Assembly (NCBI GenBank): GCA_024637095.1
Contig: JAGXFV010000006.1
Span: forward strand, 34,609-98,608
Length of the DNA: 64,000 bases
Reading direction: 5' to 3'
Source: Actinomycetes bacterium
GTDB taxonomy: Bacteria > Actinomycetota > Thermoleophilia > RBG-16-64-13
A program made the translations under genes and the position numbers. The notes under the pieces were generated by a model. It worked only from the letters and a program-made list of their open reading frames with translations, ran no database searches and was not told the origin of the DNA. Positions 1 to 64,000 of this stretch are shown piece by piece; the stretch's first letter is position 1; the number at the start of each line of letters is the position of its first letter.

Positions 1-479
1 GTACAGAGCGGCCTCGGCGACCTCGGCGGCCAGAGGCAGATCCTCTTTGCCCTCGGTCTCGATCCCGTAGTAACCGGCGAACCGGCGAAGCTTCAAGGGA
101 TCCTTGATGCGGTAGTCCTTGGTCTCCCCGCGGCCCACGGCGAGCAGAGTCTTCGCCATGTCGCGGCCATGATCGGCGTGGGCAGAAGCGCCCCCCGCGC
201 AGGAGCGGAGATAATTACGAGCGGCAACAGTGCCCAGAGTGGCTCCGCACACGCCACGCTTGTCGTTCTTGTCCTGGCCTGTGAACCGGCAAGGGCCCAT
301 GAAACAGATCTTGCAGCAGGCCCCTTCCCCCCCTACGGAACAGTACTTGCCCTTCTCGTCGACCCGGGAGAACATCGTCGAGATTCCCTTTTCCTCCGCG
401 ACCTTGAGCATTTCTTGGGCCGCCGGGTCCATCGATTTGTGCGCGTAGCCGTTTCCGTTTCCGGTCTTCTTTTCTGCCA
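1..479 (-). CDS. cooS: Carbon monoxide dehydrogenase catalytic subunit (CooS/AcsA), N-terminal 159 aa only; gene runs off the window start
   Basis: Minus-strand translation from ATG at 479: MAEKKTGNGNGYAHKSMDPAAQEMLKVAEEKGISTMFSRVDEKGKYCSVGGEGACCKICFMGPCRF...GVCGATLGTVAARNYLRSCAGGASAHADHG. This matches the CODH N-terminal B/D-cluster cysteine motifs (CCxxC..GPCR; GxCGAT; AAGAxxH). AAGGAG RBS sits 7 nt upstream. Confidence 0.85.
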
Positions 480-504
480 TTCTCGATGGTGCTCCTTTCT
501 GCTT

Positions 505-1446
505 TTACTGCTGCTCGCCCTGCAGGCTCGCGATAGCCTGACGGACGAGTTCGGCCGATTCCGGATGCCTGAGAACGAGAACCTCGCCGCCGGCCACCAG
601 CAGGCTGATCGCCGTGAGCGACTCCCACATCAGGCCGCGGGTCTTCCGGTCGCCCGTGCCGGGCAGTTCGTCCTCCCCGACCTTGGTTTCTTTGGCCTTC
701 CAGGCCTCCTGACCCACGGTAGCGATGATGGGCATCTGCATCTTCGGATCGTTTTGGGCCAGGGCCGCCAACCGGTCGCGCTCGAAAACCGTGTACGAGT
801 ACTCGAGCCCGTAGCCGAGAGCGCCGGTGGTGGGGTCCATCATGATGTTGGTTTCTTCGACACCCAGCTGACCGAGAAGCACGTTGAGCTGCTTGGCCAG
901 GTTGACGTCGATTGGCGAGAAGGCGATCACGCCGTGCTTGAAGCCCATGGAGGCCGCCCCTACCTGACGGTAGTTGTCCTCTTCGGCATTGCCCAGCACC
1001 ACGCGCTTCTCACCGGCCGCCTCCGACACCTCGCGGAGGACTTCGGCGTCAAGGTCGATATCTCCCGATCCAACCACGACAAAGGGCACATCTAGTGAAT
1101 CGATTACCTCCTTGGCGGCGGCTGCTGCTTCTTTGGGATCCCGGGCCACGCCGTTGGGATCCGTCGACTTCAGGCGCAGATAGATGAACTGCGCACCGAA
1201 GTCCTCTACGACCTTCTTGGCCCATGCCTTGGGGTCGTCGTAGACGTCTTGATAGATCTCGTTCAGCTCCGGAGACCAGTCGTCGGGCGCGGCGTCCCAC
1301 ACCTCGAAGCCGATCACCGGCGCGTTGGGCATCTCGCCCTCAAAGGTCTGGAAAGGAAATGTCGATTCCCCTCCAACCGTGAGATCGCCGATCTTGGATT
1401 CGCGGATGCTGCCTTTGTAGTTCTCGTTCGGTGCCTGGAACGCCAC
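505..1446 (-). CDS. acsD: Acetyl-CoA decarbonylase/synthase delta subunit / corrinoid iron-sulfur protein small subunit (AcsD/CdhD), TIM-barrel
   Basis: 313 aa. VIGFEVWDAAPDDW, FIYLRL, VVVGSGD, LGNAEEDNY, GALGYGLEYSYTVFERDRL are conserved blocks of bacterial AcsD. Lies 25 nt upstream of cooS. Confidence 0.85.
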   Translation of the reverse strand: MAFQAPNENYKGSIRESKIGDLTVGGESTFPFQTFEGEMPNAPVIGFEVWDAAPDDWSPELNEIYQDVYDDPKAWAKKVVEDFGAQFIYLRLKSTDPNGVARDPKEAAAAAKEVIDSLDVPFVVVGSGDIDLDAEVLREVSEAAGEKRVVLGNAEEDNYRQVGAASMGFKHGVIAFSPIDVNLAKQLNVLLGQLGVEETNIMMDPTTGALGYGLEYSYTVFERDRLAALAQNDPKMQMPIIATVGQEAWKAKETKVGEDELPGTGDRKTRGLMWESLTAISLLVAGGEVLVLRHPESAELVRQAIASLQGEQQ

Positions 1447-1512
1447 GCGTCTTACTCCTTCCCTGCCATTTGAGCTGCTCTCTCGCCTGTGATTCGGGCT
1501 ACTCCGGATGCC

Positions 1513-2478
1513 CTAGCGCTCGGCCAGCAGGCGCGCGGCCCGAAGAGTGTTCTTGGCCAACATCATGTTGGTCACGGAGCCGACGCCACCCGGGACGGGA
1601 GTGATGGCCTTCGCCTTCTCCTTGACCTGATCGAAGTTCACGTCCCCCACGGTCTTGCTCGGGGCGTCGGTGAGGTCGGCGGCGCACTGTCGGCAGGGGC
1701 TCTTCTTGCCGCGGTTGTACGTCTGGCACTCGGGACAGACGATGACGCGGTTGATACCGACGTCGATGACAACCGCCCCCTCCTTGACCTGGTCGGCGTT
1801 GACCAGATTGGGAACGCCGGCCGCCACGATCAGGTAATCCGCAGTGGTTGTGTGCTTCTCAAGATTCCCCTTCTGCGAGGTGAAGACATGGGCCGTAGTT
1901 GTGGTCGCATTCCGGTTGAGGCTGAGGAAGCTGACCGGCTTGCCCACGATATTGGAGTGGCCTACGACACAGATCTCTGCGCCCTCGAAGCCGTCTTTGG
2001 GATCGATGCCCTCACCGGCCATGTACCGCTCCATCAGTTCGATACAGGCGGACGGTGTAGCAGGCGGGAAAGTCGGTTCACCCAAAGCCAGCTTGCCCAT
2101 GTTAAACGGGTGAAAGCAATCGATGTCTTTGTCGACGCTAATGGAGTTGATCACCGCCGAGTCGGAGATGTGCTCGGGAAATGGTCTGAGCGGAAGTATA
2201 CCGGATATTTGTGCGTCTTGATTCAAACTATTCACGATTTCGATAACGTCCTGCTCGGTGACGTCCTCGGGGTGGGTTTCTTCCCGGTATTTGAAGCCCA
2301 TCTCCCCACAGAACTTCTCCACCGCGCCGCGGTACATCTTGGCGCCGAAGTTGTCGCCCACCAGCAGCGTCGCGATTCCCGGCTCGATGCCCTTGCCTTT
2401 CAGCTCTTCGAGCTCTCGCGCGAGCTCCCCGCGAATCTCCTCCGCAATAGCCTTACCGTCGATGATCTTTGCCGCCAT
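1513..2478 (-). CDS. folD: Bifunctional methylene-THF dehydrogenase / methenyl-THF cyclohydrolase FolD, with ~25-aa Cys4 insertion
   Basis: Start ATG at 2478 (MAAKIIDGKAIAEEIRGEL) with GAGGGGGA RBS. Conserved KxSxxYxxxK-region, VVGHSNIVGKP, VIDVGINRV, TPVPGGVGSVT. Insert CPECQTYNRGKKSPCRQC between GINRV and VGDV. Confidence 0.9.
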   Translation of the reverse strand: MAAKIIDGKAIAEEIRGELARELEELKGKGIEPGIATLLVGDNFGAKMYRGAVEKFCGEMGFKYREETHPEDVTEQDVIEIVNSLNQDAQISGILPLRPFPEHISDSAVINSISVDKDIDCFHPFNMGKLALGEPTFPPATPSACIELMERYMAGEGIDPKDGFEGAEICVVGHSNIVGKPVSFLSLNRNATTTTAHVFTSQKGNLEKHTTTADYLIVAAGVPNLVNADQVKEGAVVIDVGINRVIVCPECQTYNRGKKSPCRQCAADLTDAPSKTVGDVNFDQVKEKAKAITPVPGGVGSVTNMMLAKNTLRAARLLAER

Positions 2479-2586
2479 GCGTCCCCCTCTGTATATCGAA
2501 TGATATTGTCCTGCACTCTGCATTCCACCCGGAACGGCGGGGAGCCGGTCCGCCGTTGGCTCTTGCGCCCTGGCTCCCAGGCGGTG

Positions 2587-3212
2587 CTAGCCCAGTTTTT
2601 CGTAGGTCAGCCGCAGAACCTTCTGCCGGAGCTGCCAGACCTCGTCCATGATGGCCTGCATCCGGGCCCAGCTCACCTGGTTGTACTCCTGGTCCGAGAT
2701 GTAGCCCACGTTGATCTTCACATTGAGAGCCGCGCTCTCCGCCGCCGCGTCGGCGAGGAGCACGGCCACGCCGGCGTCGCTGACCGCGTTGACGTTACCG
2801 ATCTGGGCCGCCGTCAGACTGAGTTTAGCCACCCGCAGCGATTGTTCGCCGATCGCCAGCGGCACGTTGGCCGCTTCCTTGAGGGATTCCTGCATCCTGC
2901 GGTCGCGCTCGGCCTTCTGCTCTTCGGTTTCGCGGGGCAGCTTCATCGCCGCGGAGACCGCAGCGTAGGCCTCAGTGTCGCTCTGCACCAGATCTTGGAG
3001 AATGGCCCGGACCTCTTCGGCTTCCGCCAACAGCAACTGAACCCGGTCCTCCACGTCGGCGTACTTCTCCTTGCCGAGCGTGAGGTTCGCGACCATGCTC
3101 ACCAGCCCCGCTCCCAGCGCGCCCGCCAGGGCCGCGACGCTTCCGCCCCCCGGTTCCGGGCTGGAGGTGGCCAGTTTGTCGAGAAAGGCCTTGATGCTGC
3201 CGTCGACATAGG
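2587..3212 (-). CDS. fchA: Methenyltetrahydrofolate cyclohydrolase (FchA; formiminotransferase-cyclodeaminase C-domain family)
   Basis: GTG start at 3212 preceded by GGGAG RBS. VSKSYVDGSIKAFLDKLATSSPEPGGGSVAALAGALGAGL is the typical FTCD_C / FchA signature. The upstream part of the 252-aa track ORF overlaps cooC and is rejected. Confidence 0.75.
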
Positions 3213-3241
3213 ACTTGCTCACAGTGATCTCCCTAAAGCCG

Positions 3242-4006
3242 TCATTCCTTCTTGCCCGCCTGCCCCCCGTCGAGCACGTACTGGTCCACCAGATCACGCA
3301 CCGCCACGCGGCTAACGGCGTCGTTGCCCAGCGCAAAGACGTCAAGCCCGGCGAGGTCGTTTTCGAAGATGGCCGGGTCTTGGGGAATCGTCACCGCAGG
3401 CTCGAGCGAAGTGTGCTCGAGCAGCGGCTCCACATCCAAACCCTCCGGCACGCGGTTGACCACCACGTACCGTTTCTTGACCACGAGCCCCATCTCGTCG
3501 ATCAGTTCGTTGACCCGCTCTACGGTCCGCATTCCGCGCACGGTGGGGTCCGTGACCACGAACATCACATCGACGTCCCTGGTGGTGTGCCGGCTGAGGT
3601 GTTCGAGGCCACCCTCATTGTCCATCAGCACCCACTCGTACTCCTTGGCCAACGTCTTGATGTACTCCCTTAGGAGGTTGTTGGCGTAGCAGTAGCAGCC
3701 GGGGCCTTCCGGACGGCCCATAACCAACAGGTCGTAGCCCTTGGCTTCGGCCAGGGCCTCGTGCATCTTGTACTCGATCCAGCTCTGCTTATCCCAACCG
3801 GTCGGGATCTCGCGCGCGCCGACGAAGGCTTCCTCCCGCAGGCCACCAACAGTGGCCGGAGCCGTGACGCCCAAGACCTCGCCCAGGTTGGCGTTCGGGT
3901 CCGCGTCCACCACCAAGATCGGCGCCTCATCTCGCTCGACCAATTCACGAAGGATGAGACCCGTCAGGGTGGTCTTGCCCGTCCCCCCTTTGCCGGCCAC
4001 CGCCAC
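3242..4006 (-). CDS. cooC: CODH nickel-insertion accessory ATPase CooC/AcsF (MinD/ParA-like)
   Basis: MAVAGKGGTGKTTLTGLI deviant Walker A; 254 aa; CPGxYCYANN-like motif (GPGCYCYANN). Confidence 0.85.
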   Translation of the reverse strand: MAVAGKGGTGKTTLTGLILRELVERDEAPILVVDADPNANLGEVLGVTAPATVGGLREEAFVGAREIPTGWDKQSWIEYKMHEALAEAKGYDLLVMGRPEGPGCYCYANNLLREYIKTLAKEYEWVLMDNEGGLEHLSRHTTRDVDVMFVVTDPTVRGMRTVERVNELIDEMGLVVKKRYVVVNRVPEGLDVEPLLEHTSLEPAVTIPQDPAIFENDLAGLDVFALGNDAVSRVAVRDLVDQYVLDGGQAGKKE

Positions 4007-4020
4007 GGTTCGCGTTTCGC

Positions 4021-5979
4021 TCAGGATGCTCCTCCGTTCAGCTGATTGAGCACATTTTCCATGTTGGGGAAGTAGGTCATGTCCGTGTGGGGCAGGAACA
4101 TGGCCGCCATATAGTAGTCCATGAAGGTCTGGTTGTCGGAAAGCTCCACGTTGGTCACCGAGGTGGCAATCTGCTCCGCCGAGCGCAGCATGTCCTTGGA
4201 GAGTGACACCAGCCTCGCGCCAAGCAACGAGCCATTGCCCACGAAGGTGAATTTCTCGTAGTCGATCTCGGGGAAGAGGCCGATGGCCTGGGCCTGCTCG
4301 ATCCTCAGGTACTTGCCGAAACCCCCCGCGACCAAGACCTGCTCCAGGTCGCTCCAGTCGAGCGCCACGCTCTCCAACAAGGTCTGGATGCCCGCGTAGA
4401 TGGCCGCTTTGGCGCGCACCAGGTTGTCGATATCCGCCTCGGTGATGACGATGTCGTCTCCCGTGCCGGAGTACTCGGCCTCGACCAGGACGTACTCGGT
4501 GGCCCCCTCGGTCTCACGCACCCGCCAGGTGTCGAGCTCTGTGCGGAACTTGCCGTTCTGGGTGATCACCCCGGTTTCCAGGAGCTCAGCGACGGCGTCG
4601 ATTATCCCGGACCCACAGATACCCACCGGAGAGACCTCGCTTATGGTCAGGATCGTGGGGTCGTAGGTCACCGGATCGATGCGCACGCTTTCGACGGCAC
4701 CATCCGTCGCCCGCATGCCGTGCTTTATCCCGCCCCCCTCGAACGCCGGTCCGGCGGAACACGAGGTGGCTATCAGCCAGTCCCGGTTGCCCACCACGGC
4801 CTCGCCGTTGGTGCCGATGTCCATGTAAAGCGTGATCTTTTCGGTGCGAAACATGCCGGAACCCAGTATGCCGGAAACGATGTCTCCGCCGACGTAGCTG
4901 GAGACGCTGGGGAATGTGTAGAGGTGGACATGACGGCCAACCTCGATCCCGTCGCCCAGATTCGCCGCTCTGACCGGCGGAATGAAGTCCGCGGGAGGCA
5001 CGTATGGCGCCATCCGCAAATACTTGGGGTCGATACCGACCAACAGGCTGGTCATCGTGGTGTTGCCCGCAGCCACGAGATGGCTGATCTTCATGCGGTC
5101 GACGCCGGAGGAGGCCACCAGACTGTCGATGATGTCGTTTATGGTATTGACGATCGACTGCTGCAAACGCTCCCGGCCGCGGCTCTTTTGGGAGAAGACG
5201 ATTCGGCTGATGACATCCTCGCCGAAGCTGATCTGCCGGTTGTACTCGGAGGCCTGGGCCAGGCTCACCCCCTGCTTGAGGTCGAGCAACTGTCCCCAGA
5301 CGGTGGTGGTGCCGATGTCGAGGACCACCGAGTAATCCTCATTGCATACGGCACCCGGCTCGAGGTTGATCACCTTGTATCCGTAATTGGTGTCGACCAC
5401 CGTCGCCGTAACCGTCCAATTCTGCTCGCGCAGGATGTGCGGCATGTTGCGGATCCAGATGGAGTCCACCGATGCGTTCTCCAAGAGCTGCTCGTCCTTC
5501 AGCCCCTTCTTGAAGCGGGCAAGGTCGTTCATGTTGTCGAGCGTGGTGGGCTCGGGCAGCGTGAGACAGACCTTTTTCACCACCGGGTCGAGGGTCCAGT
5601 CCGCGACCAGTGATTCCAGCTCTGCGGGAGTGAGCAGCTTGCCCTTGCGGTCGCCCACCAACTCCCGATCGAGCACCGCAGCGTTACCCATGCGCGAAGT
5701 CTCGGGGACGAAGACCACGGCATCCGAGCGCAGGTAGGTCTGACAGGCCAGCCGAAGGCCGGATTGCCAGTCGGCGTCGTCGAGCTTCGAAGAACGCTCG
5801 GACAGAATCTCGCCGGACACCAGTTTGATTACGCACTTCCCGCAGGAACCGGCCCCGCCACAGGAGGCGTTGATGTGGATGCCGGAACGCATGGCCGCGC
5901 GCAGAATAGATTCATCCGGGGCGACGTCGCTGATAGCGACGTCGCCCGGCTGAAAGGTGAGGGTGTAGCGCTCGGTCAC
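4021..5979 (-). CDS. Reductive activator of corrinoid iron-sulfur protein (RACo-like; [2Fe-2S] ferredoxin + ASKHA ATPase domain)
   Basis: 652 aa. N-terminal plant-type ferredoxin motif ASCGGAGSCGKCVIKL...C, followed by an ASKHA-type domain (DIGTTTV...DIGTNGE...GICGSG). Confidence 0.75.
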   Translation of the reverse strand: MTERYTLTFQPGDVAISDVAPDESILRAAMRSGIHINASCGGAGSCGKCVIKLVSGEILSERSSKLDDADWQSGLRLACQTYLRSDAVVFVPETSRMGNAAVLDRELVGDRKGKLLTPAELESLVADWTLDPVVKKVCLTLPEPTTLDNMNDLARFKKGLKDEQLLENASVDSIWIRNMPHILREQNWTVTATVVDTNYGYKVINLEPGAVCNEDYSVVLDIGTTTVWGQLLDLKQGVSLAQASEYNRQISFGEDVISRIVFSQKSRGRERLQQSIVNTINDIIDSLVASSGVDRMKISHLVAAGNTTMTSLLVGIDPKYLRMAPYVPPADFIPPVRAANLGDGIEVGRHVHLYTFPSVSSYVGGDIVSGILGSGMFRTEKITLYMDIGTNGEAVVGNRDWLIATSCSAGPAFEGGGIKHGMRATDGAVESVRIDPVTYDPTILTISEVSPVGICGSGIIDAVAELLETGVITQNGKFRTELDTWRVRETEGATEYVLVEAEYSGTGDDIVITEADIDNLVRAKAAIYAGIQTLLESVALDWSDLEQVLVAGGFGKYLRIEQAQAIGLFPEIDYEKFTFVGNGSLLGARLVSLSKDMLRSAEQIATSVTNVELSDNQTFMDYYMAAMFLPHTDMTYFPNMENVLNQLNGGAS

Positions 5980-6016
5980 GCTACACCCTCGAACCGTTTT
6001 TTACCGGAGACAGCAC

Positions 6017-7690
6017 TTAGAACAGGCCGACGATCTTCCCGTCACTGGTCAGGTCGATCTTCTCGGCGGCCGGCTTCTTGGGCAGGCCGGGCATGGTCAT
6101 CATCTTGCCGCAAACGGGGATGATGAAGCCGGAGCCCGTGTTCAGCCGCACCTCACGCACGGTTAGACGCCAATCCCTCGGCCGGCCGAGCTTCGTCTTG
6201 TCGTCGGAGAGGGAGGCCTGAGTCTTGGCCATGCAGATGGGCAGGTCGCTGTAGCCCAGCTGATTGATCCGCTCAATAGACTCTTCCGCGTCGGAGGCGT
6301 AGTCCACGCCATCGGCGCCGTAGATCTTGGTTGCGATCGCCTCGATCTTCTCTTTTATGGGCTGCTTGACGTCGTAGAGGAACTTGAAGTCCGGCTTCTC
6401 CTCGGAGCACATGCGCACGATCTCCCGCGCCAGCTCCGCGCCGCCTTCGCCTCCGTTGGCCCACACGTCGGACAGCACGACCTTGGAGCCCATCTCCTTG
6501 ACCCGCTTGTCCAGGTGCGCCAACTCGGCATCGGTGTCCGTGGGGAACTTGTTGATGGCGACCACGACGGGTACGCCGAACAGTTGCATGTTCTCGACGT
6601 GTTTCTCGAGGTTCTCCAGGCCCTTGTCCAGCGCGTCGACGTTCTCTTCCTTCAGGTTCTCGAAGGGGACTCCGCCGTGCATCTTCAGCGCGCGGACGGT
6701 GGCCACGAGCACCACGGCGTCCGGGACCAGGCCGGCGTAACGACACTTGATGTCGAAGAATTTCTCCGCGCCCAGGTCGGCGGCGAAGCCTGCTTCGGTG
6801 ACCACGTAGTCGGCCAGCTTGAGAGCCAGCTTGGTCGCCTGCACCGAGTTACAGCCGTGGGCGATGTTCGCGAAGGGGCCGCCGTGCACGATGGCAGGAG
6901 TGTTCTCCAGAGTCTGCACCAGGTTGGGCATGAGGGCGTCCTTGAGCAGGACGGCCATGGAGCCCGAGGCCTTGATGTCGGCGGCGGTGACCGCCTTCCC
7001 GTCTTTGTCGAAGCCCAGGGTCACGCGGCCCAGCCGATCCTTGAGATCGTCCAGGTCGTTCGCCAGGCAGAGGATGGCCATGACCTCGGAGGCCACGGTG
7101 ATGTCGAAGCGGGTGTCGCGTTCGACGCCCTCGCCTTCCTTGCCGACAGTGACGGCACGCAGGGCGCGGTCGTTCAGGTCGACCACCCGCGGCCAAACGA
7201 TGTTCTCAGTGTCTATGTTGAGATCGTTGCCCTGGAAGAGGTGGTTGTCGAGAATGGCGGCGCAGAGGTTATGCGCCGTGGTGATCGCGTGCAGGTCGCC
7301 GGTGAAATGGAGGTTTATGTCCTCCATGGGGACCACCTGGGCGTAGCCACCGCCTGCGGCGCCGCCCTTGATCCCAAAAGAAGGACCCAGAGAAGGCTCG
7401 CGGAGAGTGGTGATGACCGATTCGCCGATCTTGGCCAGTCCCATCGAGAGACCGACGTTGGTGGTGGTTTTCCCCTCACCCGCTGGGGTCGGCGTAATCG
7501 CGGTGCAGAGAATCAGTTTACCGTCGGGATTGTCTTTGACCCGGTCCATGACGTCGAGGTGAATCTTCGCCTTGTATTTCCCATACAGATCGAGATCATC
7601 CGCCGAGAGGCCAAGCTGGTCAGCCACCTCGATGATCGGCTTAAGCTCAGCCTCTTGCGCGATTTCGATATCGCTCTTGTACTCCGCCAA
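6017..7690 (-). CDS. fhs: Formate--tetrahydrofolate ligase (formyl-THF synthetase)
   Basis: 557 aa, TTG start with [61 protein letters not shown] are canonical Fhs blocks. Confidence 0.95.
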
Positions 7691-7716
7691 TGCCCCTCCC
7701 CTTTACCCGTTTCAGC

Positions 7717-7744
7717 TGGCGCGACGATTCTAAGTGACAAAGAT
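7717..7744 (-). promoter_or_regulatory. Putative sigma70-type promoter upstream of fhs (TTGCGT-16-TAGAAT, minus strand)
   Basis: Read on the minus strand about 30-55 nt upstream of the fhs TTG start. The sequence itself shows no other signal. Confidence 0.35.
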
Positions 7745-7799
7745 GCTAACGCAAATAGGTAGGACCGTTCAAGCCCGGCCCCGCCCCGCTCCTCCTTCC

Positions 7800-9059
7800 C
7801 TAGGTGCCGTCCATCGAACCGGCACTCTCTCTGGCGGTGATCGCCTCGTTCATGATTTCCTTCAGCGAGCGCCCGGTCTCCTCCGCCACTCGGCGGCAGT
7901 CCTCGTACTCCGGTGAGCACGTAACCTCGACGCCCTTCCAGTAGCCTATCTTGACCGCGACCTCACCGCCCCTCACAGAAACACATTCCGTGCGACGCTC
8001 AAGTTCGTGCCGCCCACTCACCCGCCGTCGCAGGCCGAAAGTGGTCGACTCAACAAATATCATGTCTACGAGTGGGTCTTCGTCCTCGGGCCGGGCGATC
8101 ACGGTAAGTTCCACTCCGGGCCGGCCCTTCTTCATCAGCACCGGAGCCAGGTAGACGTCCAGAGCGCCCAGCGCGAGAAGGCGGCTCTGGAGGAAGCCGA
8201 GGACTTCGGGCGTGGCGTCATCGATGGCGGCCTCGAGGACCAGGCAGGACGAGTCGCCTCTAACCACTGTTTCTTCCCCGAATTCGATAGTGGTTTCAGC
8301 GGGCTTGCCCACGACCACGCGCAGCAGGTTCGGCCCGTGCTCGAGGACACGATGACCAGCCCCGTAACCCACGGCCCGCGGGGTCATGGGCGGCATCCCA
8401 CCCCAGGTGTCGGCCGCTTCGGTGAGAAGCAAGGCGCCCGTGGGCGTCGTCACCTCGGAACTCTCGGGCCCTGCCGAGACCGGCACACCCTCCAGGAGCG
8501 CCAGGGTCGCGGGGGCGGGAATCCCCACATCCCCATGCTCGGTCCGCAGTCTCCCTTGGCCCACGGGCACAGGCCCCACGGCCACGCGCTCGATCCCGAG
8601 TTCGTGAACCAGGCTGAAGAAGCCCACGACGTCGACCATGGTGTCGACCGCGCCCAGTTCGTGGAAGTGCACCTCGTTCACGGGGACGCCGTGCAAATCG
8701 GCCTCGACCCGGGCGAGGCGGTCCAGGGCCTTCAGCGAACGTTCCCGCACCTGCCCCGGCAGCGCGGCCGTCCGGATCAACGCCAAAACCTCTCGAGGTC
8801 CCCGGCGCGGCTGCCGGCCCCCATCCTCCACGGTCAGGCGGGTGCAGGCGAAGCCCTTCTCCACCCCACGCTCCGCGAGAACCCGAACACCCTGTAGGTT
8901 CAGGGCCGCGATGCTCCCGGTCAGCACCCGTTCCAGGTTTTGCTCAGGAAAGGCGTCGAGGAGGGCGGCCAAGAGCATGTCTCCTGCGGCGCCCGCCCAG
9001 AGGTCCACGTAGAGAAGCGTCCTCGGTTCGGACTTGGTCTGATCAGTCTGGTTTTCCAT
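7800..9059 (-). CDS. larC: LarC-family nickel insertion protein (DUF111; pyridinium-3,5-bisthiocarboxylate mononucleotide nickel chelatase-like)
   Basis: 419 aa. LYVDLWAGAAGDMLLAALLD, HFHELGAVDTMVDVVG, LKKGRPG-like MKKGRPGVEL blocks typical of LarC. Confidence 0.8.
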   Translation of the reverse strand: MENQTDQTKSEPRTLLYVDLWAGAAGDMLLAALLDAFPEQNLERVLTGSIAALNLQGVRVLAERGVEKGFACTRLTVEDGGRQPRRGPREVLALIRTAALPGQVRERSLKALDRLARVEADLHGVPVNEVHFHELGAVDTMVDVVGFFSLVHELGIERVAVGPVPVGQGRLRTEHGDVGIPAPATLALLEGVPVSAGPESSEVTTPTGALLLTEAADTWGGMPPMTPRAVGYGAGHRVLEHGPNLLRVVVGKPAETTIEFGEETVVRGDSSCLVLEAAIDDATPEVLGFLQSRLLALGALDVYLAPVLMKKGRPGVELTVIARPEDEDPLVDMIFVESTTFGLRRRVSGRHELERRTECVSVRGGEVAVKIGYWKGVEVTCSPEYEDCRRVAEETGRSLKEIMNEAITARESAGSMDGT

Positions 9060-9129
9060 GGCGGGAAGACTATCTTATGGTCCCGCACCAGGCATCACAA
9101 GCGCGTAGCGAGATCTCGTCTTGGTTTTC

Positions 9130-9158
9130 GTTGCAATAGCGCCCGCATCTTTCTAGAC
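9130..9158 (+). promoter_or_regulatory. Putative promoter of XRE regulator gene (TTGCAA-17-TAGACT)
   Basis: -35 TTGCAA at 9130-9135, 17-nt spacer, -10 TAGACT at 9153-9158, ~55 nt upstream of ATG 9212. Confidence 0.4.
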
Positions 9159-9211
9159 TTCGGGGTATCACCGCCAGCGTACGGAACCCCACCCGAAGCG
9201 GACAAGGAAGA

Positions 9212-9583
9212 ATGATCGAGGAAAGGCTCGCTCACTACATCGGCCGCACCGTGAGGCGCCTGCGCCTGGAGCGCGACTTCACCCTGCAGGCGCTCGCCGA
9301 TGAGTCCGGTATCTCCAAGAGCTACCTGGGGGACATCGAGAAGGGGCGCAAGAATCCGACCACCGACGTCCTCGAGTCGATCGCGCGGGCCCTGGCGGTG
9401 CCGTCGCGGCAACTGCTCTATCAGGCCGCTCTCGAGGAAGGGGCGGCGACGGGAGGTCAGTTGACACTGGAGGAGGACCGTGACGAAGAGATGGAGGTCC
9501 GGGAGATCCAGCAGTTGTCCCGCCGTCTGGGCCCCCGGGACCGACGGCTATTGATAGATCTCGCCCGGCGCCTGTCGAAATGA
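9212..9583 (+). CDS. XRE-family helix-turn-helix transcriptional regulator
   Basis: 123 aa. LRLERDFTLQALADESGISKSYLGDIEKGRKNPTTDVLESIARAL is the Cro/C1 HTH. 4-nt overlap (ATGA) with the downstream CPBP gene. Confidence 0.8.
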   Translation: MIEERLAHYIGRTVRRLRLERDFTLQALADESGISKSYLGDIEKGRKNPTTDVLESIARALAVPSRQLLYQAALEEGAATGGQLTLEEDRDEEMEVREIQQLSRRLGPRDRRLLIDLARRLSK

Positions 9584-10455
9584 GCCAACCTCCTACGGAA
9601 GACAGGGACGAGCTCCAGCCGGCTGACTCTGCGACGGCACCCGGCGCCGAGAATGCCAACTCCGGGGCGGAATCTGACACCGAGAAGACGGGCTCCGCGA
9701 GCGGCTTCTACTCCATCAGGCTGGCCCACTACGGCAGTTGGCGCATGGTGGTGGGGCTCCTGCTGCTATCCGTGCTGCTGGCCAACCTGGCCGGCCTTGC
9801 CATCTCCTTCGCCGCGCTGGGCCTCGATGTCGATAGCAGCGAACTCCTGAGCAACCCGGCGACCGTGCTCCTCCTGCTGTCCTTGCAGGGGGCGATCTTC
9901 GTTTCGGTGGTTTACTACTTCGTGGTGCGCCGCCGGGTTACATCGTGGCGGGAAATGGGAGTGGCCGAGTACGGCCCCGGGAGCTCCATACTGCGTGGCC
10001 TCGGCTACGGGCTGCTCTTCCTCTTCGTGTCAGGCCTGGTGGGCGTCCTTCAGTCACTGCTGGGCATCGAGCAGACCGATCCCCTGCCCTTCGACATAGA
10101 CACGGAGAGCCTGTTCGGGCGGGCTGCCTTGCTCTTCGGAGGCGTGGTGCTCGCTCCCATCAGCGAGGAGATCTTCTTCCGGGGATACATCTTCCGGGCG
10201 ATGGCTGCCCGCAAAGGGCTGATCCTGGGGATCGTCTACAGCTCCGCCCTTTTTGGCGCCATTCACCTGATACGGGATTTTCCCAGCGAAACCGCCGACC
10301 TGCCCGGCTACTTCTCGGTCTTCCTGCCGATCGCCGCGGGCTCGACCCTGCTGGCAATCGCCTATCACCGCAGCCGCGACCTCTGGACCCCGATCGTGGC
10401 TCACGCGGTCAACAACGCCTTCGCCATCGGGGTTCTCTTCGCCGCGGGTTCCTAG
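9580..10455 (+). CDS. CPBP-family intramembrane metalloprotease (CAAX protease / Abi family)
   Basis: 291 aa, multiple TM segments. EEIFFRGY, FGAIH, HAVNN motifs of CPBP glutamic-type proteases. Confidence 0.8.
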   Translation: MSQPPTEDRDELQPADSATAPGAENANSGAESDTEKTGSASGFYSIRLAHYGSWRMVVGLLLLSVLLANLAGLAISFAALGLDVDSSELLSNPATVLLLLSLQGAIFVSVVYYFVVRRRVTSWREMGVAEYGPGSSILRGLGYGLLFLFVSGLVGVLQSLLGIEQTDPLPFDIDTESLFGRAALLFGGVVLAPISEEIFFRGYIFRAMAARKGLILGIVYSSALFGAIHLIRDFPSETADLPGYFSVFLPIAAGSTLLAIAYHRSRDLWTPIVAHAVNNAFAIGVLFAAGS

Positions 10456-10467
10456 CGGGCAATACAG

Positions 10468-10845
10468 CTAGTCCCAGCCCATCTCCTCCAGTCGCTCGTC
10501 GGAGATACCGTAGAAGTGGGCAATCTCGTGAATCACGGTGCGCTGCACCTCTTCGCGGACCAGTTCCGGGTCCTCGTCGGCAGCCTGCTCGAGGGGGCGC
10601 TGGTAGATCACGATGCGATCGGGAAGCACTCCGGCATACCAGGAACCCCGATCTGTCAAGGGTATTCCGTGGTAGAGACCGAGCAGTTCCGCCGGATCGG
10701 CTCCCTCCATGCCTGCCTCCGCCAAGTCATCTTCGCTAGGCCACTCCTCGACCACCACCTCGACATTTTCTAAACGAACCAGGAACTCCTCAGGCAGGGA
10801 ATCGAGCGCCTCAGCCACCAGGTCTTGAAAGCGATCCGCATCCAT
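10468..10845 (-). CDS. Small zinc metallopeptidase-family protein (HExxH; COG3824-like)
   Basis: ATG at 10845 (MDADRFQDLVAEALD...), HEIAHFYGISDE motif. The first 23 aa of the track ORF are rejected as they overlap rdgB. Confidence 0.6.
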   Translation of the reverse strand: MDADRFQDLVAEALDSLPEEFLVRLENVEVVVEEWPSEDDLAEAGMEGADPAELLGLYHGIPLTDRGSWYAGVLPDRIVIYQRPLEQAADEDPELVREEVQRTVIHEIAHFYGISDERLEEMGWD

Positions 10846-10847
10846 AG

Positions 10848-11558
10848 CTAGCTGTCGCCGTCGGCCGAAGGCAGATCGCCCGCAGGCTGAAGTACTTCGG
10901 GATGGTCGCCCCAAAGTGGTTCGCCCCCATCCGGTACCAGCCCGGATTCCTGCAACAGCGCAGTGAGCGCCCTCACGGCCTCACCCCGATGGGAGATCGC
11001 ATCCTTTTCGCCCGGACCGCCTTCGGCGAGAGTGCACGTCCAACCGGTCGGCTGGAAGACTGGGTCATAACCGAAGCCACTCTCGCCCCGAGGCTCCAGA
11101 GTAATCGCACCTTCGAACGTCCCTCTGGCTTCGAGCAATCCCGTTCCGGCAAGTCGAGCAAGGTCGGGCGGAAGGACCAAGGCGAGCGCACAGACGAAGC
11201 GTCCACGGCGATCACTCCGGCCGGACAGTTGGGCGAGCAGCCGTAACACGTTCTCGCGATCGCCGGCGTCCTCGCCCGCGTAGCGAGCGGACATCACACC
11301 CGGCTTACCGCCCAGCGCGTCGACTTCGAGCCCGGAATCATCCGCCAACACAGCCACATGCCCTCCGACCGCTGCAAAGGCGCTGCCGGCCTTGAGCAGC
11401 GCATTTTCGGCGAAAGTGGATCCAGTTTCCGGCGGCAGAGTGACATGGGGAGGCAGCGGTACAACGGCGAAACCTGGATTCAGCAGGCGGCCAAACTCGC
11501 GCACCTTGCCGGCGTTCTTCGTCGCCAGATAGAGTCTGGGCAGGCGGGGCAGCGCCAT
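10848..11558 (-). CDS. rdgB: Non-canonical purine NTP pyrophosphatase RdgB/HAM1 (dITP/XTP pyrophosphatase) with C-terminal extension
   Basis: LYLATKNAGKVREFGRLL, FAENALLKA, GFGYDPVF, DAISHRGEA are Ham1 family blocks. Confidence 0.85.
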   Translation of the reverse strand: MALPRLPRLYLATKNAGKVREFGRLLNPGFAVVPLPPHVTLPPETGSTFAENALLKAGSAFAAVGGHVAVLADDSGLEVDALGGKPGVMSARYAGEDAGDRENVLRLLAQLSGRSDRRGRFVCALALVLPPDLARLAGTGLLEARGTFEGAITLEPRGESGFGYDPVFQPTGWTCTLAEGGPGEKDAISHRGEAVRALTALLQESGLVPDGGEPLWGDHPEVLQPAGDLPSADGDS

Positions 11559-11561
11559 CGA

Positions 11562-12320
11562 CTAGCGGCCCAGGTAGCCCCGGGCGATGGTCTGCGCCTG
11601 CACGGAGCCGATCTCACGGATGCCTTCCGTGGCCAGATCGATCAGCAGGTCGAGTTCGCTGCGGTCGAAAAAACCCTCTTCCGCTGTGGCCTGCACCTCG
11701 ATCAGCCCGCCACTGCCGTTCATCACGACGTTCATGTCGACCCCGGCCGCGCTGTCTTCGATGTAATCGAGGTCGAGACGGGGTTCGCCCTCGACCAGGC
11801 CGACGCTGACCGCCGCGACCGAGTCCGATAGCGGCATCTGACGCAGGGTTCCGGCTTCCACGGCTTTGTGGAGCGCGGCGTGGAGTGCCAGGTAGGCTCC
11901 CGATATTGAGGCGCAGCGCGTACCTCCGTCGGCCTCGATCACGTCGCAGTCGACGTAGATGGTGCGCTCGCCGATGCCCTTCAGATTGATTATGCTGCGA
12001 AGGCTGCGCCCGATGAGCCTTTGGATCTCGAGAGTGCGGCCGCCCTGCCGGCCCCGGGAGGCTTCCCGGGCGGTGCGGTCCGAAGTCGAGGCGGGCAGCA
12101 ACGAGTACTCTGCCGTCAGCCAGCCCTCGCCGCTTCCCCTGCGCCAATTGGGAACCCCGTTGGTCACGGTTGCCGTGCAAATGACACGGGTCTTGCCGGA
12201 CTCGAACAAAACAGAACCGTCGGCCGATGAGATGAAGTTCGGGGTCACCTGCATCTCACGCATTTGGTCCGGCAGTCGGCCGCTGGGGCGCTCCTTGGCT
12301 TTCGGCTTAGCGGTGTCCAT
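11562..12320 (-). CDS. rph: Ribonuclease PH
   Basis: 252 aa. RPDGR-like start, VICTATV, GWLTAEYSLLP, DCDVIEADGGTRCASISGA are RNase PH blocks. Confidence 0.95.
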   Translation of the reverse strand: MDTAKPKAKERPSGRLPDQMREMQVTPNFISSADGSVLFESGKTRVICTATVTNGVPNWRRGSGEGWLTAEYSLLPASTSDRTAREASRGRQGGRTLEIQRLIGRSLRSIINLKGIGERTIYVDCDVIEADGGTRCASISGAYLALHAALHKAVEAGTLRQMPLSDSVAAVSVGLVEGEPRLDLDYIEDSAAGVDMNVVMNGSGGLIEVQATAEEGFFDRSELDLLIDLATEGIREIGSVQAQTIARGYLGR

Positions 12321-13235
12321 CTATCTCGTCGCCTCCTCGCGCTCCCGGTGCGCCGGTTGATTCCGCTGCGCCGGGTCGGACCCTTCGCCCGACCAGAAAG
12401 CGACCTCACGGATGGGTAACTGGAGAAACCTACGGCCGACCGAGCGGAATTGCTCGGGATCGCCGGTGGATACAAAGCTGTAGCGTCCTTCTTCCGGGGA
12501 GCGGTTGGCGAGGCCTTTGCGCTCGAGGATCTCCCCCACTTCCCGCGCTATCTCCTGCGCCGAGTTGATCAGGGCCACTCCCGGGCCCAACAACCGGCGA
12601 AGCATGGGTGTCAGCAGCGGATAGTGTGTGCAACCCAGAATTACCGTGTCCACCCCCGCAGCCCTGAGCGGCGCAACGTACTCCCTTACGGCCGACTCGA
12701 CCTCCTCGGAGAAGACGTCACCCTCCTGAATCAAGGGGGCGAGGCGGGGACAGGCAACGGGAAACACTTCGAGCCCCGCGTCGAGCGCGGCCAGCGCGCG
12801 TTGGTAGCCGCCGGAATTTACCGTGGCCTCAGTTGCCATCAGTCCGACCCGCCGGTTGCGCGTCTCCTGCATGGCGGCACGCGCCCCGGGCATGACCACG
12901 CCAACGATCGGAGTCGTGAAGGCGGCCTGTAGTTGAGGCAAGGCGGCCGCGGCCGCCGAGTTGCAGGCCACGATGATCAGCTTTACCCCCCGCTCCACCA
13001 GAAAGCCGGCATTCCGAAAAGCCAGGGCCTGCACCTGCTCCTGCGTCTTGGGCCCGTAGGGGAACGATCCCGTGTCTCCCAGATAGATGAAGTCCTCGTG
13101 CGGAAGGCTAACGAGGCACTCGTGCAGAACCGTCAGTCCGCCGACGCCGGAGTCGAAGAGCCCGATTGGGCTCTCCCGTGCTTCAGGCGTGGCCGCATCC
13201 GCAGCCCGGTTTGCACCAAGTGTCACTTCGTCCAT
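12321..13235 (-). CDS. murI: Glutamate racemase
   Basis: Real start taken at ATG 13235 (MDEVTLGANR...PIGLFDSGVGGLTV). VYLGDTGSFPYG, IIVACNSA, VILGCTHYPLL are canonical MurI. The upstream 298 codons of the track ORF overlap hypF and are rejected. Confidence 0.9.
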   Translation of the reverse strand: MDEVTLGANRAADAATPEARESPIGLFDSGVGGLTVLHECLVSLPHEDFIYLGDTGSFPYGPKTQEQVQALAFRNAGFLVERGVKLIIVACNSAAAAALPQLQAAFTTPIVGVVMPGARAAMQETRNRRVGLMATEATVNSGGYQRALAALDAGLEVFPVACPRLAPLIQEGDVFSEEVESAVREYVAPLRAAGVDTVILGCTHYPLLTPMLRRLLGPGVALINSAQEIAREVGEILERKGLANRSPEEGRYSFVSTGDPEQFRSVGRRFLQLPIREVAFWSGEGSDPAQRNQPAHREREEATR

Positions 13236-13319
13236 GGCGAAGCATTCTAACACCCGCAGGGGCCGCTTCTCCCGGACCAAGGCGGTTTGGCAGACAGCCT
13301 TCGTGCTAGTGTCTGCCGC

Positions 13320-15854
13320 ATGAGCCCGGAGCCAGGCAAGAGCCGGAAACCGGATGTCGCTCGCGGCGATACCCATGTCGCTCGCGGCGGTCTTCTGATC
13401 CGCGTGCGTGGGAGGGTGCAAGGCGTGGGCTTTCGCCCCTTCGTCAAGCGATTGGCGGACACCGAGGGTCTGGCCGGCCGGGTGTGGAACCATCCCGGGG
13501 GCGTCGAGATCGAGGTGGAAGGACCCCCCCAAGGTCTGCAGACCTTCCTCGCCAGGTTGAGCGCCGAACCACCTCCGCTCGCCCAGATCGAATCTCTGGA
13601 AAGCGAGAGCGTGCCGGCACGAGGTTTGAGCGGCTTTGCCTTCGCCCCCAGTGAATCCGGCCCCTCGGCGACGCTCCCCCCACCCGATGCCGCCATGTGT
13701 GGCGCCTGCCGCAATGAGATCTCCGACCCCCAGGACCACCGTCACCTCTACCCCTTTACCACCTGCGTCGACTGCGGGCCCCGCTACACGATTCTGCGCT
13801 CGCTTCCCTACGATCGTCCCCACACCACAATGGCGGATTTCGAGATGTGTGCCCGGTGTTCGGCCGAGTATGAGGATCCGGCGGGGCGCAGGCTTCACGC
13901 CCAGACCAACGCCTGCCCGGTCTGCGGTCCGCGGCTCATCTGGCTGTCCCCGGCAGAGGCCGACTCGTTTCTGGAGGAGCTCAGCGACCCCACCCGCACG
14001 CCCACTCCCGCAGGCCTTCCCGGCGGATCCCCTCCCGGCCGGGTCACGGGCGAGGCGTCGCTTCAGCGGGCGATTCAAGCTCTGCGCCGAGACCAGATCC
14101 TGGCCATCAAGGGGATCGGGGGTTTTCACCTTGCCTGCGACGCCACCTCGGGGACCGCGGTGGCCATGCTGCGTGGGCGAAAGGGCCGCGACGGCAAACC
14201 CCTCGCCCTCATGGCGCGGTCGGTGGAGGAGGTGAGGCGTTACGCCGTCGTTTCTCCCTTCGAAGAGAGGTTGCTCGAATCGTCCGCGCGCCCCATCGTC
14301 CTGCTGGCGCGGCGGGAGGGGATTGACCCTTCGAAATTGGCGGCGGGCGTCGCCCCGGGATCACCGGACCTGGGCTTCTTTCTGCCCTACTCCCCCCTCC
14401 ATCATCTGCTGATGGAGGGGTTGGACACACCCATGGTGCTCACCTCGGGCAACCTCAGCGACGAACCCATCGCTTACCAGGATCGGGATGCCGTCCGCCG
14501 CCTGCGGCCGGTCGCAGACGGGTTCCTGCTCCACGACCGCCCGATCGAGCATCCCGCCGACGACTCGGTCTTCCGGGCGTTTCGCGAGAGGCCCTATCCC
14601 GTCCGCCGAAGTCGGGGGTATGTGCCCAACCCGGTCCCCTTCCGGGGCGCGGACCTGCCCCTTCTCGCCGTGGGCGCCCACCAGAAGAACACCTTCTGCC
14701 TGACCCGGGAGGCCCGGGCCTTCCTCAGCGTCCACCACGGCGATCTCGACCACCCCGAGGCCTTTCAGGCGTTCGAACGCTCGATCGAAGGGCTCACGCG
14801 GCTGCTGGGGATCAATCCACAGTTGATCGTCCACGACCTCCACCCCGATTACGGTTCCACGCGTCTGGCGGTGGAACTGGGGGAGCGTCTCGGCGTGCCC
14901 TTGGTCGGCGTTCAGCATCATCAGGCGCATGTGGCGTCGGTCCTGGCCGAGACCGGGCATGCCTCCAAGGTGGTGGGCATCGCCTATGACGGCACCGGCT
15001 ACGGCACGGACGGCACCATCTGGGGAGGTGAAGTGTTCGTCGGCGAGGCCGCGGAGCTGACCCGGTGTGCGCACTGGGAACAGTTCCCGCTTCCGGGAGG
15101 AGACCTGGCTGGGAGGCAACTGTGGCGTTCGGCCCTGGGGCTCCTCCTCACCGTGGCAGGCAATTTGGGAGAGGATGACGACTGGATCGCGGCGCGGCTC
15201 GCCGGGCTGCCGGCCGCCACTGCATGGGAGGCACACCCCTGGCGGTCGCTGGCCCCCGCAGCCCGGCGCGGTTTCGCTTCACCCATGACCTCGTCGGTGG
15301 GGCGCATGTTCGATGGTGTCGCCGCCATTATCGGGATCCGTCACCAAGCCTCATTCGAAGCGGAGGGCGCCATCCTGTTGGAAGGGCTCGCCCGGGCCCA
15401 CTTCCGCGATGGCCTGCCCTCCCCGACGGCTCCCCCTCCCTGGCCCGGGCAGAATAGCGCGGGAGTCCCCGAGCCGGCTTCCCAGACGATGCCCGAGCCG
15501 GCTCCCCGGACGGCGCCCGAGCCGCTCGGGCTGCGAGCTCTCCCCCTGCGCCCCCTGGTGACGGGTCTGCTCGAGGATCTGAGCTCGGGGCTGAGTCCGG
15601 CCGCGGTGGCCGGCCGCTTTCATCATCAAATCGCCTGGACCACGGCGGATGTCGCCGGCTCACTGGCCGAACAGGCGGGGGCCGACACCGTCGCGCTCGG
15701 GGGAGGCGTCTTTCAGAACCTGGTATTGCTCGAAATGACGGTGCGCTTCCTGGAGGCCAAAGGGCTGCGCGCGTTGATCCACCGGGAGGTCCCCACGAAC
15801 GACGGCGGTCTCTCGCTGGGGCAGGCGGAAATCGCCGCCGCCCGGCTGGCGTGA
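13320..15854 (+). CDS. hypF: [NiFe]-hydrogenase maturation carbamoyltransferase HypF
   Basis: Acylphosphatase domain (IRVRGRVQGVGFRPFV), two zinc-finger pairs (CGACRNEI...CVDCGPRYT; CARCSAEYEDP...CPVCGPRL), YrdC and Kae1-like domains. The start is uncertain (ATG 13320; track gives TTG 13287). Confidence 0.9.
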   Translation: MSPEPGKSRKPDVARGDTHVARGGLLIRVRGRVQGVGFRPFVKRLADTEGLAGRVWNHPGGVEIEVEGPPQGLQTFLARLSAEPPPLAQIESLESESVPARGLSGFAFAPSESGPSATLPPPDAAMCGACRNEISDPQDHRHLYPFTTCVDCGPRYTILRSLPYDRPHTTMADFEMCARCSAEYEDPAGRRLHAQTNACPVCGPRLIWLSPAEADSFLEELSDPTRTPTPAGLPGGSPPGRVTGEASLQRAIQALRRDQILAIKGIGGFHLACDATSGTAVAMLRGRKGRDGKPLALMARSVEEVRRYAVVSPFEERLLESSARPIVLLARREGIDPSKLAAGVAPGSPDLGFFLPYSPLHHLLMEGLDTPMVLTSGNLSDEPIAYQDRDAVRRLRPVADGFLLHDRPIEHPADDSVFRAFRERPYPVRRSRGYVPNPVPFRGADLPLLAVGAHQKNTFCLTREARAFLSVHHGDLDHPEAFQAFERSIEGLTRLLGINPQLIVHDLHPDYGSTRLAVELGERLGVPLVGVQHHQAHVASVLAETGHASKVVGIAYDGTGYGTDGTIWGGEVFVGEAAELTRCAHWEQFPLPGGDLAGRQLWRSALGLLLTVAGNLGEDDDWIAARLAGLPAATAWEAHPWRSLAPAARRGFASPMTSSVGRMFDGVAAIIGIRHQASFEAEGAILLEGLARAHFRDGLPSPTAPPPWPGQNSAGVPEPASQTMPEPAPRTAPEPLGLRALPLRPLVTGLLEDLSSGLSPAAVAGRFHHQIAWTTADVAGSLAEQAGADTVALGGGVFQNLVLLEMTVRFLEAKGLRALIHREVPTNDGGLSLGQAEIAAARLA

Positions 15855-15859
15855 AGGGC

Positions 15860-15880
15860 CGCGTATAATGCCTCCCAGTC
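15860..15880 (+). promoter_or_regulatory. Possible internal promoter -10 box (TATAAT) in hypF-hypD spacer
   Basis: gtataatgcc at 15865-15872, ~47 nt upstream of hypD ATG (15918) with GGGGGGAGG RBS in between. No convincing -35. Confidence 0.3.
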
Positions 15881-15917
15881 CAGACGACGTGACTCCGGGC
15901 ACGGGGGGAGGCCGCGC

Positions 15918-17078
15918 ATGCGCTACGTAGACGAGTATCGTGAGCCCCGGTTGGTCCGTGAACTGATGGACGAACTCAGCGGCCTGCGGGTCCCCCGGCC
16001 CCTGACCATCATGGAGGTCTGCGGCAGCCACACCATGGCACTCTCGCGATTCGGGCTGCGCAAAGTCCTGCCGCCTGAAGTGCGCTTGGTATCCGGCCCG
16101 GGCTGCCCGGTGTGCGTGACCCCGTCGGGATATCTCGACCAAGCGATCGCGCTGGCCAGGCGACCCGAGGTCATCTTGGCTTCGTTCGGCGACCTGCTCC
16201 GCGTTCGCGGCTCCAGACAAAGCTTGGAGGAGGCCCGCGCCGAGGGTGGCGACGTGCGCGTGGTCTACTCCGTGCTCGACGCCCTGGAGTTGGCGCGCAC
16301 AAACCCAGAGCGGGCGGTGGTCTTCCTCGCCATCGGCTTCGAGACCACCGCACCCACCGACGCCGCGGCAGTCGCCCAGGCCGAAGACGAAGGCATCGCC
16401 AACTTCTACCTCCTCACCGAGCTCAAGGTAATGCCTCCGCCCATGCGGGCGCTTCTCGAGGCACCGGACGTCCGGGTGGACGGTTTCCTGCTACCGGGCC
16501 ACGTCAGCGCGATCGTCGGCTGGGGAGCCTTTCGCTTCCTGCCCGAGGAGTACGGGGCGGCCTGCGCGGTCGCGGGCTTTGAACCCCTGGACCTGCTGCG
16601 CGCCTTGGCCGCCGTGATCGTCCAACTGACTGAGGGGCGCCCTTCCATCGCCAACACCTACGGAAGGGTGGTCACCGAGGAGGGCAATCTCGCAGCTCAA
16701 GGACTGCTGCGGAAGCACTTCCGCCCGGTGAGCTCCCACTGGCGTGGCATTGGGGAACTCCCCGCGAGCGGCCTTGGCCTCCAGCCCGGCCTGACCCACC
16801 GGGACGCCCGCGTGGCCTTCTCCCTCAAACCGGTTCAAGGCAGGGAGAACCCGGCCTGCCGCTGCGGTGAGGTCCTGCGCGGAGCGATCACTCCCCCCGA
16901 GTGCCCCTTGTTCTCGGGGCGCTGCACTCCCGCTTCGCCCCAGGGAGCCTGCATGGTGTCTTCCGAGGGGACCTGCGCGGCCTACTTCCGCTATGAGCGA
17001 CTCGCCGGCAGCGCGCCTCTGAGCGACCGTGGGACCCCGGCCGGGGCCAATCCCAAGGCAGAAGAGGTCGCGCCATGA
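15918..17078 (+). CDS. hypD: Hydrogenase maturation factor HypD
   Basis: 386 aa. MEVCGSHT, GPGCPVCVTP, FETTAP, CxxC...C C-terminal cluster motifs. Confidence 0.95.
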   Translation: MRYVDEYREPRLVRELMDELSGLRVPRPLTIMEVCGSHTMALSRFGLRKVLPPEVRLVSGPGCPVCVTPSGYLDQAIALARRPEVILASFGDLLRVRGSRQSLEEARAEGGDVRVVYSVLDALELARTNPERAVVFLAIGFETTAPTDAAAVAQAEDEGIANFYLLTELKVMPPPMRALLEAPDVRVDGFLLPGHVSAIVGWGAFRFLPEEYGAACAVAGFEPLDLLRALAAVIVQLTEGRPSIANTYGRVVTEEGNLAAQGLLRKHFRPVSSHWRGIGELPASGLGLQPGLTHRDARVAFSLKPVQGRENPACRCGEVLRGAITPPECPLFSGRCTPASPQGACMVSSEGTCAAYFRYERLAGSAPLSDRGTPAGANPKAEEVAP

Positions 17079-18076
17079 GCGAGCGGGTGCTTCTGGCTCA
17101 CGGCGGCGGGGGCGGACTCGCCCGGCAGCTGATCCTCAACGAGGTGCTTCCCGCGCTCACGAACCCGGCGCTCGCTCCCCTCGCCGATGCCGCGGTGGTC
17201 GAGGGCGCGCCCCGCCTGGCCTTCACCACCGATGCCTACGTGGTCACGCCCGCCTTCTTTCCCGGCGGCGACATCGGCCGGTTGGCAGTGTGCGGCACGG
17301 TCAACGATCTGGCTGTCTCCGGCGCGCGGCCGCTTTACCTGAGTTTAGCCGCCATCCTGGAAGAAGGCTTCCCCCTGAGGGACCTGCGGCTCATCCTCGC
17401 TTCGGTCAAGCAGGCAGCGCTGGAGGCGGGGGTGGTCGTGGTCACCGGCGATACCAAGGTGGTGGAGCGGGGTGCCGCCGACGGAGTCTTCCTGACCTCA
17501 GCAGGCGTGGGCAGCGTGGGCCGCCTCCCTCCGGGCTGGGGTGCGCCCGAGCCGGGAGACGCCCTCCTGGTCAACGGAAACCTGGGCGATCACGGCTTCA
17601 CCATTCTTGCCGCCCGCGAGGGGCTCACCTTCGAGCACCCCTTGAAGAGCGACGCCGCTCCGCTCAACGGTCTGGTCTTCGCCTTGCTGGACGCGGAGGT
17701 ACGCGTTCGGCTGATGCGCGACCTCACTCGGGGGGGCCTTGGGGCTGCGCTCAACGAGTGGGTTTCCGGCCGCCCCTGGGGGTTCGATGTGCAGGAATCC
17801 CAGCTTCCCTTCTCCCCGGGAGTGCGTTCCCTGGCCGAATTGCTCGGGCTCGACCCGGTCTTCTCCGCCAACGAAGGTAAACTCCTGGCCGTCGTCCACA
17901 CTGATGACGCCACCCGGGCGCTCGAGCTGATGCATGACCACCCCTTGGGACGGGAGGCGGCCGTGATCGGGCGGGTGACGGAGGCCAACCCCGGCCTGGT
18001 GGTGACCGAGACCGCCTTCGGCTCCCGGCGCATCCTCGACCAACCCGCCGGCGACCCCCTCCCCCGGATCTGCTGA
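17075..18076 (+). CDS. hypE: Hydrogenase maturation factor HypE
   Basis: 333 aa. AIR-synthase-like fold, C-terminal ...PRIC (conserved terminal Cys). Overlaps hypD by 4 nt. Confidence 0.95.
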   Translation: MSERVLLAHGGGGGLARQLILNEVLPALTNPALAPLADAAVVEGAPRLAFTTDAYVVTPAFFPGGDIGRLAVCGTVNDLAVSGARPLYLSLAAILEEGFPLRDLRLILASVKQAALEAGVVVVTGDTKVVERGAADGVFLTSAGVGSVGRLPPGWGAPEPGDALLVNGNLGDHGFTILAAREGLTFEHPLKSDAAPLNGLVFALLDAEVRVRLMRDLTRGGLGAALNEWVSGRPWGFDVQESQLPFSPGVRSLAELLGLDPVFSANEGKLLAVVHTDDATRALELMHDHPLGREAAVIGRVTEANPGLVVTETAFGSRRILDQPAGDPLPRIC

Positions 18077-18083
18077 GCGCCTC

Positions 18084-18449
18084 GTGCACGAGATGTCACT
18101 GGCGATGGGACTCCTGCGGGAGATTGAGCGTCAGCTCAAGCCCTATGGGCCGGAAGCGCGGGCCACGCGCGTCTTCCTCGAAGTCGGAGGCCTGCGGGCG
18201 GTGTTCCCCGAAGCCATGCAGCTCTGCTTCAGGGCGGCTTCTCAAGGAACTGTGGCCGAAGGAGCCGAGCTGGTGATCGATGAGATCGTGCCGCGGGGAC
18301 GATGCGTGGGCTGCGGCCGCGAGCGGGAGATCGACCACACGTATTTTCTCTGTCCCGACTGCGATCTACCGGTGAAACTTCTTGCCGGCGAGGAGCTCTT
18401 ATTGCGCTCGATCGAAATCGAGGAGCCCGACCCAAAAGGCGACAAATGA
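18084..18449 (+). CDS. hypA: Hydrogenase nickel incorporation protein HypA
   Basis: MHEMSLAMGLLREIE... with CVGCG...CPDC zinc site; 121 aa. GTG start. Confidence 0.9.
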   Translation: MHEMSLAMGLLREIERQLKPYGPEARATRVFLEVGGLRAVFPEAMQLCFRAASQGTVAEGAELVIDEIVPRGRCVGCGREREIDHTYFLCPDCDLPVKLLAGEELLLRSIEIEEPDPKGDK

Positions 18450-19318
18450 AATTCGACCGCGAAGAGGCGGCCCGTTTTCATCGGGGACACGGAAAGCCGC
18501 CGGGCCACGAGCACCCCGAGCACCAAGAGCCGGTCCAGGAGGCGCGTCACGCCGAACTGCGCACCACAGCCGCAGGCGCAGCGGGCGCCACCGACACCGA
18601 CACCGCGGACGATGCCGGAGCTCAAGGCCCGCGCAAAGCCGCCCGCACGGAGATCGAAGTCAGGTTCGACCTGCTGGACGAAAACCGCCGCGACGCCGCC
18701 TCCCTTCGCGAGCGACTGCGCGAACAGGGCGTTTTCGCCATCAACTTGATGAGCTCTCCCGGCGCGGGTAAGACGGCGCTCCTCGAAGCCACCCTGCCCC
18801 GCCTGGGCGCCATCCGCGTGGCCGTGCTCGAGGGTGATATCGAGACCTCAGCCGACGCCGAGCGGCTCGCCCCCTTCGGTGTACCCGTGGTGCAGATCAA
18901 TACGGGACCGTTCGGGGGCGATTGCCATCTCCCCGCCCCGCTGGTGGCGGATGCGATGGAGAAGCTGCCGCTCTCCAAACTCGATCTGGTCTTCATCGAG
19001 AACGTGGGCAACCTGGTCTGTCCCGCGGAGTTCGACCTGGGCGAAGCCCGCAAGGTGGTGCTGCTCTCGGTGACAGAGGGCGAGGACAAGCCATTGAAAT
19101 ACCCCCTGATCTTCCGGGAGTCTTCCCTGGCGTTGATCACCAAGATCGACCTTCTGCCCCACCTCGACTTCGATCTGCCTCGGCTCGAGGAGAACCTTAG
19201 GCGGGTCAACCCCGAATTGAGGGTCGTGCAGCTCTCGGCTCGCTCAGGCGACGGCCTCGAGGACTGGTTGAAGTGGCTCTCTGATGAGCTCGGGGAAGCG
19301 CTTCGCGCGTCTGATTAG
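18446..19318 (+). CDS. hypB: Hydrogenase nickel incorporation GTPase HypB (His-rich N-terminus)
   Basis: ATG 18446 overlaps hypA stop (ATGA). HRGHGKPPGHEHPEH His-rich stretch, GSPGAGKT P-loop, ENVGNLVCP, TKIDL. Confidence 0.9.
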   Translation: MKFDREEAARFHRGHGKPPGHEHPEHQEPVQEARHAELRTTAAGAAGATDTDTADDAGAQGPRKAARTEIEVRFDLLDENRRDAASLRERLREQGVFAINLMSSPGAGKTALLEATLPRLGAIRVAVLEGDIETSADAERLAPFGVPVVQINTGPFGGDCHLPAPLVADAMEKLPLSKLDLVFIENVGNLVCPAEFDLGEARKVVLLSVTEGEDKPLKYPLIFRESSLALITKIDLLPHLDFDLPRLEENLRRVNPELRVVQLSARSGDGLEDWLKWLSDELGEALRASD

Positions 19319-19395
19319 GTACCGCTTCGCCGTGGTCACTGCACGATCGGTTTGCCGTCGTCGTCGGTGGGCGGCCGGCCGGTTTCTGGACCCAG

Positions 19396-20325
19396 CTATA
19401 TGCCACCCGGGCCCCTCTGCGCTCCCGACAACCCACCTTCGTCCAGGCCCCGGTCGAGAACCGCGTTGATTTCTCCCCCAACGAGGACAGAGAAGCTCAT
19501 CAAGTAGAACCAGAGCAGGATGACCAGCATGAAGCTGAACGAGCTGTAGGTCAGCCAGCTGATCTGGAACATGTTCTGCGAGATGAACCAGCCCAGAGTC
19601 CAGGAGAGCAGCGCCATGGCGATGACCGCGAACAGGCTACCCGGGGTGGTCCAGCGCCACTTGCCCCGGTGGACCGGCGCGAAGTGGTAGAGCAGCGCGA
19701 GCCCGATTCCCAGGAGCACGAAGGCCACCGGCCAGCGAAGGATCCGGATGACAAAACTGGGTAGGAAGCCCAGTCCCAGTGCCTTGGTGAATGGCTCGAG
19801 TAGCTGCGGCCCGAAGATTCCGAAAAGGACTCCGCCAACAAGAAAGACCAAGAGCGCTAAGGTCATGGCGAGCCCCATCAACCGCCGCTCCAGATAATTT
19901 CGCTGATCTTGCAAGTCGTAGGCGCGGTTGATGCCCTTGACCACGACGCCAAATCCCCGCGAGGCCCCCCATAGGGTCAGGATTATGCCGATGGAAAGCA
20001 AACCGTTCCGGCGGCTCTCCGCCGGTTGCAGGATCTCCTCTTTGATGATGGTGAAAATGCGGCCGTCGTCGCCTGAGGTCATCTGCTGGATCATGTCGAG
20101 AATCCCCGGGATCACCCGGGTGCCCTGAGGCAGATAAGGCTCCAGCGATTGCAGGAGAATCACGAACGGGAACAGGCTGAACATGCCATAGAAGGCAACC
20201 TCCGCCGAGAGACCCACGACGTCGTCGTCCATCGCCTCCTTGGTGGTCGCGTGGCCGACCTTCCATCCCCGGTTGTCGAACCAGGAGCGGGGGCTCTCTT
20301 CGAGTTTCTCCCGGACGCCACTCAC
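19396..20325 (-). CDS. YihY/BrkB-family integral membrane protein
   Basis: 309 aa, 6 predicted TM helices, YihY family signature blocks (FYGMFSLFP, GEINAV). Confidence 0.7.
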   Translation of the reverse strand: MSGVREKLEESPRSWFDNRGWKVGHATTKEAMDDDVVGLSAEVAFYGMFSLFPFVILLQSLEPYLPQGTRVIPGILDMIQQMTSGDDGRIFTIIKEEILQPAESRRNGLLSIGIILTLWGASRGFGVVVKGINRAYDLQDQRNYLERRLMGLAMTLALLVFLVGGVLFGIFGPQLLEPFTKALGLGFLPSFVIRILRWPVAFVLLGIGLALLYHFAPVHRGKWRWTTPGSLFAVIAMALLSWTLGWFISQNMFQISWLTYSSFSFMLVILLWFYLMSFSVLVGGEINAVLDRGLDEGGLSGAQRGPGGI

Positions 20326-20376
20326 AAAGCAGTCTCCCTCCGCCGCGTCGCGACGCGCCGCGAAGTAGCGCGTCCG

Positions 20377-21651
20377 TCAGCGCCCTAGTTCCCCGTTCCT
20401 CTGCGGCCGCCAAACTCGCACCGGCCTTGCGCCCTCCTCCGGATTCGCCCGCCAGAAGAAGAACGCGGACAGCGCCACGGCGACCGCCGCCACCCCCCAG
20501 ATCATGTTGTAGCCACGGGTCTCGGTGAGGAAAGGAGCGCTGGCATCGATGGCGATCCCGGCGATGACCGGGGATACGATTACCGCCATGGCCCGGGCCA
20601 TGGAAAAGTAGCCGGTGAACTGCCCGTAGCGTCCGCGCGGAACCATGTTGACGAAAATGGCGTACGGCAGGGTGAGCACGGTCGATCCGCCCAATCCGAA
20701 GATCGGCAGCAAAAAGAAACCCAGGCGCAGATCACGCAGGAAGAAGCCGATCACGCAGCCAACGAAGTACACGGCCATCCCGATCCACATTATCCGGGTG
20801 CGCCCGTAGCGGTCTCCCAAGTAGCCGGTGAGGATGGCGGCGGCGACATGTACCACCCCCACCACGCCGAGCAGCAGCGCGCCGGTCCGGGTGTCGGCCC
20901 CCAATGCGTACAGAAAGTAGAGCATGATGAACGGGCGAATGCCGGAGATGGTGGCCTCCCAGAGAAAGTTCGCGACCAGGAAGCGGCGGATGCGGACCCG
21001 ACCCACCAGCGAAGAGGCTATGTCGCGCAGACCGGCGCTGAAGCCGAGCGACACCGGCGCCTCCTCGGGATCGGGCGTGGGCTCCTTGATGGTCGACACC
21101 GTGATGAAGGTGACCACCATGATCAAGCCCGCCGCGCCCAGGAAAGGCAGCGGTTGCCAGAGGTCGAAGAGAATGCCTCCCACGAGCATGCCGAAGAACA
21201 TCCCCCCACCCCGCATGAAGTTCTGAGCGCCCTGAATGCGGCCCTGCTGGTCGAGTGGAGCGACGTCGGGGAGCAGCGATTGATAAGGCGAGGTGTACAG
21301 GTGATAGGCGGCGAAGAACAGGAAGGTGATCACCGCCAGCGGGATGAAGCCTTCCTGAAAAGGCGCCAGAATCAAGGCGGCGGCGATGAACGGCGCGGAG
21401 AAGATCATGAAGGGCTCGCGTCGCCCCCACCGGGTCCAGATGCGATCACTCATGTAGCCGCCCAGAAGAGGGATCGCCAGACCGAAAATGCCCTCGCCTC
21501 CAATGGCAAGCCCGATGAGGGTGGCGGACGAGGTATAGGCGGCAAGCAGCAGCGGCAGGTAGGTGGTGACCACCGAGAGCGCCGTGGAAGAGCCCAGCGT
21601 GGCCGCCGTCAGCTCGAGCATCCCCCGTAGCGTCATGCGCTCCTTCTCCAT
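20377..21651 (-). CDS. MFS transporter
   Basis: 424 aa, ~12 TM helices, GxxxDRxGRR-like loop (DRYGRTRIM). Confidence 0.8.
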   Translation of the reverse strand: MEKERMTLRGMLELTAATLGSSTALSVVTTYLPLLLAAYTSSATLIGLAIGGEGIFGLAIPLLGGYMSDRIWTRWGRREPFMIFSAPFIAAALILAPFQEGFIPLAVITFLFFAAYHLYTSPYQSLLPDVAPLDQQGRIQGAQNFMRGGGMFFGMLVGGILFDLWQPLPFLGAAGLIMVVTFITVSTIKEPTPDPEEAPVSLGFSAGLRDIASSLVGRVRIRRFLVANFLWEATISGIRPFIMLYFLYALGADTRTGALLLGVVGVVHVAAAILTGYLGDRYGRTRIMWIGMAVYFVGCVIGFFLRDLRLGFFLLPIFGLGGSTVLTLPYAIFVNMVPRGRYGQFTGYFSMARAMAVIVSPVIAGIAIDASAPFLTETRGYNMIWGVAAVAVALSAFFFWRANPEEGARPVRVWRPQRNGELGR

Positions 21652-21668
21652 GACGGCCCCCAGAGGAG

Positions 21669-23027
<1,359 letters not shown>

Positions 23028-23046
23028 CGGCCGATTCTAGCAAACC

Positions 23047-23634
23047 CTACCCTTTGGCCCGCTCATACTGCTTGGACACGAAGTCCCAGTTGATCACGCT
23101 GAAGAACGCATCGATGTACTTGGGGCGCGCGTTACGATAGTCGATGTAGTAGGCGTGCTCCCAAACGTCCATCGTGAGCAGCGCCGTCTGCCCGTGGGCC
23201 AACGGCAGGTCGGCGTTCATGGTGTCGGTCACCTTGAGCTTGCCGCCATCCATCACCAGCCATGCCCAACCCGAGCCAAAGCGCCCCGCGCCTGCCTGGC
23301 TAAACTCCTCCTTGAAGTTGGCGAACGAGCCGAACTCGCTCTTGACAGCCTGCGCCAGCTCGCCGGAGGGCTCGCCACCACCGTCGGGAGACATGCAGTT
23401 CCAGTAGAAGGTGTGATTCCAGACCTGAGCGACGTTGTTGAAGAGACCGCCTTTCGCCGACTTGATGATCTCCTCCAGGTCCTTGCCGGCGTTCTCCGTG
23501 CCTTTGATCATCGAGTTGGTCTTCTCGACGTAGGCTTTGTGGTGCTTGTCGTGGTGAAACTCCAGGGTTTCAGCGCTGATGTGCGGCTCCAGGGCGTCCT
23601 TGGCGTAGGGCAGTTCCGGAAGCTCAAAGGCCAT
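23047..23634 (-). CDS. sodA: Fe/Mn superoxide dismutase
   Basis: ATG at 23634 with AGGAGGG RBS. MAFELPELPYAKDALEPHISAETLEFHHDKHH...DVWEHAYY. The N-terminal 170 codons of the track ORF are rejected. Confidence 0.95.
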   Translation of the reverse strand: MAFELPELPYAKDALEPHISAETLEFHHDKHHKAYVEKTNSMIKGTENAGKDLEEIIKSAKGGLFNNVAQVWNHTFYWNCMSPDGGGEPSGELAQAVKSEFGSFANFKEEFSQAGAGRFGSGWAWLVMDGGKLKVTDTMNADLPLAHGQTALLTMDVWEHAYYIDYRNARPKYIDAFFSVINWDFVSKQYERAKG

Positions 23635-23829
23635 CGATTTCCCTCCTCTGGATTGGATGCCTGACCGGGCAATCGCCGAAAGGTCTACCCCCGGTCCTTC
23701 GCCCGCCAAACGGAAGGGTGCGCCCCTCCCCGGCCGATCTCTCCGCGCAGGGCAATTTTGAGATGCCGGTTTTGCGGGGCATTCGAGACAGGAAGAACCA
23801 CCAGAGAGCACCACATCGGAGCACAGGCC

Positions 23830-24354
23830 ATGAATCTGCAAGGCAAGCGCATAGCAATTCTCGCGGAACGGCAGTACGAGGATCTCGAGCTCTGGTATCC
23901 CAAGCTCCGGCTGGAGGAAGCCCGGGCCGAGGTGGTGATCGCCGGAACGGGTGAGCCTGAATATGCCTCGAAACATGGCTACCCTGTGCGGGTCGACGCC
24001 AACGTGGGCGATCTGGATCCCGCCGACTTTGCCGGTGTGGTGGTACCCGGCGGTTGGGCCCCCGACTACCTGCGCCGGCATGAACCGGTCACGGCGTTCG
24101 TCGCCGCGATGGACGCGGCGGGCAAACTGGTAGCCGCCATCTGTCACGGCGGCAGCGTCCTGGTGTCCGCGGGGATTCTACGCGGGCGCCAATTGACGTC
24201 TGTCACGGCGATACGCGACGACCTCATCAATGCCGGAGCCACCTGGATCGATGCCGAAACGGTGGTGGACCGTAACCTCGTTAGCGCCCGCCGCCCTGAC
24301 GATCTACCGGCCTTCCTGCCCGCCATAATCGCGGTTCTCGCCGAGCAGCCGTAG
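23830..24354 (+). CDS. DJ-1/PfpI family protein (class I glutamine amidotransferase-like; protease I)
   Basis: ATG 23830. KRIAILAERQYEDLELWYP, AICHGG nucleophile elbow. Confidence 0.85.
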   Translation: MNLQGKRIAILAERQYEDLELWYPKLRLEEARAEVVIAGTGEPEYASKHGYPVRVDANVGDLDPADFAGVVVPGGWAPDYLRRHEPVTAFVAAMDAAGKLVAAICHGGSVLVSAGILRGRQLTSVTAIRDDLINAGATWIDAETVVDRNLVSARRPDDLPAFLPAIIAVLAEQP

Positions 24355-24360
24355 CGACGC

Positions 24361-24384
24361 GGGCGGGCCGGCTACGGCCCGCCC
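24361..24384. terminator. GC-rich hairpin between convergent DJ-1 gene and small ORF (gggcgggccg-gcta-cggcccgccc)
   Basis: Perfect 10-bp stem, 4-nt loop, immediately after the DJ-1 stop. No U-tract. Overlaps the last codons of ORF 24372..24653. Confidence 0.4.
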
Positions 24385-24653
24385 CAACTCTCCGCCTCGA
24401 GCATGATGCCTTCCACCAGGTTGGCCACCGCCCGGTCGAGGTCCCGATCGTCGACCTCGAGCCCCCTGTCCGCCGCCAGCGTCGCGAGCATCTGGCGAAG
24501 CGCCGCCACCCCGGATCGCCAGACCACCCGATCGAACCGGTAGTGCTCCGGCGTGAGTCCCAGGGTTTCCCGGTAACGGGGATGGTCCTCCAGGAACCAC
24601 CCGGTCAGCCGCATGCTAGACGGCCGAAAATCTTCCGTTGACATCGCGGTCAC
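24372..24653 (-). CDS. Hypothetical small protein (93 aa), downstream of and co-oriented with CPGS-like gene
   Basis: ORF only; no recognisable motif. Its C-terminus is encoded by the terminator stem, so it may not be a real gene. Confidence 0.3.
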   Translation of the reverse strand: MTAMSTEDFRPSSMRLTGWFLEDHPRYRETLGLTPEHYRFDRVVWRSGVAALRQMLATLAADRGLEVDDRDLDRAVANLVEGIMLEAESWGGP

Positions 24654-24683
24654 CTCGCGCCGGCAGTCTCGGGAACCTCTCCG

Positions 24684-26027
24684 CTACCCAACCAGGCCCC
24701 TATCCCGCAGGAAGGCCTCGACCAAAGTGGAGAGACGCGGTTCCTCCATCTCCTGCAACTCGTAGGCCACCTGAACCAGCGACGGGCCAACCTTTATCAG
24801 CTTGGCCAAATCGAAGGGCGTTGCGCTGACCACGACCTCTGCGGGAACCGCGGCGAGCGTGGCCTCCAGGTCGGCGAGTTGCGAGGGGAAGTAGCCCACA
24901 GCGGGCAGGATCGGGCCCAGGTGAGGATACTTCTCGAAGATGGCGGCGACCTCGCCCACGGCGTATGGTCTGGGATCGATCAAACTGCGGGCGCCCTCCT
25001 TGAGCGCCGCCTCCGCGCCGGCACCGGTCTCCATGCCGCCGTGGGTCAAGGTGGGGCCGTCTTCGATCACCAACACATCGCGGCCTTTGATTCTTGCGCC
25101 GTCAGCTTCACCCTCCAAAGTAATATGCGAGCGCGCCTTGACCACGTGCGCCTCGGGATTCACCTCGGCGATGGTCTTTAACACCCGAGTCACGTTCTCC
25201 TCCGGGGCGGAACCAACCTTGTTCACCACGAGGATGTCCGCCCGGCGCAGGTTCACTTCTCCTGGGTGATACTCGTACTCGTGCCCCGGGCGAAACGGAT
25301 CGAGCACCACGATGTCCAGATCGGGGCGGACAAAGGGGAAGTCGTTATTCCCCCCGTCCCAGATGATCAGGTCGGCCTCCGCCTGCGCCTCCTTCACCAC
25401 GGCCTCATAGTCCACCCCTCCGTAGACGACCAACCCGCGGCGCAGATGCGGCTCGTAGTCTTCGCGTTCCTCGATGGTGGCATGGTGTCGCTCGAGATCC
25501 TCGAGTTCGGCGAAACGTTGCACGCGCTGCTCCACCAGGTTGCCGTAGGGCATAGGATGCCGGATGACCACCGGGCGCACGCCCAGGGAGATCAGAAGAT
25601 CCGCGAGAAAGCGAGAGGTCTGGCTTTTGCCCGCCCCGGTCCGGACGGCGGTCACCGCGATGACCGGAACCTTCGCGGGCACCATGGTGGCGTCGGGACC
25701 GAGCAGCTTGAAATCGGCGCCCGCGGCCAGCGCCCGGGAAGCCTGGTGCATCACGTACTCATGAGAAACGTCGCTGTAAGCAAAGACCACTTCGTCCACG
25801 TCTTCGTCCCGCACAGTCCGCTCCAAATGCTCCTCGGGAACGATGGGGATACCGTCCGGATAGCCCTCTCCGGCCAGTTCGGCGGGGTAGCGCCGTTTTT
25901 CAATGCCGGGGATCTGGGCGGCGGTAAAGGCGACCACCCGAGTAGTGGGATCGCCGCGGAAGACGGTGTTGAAATTGTGGAAATCACGCCCCGCCGCCCC
26001 CATGATTATCGTCCGTCGCTCGTCCAC
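24684..26027 (-). CDS. P-loop NTPase, possibly cyclic 2,3-diphosphoglycerate synthetase-like (identity uncertain)
   Basis: 447 aa. N-terminal IIMGAAGRDFHNFN Rossmann-like segment, central Walker A VRTGAGKSQTSRF, Walker B-like LIIWDGG. The family assignment is from memory of annotated homologues only. Confidence 0.35.
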   Translation of the reverse strand: MDERRTIIMGAAGRDFHNFNTVFRGDPTTRVVAFTAAQIPGIEKRRYPAELAGEGYPDGIPIVPEEHLERTVRDEDVDEVVFAYSDVSHEYVMHQASRALAAGADFKLLGPDATMVPAKVPVIAVTAVRTGAGKSQTSRFLADLLISLGVRPVVIRHPMPYGNLVEQRVQRFAELEDLERHHATIEEREDYEPHLRRGLVVYGGVDYEAVVKEAQAEADLIIWDGGNNDFPFVRPDLDIVVLDPFRPGHEYEYHPGEVNLRRADILVVNKVGSAPEENVTRVLKTIAEVNPEAHVVKARSHITLEGEADGARIKGRDVLVIEDGPTLTHGGMETGAGAEAALKEGARSLIDPRPYAVGEVAAIFEKYPHLGPILPAVGYFPSQLADLEATLAAVPAEVVVSATPFDLAKLIKVGPSLVQVAYELQEMEEPRLSTLVEAFLRDRGLVG

Positions 26028-26126
26028 GCGGCACCCCTCCCATTCTTGAGTAAGACTCCTCCCCGGACAGCATCGGACGGGGAAGCCATGACCCTTCTTC
26101 CCTAAAAGACTCCCAGATATGGCGAA

Positions 26127-26151
26127 GGCCCCTTCCTGGAAGGAAAGGGCC
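26127..26151 (-). terminator. Putative terminator hairpin directly after rnpB 3' end
   Basis: Minus-strand RNA GGCCCUUUCC-UUCCA-GGAAGGGGCC (10 bp, one G-U), then UUCGCCAUAUCU...UCUUUU. Confidence 0.4.
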
Positions 26152-26520
26152 TTTCACGACAGCAGCCCTGTAAGCCGGATTCTGTCAGCGGTAGCCATCC
26201 ATCTGGGACGCGTGTCACCACGCATCTCCGTGCGGCCAACCCGGAAGCATCGGACGAGCAGCCCTCGAGCGCTTCTCTATTCGGCCTTGCACCGGGTGGG
26301 GTTTGCCTAGCCGCCGTGTCACCACGGCGCTGGTGCGCTCTTACCGCACCTTTTCACCGTTGCAGTCCCGCCAAGGGCGAAGACTGCTGTGTATTTCTGT
26401 GGCACTTTCCCGCGGGTTTCCCCGGCTGGACGTTATCCAGCACCCTGCTCTGCGGTGTCCGGACTTTCCTCGACGGTCTCCGTCCTGGACGGGCGGCCGC
26501 CGCGACTACCCGGGCTGCAC
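26152..26520 (-). ncRNA. rnpB: RNase P RNA (bacterial type A), not represented in ORF track
   Basis: Minus-strand sequence contains GGAAAGUCCGGAC (P4 5' strand region, + coords ~26455-26470), AGGUGAAAAGGUGCGGUAAGAGCGCACCAGC (P10-P12 region, + coords ~26330-26370) and ACAGAAUCCGGCUUA (P4 3' strand, 26169-26183). P1 pairs GCAGCCC (26512-26518) with GGGCUGC (26161-26167). The ends are approximate. Confidence 0.85.
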
Positions 26521-26545
26521 CGCAGATTATACCGCCAAGCGGTGA
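26519..26545 (-). promoter_or_regulatory. rnpB promoter; perfect -10 TATAAT 7 nt upstream of the inferred mature 5' end
   Basis: Minus-strand reading ...GGCGGTATAATCTGCGGTGCAGCCC; the -10 lies at + coords 26526-26531. The -35 is poor. Confidence 0.5.
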
Positions 26546-26548
26546 ACT

Positions 26549-27595
26549 CTAACTGACCGCCCGGGATTCGTGATCAAGCGGGAAGTAGCAGGCCGCGGAG
26601 TGCCCATGCCCGTGGTTCTCCATTGGGGGCATCTCCTGAGTGCAGATCGGTTGCGCCCGGAAACAGCGGGTGTGGAAGACGCAACCGGTCGGCGGGTGAT
26701 CGGGGCTGGGGACATCGCCCTCGATCACCTTGTGCACGCGCTTCTTCTCCAGCACGGGGTCCGGAATGGGAATAGCCGCGAGCAGGCCGAAAGTGTAGGG
26801 ATGGATGGGGTTTTGGTAGAGCTCCGCGCTCGGCGCGATCTCCACTATCTTCCCCAGGTACATGACCGCCACGCGGTTCGAGATGTGCCTGACCACGGAA
26901 AGGTCATGGGCAATAAAGAGATAGGCCAAGTTGAACTCCTGCTGCAGGCGGTCCAGCAGGTTTAACATCTGCGCCTGGATCGAGACGTCGAGGGCCGACA
27001 CCGGCTCATCACAGATGATCAGCTTGGGATTGAGGGCGAGCGCCCGGGCGAGCCCGATCCGCTGGCGCTGCCCACCCGAGAACTCGTGAGGATACCGGTT
27101 GGTGAAGTTGGGGTTCAGACCGACGATGTCGAGCAGTTCCCGCACCCGCCCTTTGCGATCCCTGCGCCTGCCAATGCTGTGAATCGCCAGGGGCTCGCCC
27201 ACGATGGTACCCACGGTCATCCGCGGATTGAGAGAAGCGTAGGGATCCTGAAAGACGATCTGCATCTCTCGGCGCACGCCCTGGAGTTCCGAACCCTTGA
27301 GTTCGGTCAGCTCCTGGCCCTCGAAGACGACACTGCCCGAGGTGGGCTTGTAGAGCTGTAGGATGCAACGGCCGGTCGTGCTCTTGCCGCAGCCGGATTC
27401 CCCCACCAGCCCCAGGGTCTCGCCCGTGTCCAGCTCGAAGCTGACCCCTTCCACCGCGTGGATGTAGCCAATCGTGCGTTGAAAGATGATTCCCGAGGTG
27501 ATCGGAAAGCGCTTAACCAGGTCCTTTACCCGCAGCAGGGGGCCCTCGTAGATCTTGGCGGGGGTGACTCGAAGTTCTTCGGTAACCGTGGGCAC
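26549..27595 (-). CDS. oppF: Oligopeptide/dipeptide/nickel ABC transporter ATP-binding protein (OppF/DppF-type)
   Basis: 348 aa. GESGCGKST Walker A, LSGGQRQR signature, C-terminal oligopeptide-ABC extension. Confidence 0.85.
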   Translation of the reverse strand: MPTVTEELRVTPAKIYEGPLLRVKDLVKRFPITSGIIFQRTIGYIHAVEGVSFELDTGETLGLVGESGCGKSTTGRCILQLYKPTSGSVVFEGQELTELKGSELQGVRREMQIVFQDPYASLNPRMTVGTIVGEPLAIHSIGRRRDRKGRVRELLDIVGLNPNFTNRYPHEFSGGQRQRIGLARALALNPKLIICDEPVSALDVSIQAQMLNLLDRLQQEFNLAYLFIAHDLSVVRHISNRVAVMYLGKIVEIAPSAELYQNPIHPYTFGLLAAIPIPDPVLEKKRVHKVIEGDVPSPDHPPTGCVFHTRCFRAQPICTQEMPPMENHGHGHSAACYFPLDHESRAVS

Positions 27596-27607
27596 GCTCT
27601 CCCTCTC

Positions 27608-28597
27608 TTATTTCTCTCGCGAATCCCGGTAGTGCCAGCATGCGACCAGGTGACCCGGACCTCCGTTGTACGGCGCCAGCGGAGGCTCCTTGTCCACGCA
27701 GATCTGGGTCGCATAGCGGCAGCGCGGGTGAAAACGGCAACCGGAAGGCGGATTGACCAGGTCGGGCGGCAACCCGGCAATGTTCGCCAGCTCACGGCGG
27801 TGAGTCTCGTCCAACCGGGGAATCGAGCCGAGCAGCGCCTCGGTGTAAGGGTGCTGGGGGTTCCCGAAGAGTTCCTCGGTGTCGGTCTGCTCGACGATCT
27901 TGCCCGCGTACATGACCACGATGTCGTCGCTGACTCCGGCGACGACGCCCAGGTCATGCGTTATCAGGAGCATGGCCATCCCGAACTGGTCCTGAAGCTG
28001 CTCGAGCAAATCGATGATCTGCGCCTGAATCGTGACGTCGAGTGCGGTGGTAGGCTCGTCGGCGATCAGCAACTTGGGGTCGCAGGAAAGGGCCATGGCG
28101 ATCATCACCCTCTGCCGCATGCCGCCCGAGAACTGGTGGGGAAAGTCGTCCAGCCGGTTGCGGGCCGCGGGAATCCCCACGGCGTCCATCAATTCGACCG
28201 CACGCTCCCGGGCTTCCTGCTTGCTCATGCCCAGATGGATTCTCATGCCCTCGGCCAGTTGATAGCCGATACGCAAGACCGGGTTGAGCGAGGTCATCGG
28301 GTCCTGAAAGATCATGGCAATGTCGTTGCCGCGAATGGACTGAAGCTGTCTCTCCGAGGCTTTAGTCAGGTCCTTGCCCTCGAAGAGGATCTCACCTTCG
28401 ACAATCCTGCCCGGAGGCATGGGGATCAATTTCATGATGGTCATGGCGCCAACCGACTTACCACAGCCGCTCTCACCCACAATGCCGAGCGTCTTACCCC
28501 GGTCCACCGTATAGCTGATGCCGTCCACAGCGTGCACGACGCCCTCTCTGGTGAAAAAGTGCGTGCGCAGGTTGTTGATCTCGAGCAGGTGGCTCAA
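27608..28597 (-). CDS. oppD: Oligopeptide/dipeptide/nickel ABC transporter ATP-binding protein (OppD/DppD-type)
   Basis: 329 aa. [25 protein letters not shown]. Confidence 0.85.
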
Positions 28598-29589
28598 CGC
28601 GTCTCCCGAGTGCGGGGGTCGATCGCGTCCCGGAAACCGTCGCCCACGAAGTTGAATGCCAGAACCGTGACGGCGATGAAGATCGCGGGCAGGAAGATCA
28701 GCCAGGGGTGCGAGCGAAGGCCCTGATACCCCTCGAGCGCCATGGTGCCCCAGGAGGCATTCGGCGCCGAGATACCCAAACCGAGAAACGACAGGGTGGC
28801 CTCACCGATGATGTTGGCCGGAATCTCGAGGAATAGGGCGATGACGATGATGCCAAGTGTGTTGGGCAGCAGATGGCGGAACATGATGCGTCCCCGAGAA
28901 GCACCGAGGGCACGCCCCGCCTCCACATACTCGTTCTGCTTGAGCGTGAGGATCTGTCCGCGAACCAGGCGCGACGGGGTCAGCCACGATACAACGGCCA
29001 AGGCGAGCAGCATTGGGCCGATGCCACCGCCAAGGATGACCAAGAGGATGATGGCGAATGGCAGATAGGGCAGGCCATAGAGAATATCTACAAAGCGCAT
29101 CATGCCGTCGTCCAGAATGCCGCCGGCGAAACCGGCCACCGAGCCGTAGATCACGCCCACGGCCAGGATGATGCCGCTGGCGGCAACCGCCACGAGCAAC
29201 GAAACCCGGCTGGCCATCGCCATCCGCACGAAGAGGTCGCGCCCAAACATGTCCGTGCCCATCCAATGGTCGGCGTTCGGTAGCTGGTGGGCAACAGAGT
29301 AATTGATTTCGGCGAAGCCGTACGGACGCAGATACGGCCCGACAAGGGCATACGCCAGCAGCAGAAAGAGGAAAACGCTGGCTCCCATCGCGGCCTGGTT
29401 CCGCACGTAACGGCGAAAGACGTCACCCCAAAGGGTGCGCTGCTCGGGATAGAGCAGTTCGCCGGCCTCCGCCCCGCCGGGAGCCGCACCGGTCGCCAAC
29501 TTGGTTTGCTCAGGGAGGTAGCCGGCATCCTCCGGGTAGGATCGATTCCTGGGATCGTCTCCGGTGTACAGTTTTCTGTCGTCGGCCAT
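28594..29589 (-). CDS. oppC: ABC transporter permease (OppC/DppC-type)
   Basis: 331 aa, BPD-transport inner-membrane component; 4-nt overlaps with the flanking genes. Confidence 0.8.
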   Translation of the reverse strand: MADDRKLYTGDDPRNRSYPEDAGYLPEQTKLATGAAPGGAEAGELLYPEQRTLWGDVFRRYVRNQAAMGASVFLFLLLAYALVGPYLRPYGFAEINYSVAHQLPNADHWMGTDMFGRDLFVRMAMASRVSLLVAVAASGIILAVGVIYGSVAGFAGGILDDGMMRFVDILYGLPYLPFAIILLVILGGGIGPMLLALAVVSWLTPSRLVRGQILTLKQNEYVEAGRALGASRGRIMFRHLLPNTLGIIVIALFLEIPANIIGEATLSFLGLGISAPNASWGTMALEGYQGLRSHPWLIFLPAIFIAVTVLAFNFVGDGFRDAIDPRTRETR

Positions 29590-30506
29590 CAGTCGTACCT
29601 GATGCGCGGGTCCAGGAAACCGTACAGAATGTCGACCACCAGATTGGCAAACACGATCACCGCCGAAAGGATCACAGCAAGTCCGAGGACGATCGAGTAG
29701 TCGCGGTTGGTCACACTATCCACGAAATAGCGGCCCATGCCGGGTATCGAGAAGATGTACTCGGTTAGGAAGCTGCCGGTGACCAGGAAGCCGAGCAGCG
29801 GTCCCGCCTGTGTCACCACCGGGATGAGCGAATTGCGCAGAACATGCCGCCACACTACCTTGCCCCACGGAAGCCCCTTGGCCTTGGCGGTCCGGACGTA
29901 GTCCTGCTGCAGCGTCTCGAGCATGGCGCTGCGGGTCAGCCTCGCGAAGTAAGCGGTGAAACCGGTGCCCAGCGCGATGATGGGCAGGACCATGCGCTCT
30001 GTGTCTCCCCAGCCGAAAGCAGGGAACCAGTTCCAGCGCACAGAAAAGAAGTAGATCAAAAGAGGGGCGATGATGATGACTGGGATGGCCCACCCAATAC
30101 TCGCAACGAAGATAGCCACGTAATCGGCCCAGGAATTGTGCCTGAGTGCCGCGATCACCCCCAGAGGCACTCCTATGAACATCGCGAGAGCAAAGCTACC
30201 CAGCCCCAGTTGCATGCTCACCGGGAAAGCGTTGCCGACGATGCTCGTCACCGTACGACCTCGCTGGGTCATGCTAACACCCAAGTCGCCCTGAACCGCG
30301 TGGTAGACGTAGCGGGCGTACTGAGTGTACCAGGGGGCGTCCAGGCCGTACTTCTCGTTGAGATTGTCAACGATCTGTTGGGGGAGCGACACTTCGCGCG
30401 TGAAAGGTCCCCCGGGAATCGCTTTCATCAGCAGGAACGAAAACAGGACGACCGTCAGGAGTACCGGGATAGTCCAGAGAATTCGGCGAATGATGTATTT
30501 GGCCAC
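29589..30506 (-). CDS. oppB: ABC transporter permease (OppB/DppB-type)
   Basis: 305 aa. MAKYIIRRIL... typical DppB N-terminus, EAA-loop region present. Confidence 0.8.
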   Translation of the reverse strand: MAKYIIRRILWTIPVLLTVVLFSFLLMKAIPGGPFTREVSLPQQIVDNLNEKYGLDAPWYTQYARYVYHAVQGDLGVSMTQRGRTVTSIVGNAFPVSMQLGLGSFALAMFIGVPLGVIAALRHNSWADYVAIFVASIGWAIPVIIIAPLLIYFFSVRWNWFPAFGWGDTERMVLPIIALGTGFTAYFARLTRSAMLETLQQDYVRTAKAKGLPWGKVVWRHVLRNSLIPVVTQAGPLLGFLVTGSFLTEYIFSIPGMGRYFVDSVTNRDYSIVLGLAVILSAVIVFANLVVDILYGFLDPRIRYD

Positions 30507-30652
30507 GGTTTCCTTGGTCTATCTTGATTGCAAAAGGCCATCAGGCAAATGCATCGCCGCATTATGTCACAACTCTCGGCGCGCCCGGAGCCATTCGAAG
30601 AGCAGCAATCACGGTCGTAAGAAGACCATCGATGAGAATGAGGGCAAGGGAA

Positions 30653-30677
30653 GGGAGCGCCGCGTTGCGGCGCTCCC
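30653..30677 (-). terminator. Intra-operon hairpin/attenuator between substrate-binding protein gene and permease genes
   Basis: Perfect 11-bp stem gggagcgccgc-gtt-gcggcgctccc, 24 nt downstream of the SBP stop. Followed by a pyrimidine-rich tract on the minus strand and ttttg on the plus strand. Confidence 0.45.
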
Positions 30678-30700
30678 TTTTGCCTCGATAAAGCAGTCGC

Positions 30701-32404
30701 CTACTCGGCGCTGATGCTTATCTCTTCGAAGTTGGTGGTCGAACCGAGGGCGTTCGGGTGCCACCCCTGAACGTTGGGCTTGACCAGGTCGGGGTCGGTG
30801 TACCAGTAGATGGGAGCAACCGGCACCTCGTCGGCGATGAGTTGTTCCATCTCGCGGTAGGCGTCGTACCGGGCCTGATCATCCCCGGCCTCGAGCGCAC
30901 TCGAGAGGAGCTCGTTGTACTGGTCGTTGCTCCAACGGGTGTAGTTGTTGCCGCCGCCGCCACGCAGGACGTCGAGGAAGTTGTACGCGTCGTTGAAGTC
31001 GGCCACCCAACCCATGCGGTAGGCCTGCACCTCGGGATTGTTCTGCACGAAGTCCAGGTACTGCTTCCATTCCATGTTCTGCAGTTCAGCGTTGACGCCA
31101 ACCTGCTGCCACATGCTCTGAATGGCGGTGGCGATGGCCTGGTGGCCTTCGTCCGTGTTGTAGTAGATGGTGACATCGAGCGGCTCGCCGCCTTCACCGA
31201 AGCCGGCATCGGTCAGCAGTTGCTGAGCCATCTCCACGTCAGCGGTCGTCTGGACATCGGTCTCGATGCCGCTGAAGGTCTCGAAGCCGGGCATCCCCTC
31301 GGGCGTGAAGCTGGTAGCCGGGGTCTGACCCTGCTTGCTCACGTTCTCCACGATGGTGGTGCGGTCGATGGCGAGAGAAAGCGCCTTGCGCACGTTGACG
31401 TCGCTGAGGGCCTCGTTCTCGACATTGAAGCCGTAATAGTAGATCCCCAGAAGCGGGAACGTCTCGTACTCCGGCAGATCCTTGAGGCGGTCCACGTCGG
31501 CGACGGGGATGTCACGCTGCACATCTACTTCGCCGTTTTCAAAGGCGGCGACGCCGGTAGTGGCTTCCTGGATCATCGGCATCTCTACGGTCTCGAGAGA
31601 TACGTCGGCCGCGCCGTGCCAATCCGGGTTCTTCGCCAGACTGATGTCCTGCTCGTGGTTCCATTCCTCGAGCGTGAAGGCACCGTTGGTCACGATGTTC
31701 GCAGGCTCAGTCCACTGGTCGCCGAACTCCTCGACGGTAGCCATAGGGATGGGGAAGTAGGACTGATGGCTCATCAGCGGGACGAACCACGGGGCCGGGG
31801 CCTTGAGTGTGACTTCCAGAGTCGTCTCATCCGGAGCGACGATGGCTACGTCTTCGACAGCACCCTCGCCTGCGTTATATTCTTCGGCACCCTGGATGAA
31901 GAACAGCTGATATGCATAGTCAGCCGCGGTTTCCGGGTTGAGAATGCGAAGCCATGAGTCCACGAAGTCCTGGCTGGTAACCGGGTCACCATTGGTCCAG
32001 GTCGCATCGTCGCGCAGCATGAAAGTATAGGTGAGGCCGTCCTCGCTCTCCTCCCAGCTCTCAGCAACCCCGGGAACCGGGTCGCCATTGGCGTCCAGGC
32101 GAACCAGCCCTTCAAAGATGTTGTTGATGACCAGGGCTGAGGTGGTGTCCGTGGCCAGGTTGGGATCCAGGCTCGGGGGCTCGGAAGCGATCTGTACCGT
32201 GATCGTCTGATCCTCGGCCAGGTCGCCGGCGCCCGCTTCGCCTTCAGAGGTCTCGGTCGTATCCTCAGTGTCGGTCGCCTCGGTCCCGGTGGTGTCCGTC
32301 GTGTCTCCGTCGTCGCTGCCGCAACCGACAGCGAAAAGGCCGAAGGCCGCAATCAGGACCAGCACCAGGATGGCGCCCATCCACGGCTTAAGCCATTTTT
32401 CCAA
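30701..32404 (-). CDS. ABC transporter substrate-binding lipoprotein, family 5 (peptide/nickel)
   Basis: 567 aa, lipoprotein signal MEKWLKPWMGAILVLVLIAAFGLFAVGCGSDD, SBP_bac_5-type body. Confidence 0.8.
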   Translation of the reverse strand: MEKWLKPWMGAILVLVLIAAFGLFAVGCGSDDGDTTDTTGTEATDTEDTTETSEGEAGAGDLAEDQTITVQIASEPPSLDPNLATDTTSALVINNIFEGLVRLDANGDPVPGVAESWEESEDGLTYTFMLRDDATWTNGDPVTSQDFVDSWLRILNPETAADYAYQLFFIQGAEEYNAGEGAVEDVAIVAPDETTLEVTLKAPAPWFVPLMSHQSYFPIPMATVEEFGDQWTEPANIVTNGAFTLEEWNHEQDISLAKNPDWHGAADVSLETVEMPMIQEATTGVAAFENGEVDVQRDIPVADVDRLKDLPEYETFPLLGIYYYGFNVENEALSDVNVRKALSLAIDRTTIVENVSKQGQTPATSFTPEGMPGFETFSGIETDVQTTADVEMAQQLLTDAGFGEGGEPLDVTIYYNTDEGHQAIATAIQSMWQQVGVNAELQNMEWKQYLDFVQNNPEVQAYRMGWVADFNDAYNFLDVLRGGGGNNYTRWSNDQYNELLSSALEAGDDQARYDAYREMEQLIADEVPVAPIYWYTDPDLVKPNVQGWHPNALGSTTNFEEISISAE

Positions 32405-32493
32405 TTTCTTCTCTCCTTCTTCGATTTGCGAACATACTTACCAACCTCCGGACTGCCGCCTGAGACGGAGCCAAAAGGGTACTTCTACGAACT

Positions 32494-32523
32494 GCTTAGT
32501 GCCGCCGCGCTTAGTGCCGCCGC
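32494..32523. repeat. Perfect 15-bp tandem duplication (gcttagtgccgccgc x2) directly abutting secG stop
   Basis: Seen directly in sequence 32494-32508 and 32509-32523. secG stop at 32525-32527. Confidence 0.9.
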
Positions 32524-32524
32524 G

Positions 32525-32755
32525 CTATACGACGAAACCCAAGACGATCGTCACCACGAAGAACGCAATTGCGAAGGCGACGGTCAGTCTGTCCAGGTTC
32601 TTCTGCACCACCCCGGTGCCGCCGAAAGTGCCGCCCGAGCCACCAAATGCGGTCGAAAGGCCGGCGTCTTTGCCGGAGTGCAGGAAGATCAGCACCAACA
32701 GTCCAATGCCGAGCGCGGTATCCAGAATGGTCAATAAGACAAGTGCGATGGTCAA
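32525..32755 (-). CDS. secG: Preprotein translocase subunit SecG
   Basis: 76 aa. TTG start with AGGAGAAGGA RBS. MTIALVLLTILDTALGIGLLVLIFLHSGKDAGLSTAFGGSG is the canonical SecG. Confidence 0.9.
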   Translation of the reverse strand: MTIALVLLTILDTALGIGLLVLIFLHSGKDAGLSTAFGGSGGTFGGTGVVQKNLDRLTVAFAIAFFVVTIVLGFVV

Positions 32756-32992
32756 CTTCGTCCTTCTCCTGAATATCTATTGAACAACCGCTAAAGGCTA
32801 CCACGGCTTACCAAGCAAAGCATGCCAACTCAACAGAGGCATACCGCCCCGACTCGTATGGTACGACGACATAGGCCGGCGGATGGTTAGTGAACGCGCG
32901 GTAATCCCCGGGGAGCCGATTGCTCCGGCCTTCCGACAGAATGCGAACGGGCGCCTCGACAACGCGCCTACAGGCCTTCCGGGCCGTATCGC

Positions 32993-33664
32993 CTATAGGC
33001 CTTCCGGGCGGTAGTGATACTCCTCGTAGAAGGACATCGGCGACTCGAAGAATAGAAGCTTCTCATCCGCCGTACCTGCCCTTATCTTGATCCCGGAGCC
33101 TCCCACCTTTCTCTGGAGGTAGGGCACGTAAGCGGGGTCCAGATTACGGGCAAGCAGCACCTGGGGAATCGCGATAGCCATGTGGTTGGTCGCCGGCTCC
33201 GATTGCCAGGGCGGATCCGAAGCCAGGCCGGTTATCACGAGGATCGATGCGGCCGCCAAAGACACTGCGGCGCGCCGCCAAACCGGCCAGGTGAGGGAGC
33301 GCATCAGCCAACGGAAGGCCAGCGCCGCTGAGAGGGAGGCGCCCGTCCTCCTGACGGCCGGGGACGGCGATAGCGTCGGGATAGCGGTCGTGCTGTGCGC
33401 CGTGGGCAGGGCGCCGGTCGCTGCGACCATCTGCTCCACCAGGAAGGCGGGAGGATCAGGCTCCTCGGCTCGTATGGCCTCGAAGCGAAGTTCGGCCTGT
33501 TCCAGTTCCACCAACTCGGCGAAGTCCCGGCAATCGGGACAACATCTCAGATGGCGCTCGACCGTGGCCCGCGCCATGTCGTCCACCTCGCCGTCAGAGC
33601 AGGCGGAGATGAGCGGGCGCACCGCCTCACAAACCAGGAAGCTCTCTGTCCACCGTCCGTTCAT
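32993..33664 (-). CDS. Anti-sigma factor, zf-HC2 type (RsrA/ChrR-like) with C-terminal transmembrane/extracytoplasmic region
   Basis: ATG 33664 (MNGRWTESFLVCEAVRPLISACSDGEVDDM). HLRCCPDC zinc motif. Overlaps the 3' end of the ECF sigma gene. Confidence 0.7.
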   Translation of the reverse strand: MNGRWTESFLVCEAVRPLISACSDGEVDDMARATVERHLRCCPDCRDFAELVELEQAELRFEAIRAEEPDPPAFLVEQMVAATGALPTAHSTTAIPTLSPSPAVRRTGASLSAALAFRWLMRSLTWPVWRRAAVSLAAASILVITGLASDPPWQSEPATNHMAIAIPQVLLARNLDPAYVPYLQRKVGGSGIKIRAGTADEKLLFFESPMSFYEEYHYRPEGL

Positions 33665-34274
33665 TGCCTCTCTCACGGGACCGCTCCGCGGCGACGAGGG
33701 CTCTTTCCTCGAGCTTGTCCGTCGACGTCGATCCCACCTGTCCGCCCAATTCCCGGAATCGCCGCTGCACACGCTCGCGGGCTTCGTAAATACGCCATTT
33801 GACCGTCGACAACGTAGTGTCGAGGATCTCCGCTATCTCTTGATAGCGAAAGCCCATAAGGTCTCGTAGCAGCAGGGCGGCCCGCAAATCCTCGTTGAGG
33901 GCGCGAATGCTCGCCCAGAGCAACTCCGAGTCCTCCAGCGCCAGAGTCCCGTCATACTCCATCGGCGGAAGCTCAGCCTCCGCTTCGTCCCGGCGCCGCC
34001 GGTCCAACTCCCGCTTGCGCAGGAAGTCGATACCCGCGTTCTTCGCGATCTGGAAGACCCAGGTGCTAAAGCGTGAGCGTCCGTCGAAACCGCCCAAACT
34101 CCGGGCGACTCGGATGAAAACCTCCTGCGAGAGATCCTCCGCGTCTTCCCGGCTGCCCACGAAGCGGTGCAGATACTGCAACACCGGTCCGTAAAACTCG
34201 ACCACAAGCTCTTCTAGTGCCGCCTCGCTACCGTCAGCTGCGCGCCGAAGCTGTTCCGGCGTTGGCTGCTCCAA
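33627..34274 (-). CDS. ECF-type RNA polymerase sigma-70 family factor
   Basis: TTG start at 34274 preceded by AGGAGG (7-nt spacer). Region 2 LVVEFYGPVLQYLHRFVGSREDAEDLSQEVFIRV and region 4 DLMGFRYQEIAEILDTTLSTVKWRIYEARERV. Confidence 0.8.
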   Translation of the reverse strand: MEQPTPEQLRRAADGSEAALEELVVEFYGPVLQYLHRFVGSREDAEDLSQEVFIRVARSLGGFDGRSRFSTWVFQIAKNAGIDFLRKRELDRRRRDEAEAELPPMEYDGTLALEDSELLWASIRALNEDLRAALLLRDLMGFRYQEIAEILDTTLSTVKWRIYEARERVQRRFRELGGQVGSTSTDKLEERALVAAERSRERGNERTVDRELPGL

Positions 34275-34397
34275 ACTGGGCCTCCTGCCTACTCTGACGT
34301 TTGCACCCGCCGCTTGGTTAGCGGCGTTGGCGCGTCCGAAATCCGACTTATCATGCCACATCCCCGCCACCGCCGACAGCGGTGGCGGCCCGTTGCG

Positions 34398-35942
34398 CTA
34401 CTCCTTCGACCGCTGGGGACAGAGCGGGGTTCCCGTCATCTCTGCGGGTACGGGCAGGCCCAAGAGGCAGAGGACGGTCGGGGCGATGTCCGCCAGACCA
34501 CCGCCGTCTTCCAGCTTAGCCCCATGGTCGACGTAGATCAGCGGGACCGGGTTCGTAGTGTGAGCCGTATTGCGGCTCTGATCGGGCTCCCGCAGATACT
34601 CGGCGTTGCCATGATCGGCCGTAACGAAGATGTGAGCGCCGTCTTCGAGAAGCGGCTCGAGCACGATCTCCAGACAGTGGTCCACGTGCTCGACGGCTGC
34701 GATGGTCGCCTCCAGGTTGCCGCTGTGCCCGACCATGTCCGCGTTCGCGAAGTTCAGCACCGTAAAGTCCGGGCGCTTGTGCCGATAGATGTCGGCAAAG
34801 GCATCGGCCAGCTCGTGGCAGCTCATCTCCGGCTTCTGGTCGTAGGTGGCCACTTCCTGCGGCGAAGGAATCAGTTTGCGCGTCTCACCAGGGTAGGGGT
34901 CCTCCCGTCCTCCGTTGAAGAAGAAGGTGACGTGCGCGTACTTCTCGGTCTCGGCGATGTGCAACTGAGTAAGTCCGTGCTCGCTCAAGACCTCGGCCAG
35001 AACCTGTTTCGGCTCGACGTCAGGGAAGGCCACAGGCACGGCGAAGTCCGCCTCATACTGGGTGAAGCTCACCAGATGGACGGTCGGTGGATTCGGTCCC
35101 CGATCGAACTCAGCGAATTCCCTGTCGATGAGAGCCCTGGTGAGTTGCCTCGCCCGGTCGGGTCTGAAGTTGTAGAAGACGACGCTGTCCCCATCGGAAA
35201 GCGCAGCGTCCGTGCCCAGGATGACCGTCGGCAGGATGAACTCGTCGGTTATGGCTTCTTCGTAGGAGGCCTCGATCGCAGCGAGCGCATCGTCCACCTT
35301 GAGCCCTTCCCGATAGACCAGGGCGTCCCAGGCAATCTTGGTCCTCTCCCAGCGGCGGTCGCGATCCATGGCGTAGTAACGGCCGATGACATCGGCGATC
35401 CTTCCCACCCCATGCTCCTCGAGCTTGGCCTCGAGGTCCTTCAACAGGTCGCGGCCGTGCCACGGTGAGGTGTCCCGCCCGTCCATGAAGGGGTGCAGAT
35501 AGAGCTCCTCGACCCCCATGCGGACGGCGAGTTCGACCAGAGCCTCGACGTGGAGGATATCTCCGTGAACCCCGCCGTCGGAGAGCAGGCCCATGAGGTG
35601 CACCGCCCCACCGCTCTGCCGAGCCTTCTCGAAAGCCTCGCGTAGGACCGGGTTATCGAAGAAGGAGCCGTCCGCGATCATCTTGTTTATACGGGTGAGG
35701 TCCTGATAGACCACACGGCCGGTCCCCAGGGTGAGGTGGCCCACCTCGGAATTGCCCATCACCCCGTCGGGCAGACCGACCGCCTCGCCGCCGGCGTTGA
35801 GCAAAACCCAGGGGTATTCGGCGAACAGCCGGTCCATGGTGGGCGTGTCCGCCTGGCTGATTGCATTCGCGGGGCCCGGTTCGGCGTAACCCCAACCGTC
35901 CAGCACGATCAGCGCGACCGGGCGGCGCTCCGCGGGAGTCAC
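34398..35942 (-). CDS. gpmI: 2,3-bisphosphoglycerate-independent phosphoglycerate mutase
   Basis: GTG start 35942 (VTPAERRPVALIVLDGWGYAEP). VGHLTLGTGR, HLMGLLSDGGVH, ADHGNAE blocks. The N-terminal 123 codons of the track ORF are rejected. Confidence 0.9.
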   Translation of the reverse strand: MTPAERRPVALIVLDGWGYAEPGPANAISQADTPTMDRLFAEYPWVLLNAGGEAVGLPDGVMGNSEVGHLTLGTGRVVYQDLTRINKMIADGSFFDNPVLREAFEKARQSGGAVHLMGLLSDGGVHGDILHVEALVELAVRMGVEELYLHPFMDGRDTSPWHGRDLLKDLEAKLEEHGVGRIADVIGRYYAMDRDRRWERTKIAWDALVYREGLKVDDALAAIEASYEEAITDEFILPTVILGTDAALSDGDSVVFYNFRPDRARQLTRALIDREFAEFDRGPNPPTVHLVSFTQYEADFAVPVAFPDVEPKQVLAEVLSEHGLTQLHIAETEKYAHVTFFFNGGREDPYPGETRKLIPSPQEVATYDQKPEMSCHELADAFADIYRHKRPDFTVLNFANADMVGHSGNLEATIAAVEHVDHCLEIVLEPLLEDGAHIFVTADHGNAEYLREPDQSRNTAHTTNPVPLIYVDHGAKLEDGGGLADIAPTVLCLLGLPVPAEMTGTPLCPQRSKE

Positions 35943-35994
35943 GGCGTCCGTCCCGCCGAATCGCGTTTCGTCGTGCGGCCCACCCGCCTCGAAC

Positions 35995-36765
35995 TCATTG
36001 ACTCCGGCCTTCGTACCGGACAAGTGACTTGAACGAGTCGACGGCCAGGCTGGCGCCGCCCACGAGACCACCATCAATGTCGGGCTGGGCCATGATGTCC
36101 ACAACGTTGTCCGGTTTGACACTTCCGCCGTAGAGGATGCGGGTACGCTCGGCGGAGCCTGTGTCCGCCACACCGGCCAACCGGCTGCGGATGAAGGCGA
36201 TCGCGTCCTGGGCAATTTGTGGCGTCGCCGTGCGCCCGGTGCCGATGGCCCATACCGGCTCGTAGGCGACAACCATCTGGGCCACCTCCTCGGGCGCCAT
36301 ACCCTGAGTCCCACCGAGCACCTGCCGCTCGAGCACCTCCTCGGTGCGGCCCGCCTCGCGATCAGCTTCGATCTCGCCCACGCACATGATGGGGATGAGC
36401 CCGACGCCGATTGCCGCCCGGACCTTGCGCGCGACCTCCTCGTCGGTCTCCCCGAATATCTGCCGTCGCTCCGAATGACCGATGATCACGTACTTGACGC
36501 AAAGGTCGGCCAGCATGGAGGGCGACACCTCGCCGGTGTAAGCGCCCGATTCCTCCCAGAACATGTCCTGGGCCGCCACCCGCACTACACCCTCGCCGGC
36601 CGCCTCGACGGCCGCCTGAAGTCCGGTGAAGGCGGGAGCGACCACCACTTCGATCCCTCCGGAGTCGCCCAACTCGGCGGTCAGTTGCTCGACGAAGGCG
36701 GCGCCTTCGCGCGCCGTCTTGTGCATCTTCCAGTTGCCGGCCATTATCGGAAGCCGGTCGGCCAT
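35995..36765 (-). CDS. tpiA: Triosephosphate isomerase
   Basis: ATG 36765 with GGGGAGGA RBS. MAGNWKMHKT, GHSERR, AYEPVWAIGTG. Confidence 0.95.
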   Translation of the reverse strand: MADRLPIMAGNWKMHKTAREGAAFVEQLTAELGDSGGIEVVVAPAFTGLQAAVEAAGEGVVRVAAQDMFWEESGAYTGEVSPSMLADLCVKYVIIGHSERRQIFGETDEEVARKVRAAIGVGLIPIMCVGEIEADREAGRTEEVLERQVLGGTQGMAPEEVAQMVVAYEPVWAIGTGRTATPQIAQDAIAFIRSRLAGVADTGSAERTRILYGGSVKPDNVVDIMAQPDIDGGLVGGASLAVDSFKSLVRYEGRSQ

Positions 36766-36778
36766 CGGTCCTCCCCTG

Positions 36779-37966
36779 CTAGCGGTCTTCCAGCGCGGCA
36801 ACCCCGGGGAGTTCCGCGCCCTCGATCAATTCGAGCGCGGCTCCGCCTCCGGTCGAGACGTGACCCATGCGCTGCGCCAGGCCAAGTTGTTGAACCGCAG
36901 CCACGGAATCGCCCCCACCCACGACGGTGAGCGCGCGGCTCGCGGCCATGGCCCTGGCTATCCCGCGGGTTCCTTCGGCAAAGCGGTCCATCTCGAAAAC
37001 GCCCATGGGCCCGTTCCAAAAGACCTGAGCGGCGTCCAGGATGCGCCGTTCGTACTCGTCGGCGGTCTCCGGGCCGATGTCCAGCCCCATCCAACCTTGG
37101 GGAATATCGCCGACGCCAACCACCCTCGCCTCGGCATCTTCGGCGAAGCGGTCGGCCACCACCAAGTCACGGGGCAAAACCAGCTCGCAGTCAGAGTTGG
37201 CGGCCTTTTCCAGGGCCCGGCGGGCGGTTTCGATACCCGCTTCGTCCTCGACCCGCGAGGCACCCACATCCAGGCCCTGGGCCTTGAAGAAGGTGAAACA
37301 CATCGCTCCGCCGATGAGAATCTGGTCGGCCAGGTCCAGGAAACGCTCGATCACGCCGATCTTGTCGGTCACCTTGGCGCCCCCGAGCACCGCCACGAAG
37401 GGATGCTGCGGTGAATCTACCAGTCCCTGAAGCGCCTCGAGTTCCGACTGCATCAAGAAGCCGGAGACGGCGGGCAGGCAGGACGCCACCCCCGCTGTGG
37501 TGGCGTGCGCCCGGTGAGCCGCGCCGAAAGCGTCGTTCACGTATAGGTCGGCCAGCCGACAGAGCTCCCGCGCCAACTCGGGATCGTTCTTGGTCTCGCG
37601 CGGATCGAAGCGCGAGTTCTCGAGGAGCAGCACCTCGCCCGTCTGAAGGGAATCTGCGGCCTCGGAGACCTCCGGCCCGGTCAGGCGGTCAACCTTGCGC
37701 ACCGGCGCATCGATCAGCTGGGAAAGCCGGGCCGCGACCGAGTTAAGCCGGAGTTCCTCTTTGGGTTCCCCCTTCGGGCGCCCGAGATGAGAGGTGAGGA
37801 TCAGCCTTGCGCCGTGCTCCCTCAAGTATTCGATGGTGGGAAGCGCTCCCCGGATGCGGGTGTCGTCCGCTACTTCACCAGCGTCCGTGAGGGGCACGTT
37901 GAAGTCGACTCGGACGAGGACGCGGCGCCCGGCCACGTCCACGTCACGGATGGTCTTCTTCGCCAT
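36779..37966 (-). CDS. pgk: Phosphoglycerate kinase
   Basis: 395 aa. [24 protein letters not shown] blocks. Confidence 0.95.
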
Positions 37967-37976
37967 CGGGTCCTCC

Positions 37977-39002
<1,026 letters not shown>

Positions 39003-39986
39003 CTAGAACAGGCCGAGTTTAACAGCCGTCTCCGACGTCTCCGACCAACCCGCCTCCCGAGCCTGATTGAGCAGGCGCCTGAGCCGGTGATTCACCGCGG
39101 ATCGCGACAACCCCGCATCGCTCTCCTCCGCCAGTTCGGAAAGCGTCGACCACGGATTCTCAAGTCGGAGTTCCGCCACCTCCTGGAGGGCCGCCGGAAG
39201 ACCTCCCAGAAGCTCCGCGCTTTCCAGAAACTCGATTGCCGAAAGCTGTTCCAGCGCGGCGGCGCTCGTACGGCCCAGGTTGGCCTGGTCGCAGTTCGCG
39301 GCGCGGTTGGCCTGAGCTCTGACCTCTTTGAACACGGCGTGTTCGGCCACTTCGAGCGCGGCTTCTTGGGCCCCGGCGAAGGCGAGAAGCTCGGAAACCT
39401 GCTCCCGACCCTTCAGGTAGACCACGTGAACTCCGCGCCGCAGATATACCCCCGGTCGAAAATCCAAACCGGTGAGGAGCCCCGCCAGATCCTCGGCAAA
39501 GGCCAGGTGTGGAGTCACGACTTCCAGGTGAGCGCCCCGCTGCGGCGGATTGACCGAGCCCGCGCCGATGATGGCCCCGCGCACCAGAGCGGCCTTGCAG
39601 CAACGCCGCTGAATCAGCCTCCCCGGCACACCCGGGTCAAGGCGGAAGTTGTCGCTGAGCACCCCAACCTCATTGAGCGCCTGAATCACCGGGGGCGAGC
39701 CCTCCAAGCGAAGCACGTACACCAGTCGACGGCGAAAGCGGTGCTCCCGGGTGGTGAGCAGGGTGCCGTCCGCTCCGAGGGCTTTGAAATAGGAGTAGAC
39801 CAGGCTCGCCGCCGCCTGCACCGGAGTGGAGAGCTCGAGACCGTAGCGCTGGCCCTCTTCGCCTCCGCGTATACGGAAGGTTCCGGCCGACTTCACCAGC
39901 CCCGCCACCTCGGCCGTCCGGCAGCATTTACGAGTCTCCCGTCGATGGGCCAATTCGTCACGCACCTGCCGTGAGAACGAAGCCAT
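39003..39986 (-). CDS. whiA: DNA-binding sporulation/cell-division regulator WhiA
   Basis: 327 aa. MASFSRQVRDEL, LAGLID-derived N-domain, C-terminal HTH (SRSAVNHRLRRL). Confidence 0.9.
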   Translation of the reverse strand: MASFSRQVRDELAHRRETRKCCRTAEVAGLVKSAGTFRIRGGEEGQRYGLELSTPVQAAASLVYSYFKALGADGTLLTTREHRFRRRLVYVLRLEGSPPVIQALNEVGVLSDNFRLDPGVPGRLIQRRCCKAALVRGAIIGAGSVNPPQRGAHLEVVTPHLAFAEDLAGLLTGLDFRPGVYLRRGVHVVYLKGREQVSELLAFAGAQEAALEVAEHAVFKEVRAQANRAANCDQANLGRTSAAALEQLSAIEFLESAELLGGLPAALQEVAELRLENPWSTLSELAEESDAGLSRSAVNHRLRRLLNQAREAGWSETSETAVKLGLF

Positions 39987-39991
39987 CGAGA

Positions 39992-40924
39992 CTACCCGGC
40001 CAGTGTCAAGAGTGTCCGCGCCAGGTCACAGGAATCATGCCTGACAAAGCGATTGACATCGGCGAGTGGGGCGGACACGACGCGCACTCCTAGATCTTCC
40101 GACTTGTGGCTCCAAGTGACGGGCTCAGCGCCCTGCCTCTCATAGAGGGCCAGGAGTTCTCCGGGGATGGGACGGTCGTTCACAAGCATGACGTCGATCA
40201 CTCCCTCGCCTAGGTGGCTGAGAATTCCGCGCAGATGGTCTTCTGCGTCGTAGCCCTGGGTCTCGCCCGGCTGAGTCATGACGTTGTTCACGAACACAAC
40301 CTGAGCGCGCGTCTCCCGGAGGGCTTCGGCCATGCCCCCCACAAGCAGGTTAGGGACGACACTCGTGTATAGGCTCCCGGGACCCAGCACGACGAGCTCG
40401 GCCTGCCGGATTCGATCCAGAGCGAGCGGAAGTGCCGGAGCCTCCGTCGGCTCCAGCCAAACCTGTTGGATCGGAGACTGCGCCTTGGCAATCACGGACT
40501 GGCCGAAGATATGGGAACCGTCGCGCAGCCGGGCCCCCAGCCGCACATCGGTCGTGGTGCTGGGGAGCACGCTGCCCCGGATGGCCAGCACCCGGCTCGA
40601 CTCAAAGACGGCCTGCTCAAAATTACCGGTCACCTCAGAAAGCGCCGCCAAGAACAGGTTGCCGAAGCTGTGGCCGGCAAGAGAACCGTTCTCGAAGCGG
40701 TAGTCAAAAAGCCGGCGCATCAGGGACTCATCGTCCGCGAGAGCGACCAGGCAGTTGCGCACGTCGCCGGGAGGCAGCACGCCTAACTCTCGGCGCAGCC
40801 GCCCGGAGGAACCTCCGTCATCCGCCATCGTCACGATGCCGGTGAGCGAATCCGTGAACGGCTTTACGCCACGGAGCAGGGTGGCGAGGCCTGTGCCTCC
40901 GCCCATGGCCACAACCCGCGTCAT
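39992..40924 (-). CDS. yvcK: Gluconeogenesis factor YvcK (UPF0052/CofD-like)
   Basis: 310 aa. VAMGGGTGL, MADDGGSSGRLR. Confidence 0.9.
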   Translation of the reverse strand: MTRVVAMGGGTGLATLLRGVKPFTDSLTGIVTMADDGGSSGRLRRELGVLPPGDVRNCLVALADDESLMRRLFDYRFENGSLAGHSFGNLFLAALSEVTGNFEQAVFESSRVLAIRGSVLPSTTTDVRLGARLRDGSHIFGQSVIAKAQSPIQQVWLEPTEAPALPLALDRIRQAELVVLGPGSLYTSVVPNLLVGGMAEALRETRAQVVFVNNVMTQPGETQGYDAEDHLRGILSHLGEGVIDVMLVNDRPIPGELLALYERQGAEPVTWSHKSEDLGVRVVSAPLADVNRFVRHDSCDLARTLLTLAG

Positions 40925-40927
40925 GAA

Positions 40928-41812
40928 CTAGCCCTTCCTTTCCACGTCCCGGTGGCGGACCGCCGTGACCACCACCGGCACCCGTTCCAGCGCGCTCGCA
41001 AGGGTCTGAGCCAGGGCCACGGAGCGGTGCCGTCCACCCGTGCAACCAACGCCAACCAGGAGCTGCCGCTTCTGCTCGACCAGATAAGAAGGCGCCAGGT
41101 ACGTCAGCAGGTCAACCACGCGCTCGACAAAGCCCTGAGTCTGCTCCATCGCCAGCACGTAGTCGCGCACAGATTCCTCCAGGCCGGTCAAGGGCCGTAG
41201 CTCGGGCACCCAGTGGGGGTTGGGAAGAAAGCGGGCGTCGAAGACCATGTCGACTTCGCGGGGCACGCCATACTTGTAGCCAAAAGACATGAAGGTCATC
41301 AGAATCTGGTCCTGCAACTCTCCCGCGAGCACGGTCTCCTGTATGTGCCGGCGCAGGTCGTGCACGTTGAGCGAGGTCGTGTCTATAACGACATCGGCCC
41401 GCTCCTTGAGTTCCGCCAGGATCTCCCGCTCCCGCTGAATCCCCTCGACCAGGTTGTCCGAACCGGTCAGGGGATGGGTCCGGCGGGTGGAGTGAAAGCG
41501 CGCCACCAGCGCCTCGTCCGAGGCCTCGAGGAAGACCACCCGGCAGAGGACATTCAGCCGGTCGAGTTCCGCCAGAGCGTCATCCAGATAGGAAAGGCTG
41601 TCGCCGGCCCGAGCGTCCAGAACGAGGGCGGCCCGATCGACCTTGCTACCGTCCAGGGAGAAGAGCTTCGCCACCTGAGTGAGCATTTGCGGGGGCAGAT
41701 TGTCGATGCAGAAATAACCCATGTCCTCGAAGGTGGCTACCGCCAGCGACTTGCCCGCCCCGGACAGGCCGCTGATGATGGTCATCCTGAGGTCAGTACT
41801 CTCCTCGGTCAA
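40928..41812 (-). CDS. rapZ: RNase adapter protein RapZ (YvcJ, P-loop ATPase)
   Basis: 294 aa. ISGLSGAGKS, FCIDNLP, GCTGGRHRSVA. Confidence 0.9.
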   Translation of the reverse strand: MTEESTDLRMTIISGLSGAGKSLAVATFEDMGYFCIDNLPPQMLTQVAKLFSLDGSKVDRAALVLDARAGDSLSYLDDALAELDRLNVLCRVVFLEASDEALVARFHSTRRTHPLTGSDNLVEGIQREREILAELKERADVVIDTTSLNVHDLRRHIQETVLAGELQDQILMTFMSFGYKYGVPREVDMVFDARFLPNPHWVPELRPLTGLEESVRDYVLAMEQTQGFVERVVDLLTYLAPSYLVEQKRQLLVGVGCTGGRHRSVALAQTLASALERVPVVVTAVRHRDVERKG

Positions 41813-42366
41813 AGCGCCCCTTCGGCCCGAAGCAGGTCGACCTTGTAGGAGTCATCCGGGCCGTAGCGCCCAGGGCTGCCGTCGGACCGGACCACACGGT
41901 GACAGGGAATGACGAGAGGCAATGGATTGGCGGCCATGGCCGTGCCCACCGCCCGGGCGGCGCCCGGGTAACCCGCCTCGCGAGCAAGCGTCCCGTAAGT
42001 GATCGTATCCCCACGGGGGACGGTCAGGAGCGTCCGATAGACCTCACGCCGGAAACCCGGCTCGACCAAGAGTTCGGGGCGGAAGCCGTCGGGCCACGGG
42101 GGCGCCTCGCCTCGAGCCGCGGCCTCCAACGCATCGATCCACGCGGCCGCTTTCGGGGCCAGCCCGGGGGCGCCGCCTTTGCCCGCCGCGGTGTCGGCCG
42201 GGCCCATATCGTGCCGAGCCCCTATGGCAATAGCGGCATCATCTCTCGTCCGAGGTAGGGTGACTTCGACGATTTGCCCCTCGGCGAAGCGGGCCTCACC
42301 CGGTCCCCAAGGAGTCTCAAAAACAGCTGATTGAAGCGCCTCTGATTGTGTTGTTGTGTTACTCAT
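41809..42366 (-). CDS. ogt: Methylated-DNA--protein-cysteine methyltransferase (Ogt/MGMT)
   Basis: 185 aa. C-terminal PCHRVV active-site motif, TYGTLAREAG HTH. 4-nt overlap with rapZ. Confidence 0.85.
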   Translation of the reverse strand: MSNTTTQSEALQSAVFETPWGPGEARFAEGQIVEVTLPRTRDDAAIAIGARHDMGPADTAAGKGGAPGLAPKAAAWIDALEAAARGEAPPWPDGFRPELLVEPGFRREVYRTLLTVPRGDTITYGTLAREAGYPGAARAVGTAMAANPLPLVIPCHRVVRSDGSPGRYGPDDSYKVDLLRAEGAL

Positions 42367-42375
42367 AGTTCAAGT

Positions 42376-44244
42376 CTACCCCGTCTTGTGGACAAAGTCG
42401 TAGACCTCCCGCGCCACCTTGCCGGGCAACCCGGGCACGGCCTCCAGTTCGTCTCGCGACGCCGCCAGAAAGCGCTCGGGGGAGCCGAAATGCAGCAAGA
42501 TCGCCCGCTTGCGTTTCTCCCCCACCCCAGGCAGGCCATCGAGAATCGAGGCGTGGCCGGCCGATCGGCGCCGCGTGCGGTGAAAGCTGACGGCGAAGCG
42601 ATGCGCTTCGTCCCGCAGGCGCTGCAACAGCAGCAAGGCCGGGTCGTCGCGCCCGAGCAGCAGGGGGTCCGGGCGTCCCGGTAGGTAGACCTCTTCCTCC
42701 CGTTTGGCCAAGGAGATCACGCCGATGGCGGCATCCAGTCCCAGTTCCTCCAGAACGCCGACGGCCACCCCCAGTTGGCCTTTGCCTCCGTCGACCACCA
42801 CCAGGTCGGGAACCGATTCGAAGGAGGGATCGTACTTCTCCGGAGCAGACGTCGTTGCCCGAGCGAACCGGCGCACAAGAGCTTCTCTCATGGCGGCGAA
42901 GTCATCCTGACCCTCGGAACCGGCGATCGAGAACTTGCGGTAGTCCCCCTTGCGAGGCACCCCGCCCTCGAAGACCACCATGGAGGCGACGATGTGCTCG
43001 GGACCCAGGTTAGAGACGTCGTATCCCTCGATGCGCATCGGGGTCCCCGAAAGCCCCAAGTGGTCGCGGAGACGGGTGAGCGCTCCCCAGCGGCGTTCGC
43101 GGGAACGCTCGGCGCGCAGGCGTTCGTGCTGCAAGGCCAGGGCGGCATTGCGGTCGGCCAACTGCTGCAGCCGGCGCTTGTCCCCACGTTCCGCCGTCCT
43201 CACCGTCACTCGGGATCCGCGCAGTTCGCTGAGGAATCCGGCCGTCTGCCCGTCCCGGGCCCCAACCGCAGGCACGATGATCTGGGGAGGCAGAGTGAGA
43301 GCCATAGAGTAGTACTCGGCGAAAAATCGCCGGAGTATGTCTTCGTCGGACTCGCCTTCCACGTTCTCTAGGCTGAAGCTCCGCCGATCGCCGAGCACTC
43401 CGTCGCGCATCTGGAAGACCTGGACGTTGGCGTTGCCCTCGTCCCGCGCCATGCCCACGATATCCACGCTCCCCATCGCCGTCTGCCGCGAGCGCTGGCC
43501 CTCCATCACGTGGCGGACGGCGTCCAGCCGGTCACGATAGAGCGCCGCCTTTTCGAACTCCATGTCTTCGGAGGCCCGCCGCATACCCCCTTCGAGGCCC
43601 TGGGCGATCTCTTTCTGCCGTCCCGAAAGGAAGACGCTCACCCGGTCTATCAGTCTCCGGTACTCCTCAGGGGTGATGTAGCCTGCACAGGGAGCGTCGC
43701 AGCGTTTGATCGAATACTGCAGACAGGGGGAACCACTGTGCCGGCCCGGCGTCTTGCCCCGGCATTTGCGGAAGGGGAAGATTCGCCCCAGCGTGTCCAG
43801 GGTCTCTCTGACCTTGGCGGCATTGGCGTAAGGACCGAAGTAGGCGTTCCCCTTGCGATGCGGATGGCGCGTGAACATCACTCGTGGGAATTCGTCTTCC
43901 AGGGTCACCACGATATATGGGTAAGACTTGTCGTCACGCAGCCGGATATTGTAGGGCGGGCGATGACGCTTGATCAGGTTGTCCTCGACGATCAAGGCCT
44001 CGGTCTCGCTTGCCGTCACGATCCAGTCGACAGACTCGGCTTTGGCCCCCATCTCCGCCACCTTCAACGGGATCCTGCTCGCGGCGCTGCCTCTTACGGC
44101 CGGCAGATAACTGGCCAGGCGTCTCTTTAGCGACAGCGCCTTGCCCACATAGAGCACTTCGCCACCGTCATCTTTGAACAAATAGACGCCGGGAAGGTCC
44201 GGAGCCCCTTTTATCTGAGTGATGATTTCTTCGCGGCTGGTCAT
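42376..44244 (-). CDS. uvrC: Excinuclease ABC subunit C
   Basis: 622 aa. GIY-YIG N-domain (GVYLFKDDGGEVLYVGKA), UvrBC-interacting region, RNaseH-like and C-terminal HhH domains. Confidence 0.95.
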   Translation of the reverse strand: MTSREEIITQIKGAPDLPGVYLFKDDGGEVLYVGKALSLKRRLASYLPAVRGSAASRIPLKVAEMGAKAESVDWIVTASETEALIVEDNLIKRHRPPYNIRLRDDKSYPYIVVTLEDEFPRVMFTRHPHRKGNAYFGPYANAAKVRETLDTLGRIFPFRKCRGKTPGRHSGSPCLQYSIKRCDAPCAGYITPEEYRRLIDRVSVFLSGRQKEIAQGLEGGMRRASEDMEFEKAALYRDRLDAVRHVMEGQRSRQTAMGSVDIVGMARDEGNANVQVFQMRDGVLGDRRSFSLENVEGESDEDILRRFFAEYYSMALTLPPQIIVPAVGARDGQTAGFLSELRGSRVTVRTAERGDKRRLQQLADRNAALALQHERLRAERSRERRWGALTRLRDHLGLSGTPMRIEGYDVSNLGPEHIVASMVVFEGGVPRKGDYRKFSIAGSEGQDDFAAMREALVRRFARATTSAPEKYDPSFESVPDLVVVDGGKGQLGVAVGVLEELGLDAAIGVISLAKREEEVYLPGRPDPLLLGRDDPALLLLQRLRDEAHRFAVSFHRTRRRSAGHASILDGLPGVGEKRKRAILLHFGSPERFLAASRDELEAVPGLPGKVAREVYDFVHKTG

Positions 44245-44439
44245 CGCAGAATCTCGGACAACTTTCGCAGGTGGAGAGAGGTGGCGACGAGCCGCTGCGC
44301 AGCCTGCTCCCCGTGTCGAACGCAGAGGGCAAGCACACGCGGTCGAATGAGAAGCGCGAAGCGGCCGCAGAATTGTACCTCAGCCGCGGAGCGGGCGCCC
44401 AGAAGCTGGCACCCGATAGCGAAGACAAACGCGTGGAAG

Positions 44440-44530
44440 AGCAGTGAGACGCGGTGCGTGGCGCAGCAGTGAGGCGCGGCGCCTAGAGGCGCGGCGCTGC
44501 GACCAGGGATGGCGCGGCGCCTAGAGGCGG
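44440..44530. repeat. Repeat-rich fabI 3' UTR: ggcgcggcgcctagaggcg x2 plus cagtgagRcgcgg x2
   Basis: Direct reading: ggcgcggcgcctagaggcg at ~44468-44486 and ~44508-44526, immediately downstream of the fabI stop (44535-44537). Confidence 0.8.
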
Positions 44531-44534
44531 ACGG

Positions 44535-45326
44535 TTATTCCTCTTCCACCACCGGGGGCACTCCGGTGATGTGGTAGCCGCCGTCGACGTGCAGCACTTC
44601 CCCGGTGATCTGCCGGCTCCAATCGCTGAGGAGCGGCACGGCGGCGTTACCCACCTCTTCGATGGTGGTGTTGCGGCGCAGAGGCGAGTTGCGGTCGTAC
44701 CAGTCGAAGATCTTGCGGAAGTCGCCGATCCCCGAGGCGGCCAGCGTGCGAATGGGTCCCGCGGAGATGGCGTTCACCCTGATGCCGCTGGGTCCCAGAT
44801 CGGCCGCCAGGTAACGCACCGCCGCTTCCAGTCCGGCCTTGGCCACGCCCATAACGTTGTAATGGGGAATCGTCCGCTCCGCTCCCAGGTAGGTGAGCGA
44901 GACAATACTGCCTCCCTCACGCATCAACGGGACGGCGCTGCGGGTGGTGGCCACCAGAGAATACACGGAGACGTCCAGGGCCACCCGGAAGCCCTCACGT
45001 GTCGTATTGTAGAACTCGCCCGTCAGTTCTTCCTTGTTGGCGTAGGCGATGGCGTGAACCAGGAAGTCGAGCGATCCCCAACGCTCCCCCAGAGCCTCAA
45101 AGCACCGTTCGATCTCTTCGTCCGAACGGACATCGCACGAGAGAACGACGTCACTGCCCAGCTGCGCCGCAAGCGGGCGCACGCGCTTCTCGAGCATCTC
45201 ACCGGCGTAAGTGAAGCCCAGTTCCGCCCCTTCGCGCCTTGCGGCCTGAGCGATTCCCCAAGCGATGCTGCGTTCGTTGGCCAATCCCATTATCAGGCCA
45301 CGCCGGCCTTCCAGTACTCCTGGCAT
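44535..45326 (-). CDS. fabI: Enoyl-[acyl-carrier-protein] reductase (NADH), FabI
   Basis: ATG 45326 ([26 protein letters not shown]) with GGAGTGAGG RBS. Y-x6-K catalytic region. Confidence 0.9.
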
Positions 45327-45449
45327 CCTCACTCCTTCTCCGGGGCGCTCAAGATACCACGAGAGCGACGTGTCTATCGGGAAGCCCGGAGGGTAGGTAA
45401 GCGTAAGAACTTCATCCATCCTGACTATTCGACCGGAGGTCGATCGCAC

Positions 45450-46505
45450 ATGGACGAGCTACGCGACCTGCTTGCCACCTTTGCCAACGCGCAGGGCGTA
45501 TCAGGCTACGAGGACGACATCGCCGGGCTGCTGCAAGAGCACCTGGCGGACCTGACCGACGAAGTGCGCACCGACACAATGGGCAACGTGATCGGCACCA
45601 GAAACGGTGACGGCCCGAAGATCATGATCGCCGCGCACATGGACGAGATCGGCCTCATGGTCAAGTACATAGATGACAACGGCTTTCTTCGCTTCGTGCC
45701 GCTTGGAGGGTGGATCGATCAGATCCTCCTCGGTCAGCGGGTGGTGGTTCGGGGACTCGAGGGCAATCTCTACGGCGTGGTCGGGTCCAAGCCACCCCAC
45801 ATCATGGAGCCCGATGACCGCAAGAAGGTCATCAAGCTAAAAGACATGTTCATCGACATCGGGGCGTCGTCCAGGGAAGAAGCCGAGGAGTTCGGCGTGC
45901 AGATTGGCAGCACGATCACCATCGATCGCGATCTCCGGCCTCTCAAGGGGAACCTGGTCACGGGAAAGGCATTCGACGACCGCGCCGGGGTTGCCATGAT
46001 GGTGGCCGCCATGCGCCGGTTGAAGGACATGGAGGTGCGCGCGACGGTGTTCGCGGTGGGCACGGTGCAGGAGGAGGTGGGGCTGAAAGGCGCGCGGACC
46101 AGCGCCTACGGTCTGGATCCTGACGCGGCGCTGATCTCCGAGGTCACCATTCCGGGCGACCACCCCGGGGTAACCAAGGAGGAGCGCCACGTTACCATCG
46201 GCGGCGGACCGGTGCTGACCGTGGCCGACTCCGACGGGCGCGGGATCCTGGTGCATCGCAAGGTGATCGCCTGGCTGCGCGGGACCGCCGCTGCCAAAGG
46301 AATCCCCTACCAGTTGGACGTGGGCAGCGGCGGCACCACCGACGCGACCGCGATTCACCTGGTTAAGACTGGAGTCCCCTCAGGCGTGATCAGCGTGGCC
46401 ACCCGCTACATTCATTCGCCCATAGAGGTGCTCAGCCTCGAAGACCTCGACCGAGGCGGCCAGTTGATTGCCGAGGCGGTGATGTCCGCACACGAGCACC
46501 TCTAG
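45450..46505 (+). CDS. M42-family metallo-aminopeptidase (FrvX/glutamyl aminopeptidase-like)
   Basis: ATG 45450 ([24 protein letters not shown]...). HMDEIG, DDRAG metal-binding blocks. The upstream part of the 644-aa track ORF is antisense to fabI and rejected. Confidence 0.85.
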
Positions 46506-46566
46506 GAGACGTTGGCCCTCTCCCCGGACGCGCGGCCAACCAGCGGCGCGCGTCTCGCGGGGGCGC

Positions 46567-46606
46567 CGCTCAGGCTCGCGCGTCGGCGCTCAGGCTCGCG
46601 CGTCGG
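46567..46606. repeat. Perfect 20-bp tandem duplication (cgctcaggctcgcgcgtcgg x2) spanning the otsB-like stop codon
   Basis: Copies at 46567-46586 and 46587-46606. The second copy encodes the C-terminal ...TDARA plus the stop (46590-46592). Confidence 0.9.
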
Positions 46607-47417
46607 TTAGGTGCGCCAGGAGCGCGGGCACCTCGTCAAAGGCAATCTCCAAGTCGGCCCACTGGAGGAGATCCTCCGGTGACTCATCGGAGACCACAGC
46701 GACGCTGACCGTGTATGCCTCCGAGCTCGAGCGCAGGGCTTCGAGCGCCCGGAAGGCGTCGATGTCGGTTCGGTCGTCCCCGATGTACACAGCCGCCCGC
46801 AGTTGGCGCTCCACGAAAAGGCGCCGCACGGCGGTTCCCTTGTTGATGCCCGCCGGCCGCAGGTCAACGACTTTGCGGCCGGGCAACATGACCAGATCGC
46901 GCTCCTCCGCCTGCAGTTGGGCCGCTTCCAGCACCGCTCGCCAAGCTCGCGGTTCGTCGGCGACACCCCGCGTATGCAAGGCCACGCTCGCAGTTTTGTT
47001 CTCGATGCGTACGCCGAGCGCCCGTAGTTCCGGATTGAGCTCCAGAGCGGCGGTCGCTTCCTGCACCCTCTCGATCACGTCGGGGGGCAAGAGGTAGTCG
47101 TGCTCCCCCGCGAGCAGCAACTCCATGCCGTGATTGCCCACCACCAGCACTTCGTCCAGGCCGAGCAGCCCGGCCGCGTCGGGCGCGGCTCTTCCCGAAA
47201 CCGCCGCCACCAAGCGGTAGCGTTCGGTCAGCCGGCGCACCAAGTCACGGGTGGCCTCGGGAACAAAGGTCTCGTCGGGCCGGGGACGGATGGGTGCGAG
47301 CACGCCGTCGACATCGAGGAAAATGCCCGCAGACGCAGCACGCCCGATCACCTGATCGAGAACGTCAAAGCGATGAAGGCCGCCATTGGCGGACTGCTCA
47401 TTCTGATTGTCAGCCAT
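46590..47417 (-). CDS. otsB: HAD-IIB sugar-phosphate phosphatase (trehalose-6-phosphate phosphatase OtsB-like)
   Basis: ATG 47417 (MADNQNEQ...). IFLDVDGVLAP motif I, VSGR motif II, K...GDDRTDIDAF motif III/IV. An MpgP/GpgP-type specificity cannot be excluded. Confidence 0.6.
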   Translation of the reverse strand: MADNQNEQSANGGLHRFDVLDQVIGRAASAGIFLDVDGVLAPIRPRPDETFVPEATRDLVRRLTERYRLVAAVSGRAAPDAAGLLGLDEVLVVGNHGMELLLAGEHDYLLPPDVIERVQEATAALELNPELRALGVRIENKTASVALHTRGVADEPRAWRAVLEAAQLQAEERDLVMLPGRKVVDLRPAGINKGTAVRRLFVERQLRAAVYIGDDRTDIDAFRALEALRSSSEAYTVSVAVVSDESPEDLLQWADLEIAFDEVPALLAHLTDARA

Positions 47418-48627
47418 CTTCCGCCTCACGCTCGTCGTGTTCCCGCACCTGCTGGGCAACCTCGTGGGGATCGCGCGTGGACACCACGAACCCCGTGGTC
47501 TCTTCGAAGCCCCCGGGTACGTTGACCAGGGAACGGGGCACCACCTCGGCATGCAAGTGGCCGACGGCCTCCCCACTGCGCAGCGCCACCACATAGGCGG
47601 GCACACCCCCCAATAGCGACTCGTAGCGACGCACGGTCCAGGAGAGCGCCTCGGCAAAGGCCCGGAGGTCGGGAAGGTCGTTCAGCCGCGGGACCTCTTC
47701 CTCGGAAGCGATGACAAAGGTCAGATTGCGGCTGGGCGCCGGGTGCACGGCGACGCGCACGTCTCCGAAGCGCTTGACCAGCAGATGCGGGTCGCCGACG
47801 ATGGCGCAAATGGGACACCCACCCATCGAACGACGCCCGCGCAGCGAGCGGAACAATGGAGGGAAGTCCTCCTGATCCACCGAGAAGAACTGACTGTGGA
47901 AGCACTCCAGCGACTGCCCGGACAGCGGGTTCTTGCCCCCATTGATGAAAGGAACCGGCACCAGATCGCGGTGGTAAGACCACTTCTCGAGCACCTGCCA
48001 GGAGGCCAGCAGGGCTTCTAGCGCCGGGATGGGGAGGGGGCGCTGCTCGCCGGAAGGGTTGTGCTTTAGAACCCCGATATCCATGTCGTGGTACGGCGGG
48101 GGCAGGGTCAGCACGAAGCACTCCGCCGCACTGCCCGGCTCGACCAGAATGGGAACGAAATTGAGGAAGGTGCGCACCAGGTAGGGCCGACCCGGCAGGG
48201 TCGCCGGGGTAAAGTCACCCTTCCAATCCGGGTGCCTCGTGCGCATCAGGATGCGGATCGCTTCCCAGGGGTCGGGCTCTTCGCCGGGGGGAAGGGAGGC
48301 TTCGTACCGGGTGAGGGCGGCGAAGGATTCCCGCTCGGTTTCCACGCGCGGCGGCCCCACCTTGATCTCTGCGGGAGGTTCGCTCGTGAAAACGTCCGTG
48401 GGCTGGGCTTCCATGTAGAAAAGCGTGGGCGGAGTCTGGCCGGTGCAGAAAGGGCACTTGCCGGCACCGCTGGGCCGCTGCGACCTGCGCGGGTTGAGCA
48501 GAACCTCGTTCCCGCGCAGAGGATCGATCAGCCGGAGGTGCTCTCCGCTGCGGATCTGCACGGGCAGATCCCGGCAGGCGCGGATGCGGGCATCGAGCTT
48601 TTCCACGAACGACTGATCGAGATTCAT
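47410..48627 (-). CDS. GalT/HIT-superfamily nucleotidyltransferase- or phosphorylase-like protein (DUF4921-like)
   Basis: 405 aa. CPFC zinc motif near the N-terminus and HLHAEVVPR His motif near the C-terminus. 8-nt overlap with the otsB-like gene. Confidence 0.4.
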   Translation of the reverse strand: MNLDQSFVEKLDARIRACRDLPVQIRSGEHLRLIDPLRGNEVLLNPRRSQRPSGAGKCPFCTGQTPPTLFYMEAQPTDVFTSEPPAEIKVGPPRVETERESFAALTRYEASLPPGEEPDPWEAIRILMRTRHPDWKGDFTPATLPGRPYLVRTFLNFVPILVEPGSAAECFVLTLPPPYHDMDIGVLKHNPSGEQRPLPIPALEALLASWQVLEKWSYHRDLVPVPFINGGKNPLSGQSLECFHSQFFSVDQEDFPPLFRSLRGRRSMGGCPICAIVGDPHLLVKRFGDVRVAVHPAPSRNLTFVIASEEEVPRLNDLPDLRAFAEALSWTVRRYESLLGGVPAYVVALRSGEAVGHLHAEVVPRSLVNVPGGFEETTGFVVSTRDPHEVAQQVREHDEREAEDG

Positions 48628-48728
48628 TGCGCGCTAGTATACCTAGGCGGGCTCGTTTTCCACCCGGGGCCAAGAAAACGGGCGGCCCTGGACCGCCCGC
48701 TCAAAAGCAATCAGCAGGCCGGCAGGCT

Positions 48729-50642
48729 CTAGGCCGGGCTGTTCTCTTTCTTGCCGTAGCCCCGTTCGCGCAACGCCGAGTCGATCTCCTCGAGGATAAC
48801 GGGATCGTCGATGGTGGAGGGCGGCGCAACCGACTGGCCGTCCGCGATCTTGCGCATGGTGCCGCGCAGGATTTTGCCGGAACGCGTCTTTGGTAAGCGG
48901 GAAACCACCAACGCCGACTTGAACGAGGCGACGGCCCCCACCTCTTCCCGCACCATGCCCACGAGCTCCTTCTCCAGACCGGCGGCATCCCGATCCACTC
49001 CGGACTTGAGCACGCAAAGACCCAGCGGTATCTGTCCCTTGAGGTCGTCCGCTACCCCCAGGACCGCGCACTCGGCCACGTCGGGGTGTTGGGCGATGAC
49101 CTCTTCCAAGCGACCCGTGGAAAGCCTGTGGCCCGCCACGTTGATGACGTCGTCCACCCGGCCCATGATGTAGATGTAGCCTTCTTCATCGATGTAGCCC
49201 CCGTCGCCGGTGAAGTAGAAACCGGGGAAGGCACTGACGTACGACTCCACATAGCGAATGTCGTCTTCCCACAGGGTCGGCAGGCAACCAGGAGGCAGCG
49301 GCAGCTTGATGCCCACGATCCCCTCTTGGCAAGGGGGCACGTCCTCGCCGGACGGGTCGAGCATCTGCACGTCGTAGCCCGGCACCGCCTTGGTCGGTGA
49401 GCCCGGCTTGATCGGGAAGGCCTCTATACCCATGCAGTTGGCGGCGATCGGCCAGCCGCTCTCGGTTTGCCACCAGTGGTCCACCACCGGCACTCCCAGC
49501 AGGTCCGAAGCCCAGTGATAGGTATCAGGGTCGAGGCGCTCCCCCGCCAGGAAGAGGTAATCGAGGCTCGAGATGTCGTACCTCTCGAGGTGTTTGCCCT
49601 CGCTGTCCTCCTTCTTGATGGCGCGGATGGCCGTAGGCGCGGTGAACAGCACCCGAACCTTGTGATCCTGGATCACCCGCCAGAAGGCGCCGGCATCCGG
49701 GGTGCCCACCGGCTTGCCCTCGTAGAGCACCGTGGTGCACCCGTAAAAAAGCGGTCCGTAGACGATGTACGAGTGACCCACCACCCAGCCGACGTCGGAG
49801 GCGGCCCAGTAGACATCGCCGGGCTGCACGTCGTAGACGTTCTTCATCGACCAGTGCAGCGCGACCGCATGCCCGCCGTTGTCACGCACCACGCCCTTGG
49901 GCTTGCCCGTCGTGCCTGAGGTATAGAGGATGTAGAGGGGATCGGTGGCCTCGACCGTGGTACAGCCCACCGGATCCGCACCCGCCATAGCCGACGCCCA
50001 GTCGACGTCCCGTTGCTCGGTCATGGCTGCTTGGCACATGGGCCGCTGCAGGATCACACAATGCTCAGGCTTGGATTCCGCCATGCCGATCGCCCGGTCG
50101 AGCAGGGGCTTGTACTCGATCACCCGCTGGCCCTCGACCCCGCAGGAGGCGGACACGATCACCTTGGGCTTGGCATCGTCCACCCGCACGGCGAGTTCGT
50201 GGGCGGCAAAGCCGCCGAAGACCACGGAGTGCACTGCGCCCAGTCGGGCGGTCGCGAGCATGGCGATCACGGCCTCGGGCACCATGGGCATGTAGATCAC
50301 GACCCGGTCGCCCTTGACCACGCCCAGCCCGGAGAGCACGCCTGCGAAACGGGCGACTTCGTCGGTCAACTCCCGATAGGAGTAGCGCTTGACTTGGTCG
50401 GTCACTGGGCTGTCGTAGATCAAAGCCACTTGGTCTCCGCGGCCGGCAACCACGTGGCGGTCCAGCGCGTTGTAGCAGGTGTTCAGCCGGGCGTCGGGGA
50501 ACCAGCGGTAAAAGGGAGGATTGCGATCGTCAAGCACGCGGCTCCAGCCGGATTCCCAGTCGATGCCCTGCGCAGCTTCCCCCCAAAAGGTATCCGGATC
50601 TTCAATGGACTGCCGGTAGACGTCCTCGTAGCGGTCACCCAT
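48729..50642 (-). CDS. Acyl-CoA synthetase of the Acs/PrpE family (propionate--CoA ligase-like)
   Basis: 637 aa. N-terminal YRQSIEDPDTFWGEAAQ...NTCYNALDRH resembles PrpE. AMP-binding motif TSGTTGKPKG; conserved C-terminal K. Confidence 0.8.
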   Translation of the reverse strand: MGDRYEDVYRQSIEDPDTFWGEAAQGIDWESGWSRVLDDRNPPFYRWFPDARLNTCYNALDRHVVAGRGDQVALIYDSPVTDQVKRYSYRELTDEVARFAGVLSGLGVVKGDRVVIYMPMVPEAVIAMLATARLGAVHSVVFGGFAAHELAVRVDDAKPKVIVSASCGVEGQRVIEYKPLLDRAIGMAESKPEHCVILQRPMCQAAMTEQRDVDWASAMAGADPVGCTTVEATDPLYILYTSGTTGKPKGVVRDNGGHAVALHWSMKNVYDVQPGDVYWAASDVGWVVGHSYIVYGPLFYGCTTVLYEGKPVGTPDAGAFWRVIQDHKVRVLFTAPTAIRAIKKEDSEGKHLERYDISSLDYLFLAGERLDPDTYHWASDLLGVPVVDHWWQTESGWPIAANCMGIEAFPIKPGSPTKAVPGYDVQMLDPSGEDVPPCQEGIVGIKLPLPPGCLPTLWEDDIRYVESYVSAFPGFYFTGDGGYIDEEGYIYIMGRVDDVINVAGHRLSTGRLEEVIAQHPDVAECAVLGVADDLKGQIPLGLCVLKSGVDRDAAGLEKELVGMVREEVGAVASFKSALVVSRLPKTRSGKILRGTMRKIADGQSVAPPSTIDDPVILEEIDSALRERGYGKKENSPA

Positions 50643-50875
50643 CTTGTGACTCCCCCGGTTTCATCTAGTGTGACGAATTCAAGTCCCGGAATCTTAAGAG
50701 CGGGCTCGGAGCCTTTCAACGAGAAGACGATTAGCGGGCCTTATGGTAGGACCACCGGTCGCCGCTTCTCTGCAGATACCGAAGCTCCAGGTAGGCCCTT
50801 TCCGGAACCGCCGGGTCCACCCGCGCGAGACAGCGTCGGCTGCTCAACGCGAAGAAGCTTCGCGCTCTACCGTCT

Positions 50876-52204
50876 TCAGGAACCGTCGCCGGATCGAGAA
50901 CCTCCAGAGGCCAGCGCCCGGCGCCAGCGTGCGGCGGCGTCTTCCAGTTCCCTGGCGAGCGGTGCCGCCACCTGACCGGTCACAAGAACATCCTGATCCC
51001 GATAGTCGATCTGCACCGATCCCCGCTCCCGCACCCGCGAGAGCAACGAGCCGGCGGTGTAGGGAATGGCCGTCTCCACATCGACCCACATTTCGGACAG
51101 GGTTTCGGCCAGTTCTTCTCTCAGCCGGTCGAGGCCGCGGCTCTGCCGGGCAGCCACCGCCACCACGTGGATGTCGTCGCGGGGCGGCCGGAAGGGGTGG
51201 TCCATCTCGGCTTCCACCAGGTCAATCTTGTTGTAGACCACCACCTTGGGCTTGTGACCGGCCCCGAGTTCGTCCAGCACGTCGCGCACGGTGCTCCGGT
51301 GCTCTTTGGCCAACGGGTCCGAGGCGTCGACCACCTCGATCAATAGGTCGGCCCGGGTCACTTCTTCCAAGGTCGCCCGAAAAGCCTCCACCAGCTGGTG
51401 CGGGAGCTTGTGGATGAAGCCCACCGTGTCAGTCAGAATCAGGGTCTGCCCGTCGCCCAGACTCACCTTGCGGCTGGTGGGGTCGAGGGTGGCAAAGAGC
51501 ATGTCCTGGGTTCCGACCACAGCCTCTCCGACGAGGGAGTTGAGCAATGTCGATTTGCCCGCGTTCGTGTAGCCGACGATGGCCGCGGTGGGAAGACGGG
51601 CCTTCTCCCGGCTGCGGGCCGCGGTTTCTCGGCGCAGCCGTACTTCTTCCACGCGTTCCCGCATCTTCTTGATGCGCTCGCGGATGATGCGGCGGTCGGT
51701 TTCCAGCTGCGTCTCCCCGGGACCCCTGGTGCCAATGCCGCCGCCGGTACGGGAAAGGTGCTCCCATAGTCGGGTCAGCCGGGGCAGTTGATACTCGAGT
51801 TGGGCGAGTTCGACCTGCAGCCGTCCCTCGTGAGTGCGGGCGCGCTGGGCGAAGATGTCCAAAATCATCCCGCTACGATCGAGCACCTTGACCTTTGTGA
51901 TGGTCTCCAAGGCCCGCTGCTGTTTGGGCGATAGCTCATCGTCGGAGATCAGCAGCGTGAAGCCGGTGCGCGACTTCCATTCCTTGAGCTCTTCGGCTTT
52001 GCCCTTACCCAGGTAGTAGTTGGGGTGGACAGTCTGCCGCTTTTGCGCGAAAGAACCGACCACTTCGGCTCCGGCCGTGGTGGCCAGCGAAGCCAGCTCC
52101 TCGAGAGACTCCTCGGCCGACCAACGTGGGTCGTCGCCGGTGTCCACCGCGATCAGCAAGGCCTTCTCGGCCGGTTGGGCCGATTCGATGTATTCCTTCG
52201 TCAA
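50876..52204 (-). CDS. hflX: GTPase HflX
   Basis: 442 aa. GYTNAGKSTL G1, DTVGF G3, NKID G4, HflX N-domain. Confidence 0.9.
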   Translation of the reverse strand: MTKEYIESAQPAEKALLIAVDTGDDPRWSAEESLEELASLATTAGAEVVGSFAQKRQTVHPNYYLGKGKAEELKEWKSRTGFTLLISDDELSPKQQRALETITKVKVLDRSGMILDIFAQRARTHEGRLQVELAQLEYQLPRLTRLWEHLSRTGGGIGTRGPGETQLETDRRIIRERIKKMRERVEEVRLRRETAARSREKARLPTAAIVGYTNAGKSTLLNSLVGEAVVGTQDMLFATLDPTSRKVSLGDGQTLILTDTVGFIHKLPHQLVEAFRATLEEVTRADLLIEVVDASDPLAKEHRSTVRDVLDELGAGHKPKVVVYNKIDLVEAEMDHPFRPPRDDIHVVAVAARQSRGLDRLREELAETLSEMWVDVETAIPYTAGSLLSRVRERGSVQIDYRDQDVLVTGQVAAPLARELEDAAARWRRALASGGSRSGDGS

Positions 52205-52262
52205 CTGTGATGCTCCTCGCCCCGATTCCCTCGCCCCGTAGGCCTCGGGCCCCAGAGGCCTA

Positions 52263-52991
52263 CTACGTGTCCCGCTTGAGGCTCTGCAGGTAGACTAGGC
52301 CCGGGCCGGTCAGCCTGGTCATGAACAGACCCTCTCCACCGAACAGGATACGCCGGGCGCCACTTACGCGTTTGATGTCGTAGTCCAGGTCTTCGGCGAA
52401 GGCGGCTAGATTGCCCGTGCTCACCAGAACCGACTCGCCCTCACGGAGCTGCTGCCGATGGAAGTCTCCGCTGCCGTGAACCAGCACGCTGCCATTGCCC
52501 TGGATCTTTTGCAGGAAGAGCCCCGCCCCCCCGAAAAGAGCCGCGCCCGCCCGCTTCGCCACCGTGACGTCGATCTGGATCTCGGGGCCCCAGGCCGCCA
52601 GAAAGGAGCCTCTCGTGGTGACCACCGGTCCGTCGGCGAGGTACCATTCGAGGATGTGACCCGGTCGATTGGAAGCGAGGAGCACCTCCTGCCCGGGCGC
52701 CTGCGTCGTGATGTGGGCGAGCGCCACCCCCTCTCCCGAGAGAGAGCGCCGCACGACCCCCTCTAGTCCCCCGGGGACGCGCAGGACCCATTGCACCCCG
52801 GCGGTGTGCGCCATGATCGAGCCCTTGCTGGCCCAGACCCTCTCGCCCGGAGCGAGTTCGAGGCGCGCGGTCTGGGCTATCTCCCCCCTGATCGTAAAAC
52901 GGGTTGCGCTCCCGGTTACCGTCCGGCCGGCTTCGCCGCCAACTTCGCCACCTCCGAAGGAGGTGCCCGCCCCGGATTCCTCCGCCATCAT
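52263..52991 (-). CDS. AIM24-family protein (TIGR00266/DUF124)
   Basis: 242 aa. Gly-rich beta-helix-like repeats characteristic of AIM24/DUF124. Confidence 0.6.
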   Translation of the reverse strand: MMAEESGAGTSFGGGEVGGEAGRTVTGSATRFTIRGEIAQTARLELAPGERVWASKGSIMAHTAGVQWVLRVPGGLEGVVRRSLSGEGVALAHITTQAPGQEVLLASNRPGHILEWYLADGPVVTTRGSFLAAWGPEIQIDVTVAKRAGAALFGGAGLFLQKIQGNGSVLVHGSGDFHRQQLREGESVLVSTGNLAAFAEDLDYDIKRVSGARRILFGGEGLFMTRLTGPGLVYLQSLKRDT

Positions 52992-53452
52992 TCCGACATG
53001 GGGATTTCGTCTTGCTCCAACTTGGCCTCCAGCGTGATCTCCACGTTTCCCCAGAGCGCCTTGGAAACCGGGCAGCCCTCTTTGGCTGCCTGCGCGGCCT
53101 TTTCGAACTCAGACTGGTCCACGCCGGGAACCACTCCGCGCACGGTGAGATCCATTGAGGTCATCTTGAGACCGGCCTCAGTGTCATCCAGAGTGGCGAC
53201 GGCGTCGACATCGAGTCTCTCGGGTGGGGTCCCGGCCTCATCGAGCTCGTTCGAGAGCTGCATGCTATAGCAACTGGCATGCGCCGCCGCGATCAGTTCC
53301 TCGGGACTGGTCATGCCGTCCGAACGCTCTGTCCGCGAGGCCCAGGTCACATCGAAATCCTGAAATGCGCCGCTGGCACCGGTTATCTTCCCTTTTCCGC
53401 GGGAGAGGTTGCCCTCCCACGTGGCGTGAACTCTGCGTTCCGCGATCGCCAT
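52988..53452 (-). CDS. osmC: OsmC/Ohr-family peroxiredoxin
   Basis: 154 aa. Two conserved Cys (ASCYSMQ; EGCPVSKAL). Confidence 0.8.
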   Translation of the reverse strand: MAIAERRVHATWEGNLSRGKGKITGASGAFQDFDVTWASRTERSDGMTSPEELIAAAHASCYSMQLSNELDEAGTPPERLDVDAVATLDDTEAGLKMTSMDLTVRGVVPGVDQSEFEKAAQAAKEGCPVSKALWGNVEITLEAKLEQDEIPMSE

Positions 53453-53582
53453 GTCGTCCTCCTCGGGTAGCTGATTTTGGCCCTCTACCCGAGTCGCCCG
53501 CAGACTAACGCGGCCGCCCTCTCGGCTCTGTCCACCTCACCGCGTAGACTGAAGCCATGAACCCATTAACCGGCCAACAGCC

Positions 53583-54149
53583 ATGAGCGACCCACCCAAG
53601 CAGGCTTCCCCCAACAGCGCGAAAATGGCCGCAGGAGGTGCGGCGGGCAGGCGCGCAGCCGTGCCCCGGTTCGAAGTTGCGCTGGTTTGCGCCAACGGGC
53701 ATCTCCTGAACGACCGGGCCGAAGCGCAGGCCACGCTCAACGTCAAGTTCTGTCCCGAGTGCGGTGAGGGCACGCTCTCCCATTGCCCCGAGTGCGACAC
53801 CGCGCTCCGGGGCCGCTTCTTGCCGGAAGGCGACCCCCAAGGCGGGAAGCGCCTCTCTCGGCCGCCGCGCTTCTGCCACGAGTGCGGCAGCCCCTTTCCT
53901 TGGACGGCCGAAAGGCTCCTCGCCGCCGACGAACTCGCGGCGCAGCTGGACGATCTCTCCGACGAGGAGCGCCGGCTGCTGAGGGCGGCTTTCCGCGACA
54001 TCCTCACCGAGAATCCGCGGACGGAGGTGGCGGCACTCCGGATCAAGCGAGCGGCCGAGCAGGCGGGCAAGGGGGCGGGCCGCATCCTCTTCGAGGTGGT
54101 GGAGAACCTGGCTAGCGAGACCGCGAAGCGCCTGATACTCGGGCCCTGA
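53583..54149 (+). CDS. Zinc-ribbon protein of unknown function (DUF2321-like)
   Basis: 188 aa. CANGH..., CPECGEG, CPECD, CHECGSPFPW cysteine pairs; C-terminal acidic/helical region. The start is uncertain. Confidence 0.5.
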   Translation: MSDPPKQASPNSAKMAAGGAAGRRAAVPRFEVALVCANGHLLNDRAEAQATLNVKFCPECGEGTLSHCPECDTALRGRFLPEGDPQGGKRLSRPPRFCHECGSPFPWTAERLLAADELAAQLDDLSDEERRLLRAAFRDILTENPRTEVAALRIKRAAEQAGKGAGRILFEVVENLASETAKRLILGP

Positions 54150-54187
54150 ACCTACGAACCTTTACGCCGCCGCCACGGGCTGAGACC

Positions 54188-57145
<2,958 letters not shown>

Positions 57146-57257
57146 AGCATCCGATTATACCGGGCAAGGCGGACAGTGACCGCCCAAAGGCTAAGGAAAA
57201 GGCCGCGCGGAAATTGCGGGCAAAGGCGGGGGCCCGGGCGACGCTCGCCGACCGCCC

Positions 57258-57638
57258 CTACTCCGAATCCTGAAGACGGGCCGCCCCCACACTCGCTGCG
57301 TCGAAGCCCTCCGGCAGCCACATCCGGGTCCGGATGATCCCGGCGAATTCCCCGTTGTCGTCACGCCTGGCCTTGTAGCGGATCAACTGACCCACGGCGA
57401 ACTTGGCGTGCTCCTCGAGTTCTCCGGTGCGCATCCGGTCCACCATCGCCTGGACCGTCTGCCGGGACTTCGGTTTGTGGCACTGCGCCATGATGTCCCG
57501 CCCGACCAACTCCTCCCGCGGAAGGCGGTAGAAGTCGGATTCAAAAGCGTTGGCGTAGACGACGCGCAGTTCCGCGTCGGTGACCAGGATGCCGGTCTGA
57601 AAGTGCTCGGCAAGAGCAGTCATTTCTAATGGATCCAA
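57258..57638 (-). CDS. Stand-alone PAS-domain protein
   Basis: 126 aa. PAS fold signature (GILVTDAELRVVYANAFESDFYRLPREELVGRDI). Confidence 0.55.
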   Translation of the reverse strand: MDPLEMTALAEHFQTGILVTDAELRVVYANAFESDFYRLPREELVGRDIMAQCHKPKSRQTVQAMVDRMRTGELEEHAKFAVGQLIRYKARRDDNGEFAGIIRTRMWLPEGFDAASVGAARLQDSE

Positions 57639-57829
57639 GGGGGCCTCCAGGGTTCGCCGGTGCGGTCGGCAAGAGCTCGGCCGGGGCTTGCGAAACGTGA
57701 GCTTGCAAGAACGGTAACACGAACGGACCTCGGAGGGCTCGGGTGGGTGAGGCGCCGGGTGCGCAGCGCCTGATCAAGGGGGACGAAGCGCATGTCTCCT
57801 GCTCACGGGGCATGGTTCTCGCAACGGGT

Positions 57830-57848
57830 TGATGTAATCGATACATCA
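57830..57848. promoter_or_regulatory. Inverted repeat TGATGTA-N5-TACATCA, candidate operator in divergent PAS/VOC intergenic region
   Basis: Direct reading: tgatgtaatcgatacatca at 57830-57848. ~90 nt upstream of the VOC start. Confidence 0.35.
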
Positions 57849-57939
57849 CCGGGCGAAGAGACGCGCGGACGGGATGAAGTCGCCCTACTGACGGGTATGA
57901 GTCTGCCCAGTTGGAGGGCGGCACCTGATCGAGTGGCAA

Positions 57940-58368
57940 TTGAACCCAAGGAGGCATGAAATGGAACGGGAATTCCCCACAGCCGATGTCGAGCTGACCG
58001 TGCTCTTGGTGGTTTCCGACGTCGAACGAGCCAAGCGCTTCTACCGCGACGTTCTCGGCGCCTCACTCTACCGCGAGTACGCGGGCACCAGCGTGGTTCT
58101 CAGCTTCCAGGGGACCTGGCTGCTACTGGTCACCGGGGGCGGACCCACTGACGACAAGCCGAACGTCACCTTCGCCCCGCCCGCCGACCCCCACCGAGTC
58201 AGTAACCAACTCACCTTGCGGGTCCCCGACTGCCACGACGCGTACGAGGCCCTGCGGGCCCGCGGCGCCGAGTTCCTCACGCCTCCCGTGACTCAGGGAA
58301 GCGAGACCAGAGCCTTCTTCCGCGACCCCGATGGGCATCTGCTCGAGATCAGCTCGATCGCGGCGTAA
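57940..58368 (+). CDS. VOC-family protein (glyoxalase/bleomycin-resistance/dioxygenase fold)
   Basis: 142 aa. RAKRFYRDVLG...DPDGHLLEI. The start is possibly at the downstream MEREF. Confidence 0.7.
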   Translation: MNPRRHEMEREFPTADVELTVLLVVSDVERAKRFYRDVLGASLYREYAGTSVVLSFQGTWLLLVTGGGPTDDKPNVTFAPPADPHRVSNQLTLRVPDCHDAYEALRARGAEFLTPPVTQGSETRAFFRDPDGHLLEISSIAA

Positions 58369-58371
58369 GCG

Positions 58372-58398
58372 GCGCGTCGGGCGCGTCGGGCGCGTCGG
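58372..58398. repeat. 9-bp tandem repeat (gcgcgtcgg x3) immediately after VOC stop codon
   Basis: Direct reading after taa at 58366-58368. Confidence 0.85.
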
Positions 58399-58502
58399 GC
58401 GGCGGGAAGACGACCCGGCCGGGGCCTGTTCCACTCACGGCGATTTCCTGACGCCTCGACGCCGAGGTAAGGCCGCCGGCCGGATTTGGGAGGAGTGCGC
58501 GC

Positions 58503-59660
58503 CTACGACGAAGCCAGGGGCTGTGCGCGCTTAGCTTCCGCCGCCGCCTCAGCCTCCACCGCTTCCGCCTCCGCGTGCAGCTGCACTTGGGCAAAGTACA
58601 CCGCCAGGGGACGGTAGGCCATATGCGCCCACTTGCCGAAGGGCACCTCGAGCACCAACATTGGTACGACCGCCATCAGGTGAACGACGTAGGTCACGTT
58701 GGCGGCCGCGTCCAGGCCGGAGCGGTGAAGAACGTGCTGGAGCACGCCGGTTACGGCTACGATCAGCAGTAGGATCAGGAAGATCCAATCCGACTCGTGG
58801 GAGTGGGTGTGCTGGGCGGAGTCTCGGCGCAACCGGCCGCGAAGGTTCCAGACCACAGCCCCAATCAGGCCCGCCGAGGCCAGATAGCCGAAGACGTGGA
58901 CGCGCCAGTCGATCTCCGGCCCGCTCGCCAGTTCACCCAGGAAGAACATGACGAGCACCAGCATGGTCACGTAGCTGAGCATCAGGGCCAGGTGCACCGC
59001 CCAGGGACGCTTACGGTCACACTCCCTGTACTTGGGCTGAGCGAAGAAGTGAACGGGCAGCGCGGGAAGGCTCGCCAGGTAGGAGCTCAAGGAAGCTTTG
59101 ACTCCACCGGCTTTGGTGAAAAAACGCCACATGCGCCCCGCGTTGACGCCCAACAGGACTACCAGCAATCCAGCCATGGCCCAGTCGAACACGTGGATCT
59201 TGGAACTGGGCAAGAAGGCATTGGGACCGTCATAGCTGTTGATGCTGCCCTGAGACATACCGAACAGGGTGAAGCCGACTCCCGTCGCGATCGCAGCCAG
59301 GATGATGATGAACAACTCCCACTTCCACGAGCGATAGAAGAGCCGCGAGATGCCGGTGAAGTCATACTTAGCCGTTAGCCAGCGCCGCATGCTCATCATG
59401 GTCTCGGCCGGTTCCGCTCCTTTGGGACACTGCTCCGAGCACTCTCCACAGTAGTAGCAGAGCCAGGGTTCCAGCGAGCCCTGAAGCTTGCTCTCGGCGC
59501 CCAGCTGAAGGGCGTGCATGGGCCGTCGTGGCAGCACGAAAGGGGCCTCGGAGTGAACGCAAACCGCGGAGCAGTTGCCACAGTTGAAGCACTTGCTAAC
59601 GTCCTCGGCTCCGTATGCCAGGAGTTCATCCACAAGGCCCGGATTGATTTTTGTCGCCAT
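58503..59660 (-). CDS. QmoC/HdrE-like membrane subunit: N-terminal 2x[4Fe-4S] ferredoxin (HdrC-like) fused to multi-helix His-rich cytochrome b-like domain
   Basis: 385 aa. CFNCGNCSAVC and CYYCGECSEQCP motifs. About 5-6 hydrophobic helices with conserved His (HVFDW, HLALM, HVLH, HLMAV). Confidence 0.6.
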   Translation of the reverse strand: MATKINPGLVDELLAYGAEDVSKCFNCGNCSAVCVHSEAPFVLPRRPMHALQLGAESKLQGSLEPWLCYYCGECSEQCPKGAEPAETMMSMRRWLTAKYDFTGISRLFYRSWKWELFIIILAAIATGVGFTLFGMSQGSINSYDGPNAFLPSSKIHVFDWAMAGLLVVLLGVNAGRMWRFFTKAGGVKASLSSYLASLPALPVHFFAQPKYRECDRKRPWAVHLALMLSYVTMLVLVMFFLGELASGPEIDWRVHVFGYLASAGLIGAVVWNLRGRLRRDSAQHTHSHESDWIFLILLLIVAVTGVLQHVLHRSGLDAAANVTYVVHLMAVVPMLVLEVPFGKWAHMAYRPLAVYFAQVQLHAEAEAVEAEAAAEAKRAQPLASS

Positions 59661-59703
59661 CGTTCTCCTCGATACAGGCTTTACCGACGCAGAAAGACGC
59701 CGT

Positions 59704-60189
59704 CTAGATGAACAGGTTCACGTTGGCTTCGTCGGCCTCGCCCAGGTAGGCGGCCACCCCGGCGTACTCCAGGCCGTCCATGAGTTCTTCCTCGCAGAAG
59801 CCGAGGATGTCCATGGAGAGGGTGCAGGCGACGAACTTCACGCCCTGCTCCCTGGCGGCCTCGACCAGTTCATCGAGGGACATGGCGTTCTGCTGCTTCA
59901 TGACCTTCTTCATGAGCGGCGCGCCCGCGCCGGCAAAGTTCATCTTGGAAAGGCCAAGACGCCGGGTGCCCTTGGGCATCATGCGGCCGAACATCGACTG
60001 CAGAGTGCTCTTCTTGTGGCCGTTGGTCGACACCTTCCCGTCTTTGCGCAGCACGTTCAACCCCCAGAAGGTGAAGAACATCGTGACCTGATCACCCATG
60101 GCGGCTGCCCCGTTGGCGATGATGAAGGCCGCCATCACCCGGTCGAAGTCGCCGCTGAACAAAATGATGGTCTTCTTGCTGGTATCCAC
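59704..60189 (-). CDS. DsrE/DsrF-like family protein (peroxiredoxin-fold sulfur-relay-like)
   Basis: 161 aa. IILFSGDFDRVMAAFIIANGAAAMG...FVACTLSMDILG resembles the DsrE/DsrF/DrsE fold family. Confidence 0.5.
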   Translation of the reverse strand: MDTSKKTIILFSGDFDRVMAAFIIANGAAAMGDQVTMFFTFWGLNVLRKDGKVSTNGHKKSTLQSMFGRMMPKGTRRLGLSKMNFAGAGAPLMKKVMKQQNAMSLDELVEAAREQGVKFVACTLSMDILGFCEEELMDGLEYAGVAAYLGEADEANVNLFI

Positions 60190-60217
60190 TATCGTCCTCC
60201 TCCGCTGCCGGTGCCCA

Positions 60218-60514
60218 TTACTGCTCCCGGGGAACGGTCTGGTATTGGAAGTAGCCTTCGTCGGTCGCCTCTTTGATCTCGGCGACGTAACCGTACTTGC
60301 GCATCCCCATCACCCAGAAGACCACCTCGTGCGTGGGTTGGGCGATGGCCGTGGCAATCTCGGGGATGGTGAGGGGGCCTTCGGCAAGCGCGTCGAGGAT
60401 CCGCGACCTCATGAAGTGCTCGTCTCGGATGATCTCGCGCACGTCGCGATTCGTCCTCGGCTCCCGCGCGTCTTGCGCCGACCGGTTCCGGTTGGTGGCG
60501 TTGGTGTCGTTCAT
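60218..60514 (-). CDS. Small winged-helix DNA-binding protein (98 aa)
   Basis: ATG 60514 overlaps the hdrA stop (ATGA). RILDALAEGPLTIPEIATAIAQPTHEVVFWVMGMRKYGYV looks HTH/wHTH-like. Confidence 0.5.
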   Translation of the reverse strand: MNDTNATNRNRSAQDAREPRTNRDVREIIRDEHFMRSRILDALAEGPLTIPEIATAIAQPTHEVVFWVMGMRKYGYVAEIKEATDEGYFQYQTVPREQ

Positions 60515-62250
60515 GCGCAACTCACCCCCAGCATGCCGTCGATCATCGACCTGATTTGCGCGTCGGTATATCCCTGCAGATCGATGGCGTTCGCGGGGCA
60601 AACGGGGACGCAGCCCCCGCAACCCTTGCAGGCGGTCTTCGCAATCACGGCTACCTCCTTGCCCGCATGCTGATCGAGAGAAATCGCATCGTAGGGACAG
60701 GTGTCTTGACACGCGCCGCACCACTCACAGACGTCAAGATCAACGGTGGCGACCAAGGGGTCCAGTTCGGCGGTGCCCCGCTTCAATATGGCCGCACTTT
60801 GGGTGACCGCCGCGAGGCCCGACTGCACGCTCTCTGACAAGTTGCGCGGTGCCTGACAGCACCCGGCGATGTAGACGCCGTCCACCACCGTCTCCACCGG
60901 CCGCAGCTTGGGGTGGATCTCGTTGAAGAAGCCACTCTGTCCCACGGGCAGCTTGAGGGCTTTGGTAAGCCCCTCGTTCTCGCGCGGGACCATGCCGGTC
61001 ATCAGAACCACGAGGTCCACCTCGAGCTCGAACTCCTCCCCTTCGGACAGCAGGTCTCGGGCAGTAACGGTCACGCGGCCGCTCGCCTGATCTCTCTCGA
61101 TCACGGGCGGTTCTTGGTCGGGATACTTGATGTACGCCGAGCCCTTCTCAAGCGCTTCGGAGTACAACAGTTCGAAGGTGCCGTAGGTGCGCATGTCGCG
61201 GTAGAAGTGGTACTGGTGCACCTTGCCCGGCAGAGCCTCTACCTGCAGGGCAGCGTGCGCCCCGGCATTGCAGCAGTAACGCGAGCAGTAGGTGTTGGCC
61301 CCTTCCTCATACTCCGGCTGCCGGCTGCCCACACAGTAGACGTAGGCCAGGGTCTTGACCGGCCGGCCTTTGTACTTCAGGGGACCGTCGGCGGCCTCTA
61401 CCATCTGCTTGAACTCAGCGATCGTCACCACGCCGTCTTGACCGAAGCCGAACTCGCCCTCGTCGGGCTGGTAGGTGTCGAAGCCGGTGGTCACGACGAT
61501 GGAGCCCACGTCCACCTGGATGGTCTCCAACTGCTCGCCTTGCACGGCCAGCGTCGCTTGGTAGTTGCCAAAGCTGCCGCTCTTGGCGATAAGTTCGGCG
61601 TTGGTGAAGACCGTGATGCCGGGGTGGGCGCGCACGGCGCTCTCGAGGCCGGCCACCAACTCGCCGCCGTTTCGTCCGTGCGGATACATCTCCTTGAAGC
61701 CGGAGACCCAGCCTCCCAGCCGCTCTTTCTTCTCAACGAGGAACACGGAAAGCCCGACCTCGGCCAACCCCAGGGCGGCCCGAAGACCGGCAATACCGCC
61801 GCCAACCACGAGGCTCTTCGGCGTGGTCTCGACCACGATGGACTCGAGCGGGTCGGTCAGCCGGGTGCGGTTGACGCCGGCGCGTACCAGGCGAAGCGCC
61901 TTCTCGGTGGCCCCCGCGTGGTCGTCGGTATGCGTCCAGGAGCACTGTTCGCGCACGTTCACCTGCGTGTACTGGAAGGGATTCATGCCGGCACGGCGGG
62001 CAACGTCACGGAAGGTGTAGGTGTGCAGTTTGGGCGAGCAGGAAGCCACGACCAGTCCGTCCAGACCCCGCTCCTGGGCGTCGGTGATGATCTCCTGCTG
62101 CGTCGAATCGGAGCAGGTGAACATGGCGGTCCTTGCGACCTCGACTCCGGGCTCCTTGGCTATCGCCTCAACCACACGGTCCACGTCCACGTAGTCGCCG
62201 ATATTGCCGCCGCACTGGCAGACGTAGACCCCGATCTTGCGGGCGCTCAT
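60511..62250 (-). CDS. hdrA: Heterodisulfide reductase subunit A-like flavoprotein (HdrA/QmoB-type)
   Basis: 579 aa. N-domain KIGVYVCQCGGNIGDYVD...ASCSPKLH...REQCSWTH (as in methanogen HdrA), FAD site LVVGGGIAGLRAALGLAE, CVGSRQ...YCSRYCC cluster motif. C-terminal 2x[4Fe-4S] CEWCGACQDTCP / CKGCGGCVPVCP. Confidence 0.8.
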   Translation of the reverse strand: MSARKIGVYVCQCGGNIGDYVDVDRVVEAIAKEPGVEVARTAMFTCSDSTQQEIITDAQERGLDGLVVASCSPKLHTYTFRDVARRAGMNPFQYTQVNVREQCSWTHTDDHAGATEKALRLVRAGVNRTRLTDPLESIVVETTPKSLVVGGGIAGLRAALGLAEVGLSVFLVEKKERLGGWVSGFKEMYPHGRNGGELVAGLESAVRAHPGITVFTNAELIAKSGSFGNYQATLAVQGEQLETIQVDVGSIVVTTGFDTYQPDEGEFGFGQDGVVTIAEFKQMVEAADGPLKYKGRPVKTLAYVYCVGSRQPEYEEGANTYCSRYCCNAGAHAALQVEALPGKVHQYHFYRDMRTYGTFELLYSEALEKGSAYIKYPDQEPPVIERDQASGRVTVTARDLLSEGEEFELEVDLVVLMTGMVPRENEGLTKALKLPVGQSGFFNEIHPKLRPVETVVDGVYIAGCCQAPRNLSESVQSGLAAVTQSAAILKRGTAELDPLVATVDLDVCEWCGACQDTCPYDAISLDQHAGKEVAVIAKTACKGCGGCVPVCPANAIDLQGYTDAQIRSMIDGMLGVSCA

Positions 62251-64000
62251 ACCGTGACCTTCGCTTTCGGTTCTGCCATCGCTTTGTGCCTCTCGACGTG
62301 GGCAGCGGCCTGAGCCACGGCCGCTCCTGCGTGGAGGATGGAATCGGGGATGTCCTTGACGCCCGATGCGGCCCCGGCCACGAAAACCCCGGGCAAGTTG
62401 GTGCGGCCGGGATCGAGATCCTCGTCCGCCTCGCCGACGTAGAAGTAGTCGTCCAGGGCCAGAGCGCCGTCCTCGAACAGGCCGGCGACTTCCAAGTTGG
62501 GCTGTACGCCCACGGCAAGCACCACCATGTCGTACTCGGCCTCGACCACCCCGCCGTCACCCTCCACGTCCTCGTAGCGGACGATGAGGTTGCCGTCCTC
62601 CTTCTCGGTGATCTTGGCCACCCTGCCCTTGATGAACATGGCGCCCATGTCCTTGGCCTGCTGGTAGAACTCATCGTAGCCCTTGCCCACAGCGCGTACG
62701 TCCATGTAGTGGACGGTGACATCGGCCAGCGGCAGGGCGCCCATGACCAACTGGTTGTGCTTCACCGAGTACATGCAACAGATGCGCGAGCAAAGGGGAT
62801 TGTCGACGGTGTCATCTCGGGAGCCGGTGCACATGATGTAGGCAATGTTGTCGGGAACCTTGCCGTCTCCCGGGCGGAGCACAGAGTTGAAGGGCCGCGT
62901 CGGGGCCAGCAGCCGGTCCATCTGCATGCCGGTGATCACGTTCGCGTACTTCCCGTAGCCGTACTCCGGCTTGGCATCGGCCGGAAAGAGCTTGAAACCG
63001 GTGGCCAGCACGACCGAGGCGGTGTCCACTTCGATCTCCTCGGGACGCATGGCGAGATCAACGGCGTCGGCCGGGCAGGCATCCACGCAGGCGTGACATT
63101 CCGAGCAGACCCCGCAGTCGAGGCAACGGGAGGTGGCCTCCAAGGCCTCCGCTTCGGTAAGGGTGGTTTCGGTTTCCGCGAAGTCCACGGGAGCCGCGTT
63201 CATGACCGCGTGGGATTCCAGCGGTTCGCGCCGGTCATAGACATCTTGGCGGCGCAGCACCTCGAGCTTGTCGACCCGAGGAAGGTTGTCCTCGAAGCCG
63301 GCAGAATCCAGTGCAGCCCCCTCTAGGAAGCGGTCGATCATGAAGGCCGCCCTACGGCCCTGGCCAACTGCCTGGGTGATCATGCTGGGGCCGGTGACTG
63401 CGTCTCCGGCGGCAAAGATTTCGGGTCTGGCGGTTTGGAGCGTCGCCGAGTCCACTTTGAGCGTACGGTTAGGGTTAGTTTGCAGAGCGAACGCTTCGGT
63501 GTCCGCCCCCATCCCCGCAGCCACGATCACCAGGTCACACTCCAACGTCTTGCGCATCTTTTCGTCGTATTCGGGGGCGAAGCAGCCGTCGGGATCGAAC
63601 ACGCAGGTACAGCGCTTGAGCCCCGCCGTCTGCACCCGCTCGCCTCCGTCGAAGTGGTCGATGCCCCAACCGTCGTGCAGGGTGATGCCTTCGGCCTTGG
63701 CCTCCTCGACCTCGAAGTCGTGGGCAGGCATCTCGTCACAGCTTTCCAGACTTACCTGATCTACGGAGGCCGCGCCCAGCCGGCGAGCAGTCCGGGCCGC
63801 GTCGATGGCGACGTTGCCGCCCCCCACCACGAGCACCTTCTTGCCCTCCATCTCTACGGGCTCACCCAACTTCACCGCCCGCAGGAACTCGAGAGCGGTG
63901 GTGACCCCCTGCTTGTCTTCTCCAAGAACCCGCAGGCGAACGGGGCGGTGGGTGCCGGTGGCAAGCAGCACCGCGTTCCACCCGTCCTCGAGCAACCGGC
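62247..64000 (-). CDS. HdrL-like fusion (GltD/NfnB-like NAD(P)H-binding module + ferredoxin + HdrA-like module), C-terminal 582 aa; N-terminus beyond window end
   Basis: KKVLVVGGGNVAIDAARTARRLGA and IFAAGD (NAD(P)H Rossmann of the GltD/SudA family). Then CLDCGVCSECHACVDACP, CTGSRD...CSRICC and HdrA C-half blocks. 4-nt overlap with hdrA. Confidence 0.6.
   Translation of the reverse strand, partial: RLLEDGWNAVLLATGTHRPVRLRVLGEDKQGVTTALEFLRAVKLGEPVEMEGKKVLVVGGGNVAIDAARTARRLGAASVDQVSLESCDEMPAHDFEVEEAKAEGITLHDGWGIDHFDGGERVQTAGLKRCTCVFDPDGCFAPEYDEKMRKTLECDLVIVAAGMGADTEAFALQTNPNRTLKVDSATLQTARPEIFAAGDAVTGPSMITQAVGQGRRAAFMIDRFLEGAALDSAGFEDNLPRVDKLEVLRRQDVYDRREPLESHAVMNAAPVDFAETETTLTEAEALEATSRCLDCGVCSECHACVDACPADAVDLAMRPEEIEVDTASVVLATGFKLFPADAKPEYGYGKYANVITGMQMDRLLAPTRPFNSVLRPGDGKVPDNIAYIMCTGSRDDTVDNPLCSRICCMYSVKHNQLVMGALPLADVTVHYMDVRAVGKGYDEFYQQAKDMGAMFIKGRVAKITEKEDGNLIVRYEDVEGDGGVVEAEYDMVVLAVGVQPNLEVAGLFEDGALALDDYFYVGEADEDLDPGRTNLPGVFVAGAASGVKDIPDSILHAGAAVAQAAAHVERHKAMAEPKAKVTV

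Follow-up and report, generated by a model that had tools for sequence, protein, structure and literature searches.

A seven-gene operon with the order tusA-mvhD'-hdrL-hdrA-wHTH-dsrE2-qmoC was identified. With a probability of about one half, we take its products to assemble into a Qmo/Hdr-type complex anchored in the membrane, which would catalyse three-port electron bifurcation or confurcation linking menaquinone, NADP(H) and sulfur or thiols bound to TusA and DsrE2; within this reading, the sulfur step and the direction of the reaction are what we infer.

The window, that is the whole stretch of 64,000 nucleotides analysed, contains the 3' five-sevenths of the operon. An earlier note, made from the window alone, described a cluster of five genes on the minus strand. 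The five open reading frames are real and closely spaced, but the operon comprises seven genes: tusA and an mvhD-like gene, both among the neighbours that the note had suggested seeking beyond base 64000, lie just past that base on the public contig L001, whose sequence agrees with that of the window across 7188 bases with zero mismatches.

58503..59660, minus strand: qmoC-like gene, 385 aa, membrane anchor
59704..60189, minus strand: dsrE2-like gene, 161 aa, GTG start preceded by GGAGGAGGA
60218..60514, minus strand: wHTH (winged-helix) gene, 98 aa, conserved core of about 78 aa
60511..62250, minus strand: hdrA, 'B-type', 579 aa
62247..64000 and on to window-equivalent 64964, minus strand: hdrL, 'A-type', C-terminal 583 of 905 aa in the window
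L001 6853-7290 (window-equivalent 64961-65398): mvhD-like gene, upstream of hdrL, outside the window
L001 6602-6853 (window-equivalent 65398-65649): tusA, upstream of the mvhD-like gene, outside the window

All seven genes overlap or are closely packed. The overlap between hdrL and hdrA is 4 nt, and direct reading of the sequence confirmed both the ATGA by which the start of the wHTH gene overlaps the hdrA stop, as had been pointed out in the note, and the ribosome-binding site (GGAGGAGGA) ahead of the GTG start of dsrE2. HdrB and HdrC had correctly been reported as missing from the window; this holds for the extended contig as well, on which hdrB/C, aprAB, sat and metFV were all absent from the vicinity of the operon.

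The flavoprotein pair and the membrane anchor

The 579-aa HdrA was matched by phmmer to the methanogen HdrA structures 8rvu_a and 5odc_A with an E value of 1e-110, and scored 471 bits against the NCBIfam HdrA2 model (cutoff, 1100). Its N-terminal Cys-cluster domain is followed by an FAD domain carrying the cluster motif CxGSR..C..CC and, at the C-terminus, by a ferredoxin domain of the 2x[4Fe-4S] type. The note had referred to it as a full HdrA; the N-terminal Cys-cluster domain is indeed present, but the inserted ferredoxin domain and the FPTLDCxxC motif with Cys197 are missing. The phmmer alignment is split into two blocks, skipping chain residues ~243-319, and YPHGRNGGE is located at the place of the motif ('emyphgrnggel' aligned with 'ktfptldcsmci').

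HdrL, with a full length of 905 aa (L001 7287-10004), also gave HdrA matches, at residues 5-150 and 615-903. HdrL keeps Cys197 (FPTLDCASC) and is devoid of the N- and C-terminal domains of HdrA. Its residues ~153-626 matched NfnB/GltD-type proteins (9bov, 8oh5, 9n5u 'NfnA', 4ylf and NfnI of 5jca), with Pfam matches to Fer4_20 and Pyr_redox_2. The insert is an NfnB/GltD-type NADPH-FAD-2x[4Fe-4S] module of ~460 aa that splits the inserted ferredoxin domain and is placed at its tip. The fusion between a GltD-type and an HdrA-like module proposed earlier was thus right as to the presence of the NAD(P)H module, but this module is inserted inside the HdrA core and not fused at the N-terminus. As judged from sequence, a heterodimeric HdrA is divided between HdrL (A) and the 579-aa HdrA (B), the domain losses of the one being complementary to those of the other. 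The A/B complementarity was also observed in relatives from other phyla, and fits the pattern of heterodimeric HdrA and the electron paths described in PMC9012536, where the NfnB insertion is found too.

The product of 58503..59660 matched the NCBIfam qmoC model from position 6 to 359 of 360 (E 2e-49), with a score of 168.7 bits against an equivalog cutoff of 300. Fer4-family matches were located at residues 20-82, including two CxxCxxCxxxC motifs (Cys24/27/30/34 and Cys68/71/74/78), and the PDB search gave a match for the HdrC-like N-terminus only. Five strong hydrophobic segments were detected by hydrophobicity and six helices by AF2 (112-137, 152-185, 217-244, 252-277, 290-313 and 317-341), with a pLDDT of ~75-93 for the membrane part. 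Among 13 homologues, H156, H223, H288, H312, H327, H346 and C214 are invariant. Since the AF2 model is of low confidence, haem binding is argued from the conserved histidines and family membership only. With these features, QmoC is predicted to start with a ferredoxin domain of the HdrC type carrying two [4Fe-4S] motifs and to continue as a His-rich six-helix membrane domain of the cytochrome-b type. The end-to-end match to the qmoC model, the six predicted helices and the six invariant His agree with the membrane cytochrome-b subunit fused to a di-cluster ferredoxin that the note had described, and the Qmo-like architecture as a whole, a QmoC-type anchor plus two HdrA-type flavoproteins with the NAD(P)H module on HdrL, was upheld.

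Sulfur carriers, the winged-helix protein and conservation of the gene set

The DsrE-like gene was recognized as such by a 210-bit match to PF13686 (DrsE_2); the NCBIfam DsrE2 model gave 93.7 bits (cutoff, 210). Among solved structures it is nearest to 3pnx, 'putative sulfurtransferase DsrE' (E 1e-33); Cys122 aligns with the conserved Cys of 3pnx, and no strong hydrophobic segment was detected by hydrophobicity. The DsrE2-like protein is a putative sulfur carrier. The MvhD-like protein retains two of the six canonical MvhD Cys, and carries three new conserved Cys, including a CxxC, that are specific to the TusA-linked type.

For the 98-aa protein, AF2 predicted a winged helix with three helices and a two-strand wing (pLDDT 84.5), in agreement with the earlier assignment. 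Foldseek detected generic ArsR/MarR/Z-alpha winged helices only (best E 9e-4), Pfam matches were all below cutoff, and NCBIfam gave none. Among 1.84 billion proteins, the family accounts for 351 representative clusters (E<=1e-3); it has 26 invariant positions in 35 homologues, and its members are Cys-free and acidic (median core pI, 5.4). The wHTH gene was present in all 13 type-1 genome loci examined, and in the 48 metagenome loci it was always located after hdrA. We regard it as a family-specific companion of the HdrA pair and a candidate subunit or adaptor, not a classical repressor.

The core [arsR]-tusA-mvhD'-A-B-wHTH-qmoC, together with a DsrE-type gene, was found in Actinomycetota (L083, L006, L028, L030), Ardenticatenaceae/Anaerolineales (L087, L079-L082), Bacteroidota (L088) and a deltaproteobacterial MAG (L080), all carriers of this operon type that were found being uncultured. 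By comparison across several phyla, in which TusA, DsrE-type and wHTH proteins are associated with the HdrA pair, the sulfur carriers are central and not 'embedded extras'. Variants of Chloroflexota and Bacteroidota that lack the NfnB insertion still retain TusA, DsrE and wHTH. Of the 48 metagenome loci, 11 have QmoC after the set from tusA to dsrE2 (6 more are cut after dsrE2), and 26 have HdrC together with an HdrB of the CCG-domain type, soluble HdrC and HdrB taking the place of QmoC in close relatives. Hence one terminal module can be exchanged for another with no loss of the sulfur carriers, and since TusA and DsrE2 persist with or without HdrB, they are not simply its substrate. In sister clusters, the place of TusA, wHTH and DsrE is occupied by an Mvh [NiFe] hydrogenase; MvhG and MvhA were detected in 45 of 68 non-type-1 loci as against 0 of 12 type-1 loci. 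Extra copies of DsrE or TusA are recurrent in the flanks of the loci, and TauE was found once. The ArsR regulator upstream in relatives has the sulfide sensor SqrR as its closest solved structure (E 1e-10), with Cys positions unlike those of SqrR; no such regulator was found at the locus of the present genome.

Proposed electron paths and competing explanations

By analogy with the solved Hdr-Mvh architecture, three ports would be arranged around one HdrA flavin, each assigned by homology to the methanogen enzyme. The high-potential port would lead through the FeS cluster of the thioredoxin-reductase domain, the QmoC clusters and the b haems to menaquinone, and the low-potential port from the N-terminal cluster through the inserted ferredoxin domain and the NfnB-like module to NADP(H), which would substitute for free ferredoxin. 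The mid-potential port would run from the ferredoxin domain at the C-terminus of HdrA to the MvhD-like subunit. From gene context only, the partner at this third port may be sulfur or thiol groups carried by the TusA and DsrE2 proteins, and wHTH may be a small structural or adaptor subunit. In the QmoC variant, profile and motif searches detected no recognisable persulfide or disulfide catalytic site, neither a CCG domain nor any Cys in wHTH. In one direction, electrons of NADPH and menaquinol would be confurcated onto a persulfide or disulfide of TusA/DsrE2, much as the confurcation proposed for QmoABC delivers electrons to APS reductase; in the other, oxidation of sulfide or thiol would reduce menaquinone and NADP+ together. 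The sequence does not tell which direction is used.

The complex could instead perform NAD(P)H-driven bifurcation to menaquinone and ferredoxin in the manner of Fix/EtfABCX, or its reverse, providing low-potential electrons for a Wood-Ljungdahl anaerobe, with TusA, DsrE2 and wHTH as mere regulators or maturation factors. The NADPH module, the HdrA flavins and the quinone anchor are all encoded, and, going by bifurcation of the EtfABCX type, the transfer from NAD(P)H to menaquinone plus ferredoxin is energetically feasible. We nevertheless consider this scheme rather doubtful. By homology to the solved Hdr-Mvh complex (PMC9012536), the low-potential branch terminates in the NfnB module, at the place that free ferredoxin would otherwise take. 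The NAD(P)H/ferredoxin-to-quinone module favoured in the note was right as to the NAD(P)H module and the quinone-type anchor, but with NfnB on the branch to ferredoxin it leaves the MvhD-side port without a partner. Both the retention of TusA, DsrE and wHTH in variants without NfnB and their replacement of the hydrogenase of the sister clusters speak against it. Some Wood-Ljungdahl genes are indeed present at 3-8 kb of the window (formate-THF ligase, the corrinoid activator RACo and a CooC-like ATPase), but they lie ~50 kb from the operon, and linkage to this pathway was seen in none of the loci examined, the operon type lying in unrelated genomic neighbourhoods in Bacteroidota, Chloroflexota and soil Thermoleophilia. 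The Wood-Ljungdahl link that the note had considered has no support.

It is unlikely that the operon serves detoxification or assimilation of reactive sulfur (persulfide or polysulfide), in which TusA and DsrE2 would gather sulfane sulfur and the complex would only dispose of it or mobilise it with NADPH, with an incidental quinone link and neither energy coupling nor bifurcation. The SqrR/BigR-like ArsR regulators upstream in relatives, the TauE, DUF302 and extra DsrE genes near one Bacteroidota locus, and the relationship of NfnB-type proteins to Pyrococcus NfnI, first described as an NADPH 'sulfide dehydrogenase', are in line with such a role. However, an apparatus of two flavoproteins, MvhD and a di-haem subunit far exceeds the needs of a detoxifying reductase, the carriers are kept where the NfnB module is not, and the regulator is missing in the present genome.

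We find it quite improbable that wHTH is merely the transcription factor of the operon and that TusA and DsrE2 are hitch-hikers without a functional tie to the redox complex. Although the fold is ArsR/MarR-like and homologues are annotated in some sources as MarR or 'predicted transcriptional regulator', the gene is placed between two subunit genes, with overlaps of 1-4 nt to its neighbours even in distant phyla, and many loci carry a separate ArsR regulator. The protein has a hydrophobic third helix (EVVFWVMGMRKYG) and an acidic core, and lacks dimerisation helices; the three-gene synteny is kept across phyla and across the exchange of QmoC for HdrCB.

An ordinary dissimilatory QmoABC, by which a sulfate reducer or sulfur oxidiser transfers electrons between menaquinol and APS reductase, would account for the full-length match to the QmoC architecture, the QmoC label of homologues in JGI annotations and the occurrence of 'type II' Qmo, nearer to HdrA, in some true sulfate reducers (PMC10504309), but is very improbable, as neither here nor in a 90%-identical relative is aprAB or sat present in the ~10 kb flanking the operon on each side, the operon itself is not a canonical aprBA-qmoABC, the QmoC score is far under the equivalog cutoff, MvhD is a separate, divergent gene and not a QmoB domain, and the operon has its own NADPH module and sulfur carriers.

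Relation to known Qmo and Hdr systems

Like the present complex, QmoABC type I of sulfate reducers and green sulfur bacteria (Desulfovibrio, Archaeoglobus, Chlorobaculum) contains two HdrA-related flavoproteins and a QmoC in which an HdrC-like di-cluster domain is joined to a di-haem membrane domain resembling HdrE. Menaquinone is its partner in electron exchange, and confurcation with a low-potential co-donor has been proposed (PMC3333476); in some lineages QmoC is replaced by HdrCB or HdrD (PMC10504309). The present operon differs in the lack of linkage to aprBA/sat, a QmoC below the equivalog cutoff, flavoproteins nearer to methanogen HdrA, a separate and divergent MvhD, and the addition of the NfnB-type NADPH module, TusA, DsrE2 and wHTH. 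Type II QmoAB(C) is known from Ammonifex degensii, 'Ca. Vulcanisaeta moutnovskia' and organisms with or without Dsr/Apr; it occurs also outside sulfate reducers, and its function was explicitly left open (PMC10504309). Placed by description, the present proteins probably belong to the phylogenetic neighbourhood of type II Qmo, for which, unlike the present operon, the main text of PMC10504309 describes no association with TusA, DsrE2, wHTH or an NfnB insertion.

HdrABC-MvhAGD of methanogens (5odc, 8rvu, 7bkb), the template for the three-port paths, is similar in the fold and cluster motifs of HdrA, and likewise has a subunit with the MvhD fold and a ferredoxin like HdrC. In contrast to its homodimer, the HdrA here is an A/B heterodimer, without HdrB at the locus and without hydrogenase; the proposed high-potential acceptor is quinone, and the Cys pattern of MvhD is rewired. 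An NfnB/GltD-like module likewise interrupts the inserted ferredoxin domain, with mvhD adjacent, in HdrL1-3 of Desulfobacterium autotrophicum (PMC2702500) and HdrA9-11 of ANME-1 (PMC9012536). The published HdrL/HdrA-NfnB fusions, regarded as soluble, have dsrABC, fdh or hdrBC as neighbours, whereas the partners here are a QmoC anchor and sulfur carriers.

The sulfur-oxidising sHdr system (Hyphomicrobium, Aquifex, Metallosphaera), which comprises TusA, DsrE2/DsrE3 and LbpA, is likewise an Hdr-type complex tied to TusA, DsrE-family carriers and ArsR-type regulators (PMC11094781, PMC4175335). The small protein sHdrH, encoded immediately after sHdrA and before sHdrC2B2, parallels by gene position the hdrA-wHTH-hdrC-hdrB order of the sister variant. 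The present operon lacks the HdrB1/B2 pair and the lipoate-binding protein, and its HdrA is of another type (heterodimer, MvhD, NfnB). The hydrogenase-linked sister clusters A'-qmoC-B'-mvhD-mvhG-mvhA of Acidobacteriota, Bacteroidota, Anaeromyxobacter and Thermoleophilia share the QmoC family (47-65% identity), the A/B complementarity and MvhD, but have a canonical-Cys MvhD and the MvhAG [NiFe] hydrogenase, and are without TusA, wHTH, DsrE and the NfnB insertion.

Complementary HdrA heterodimers, NfnB-inserted HdrA and 'type II Qmo' have all been described before (PMC9012536, PMC2702500, PMC10504309), so the building blocks are not new. The operon type, which has had no prior experimental study, is widespread.

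Organization of the operon and its surroundings

All five minus-strand genes claimed in the earlier note were present at the end of the window, and the ATGA shared by the hdrA stop codon and the start codon of the 98-aa gene was read in the sequence; hdrL and hdrA also overlap, by 4 nt. Extension past base 64000, as the same note had suggested, was made with the public Logan contig L001, which matches the window without a single mismatch across 7188 bases and runs on past its end. The complete HdrL is 905 aa in length, and two upstream neighbours, tusA and a divergent mvhD-like gene (mvhD'), were recovered.

Genes of the operon in the window and in its extension L001
58503-59660, minus strand: QmoC-like membrane protein, 385 aa
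59704-60189, minus strand: DsrE2-type protein, 161 aa
60218-60514, minus strand: winged-helix protein (wHTH), 98 aa
60511-62250, minus strand: HdrA, 579 aa
62247-64000, minus strand: C-terminal part of HdrL
L001 6853-7290 (window-equivalent 64961-65398): MvhD-like protein with FlpD/MvhD fold, 145 aa; 4-nt overlap with hdrL
L001, upstream of the mvhD-like gene: TusA with CPGP motif, 83 aa; 1-nt overlap with the mvhD-like gene

With these genes lying upstream of hdrL, the operon is therefore organized as tusA-mvhD'-hdrL-hdrA-wHTH-dsrE2-qmoC. It lies between housekeeping genes: rsfS, guaA and pfkB flank one end, and genes for a glyoxalase, a PAS protein and UvrA the other. The same flanks were observed in a Soudan mine MAG of 90% identity. 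None of hdrB/C, aprAB, sat and metFV was found near the operon on the extended contig. As the earlier note had reported for the window, HdrB with CCG domains is missing, and this holds also for the extension. Canonical qmoABC is linked to aprBA (and sat), whereas no Apr or Sat gene was detected within about 10 kb on L001 or on L083, a 90%-identical relative, the genome data covered being the 64 kb and a 22-kb contig. A scan of 57900-60300 for promoters and terminators, which is uninformative for a high-GC actinobacterium, detected none.

Divergent from the operon and upstream of tusA, L001 carries genes for a 310-aa MtrA-like/DUF4346 protein with a pterin-binding domain and for an 81-aa protein without family match (L001 4865-6073, window-equivalent about 66178-67386). 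Both are missing at this position in L083 and therefore look like a recent insertion; the pterin-binding protein may be of interest given the Wood-Ljungdahl genes of this organism. Also upstream of tusA, at L001 6254-6330, a short in-frame stretch RLEVIWALSQAELCVCDV resembles the 'ELCVCDL' metal-site motif of ArsR and is followed by unrelated sequence. This stretch may be the remnant of a lost ArsR gene; its position is occupied by intact ArsR genes in many relatives. A persulfide-sensing ArsR regulator at the locus of this genome was rejected, as no tblastn match was obtained in the window, L001 or L003.

The earlier note had also raised a link to a Wood-Ljungdahl operon. The start of the window does hold the tail of a Wood-Ljungdahl/CODH-ACS gene set (3242-9059), consisting of the following genes.

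Wood-Ljungdahl/CODH-ACS genes at the start of the window
3242-4006: CooC-like ATPase
4021-5979: corrinoid activator RACo
6017-7690: formate-THF ligase (fhs)
7800-9059: LarC-type nickel-insertion protein

Of these, fhs, RACo and the CooC-like gene are about 50 kb from the operon. A MetFV-Hdr connection to the pathway was discarded for this locus, since metF or metV was beside the operon in none of the loci examined, and we saw no evidence tying the operon to the Wood-Ljungdahl pathway. Elsewhere in the window, the 34-44 kb region carries housekeeping genes for glycolysis, whiA and uvrC. In the 366-aa ORF at 23047-24147, an Fe/Mn superoxide dismutase domain is limited to residues 174-359; the N-terminal extension of about 170 aa is without family match, and the true start may lie further downstream.

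Predicted subunits

The 58503-59660 product matched the NCBIfam qmoC model from end to end (E 2e-49) with 168.7 bits, below the curated equivalog cutoff of 300. It contains a pair of CxxCxxCxxxC motifs, and five of its segments are strongly hydrophobic; the membrane part of the AF2 model, predicted with moderate confidence, consists of six helices. Among 13 homologues of 62-91% identity, H156, H223, H288, H312, H327, H346 and C214 are invariant. The QmoC-type architecture proposed in the earlier note is borne out by this full-length match, the cluster motifs, the helices and the conserved His. As in canonical QmoC, an HdrC-like 2x[4Fe-4S] domain is predicted to be fused to an HdrE/NarI-like membrane cytochrome b. 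If the N-terminal FeS domain is cytoplasmic, the helix topology would place H156, H312 and H327 at the outer face and H223, H288 and H346 at the inner face, an arrangement compatible with two bis-His haems. In canonical QmoABC, menaquinol reduces the haems b. In a fold search of the AF2 model against PDB, the best matches were meaningless (E>=0.16), with NarI only among the weak ones. Confidence in the model is low, with a mean pLDDT of 62 and values under 50 in the N-terminal domain, and no conclusion was taken from this search. A PDB sequence search detected no solved Qmo complex, and only HdrC matched the N-terminus of QmoC.

By profile searches, 60511-62250 was identified as HdrA, and 62247-64000 as GltD/NfnB plus HdrA. 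The 579-aa HdrA aligned with the solved methanogen HdrA (E 1e-110) in two blocks, skipping the inserted ferredoxin domain. It retains the N-terminal Cys cluster domain (Cys11/13/46/71), the CxGSR..C..CC cluster and the C-terminal di-cluster ferredoxin domain, and carries YPHGRNGGE where the solved HdrA has FPTLDC(197)xxC. HdrL is its mirror image, lacking the N- and C-terminal domains and carrying FPTLDCASC. Such complementarity between the N-terminal domain and Cys197 is the mark of heterodimeric HdrA (Chadwick et al., PMC9012536), and exactly the same complementarity was found between HdrL and the 579-aa HdrA. In the HdrABC-MvhAGD complex, by contrast, all four domains reside on an HdrA homodimer, and its HdrB with CCG domains and non-cubane clusters is absent here, being present in a sister variant. 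The same split into an HdrL-like half (A) and a 579-aa-HdrA-like half (B) was observed in Chloroflexota and Bacteroidota relatives and in hydrogenase-linked sister clusters.

The HdrA-type blocks of HdrL (residues 5-150 and 615-903) enclose an NfnB-like block (153-626), in which about 460 residues splitting the inserted ferredoxin domain match 9n5u 'NfnA', the Nfn large subunits of Thermotoga and Pyrococcus, and GltD; the Pfam domains are Fer4_20 and Pyr_redox_2. An NfnB insertion in HdrA has been described in ANME-1 (PMC9012536), and the name HdrL comes from Desulfobacterium autotrophicum (PMC2702500). HdrL here shares with these HdrL and HdrA-NfnB fusions the NfnB/GltD-like NADPH-FAD-FeS insertion in the inserted ferredoxin domain and the adjoining mvhD. 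Type II Qmo, represented by Ammonifex and Vulcanisaeta QmoABC, is closer to HdrA than type I QmoAB and is found in organisms with or without Dsr/Apr, its role being explicitly left open (PMC10504309). The 579-aa protein is close to methanogen HdrA, and the present proteins may cluster with type II Qmo.

In canonical QmoB the MvhD-like domain is fused, while the FlpD/MvhD-fold protein is here encoded by a separate gene. As judged from its sequence, this is a non-canonical MvhD: of the six Cys that solved MvhD of the HdrABC-MvhAGD type shares with the hydrogenase-linked sisters (FCCNWC, VMC, GGC, DCHY set), it keeps only two, the cysteines of FCCNWC and GGC being lost, and three others, C85 and C116-x2-C119, are conserved in the TusA-linked type only.

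TusA scored 69 bits against PF01206 (cutoff 28.6), and its 'GTSCPGP' motif aligns with 1pav and E. coli TusA. The 59704-60189 product gave 210 bits with PF13686 (DrsE_2) and 93.7 with NCBIfam DsrE2, below the cutoff of 210, which places it in the DrsE_2 family but outside the curated DsrE2 equivalog. It aligns with 3pnx at E 1e-33, with Cys122 on the conserved Cys, and Cys122 was aligned also to 2qs7. In relatives, further DsrE-type and TusA genes are repeatedly found in the flanking regions. The sHdr system consists of a shdrC1B1AHC2B2 core and a lipoate-binding protein, and differs from this locus, which is without HdrB or LbpA.

The wHTH family is small and discrete: a set of 1.84 billion proteins contains 351 representative clusters of it at E<=1e-3, and 26 positions are invariant across 35 sequences. 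The protein is Cys-free and acidic (core median pI 5.4), and its AF2 model is a minimal winged helix of three helices and two strands, with a hydrophobic third helix (EVVFWVMGMRKYG). The fold is common to ArsR/MarR-type transcription factors, and Foldseek detected only generic ArsR/MarR/Z-alpha folds; the family profiles, however, all scored below cutoff (HTH_5 17.4, cutoff 22; PF0610-like_N 20.2, cutoff 33), and NCBIfam gave no match. In many relatives a separate ArsR-family gene is located upstream of tusA; the best solved relative of its product is the sulfide sensor SqrR (E 1e-10), with modest similarity and different Cys positions. Taken together, the features of wHTH and this separate ArsR gene suggest that wHTH more probably serves as a subunit or adaptor than as the repressor of the operon. 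A DsrD-like identity was not supported, with no Pfam DsrD match at E<0.01 and DsrD outside the top 50 Foldseek matches. Apparent fusions of wHTH to neighbouring subunits were rejected as evidence for a physical association, because the longer representatives are frameshifted or garbled gene calls.

Distribution and exchange of modules

The QmoC family is large: 2159 of the scored candidates matched at E<=1e-10, and at least 585 loci were found in species-representative genomes. Gene context was compared for the 80 best QmoC loci. The TusA-type operon of the window was found in 12 of them, from Actinomycetota/Thermoleophilia, Gaiellales, Anaerolineales and one deltaproteobacterial MAG; a second copy is present in one Bacteroidales locus. 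The remaining 68 are mostly of the order A'-qmoC-B'-mvhD (A' and B' being the counterparts of A and B), with genes for the small and the large subunit of an Mvh-type [NiFe] hydrogenase and hyp genes next in line; MvhG and MvhA were present in 45 of these 68 versus 0 of the 12. According to precomputed Pfam labels, the gene order is arsR-tusA-mvhD-A(450)-B(676)-wHTH-qmoC-DrsE_2 in Ardenticatenaceae and DrsE_2-tusA-mvhD-A(447)-B(649)-wHTH-qmoC in Bacteroidota. In both, wHTH overlaps its neighbours by 1-4 nt and the A subunit is without the NfnB insertion.

A metagenome scan with the wHTH alignment yielded 48 loci. Wherever the sequence was long enough, wHTH was preceded by hdrA, with tusA-mvhD'-hdrL further upstream. 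Downstream, two variants were distinguished: wHTH-dsrE2-qmoC as in the window (11 loci, and 6 more cut after dsrE2), and wHTH-hdrC-hdrB-dsrE2 (26 loci). The latter was found in close relatives, with proteins of 73-86% identity, and its full order is tusA-mvhD-hdrL-hdrA-wHTH-hdrC-hdrB-dsrE2; HdrC is a di-cluster ferredoxin of 104-128 aa, and HdrB, of about 324 aa, has a single CCG domain (Pfam E 2e-12). These two variants indicate that the membrane anchor and the soluble CCG module are interchangeable, a qmoC-hdrCB swap being known from Gram-positive sulfate reducers (PMC10504309). Some long-read contigs, such as L091, are frameshifted, and every carrier found was a MAG or metagenome contig, none being cultured. 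In one Thermoleophilia MAG, both terminal variants adjoin.

Related operons and recurrent neighbouring genes (L numbers, relatives' loci)
L091 2867-10438; L099 10234-11510; L126 10191-11544; about 24 more metagenome loci: HdrCB variant
L085/L086 8180-15768; 45 loci in L007-L078: sister operon with A' (603 aa), QmoC, B' (574 aa), MvhD, MvhG, MvhA and hyp genes
L088 1-2402; L089 13221-16306; L091 1-2159; flanks of L030 and L006: Nitro_FeMo-Co, CGGC-domain, DUF5320, Mrp/ParA-type ATPase and radical-SAM genes

The hydrogenase-linked sister operon was detected in Acidobacteriota, Bacteroidota, Anaeromyxobacter, Thermoleophilia and others. It has the look of an HdrA complex that is driven by H2 and linked to quinone, and may be a bifurcating hydrogenase of the H2:menaquinone/ferredoxin kind; we found no paper describing it. 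A third order for the same QmoC family, A-B-mvhD-qmoC, was observed in L019, L040, L046 and L053, from Anaeromyxobacteraceae, Polyangia and Myxococcales MAGs; wHTH and TusA were undetected there, and two of the four have an HdrL-like gene some 5 kb downstream. Near TusA-type operons of different phyla, genes for Nitro_FeMo-Co (NifX/NifB-C-like), CGGC-domain, DUF5320, Mrp/ParA-type ATPase and radical-SAM proteins recur, and may form a metal- or FeS-trafficking set.

The building blocks are already described, namely QmoC, heterodimeric HdrA, HdrL/NfnB insertions, MvhD, TusA/DsrE carriers beside Hdr-like complexes, and the QmoC/HdrCB swap. In the literature, searched mostly outside subscription journals so that an earlier mention is possible, we found no description of a conserved operon that combines these blocks with TusA, a protein of the DsrE2 type, its own wHTH and a rewired MvhD, nor of its alternation with hydrogenase-linked and HdrCB-terminated sisters. 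No papers on a 'Qmo-like', 'QmoC-like', 'QmoABC-like' or 'HdrA-QmoC' complex were found.

Proposed reaction and significance

In the solved Hdr-Mvh complex, the flavin bifurcates electrons into one branch leading from the cluster of the thioredoxin-reductase domain through HdrC to HdrB, and another from the N-terminal cluster, with Cys197 of the partner as ligand, by way of the inserted ferredoxin domain to ferredoxin (Chadwick et al., PMC9012536). For the complex described here, QmoC in place of HdrC/HdrB would make menaquinone the high-potential partner, the NfnB-like module would end the low-potential branch at NADP(H) in place of ferredoxin, and the MvhD' port would remain free for a mid-potential partner, which in the sister clusters is hydrogenase. 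The only candidates encoded here for the MvhD' port would be TusA, translationally coupled to MvhD', DsrE2 and wHTH. A bi- or confurcating flavin requires the mid couple to lie between the other two; thiol/disulfide or sulfide/persulfide couples, at about -150 to -270 mV, lie between menaquinone (-75 mV) and NADP(H) (-320 mV). On the basis of this subunit mapping and the mid-range potential of sulfur, a reversible reaction is proposed. In the forward direction, NADPH and menaquinol would be confurcated onto sulfane sulfur or a disulfide bound to TusA/DsrE2, analogous to the Qmo/APS confurcation model of Ramos et al. (PMC3333476); run backwards, it would use the oxidation of sulfide or thiols to reduce menaquinone and NADP+. 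The assignment of the port, the binding of haem, TusA/DsrE2 as the redox substrate and the direction are inferred; the domain composition, A/B complementarity, synteny and module swaps were observed. The main weakness of the proposal is that the QmoC variant is without a recognizable thiol-handling catalytic site.

With a probability of roughly one in four, TusA/DsrE-linked HdrA heterodimers, terminated by either QmoC or HdrCB, would represent an unrecognized and widespread class of flavin-based bifurcating complexes with a carrier-bound persulfide or thiol as the mid-potential substrate. Such complexes would directly couple cryptic sulfur cycling to the NADP(H) or ferredoxin pools and the quinone pool in non-sulfate-reducing bacteria of soil, peat and sediment, with the rewired MvhD-like protein and the small wHTH as a new sulfur-handling interface.

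How quinol oxidation is coupled to a cytoplasmic reaction in Qmo-type complexes has been an unsettled point ever since they were discovered. For sulfate reducers, the co-donor postulated in the confurcation model has yet to be identified, and its gene does not accompany qmo (PMC3333476). Here, one operon encodes all the candidate partners, including the NADPH module, the quinone anchor, two sulfur carriers and a dedicated small protein, and sister operons in which HdrCB takes the place of QmoC, or a hydrogenase that of the carriers, provide a natural control; the coupling mechanism is therefore testable with a defined set of proteins. Carriers of the TusA-linked type belong to Thermoleophilia, Chloroflexota and Bacteroidota and include a deltaproteobacterial MAG, and most come from soils, peat and sediments. 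If the complex handles sulfane sulfur, it would represent an unaccounted link between sulfur, NADPH and the respiratory chain in organisms not counted as sulfur metabolizers.
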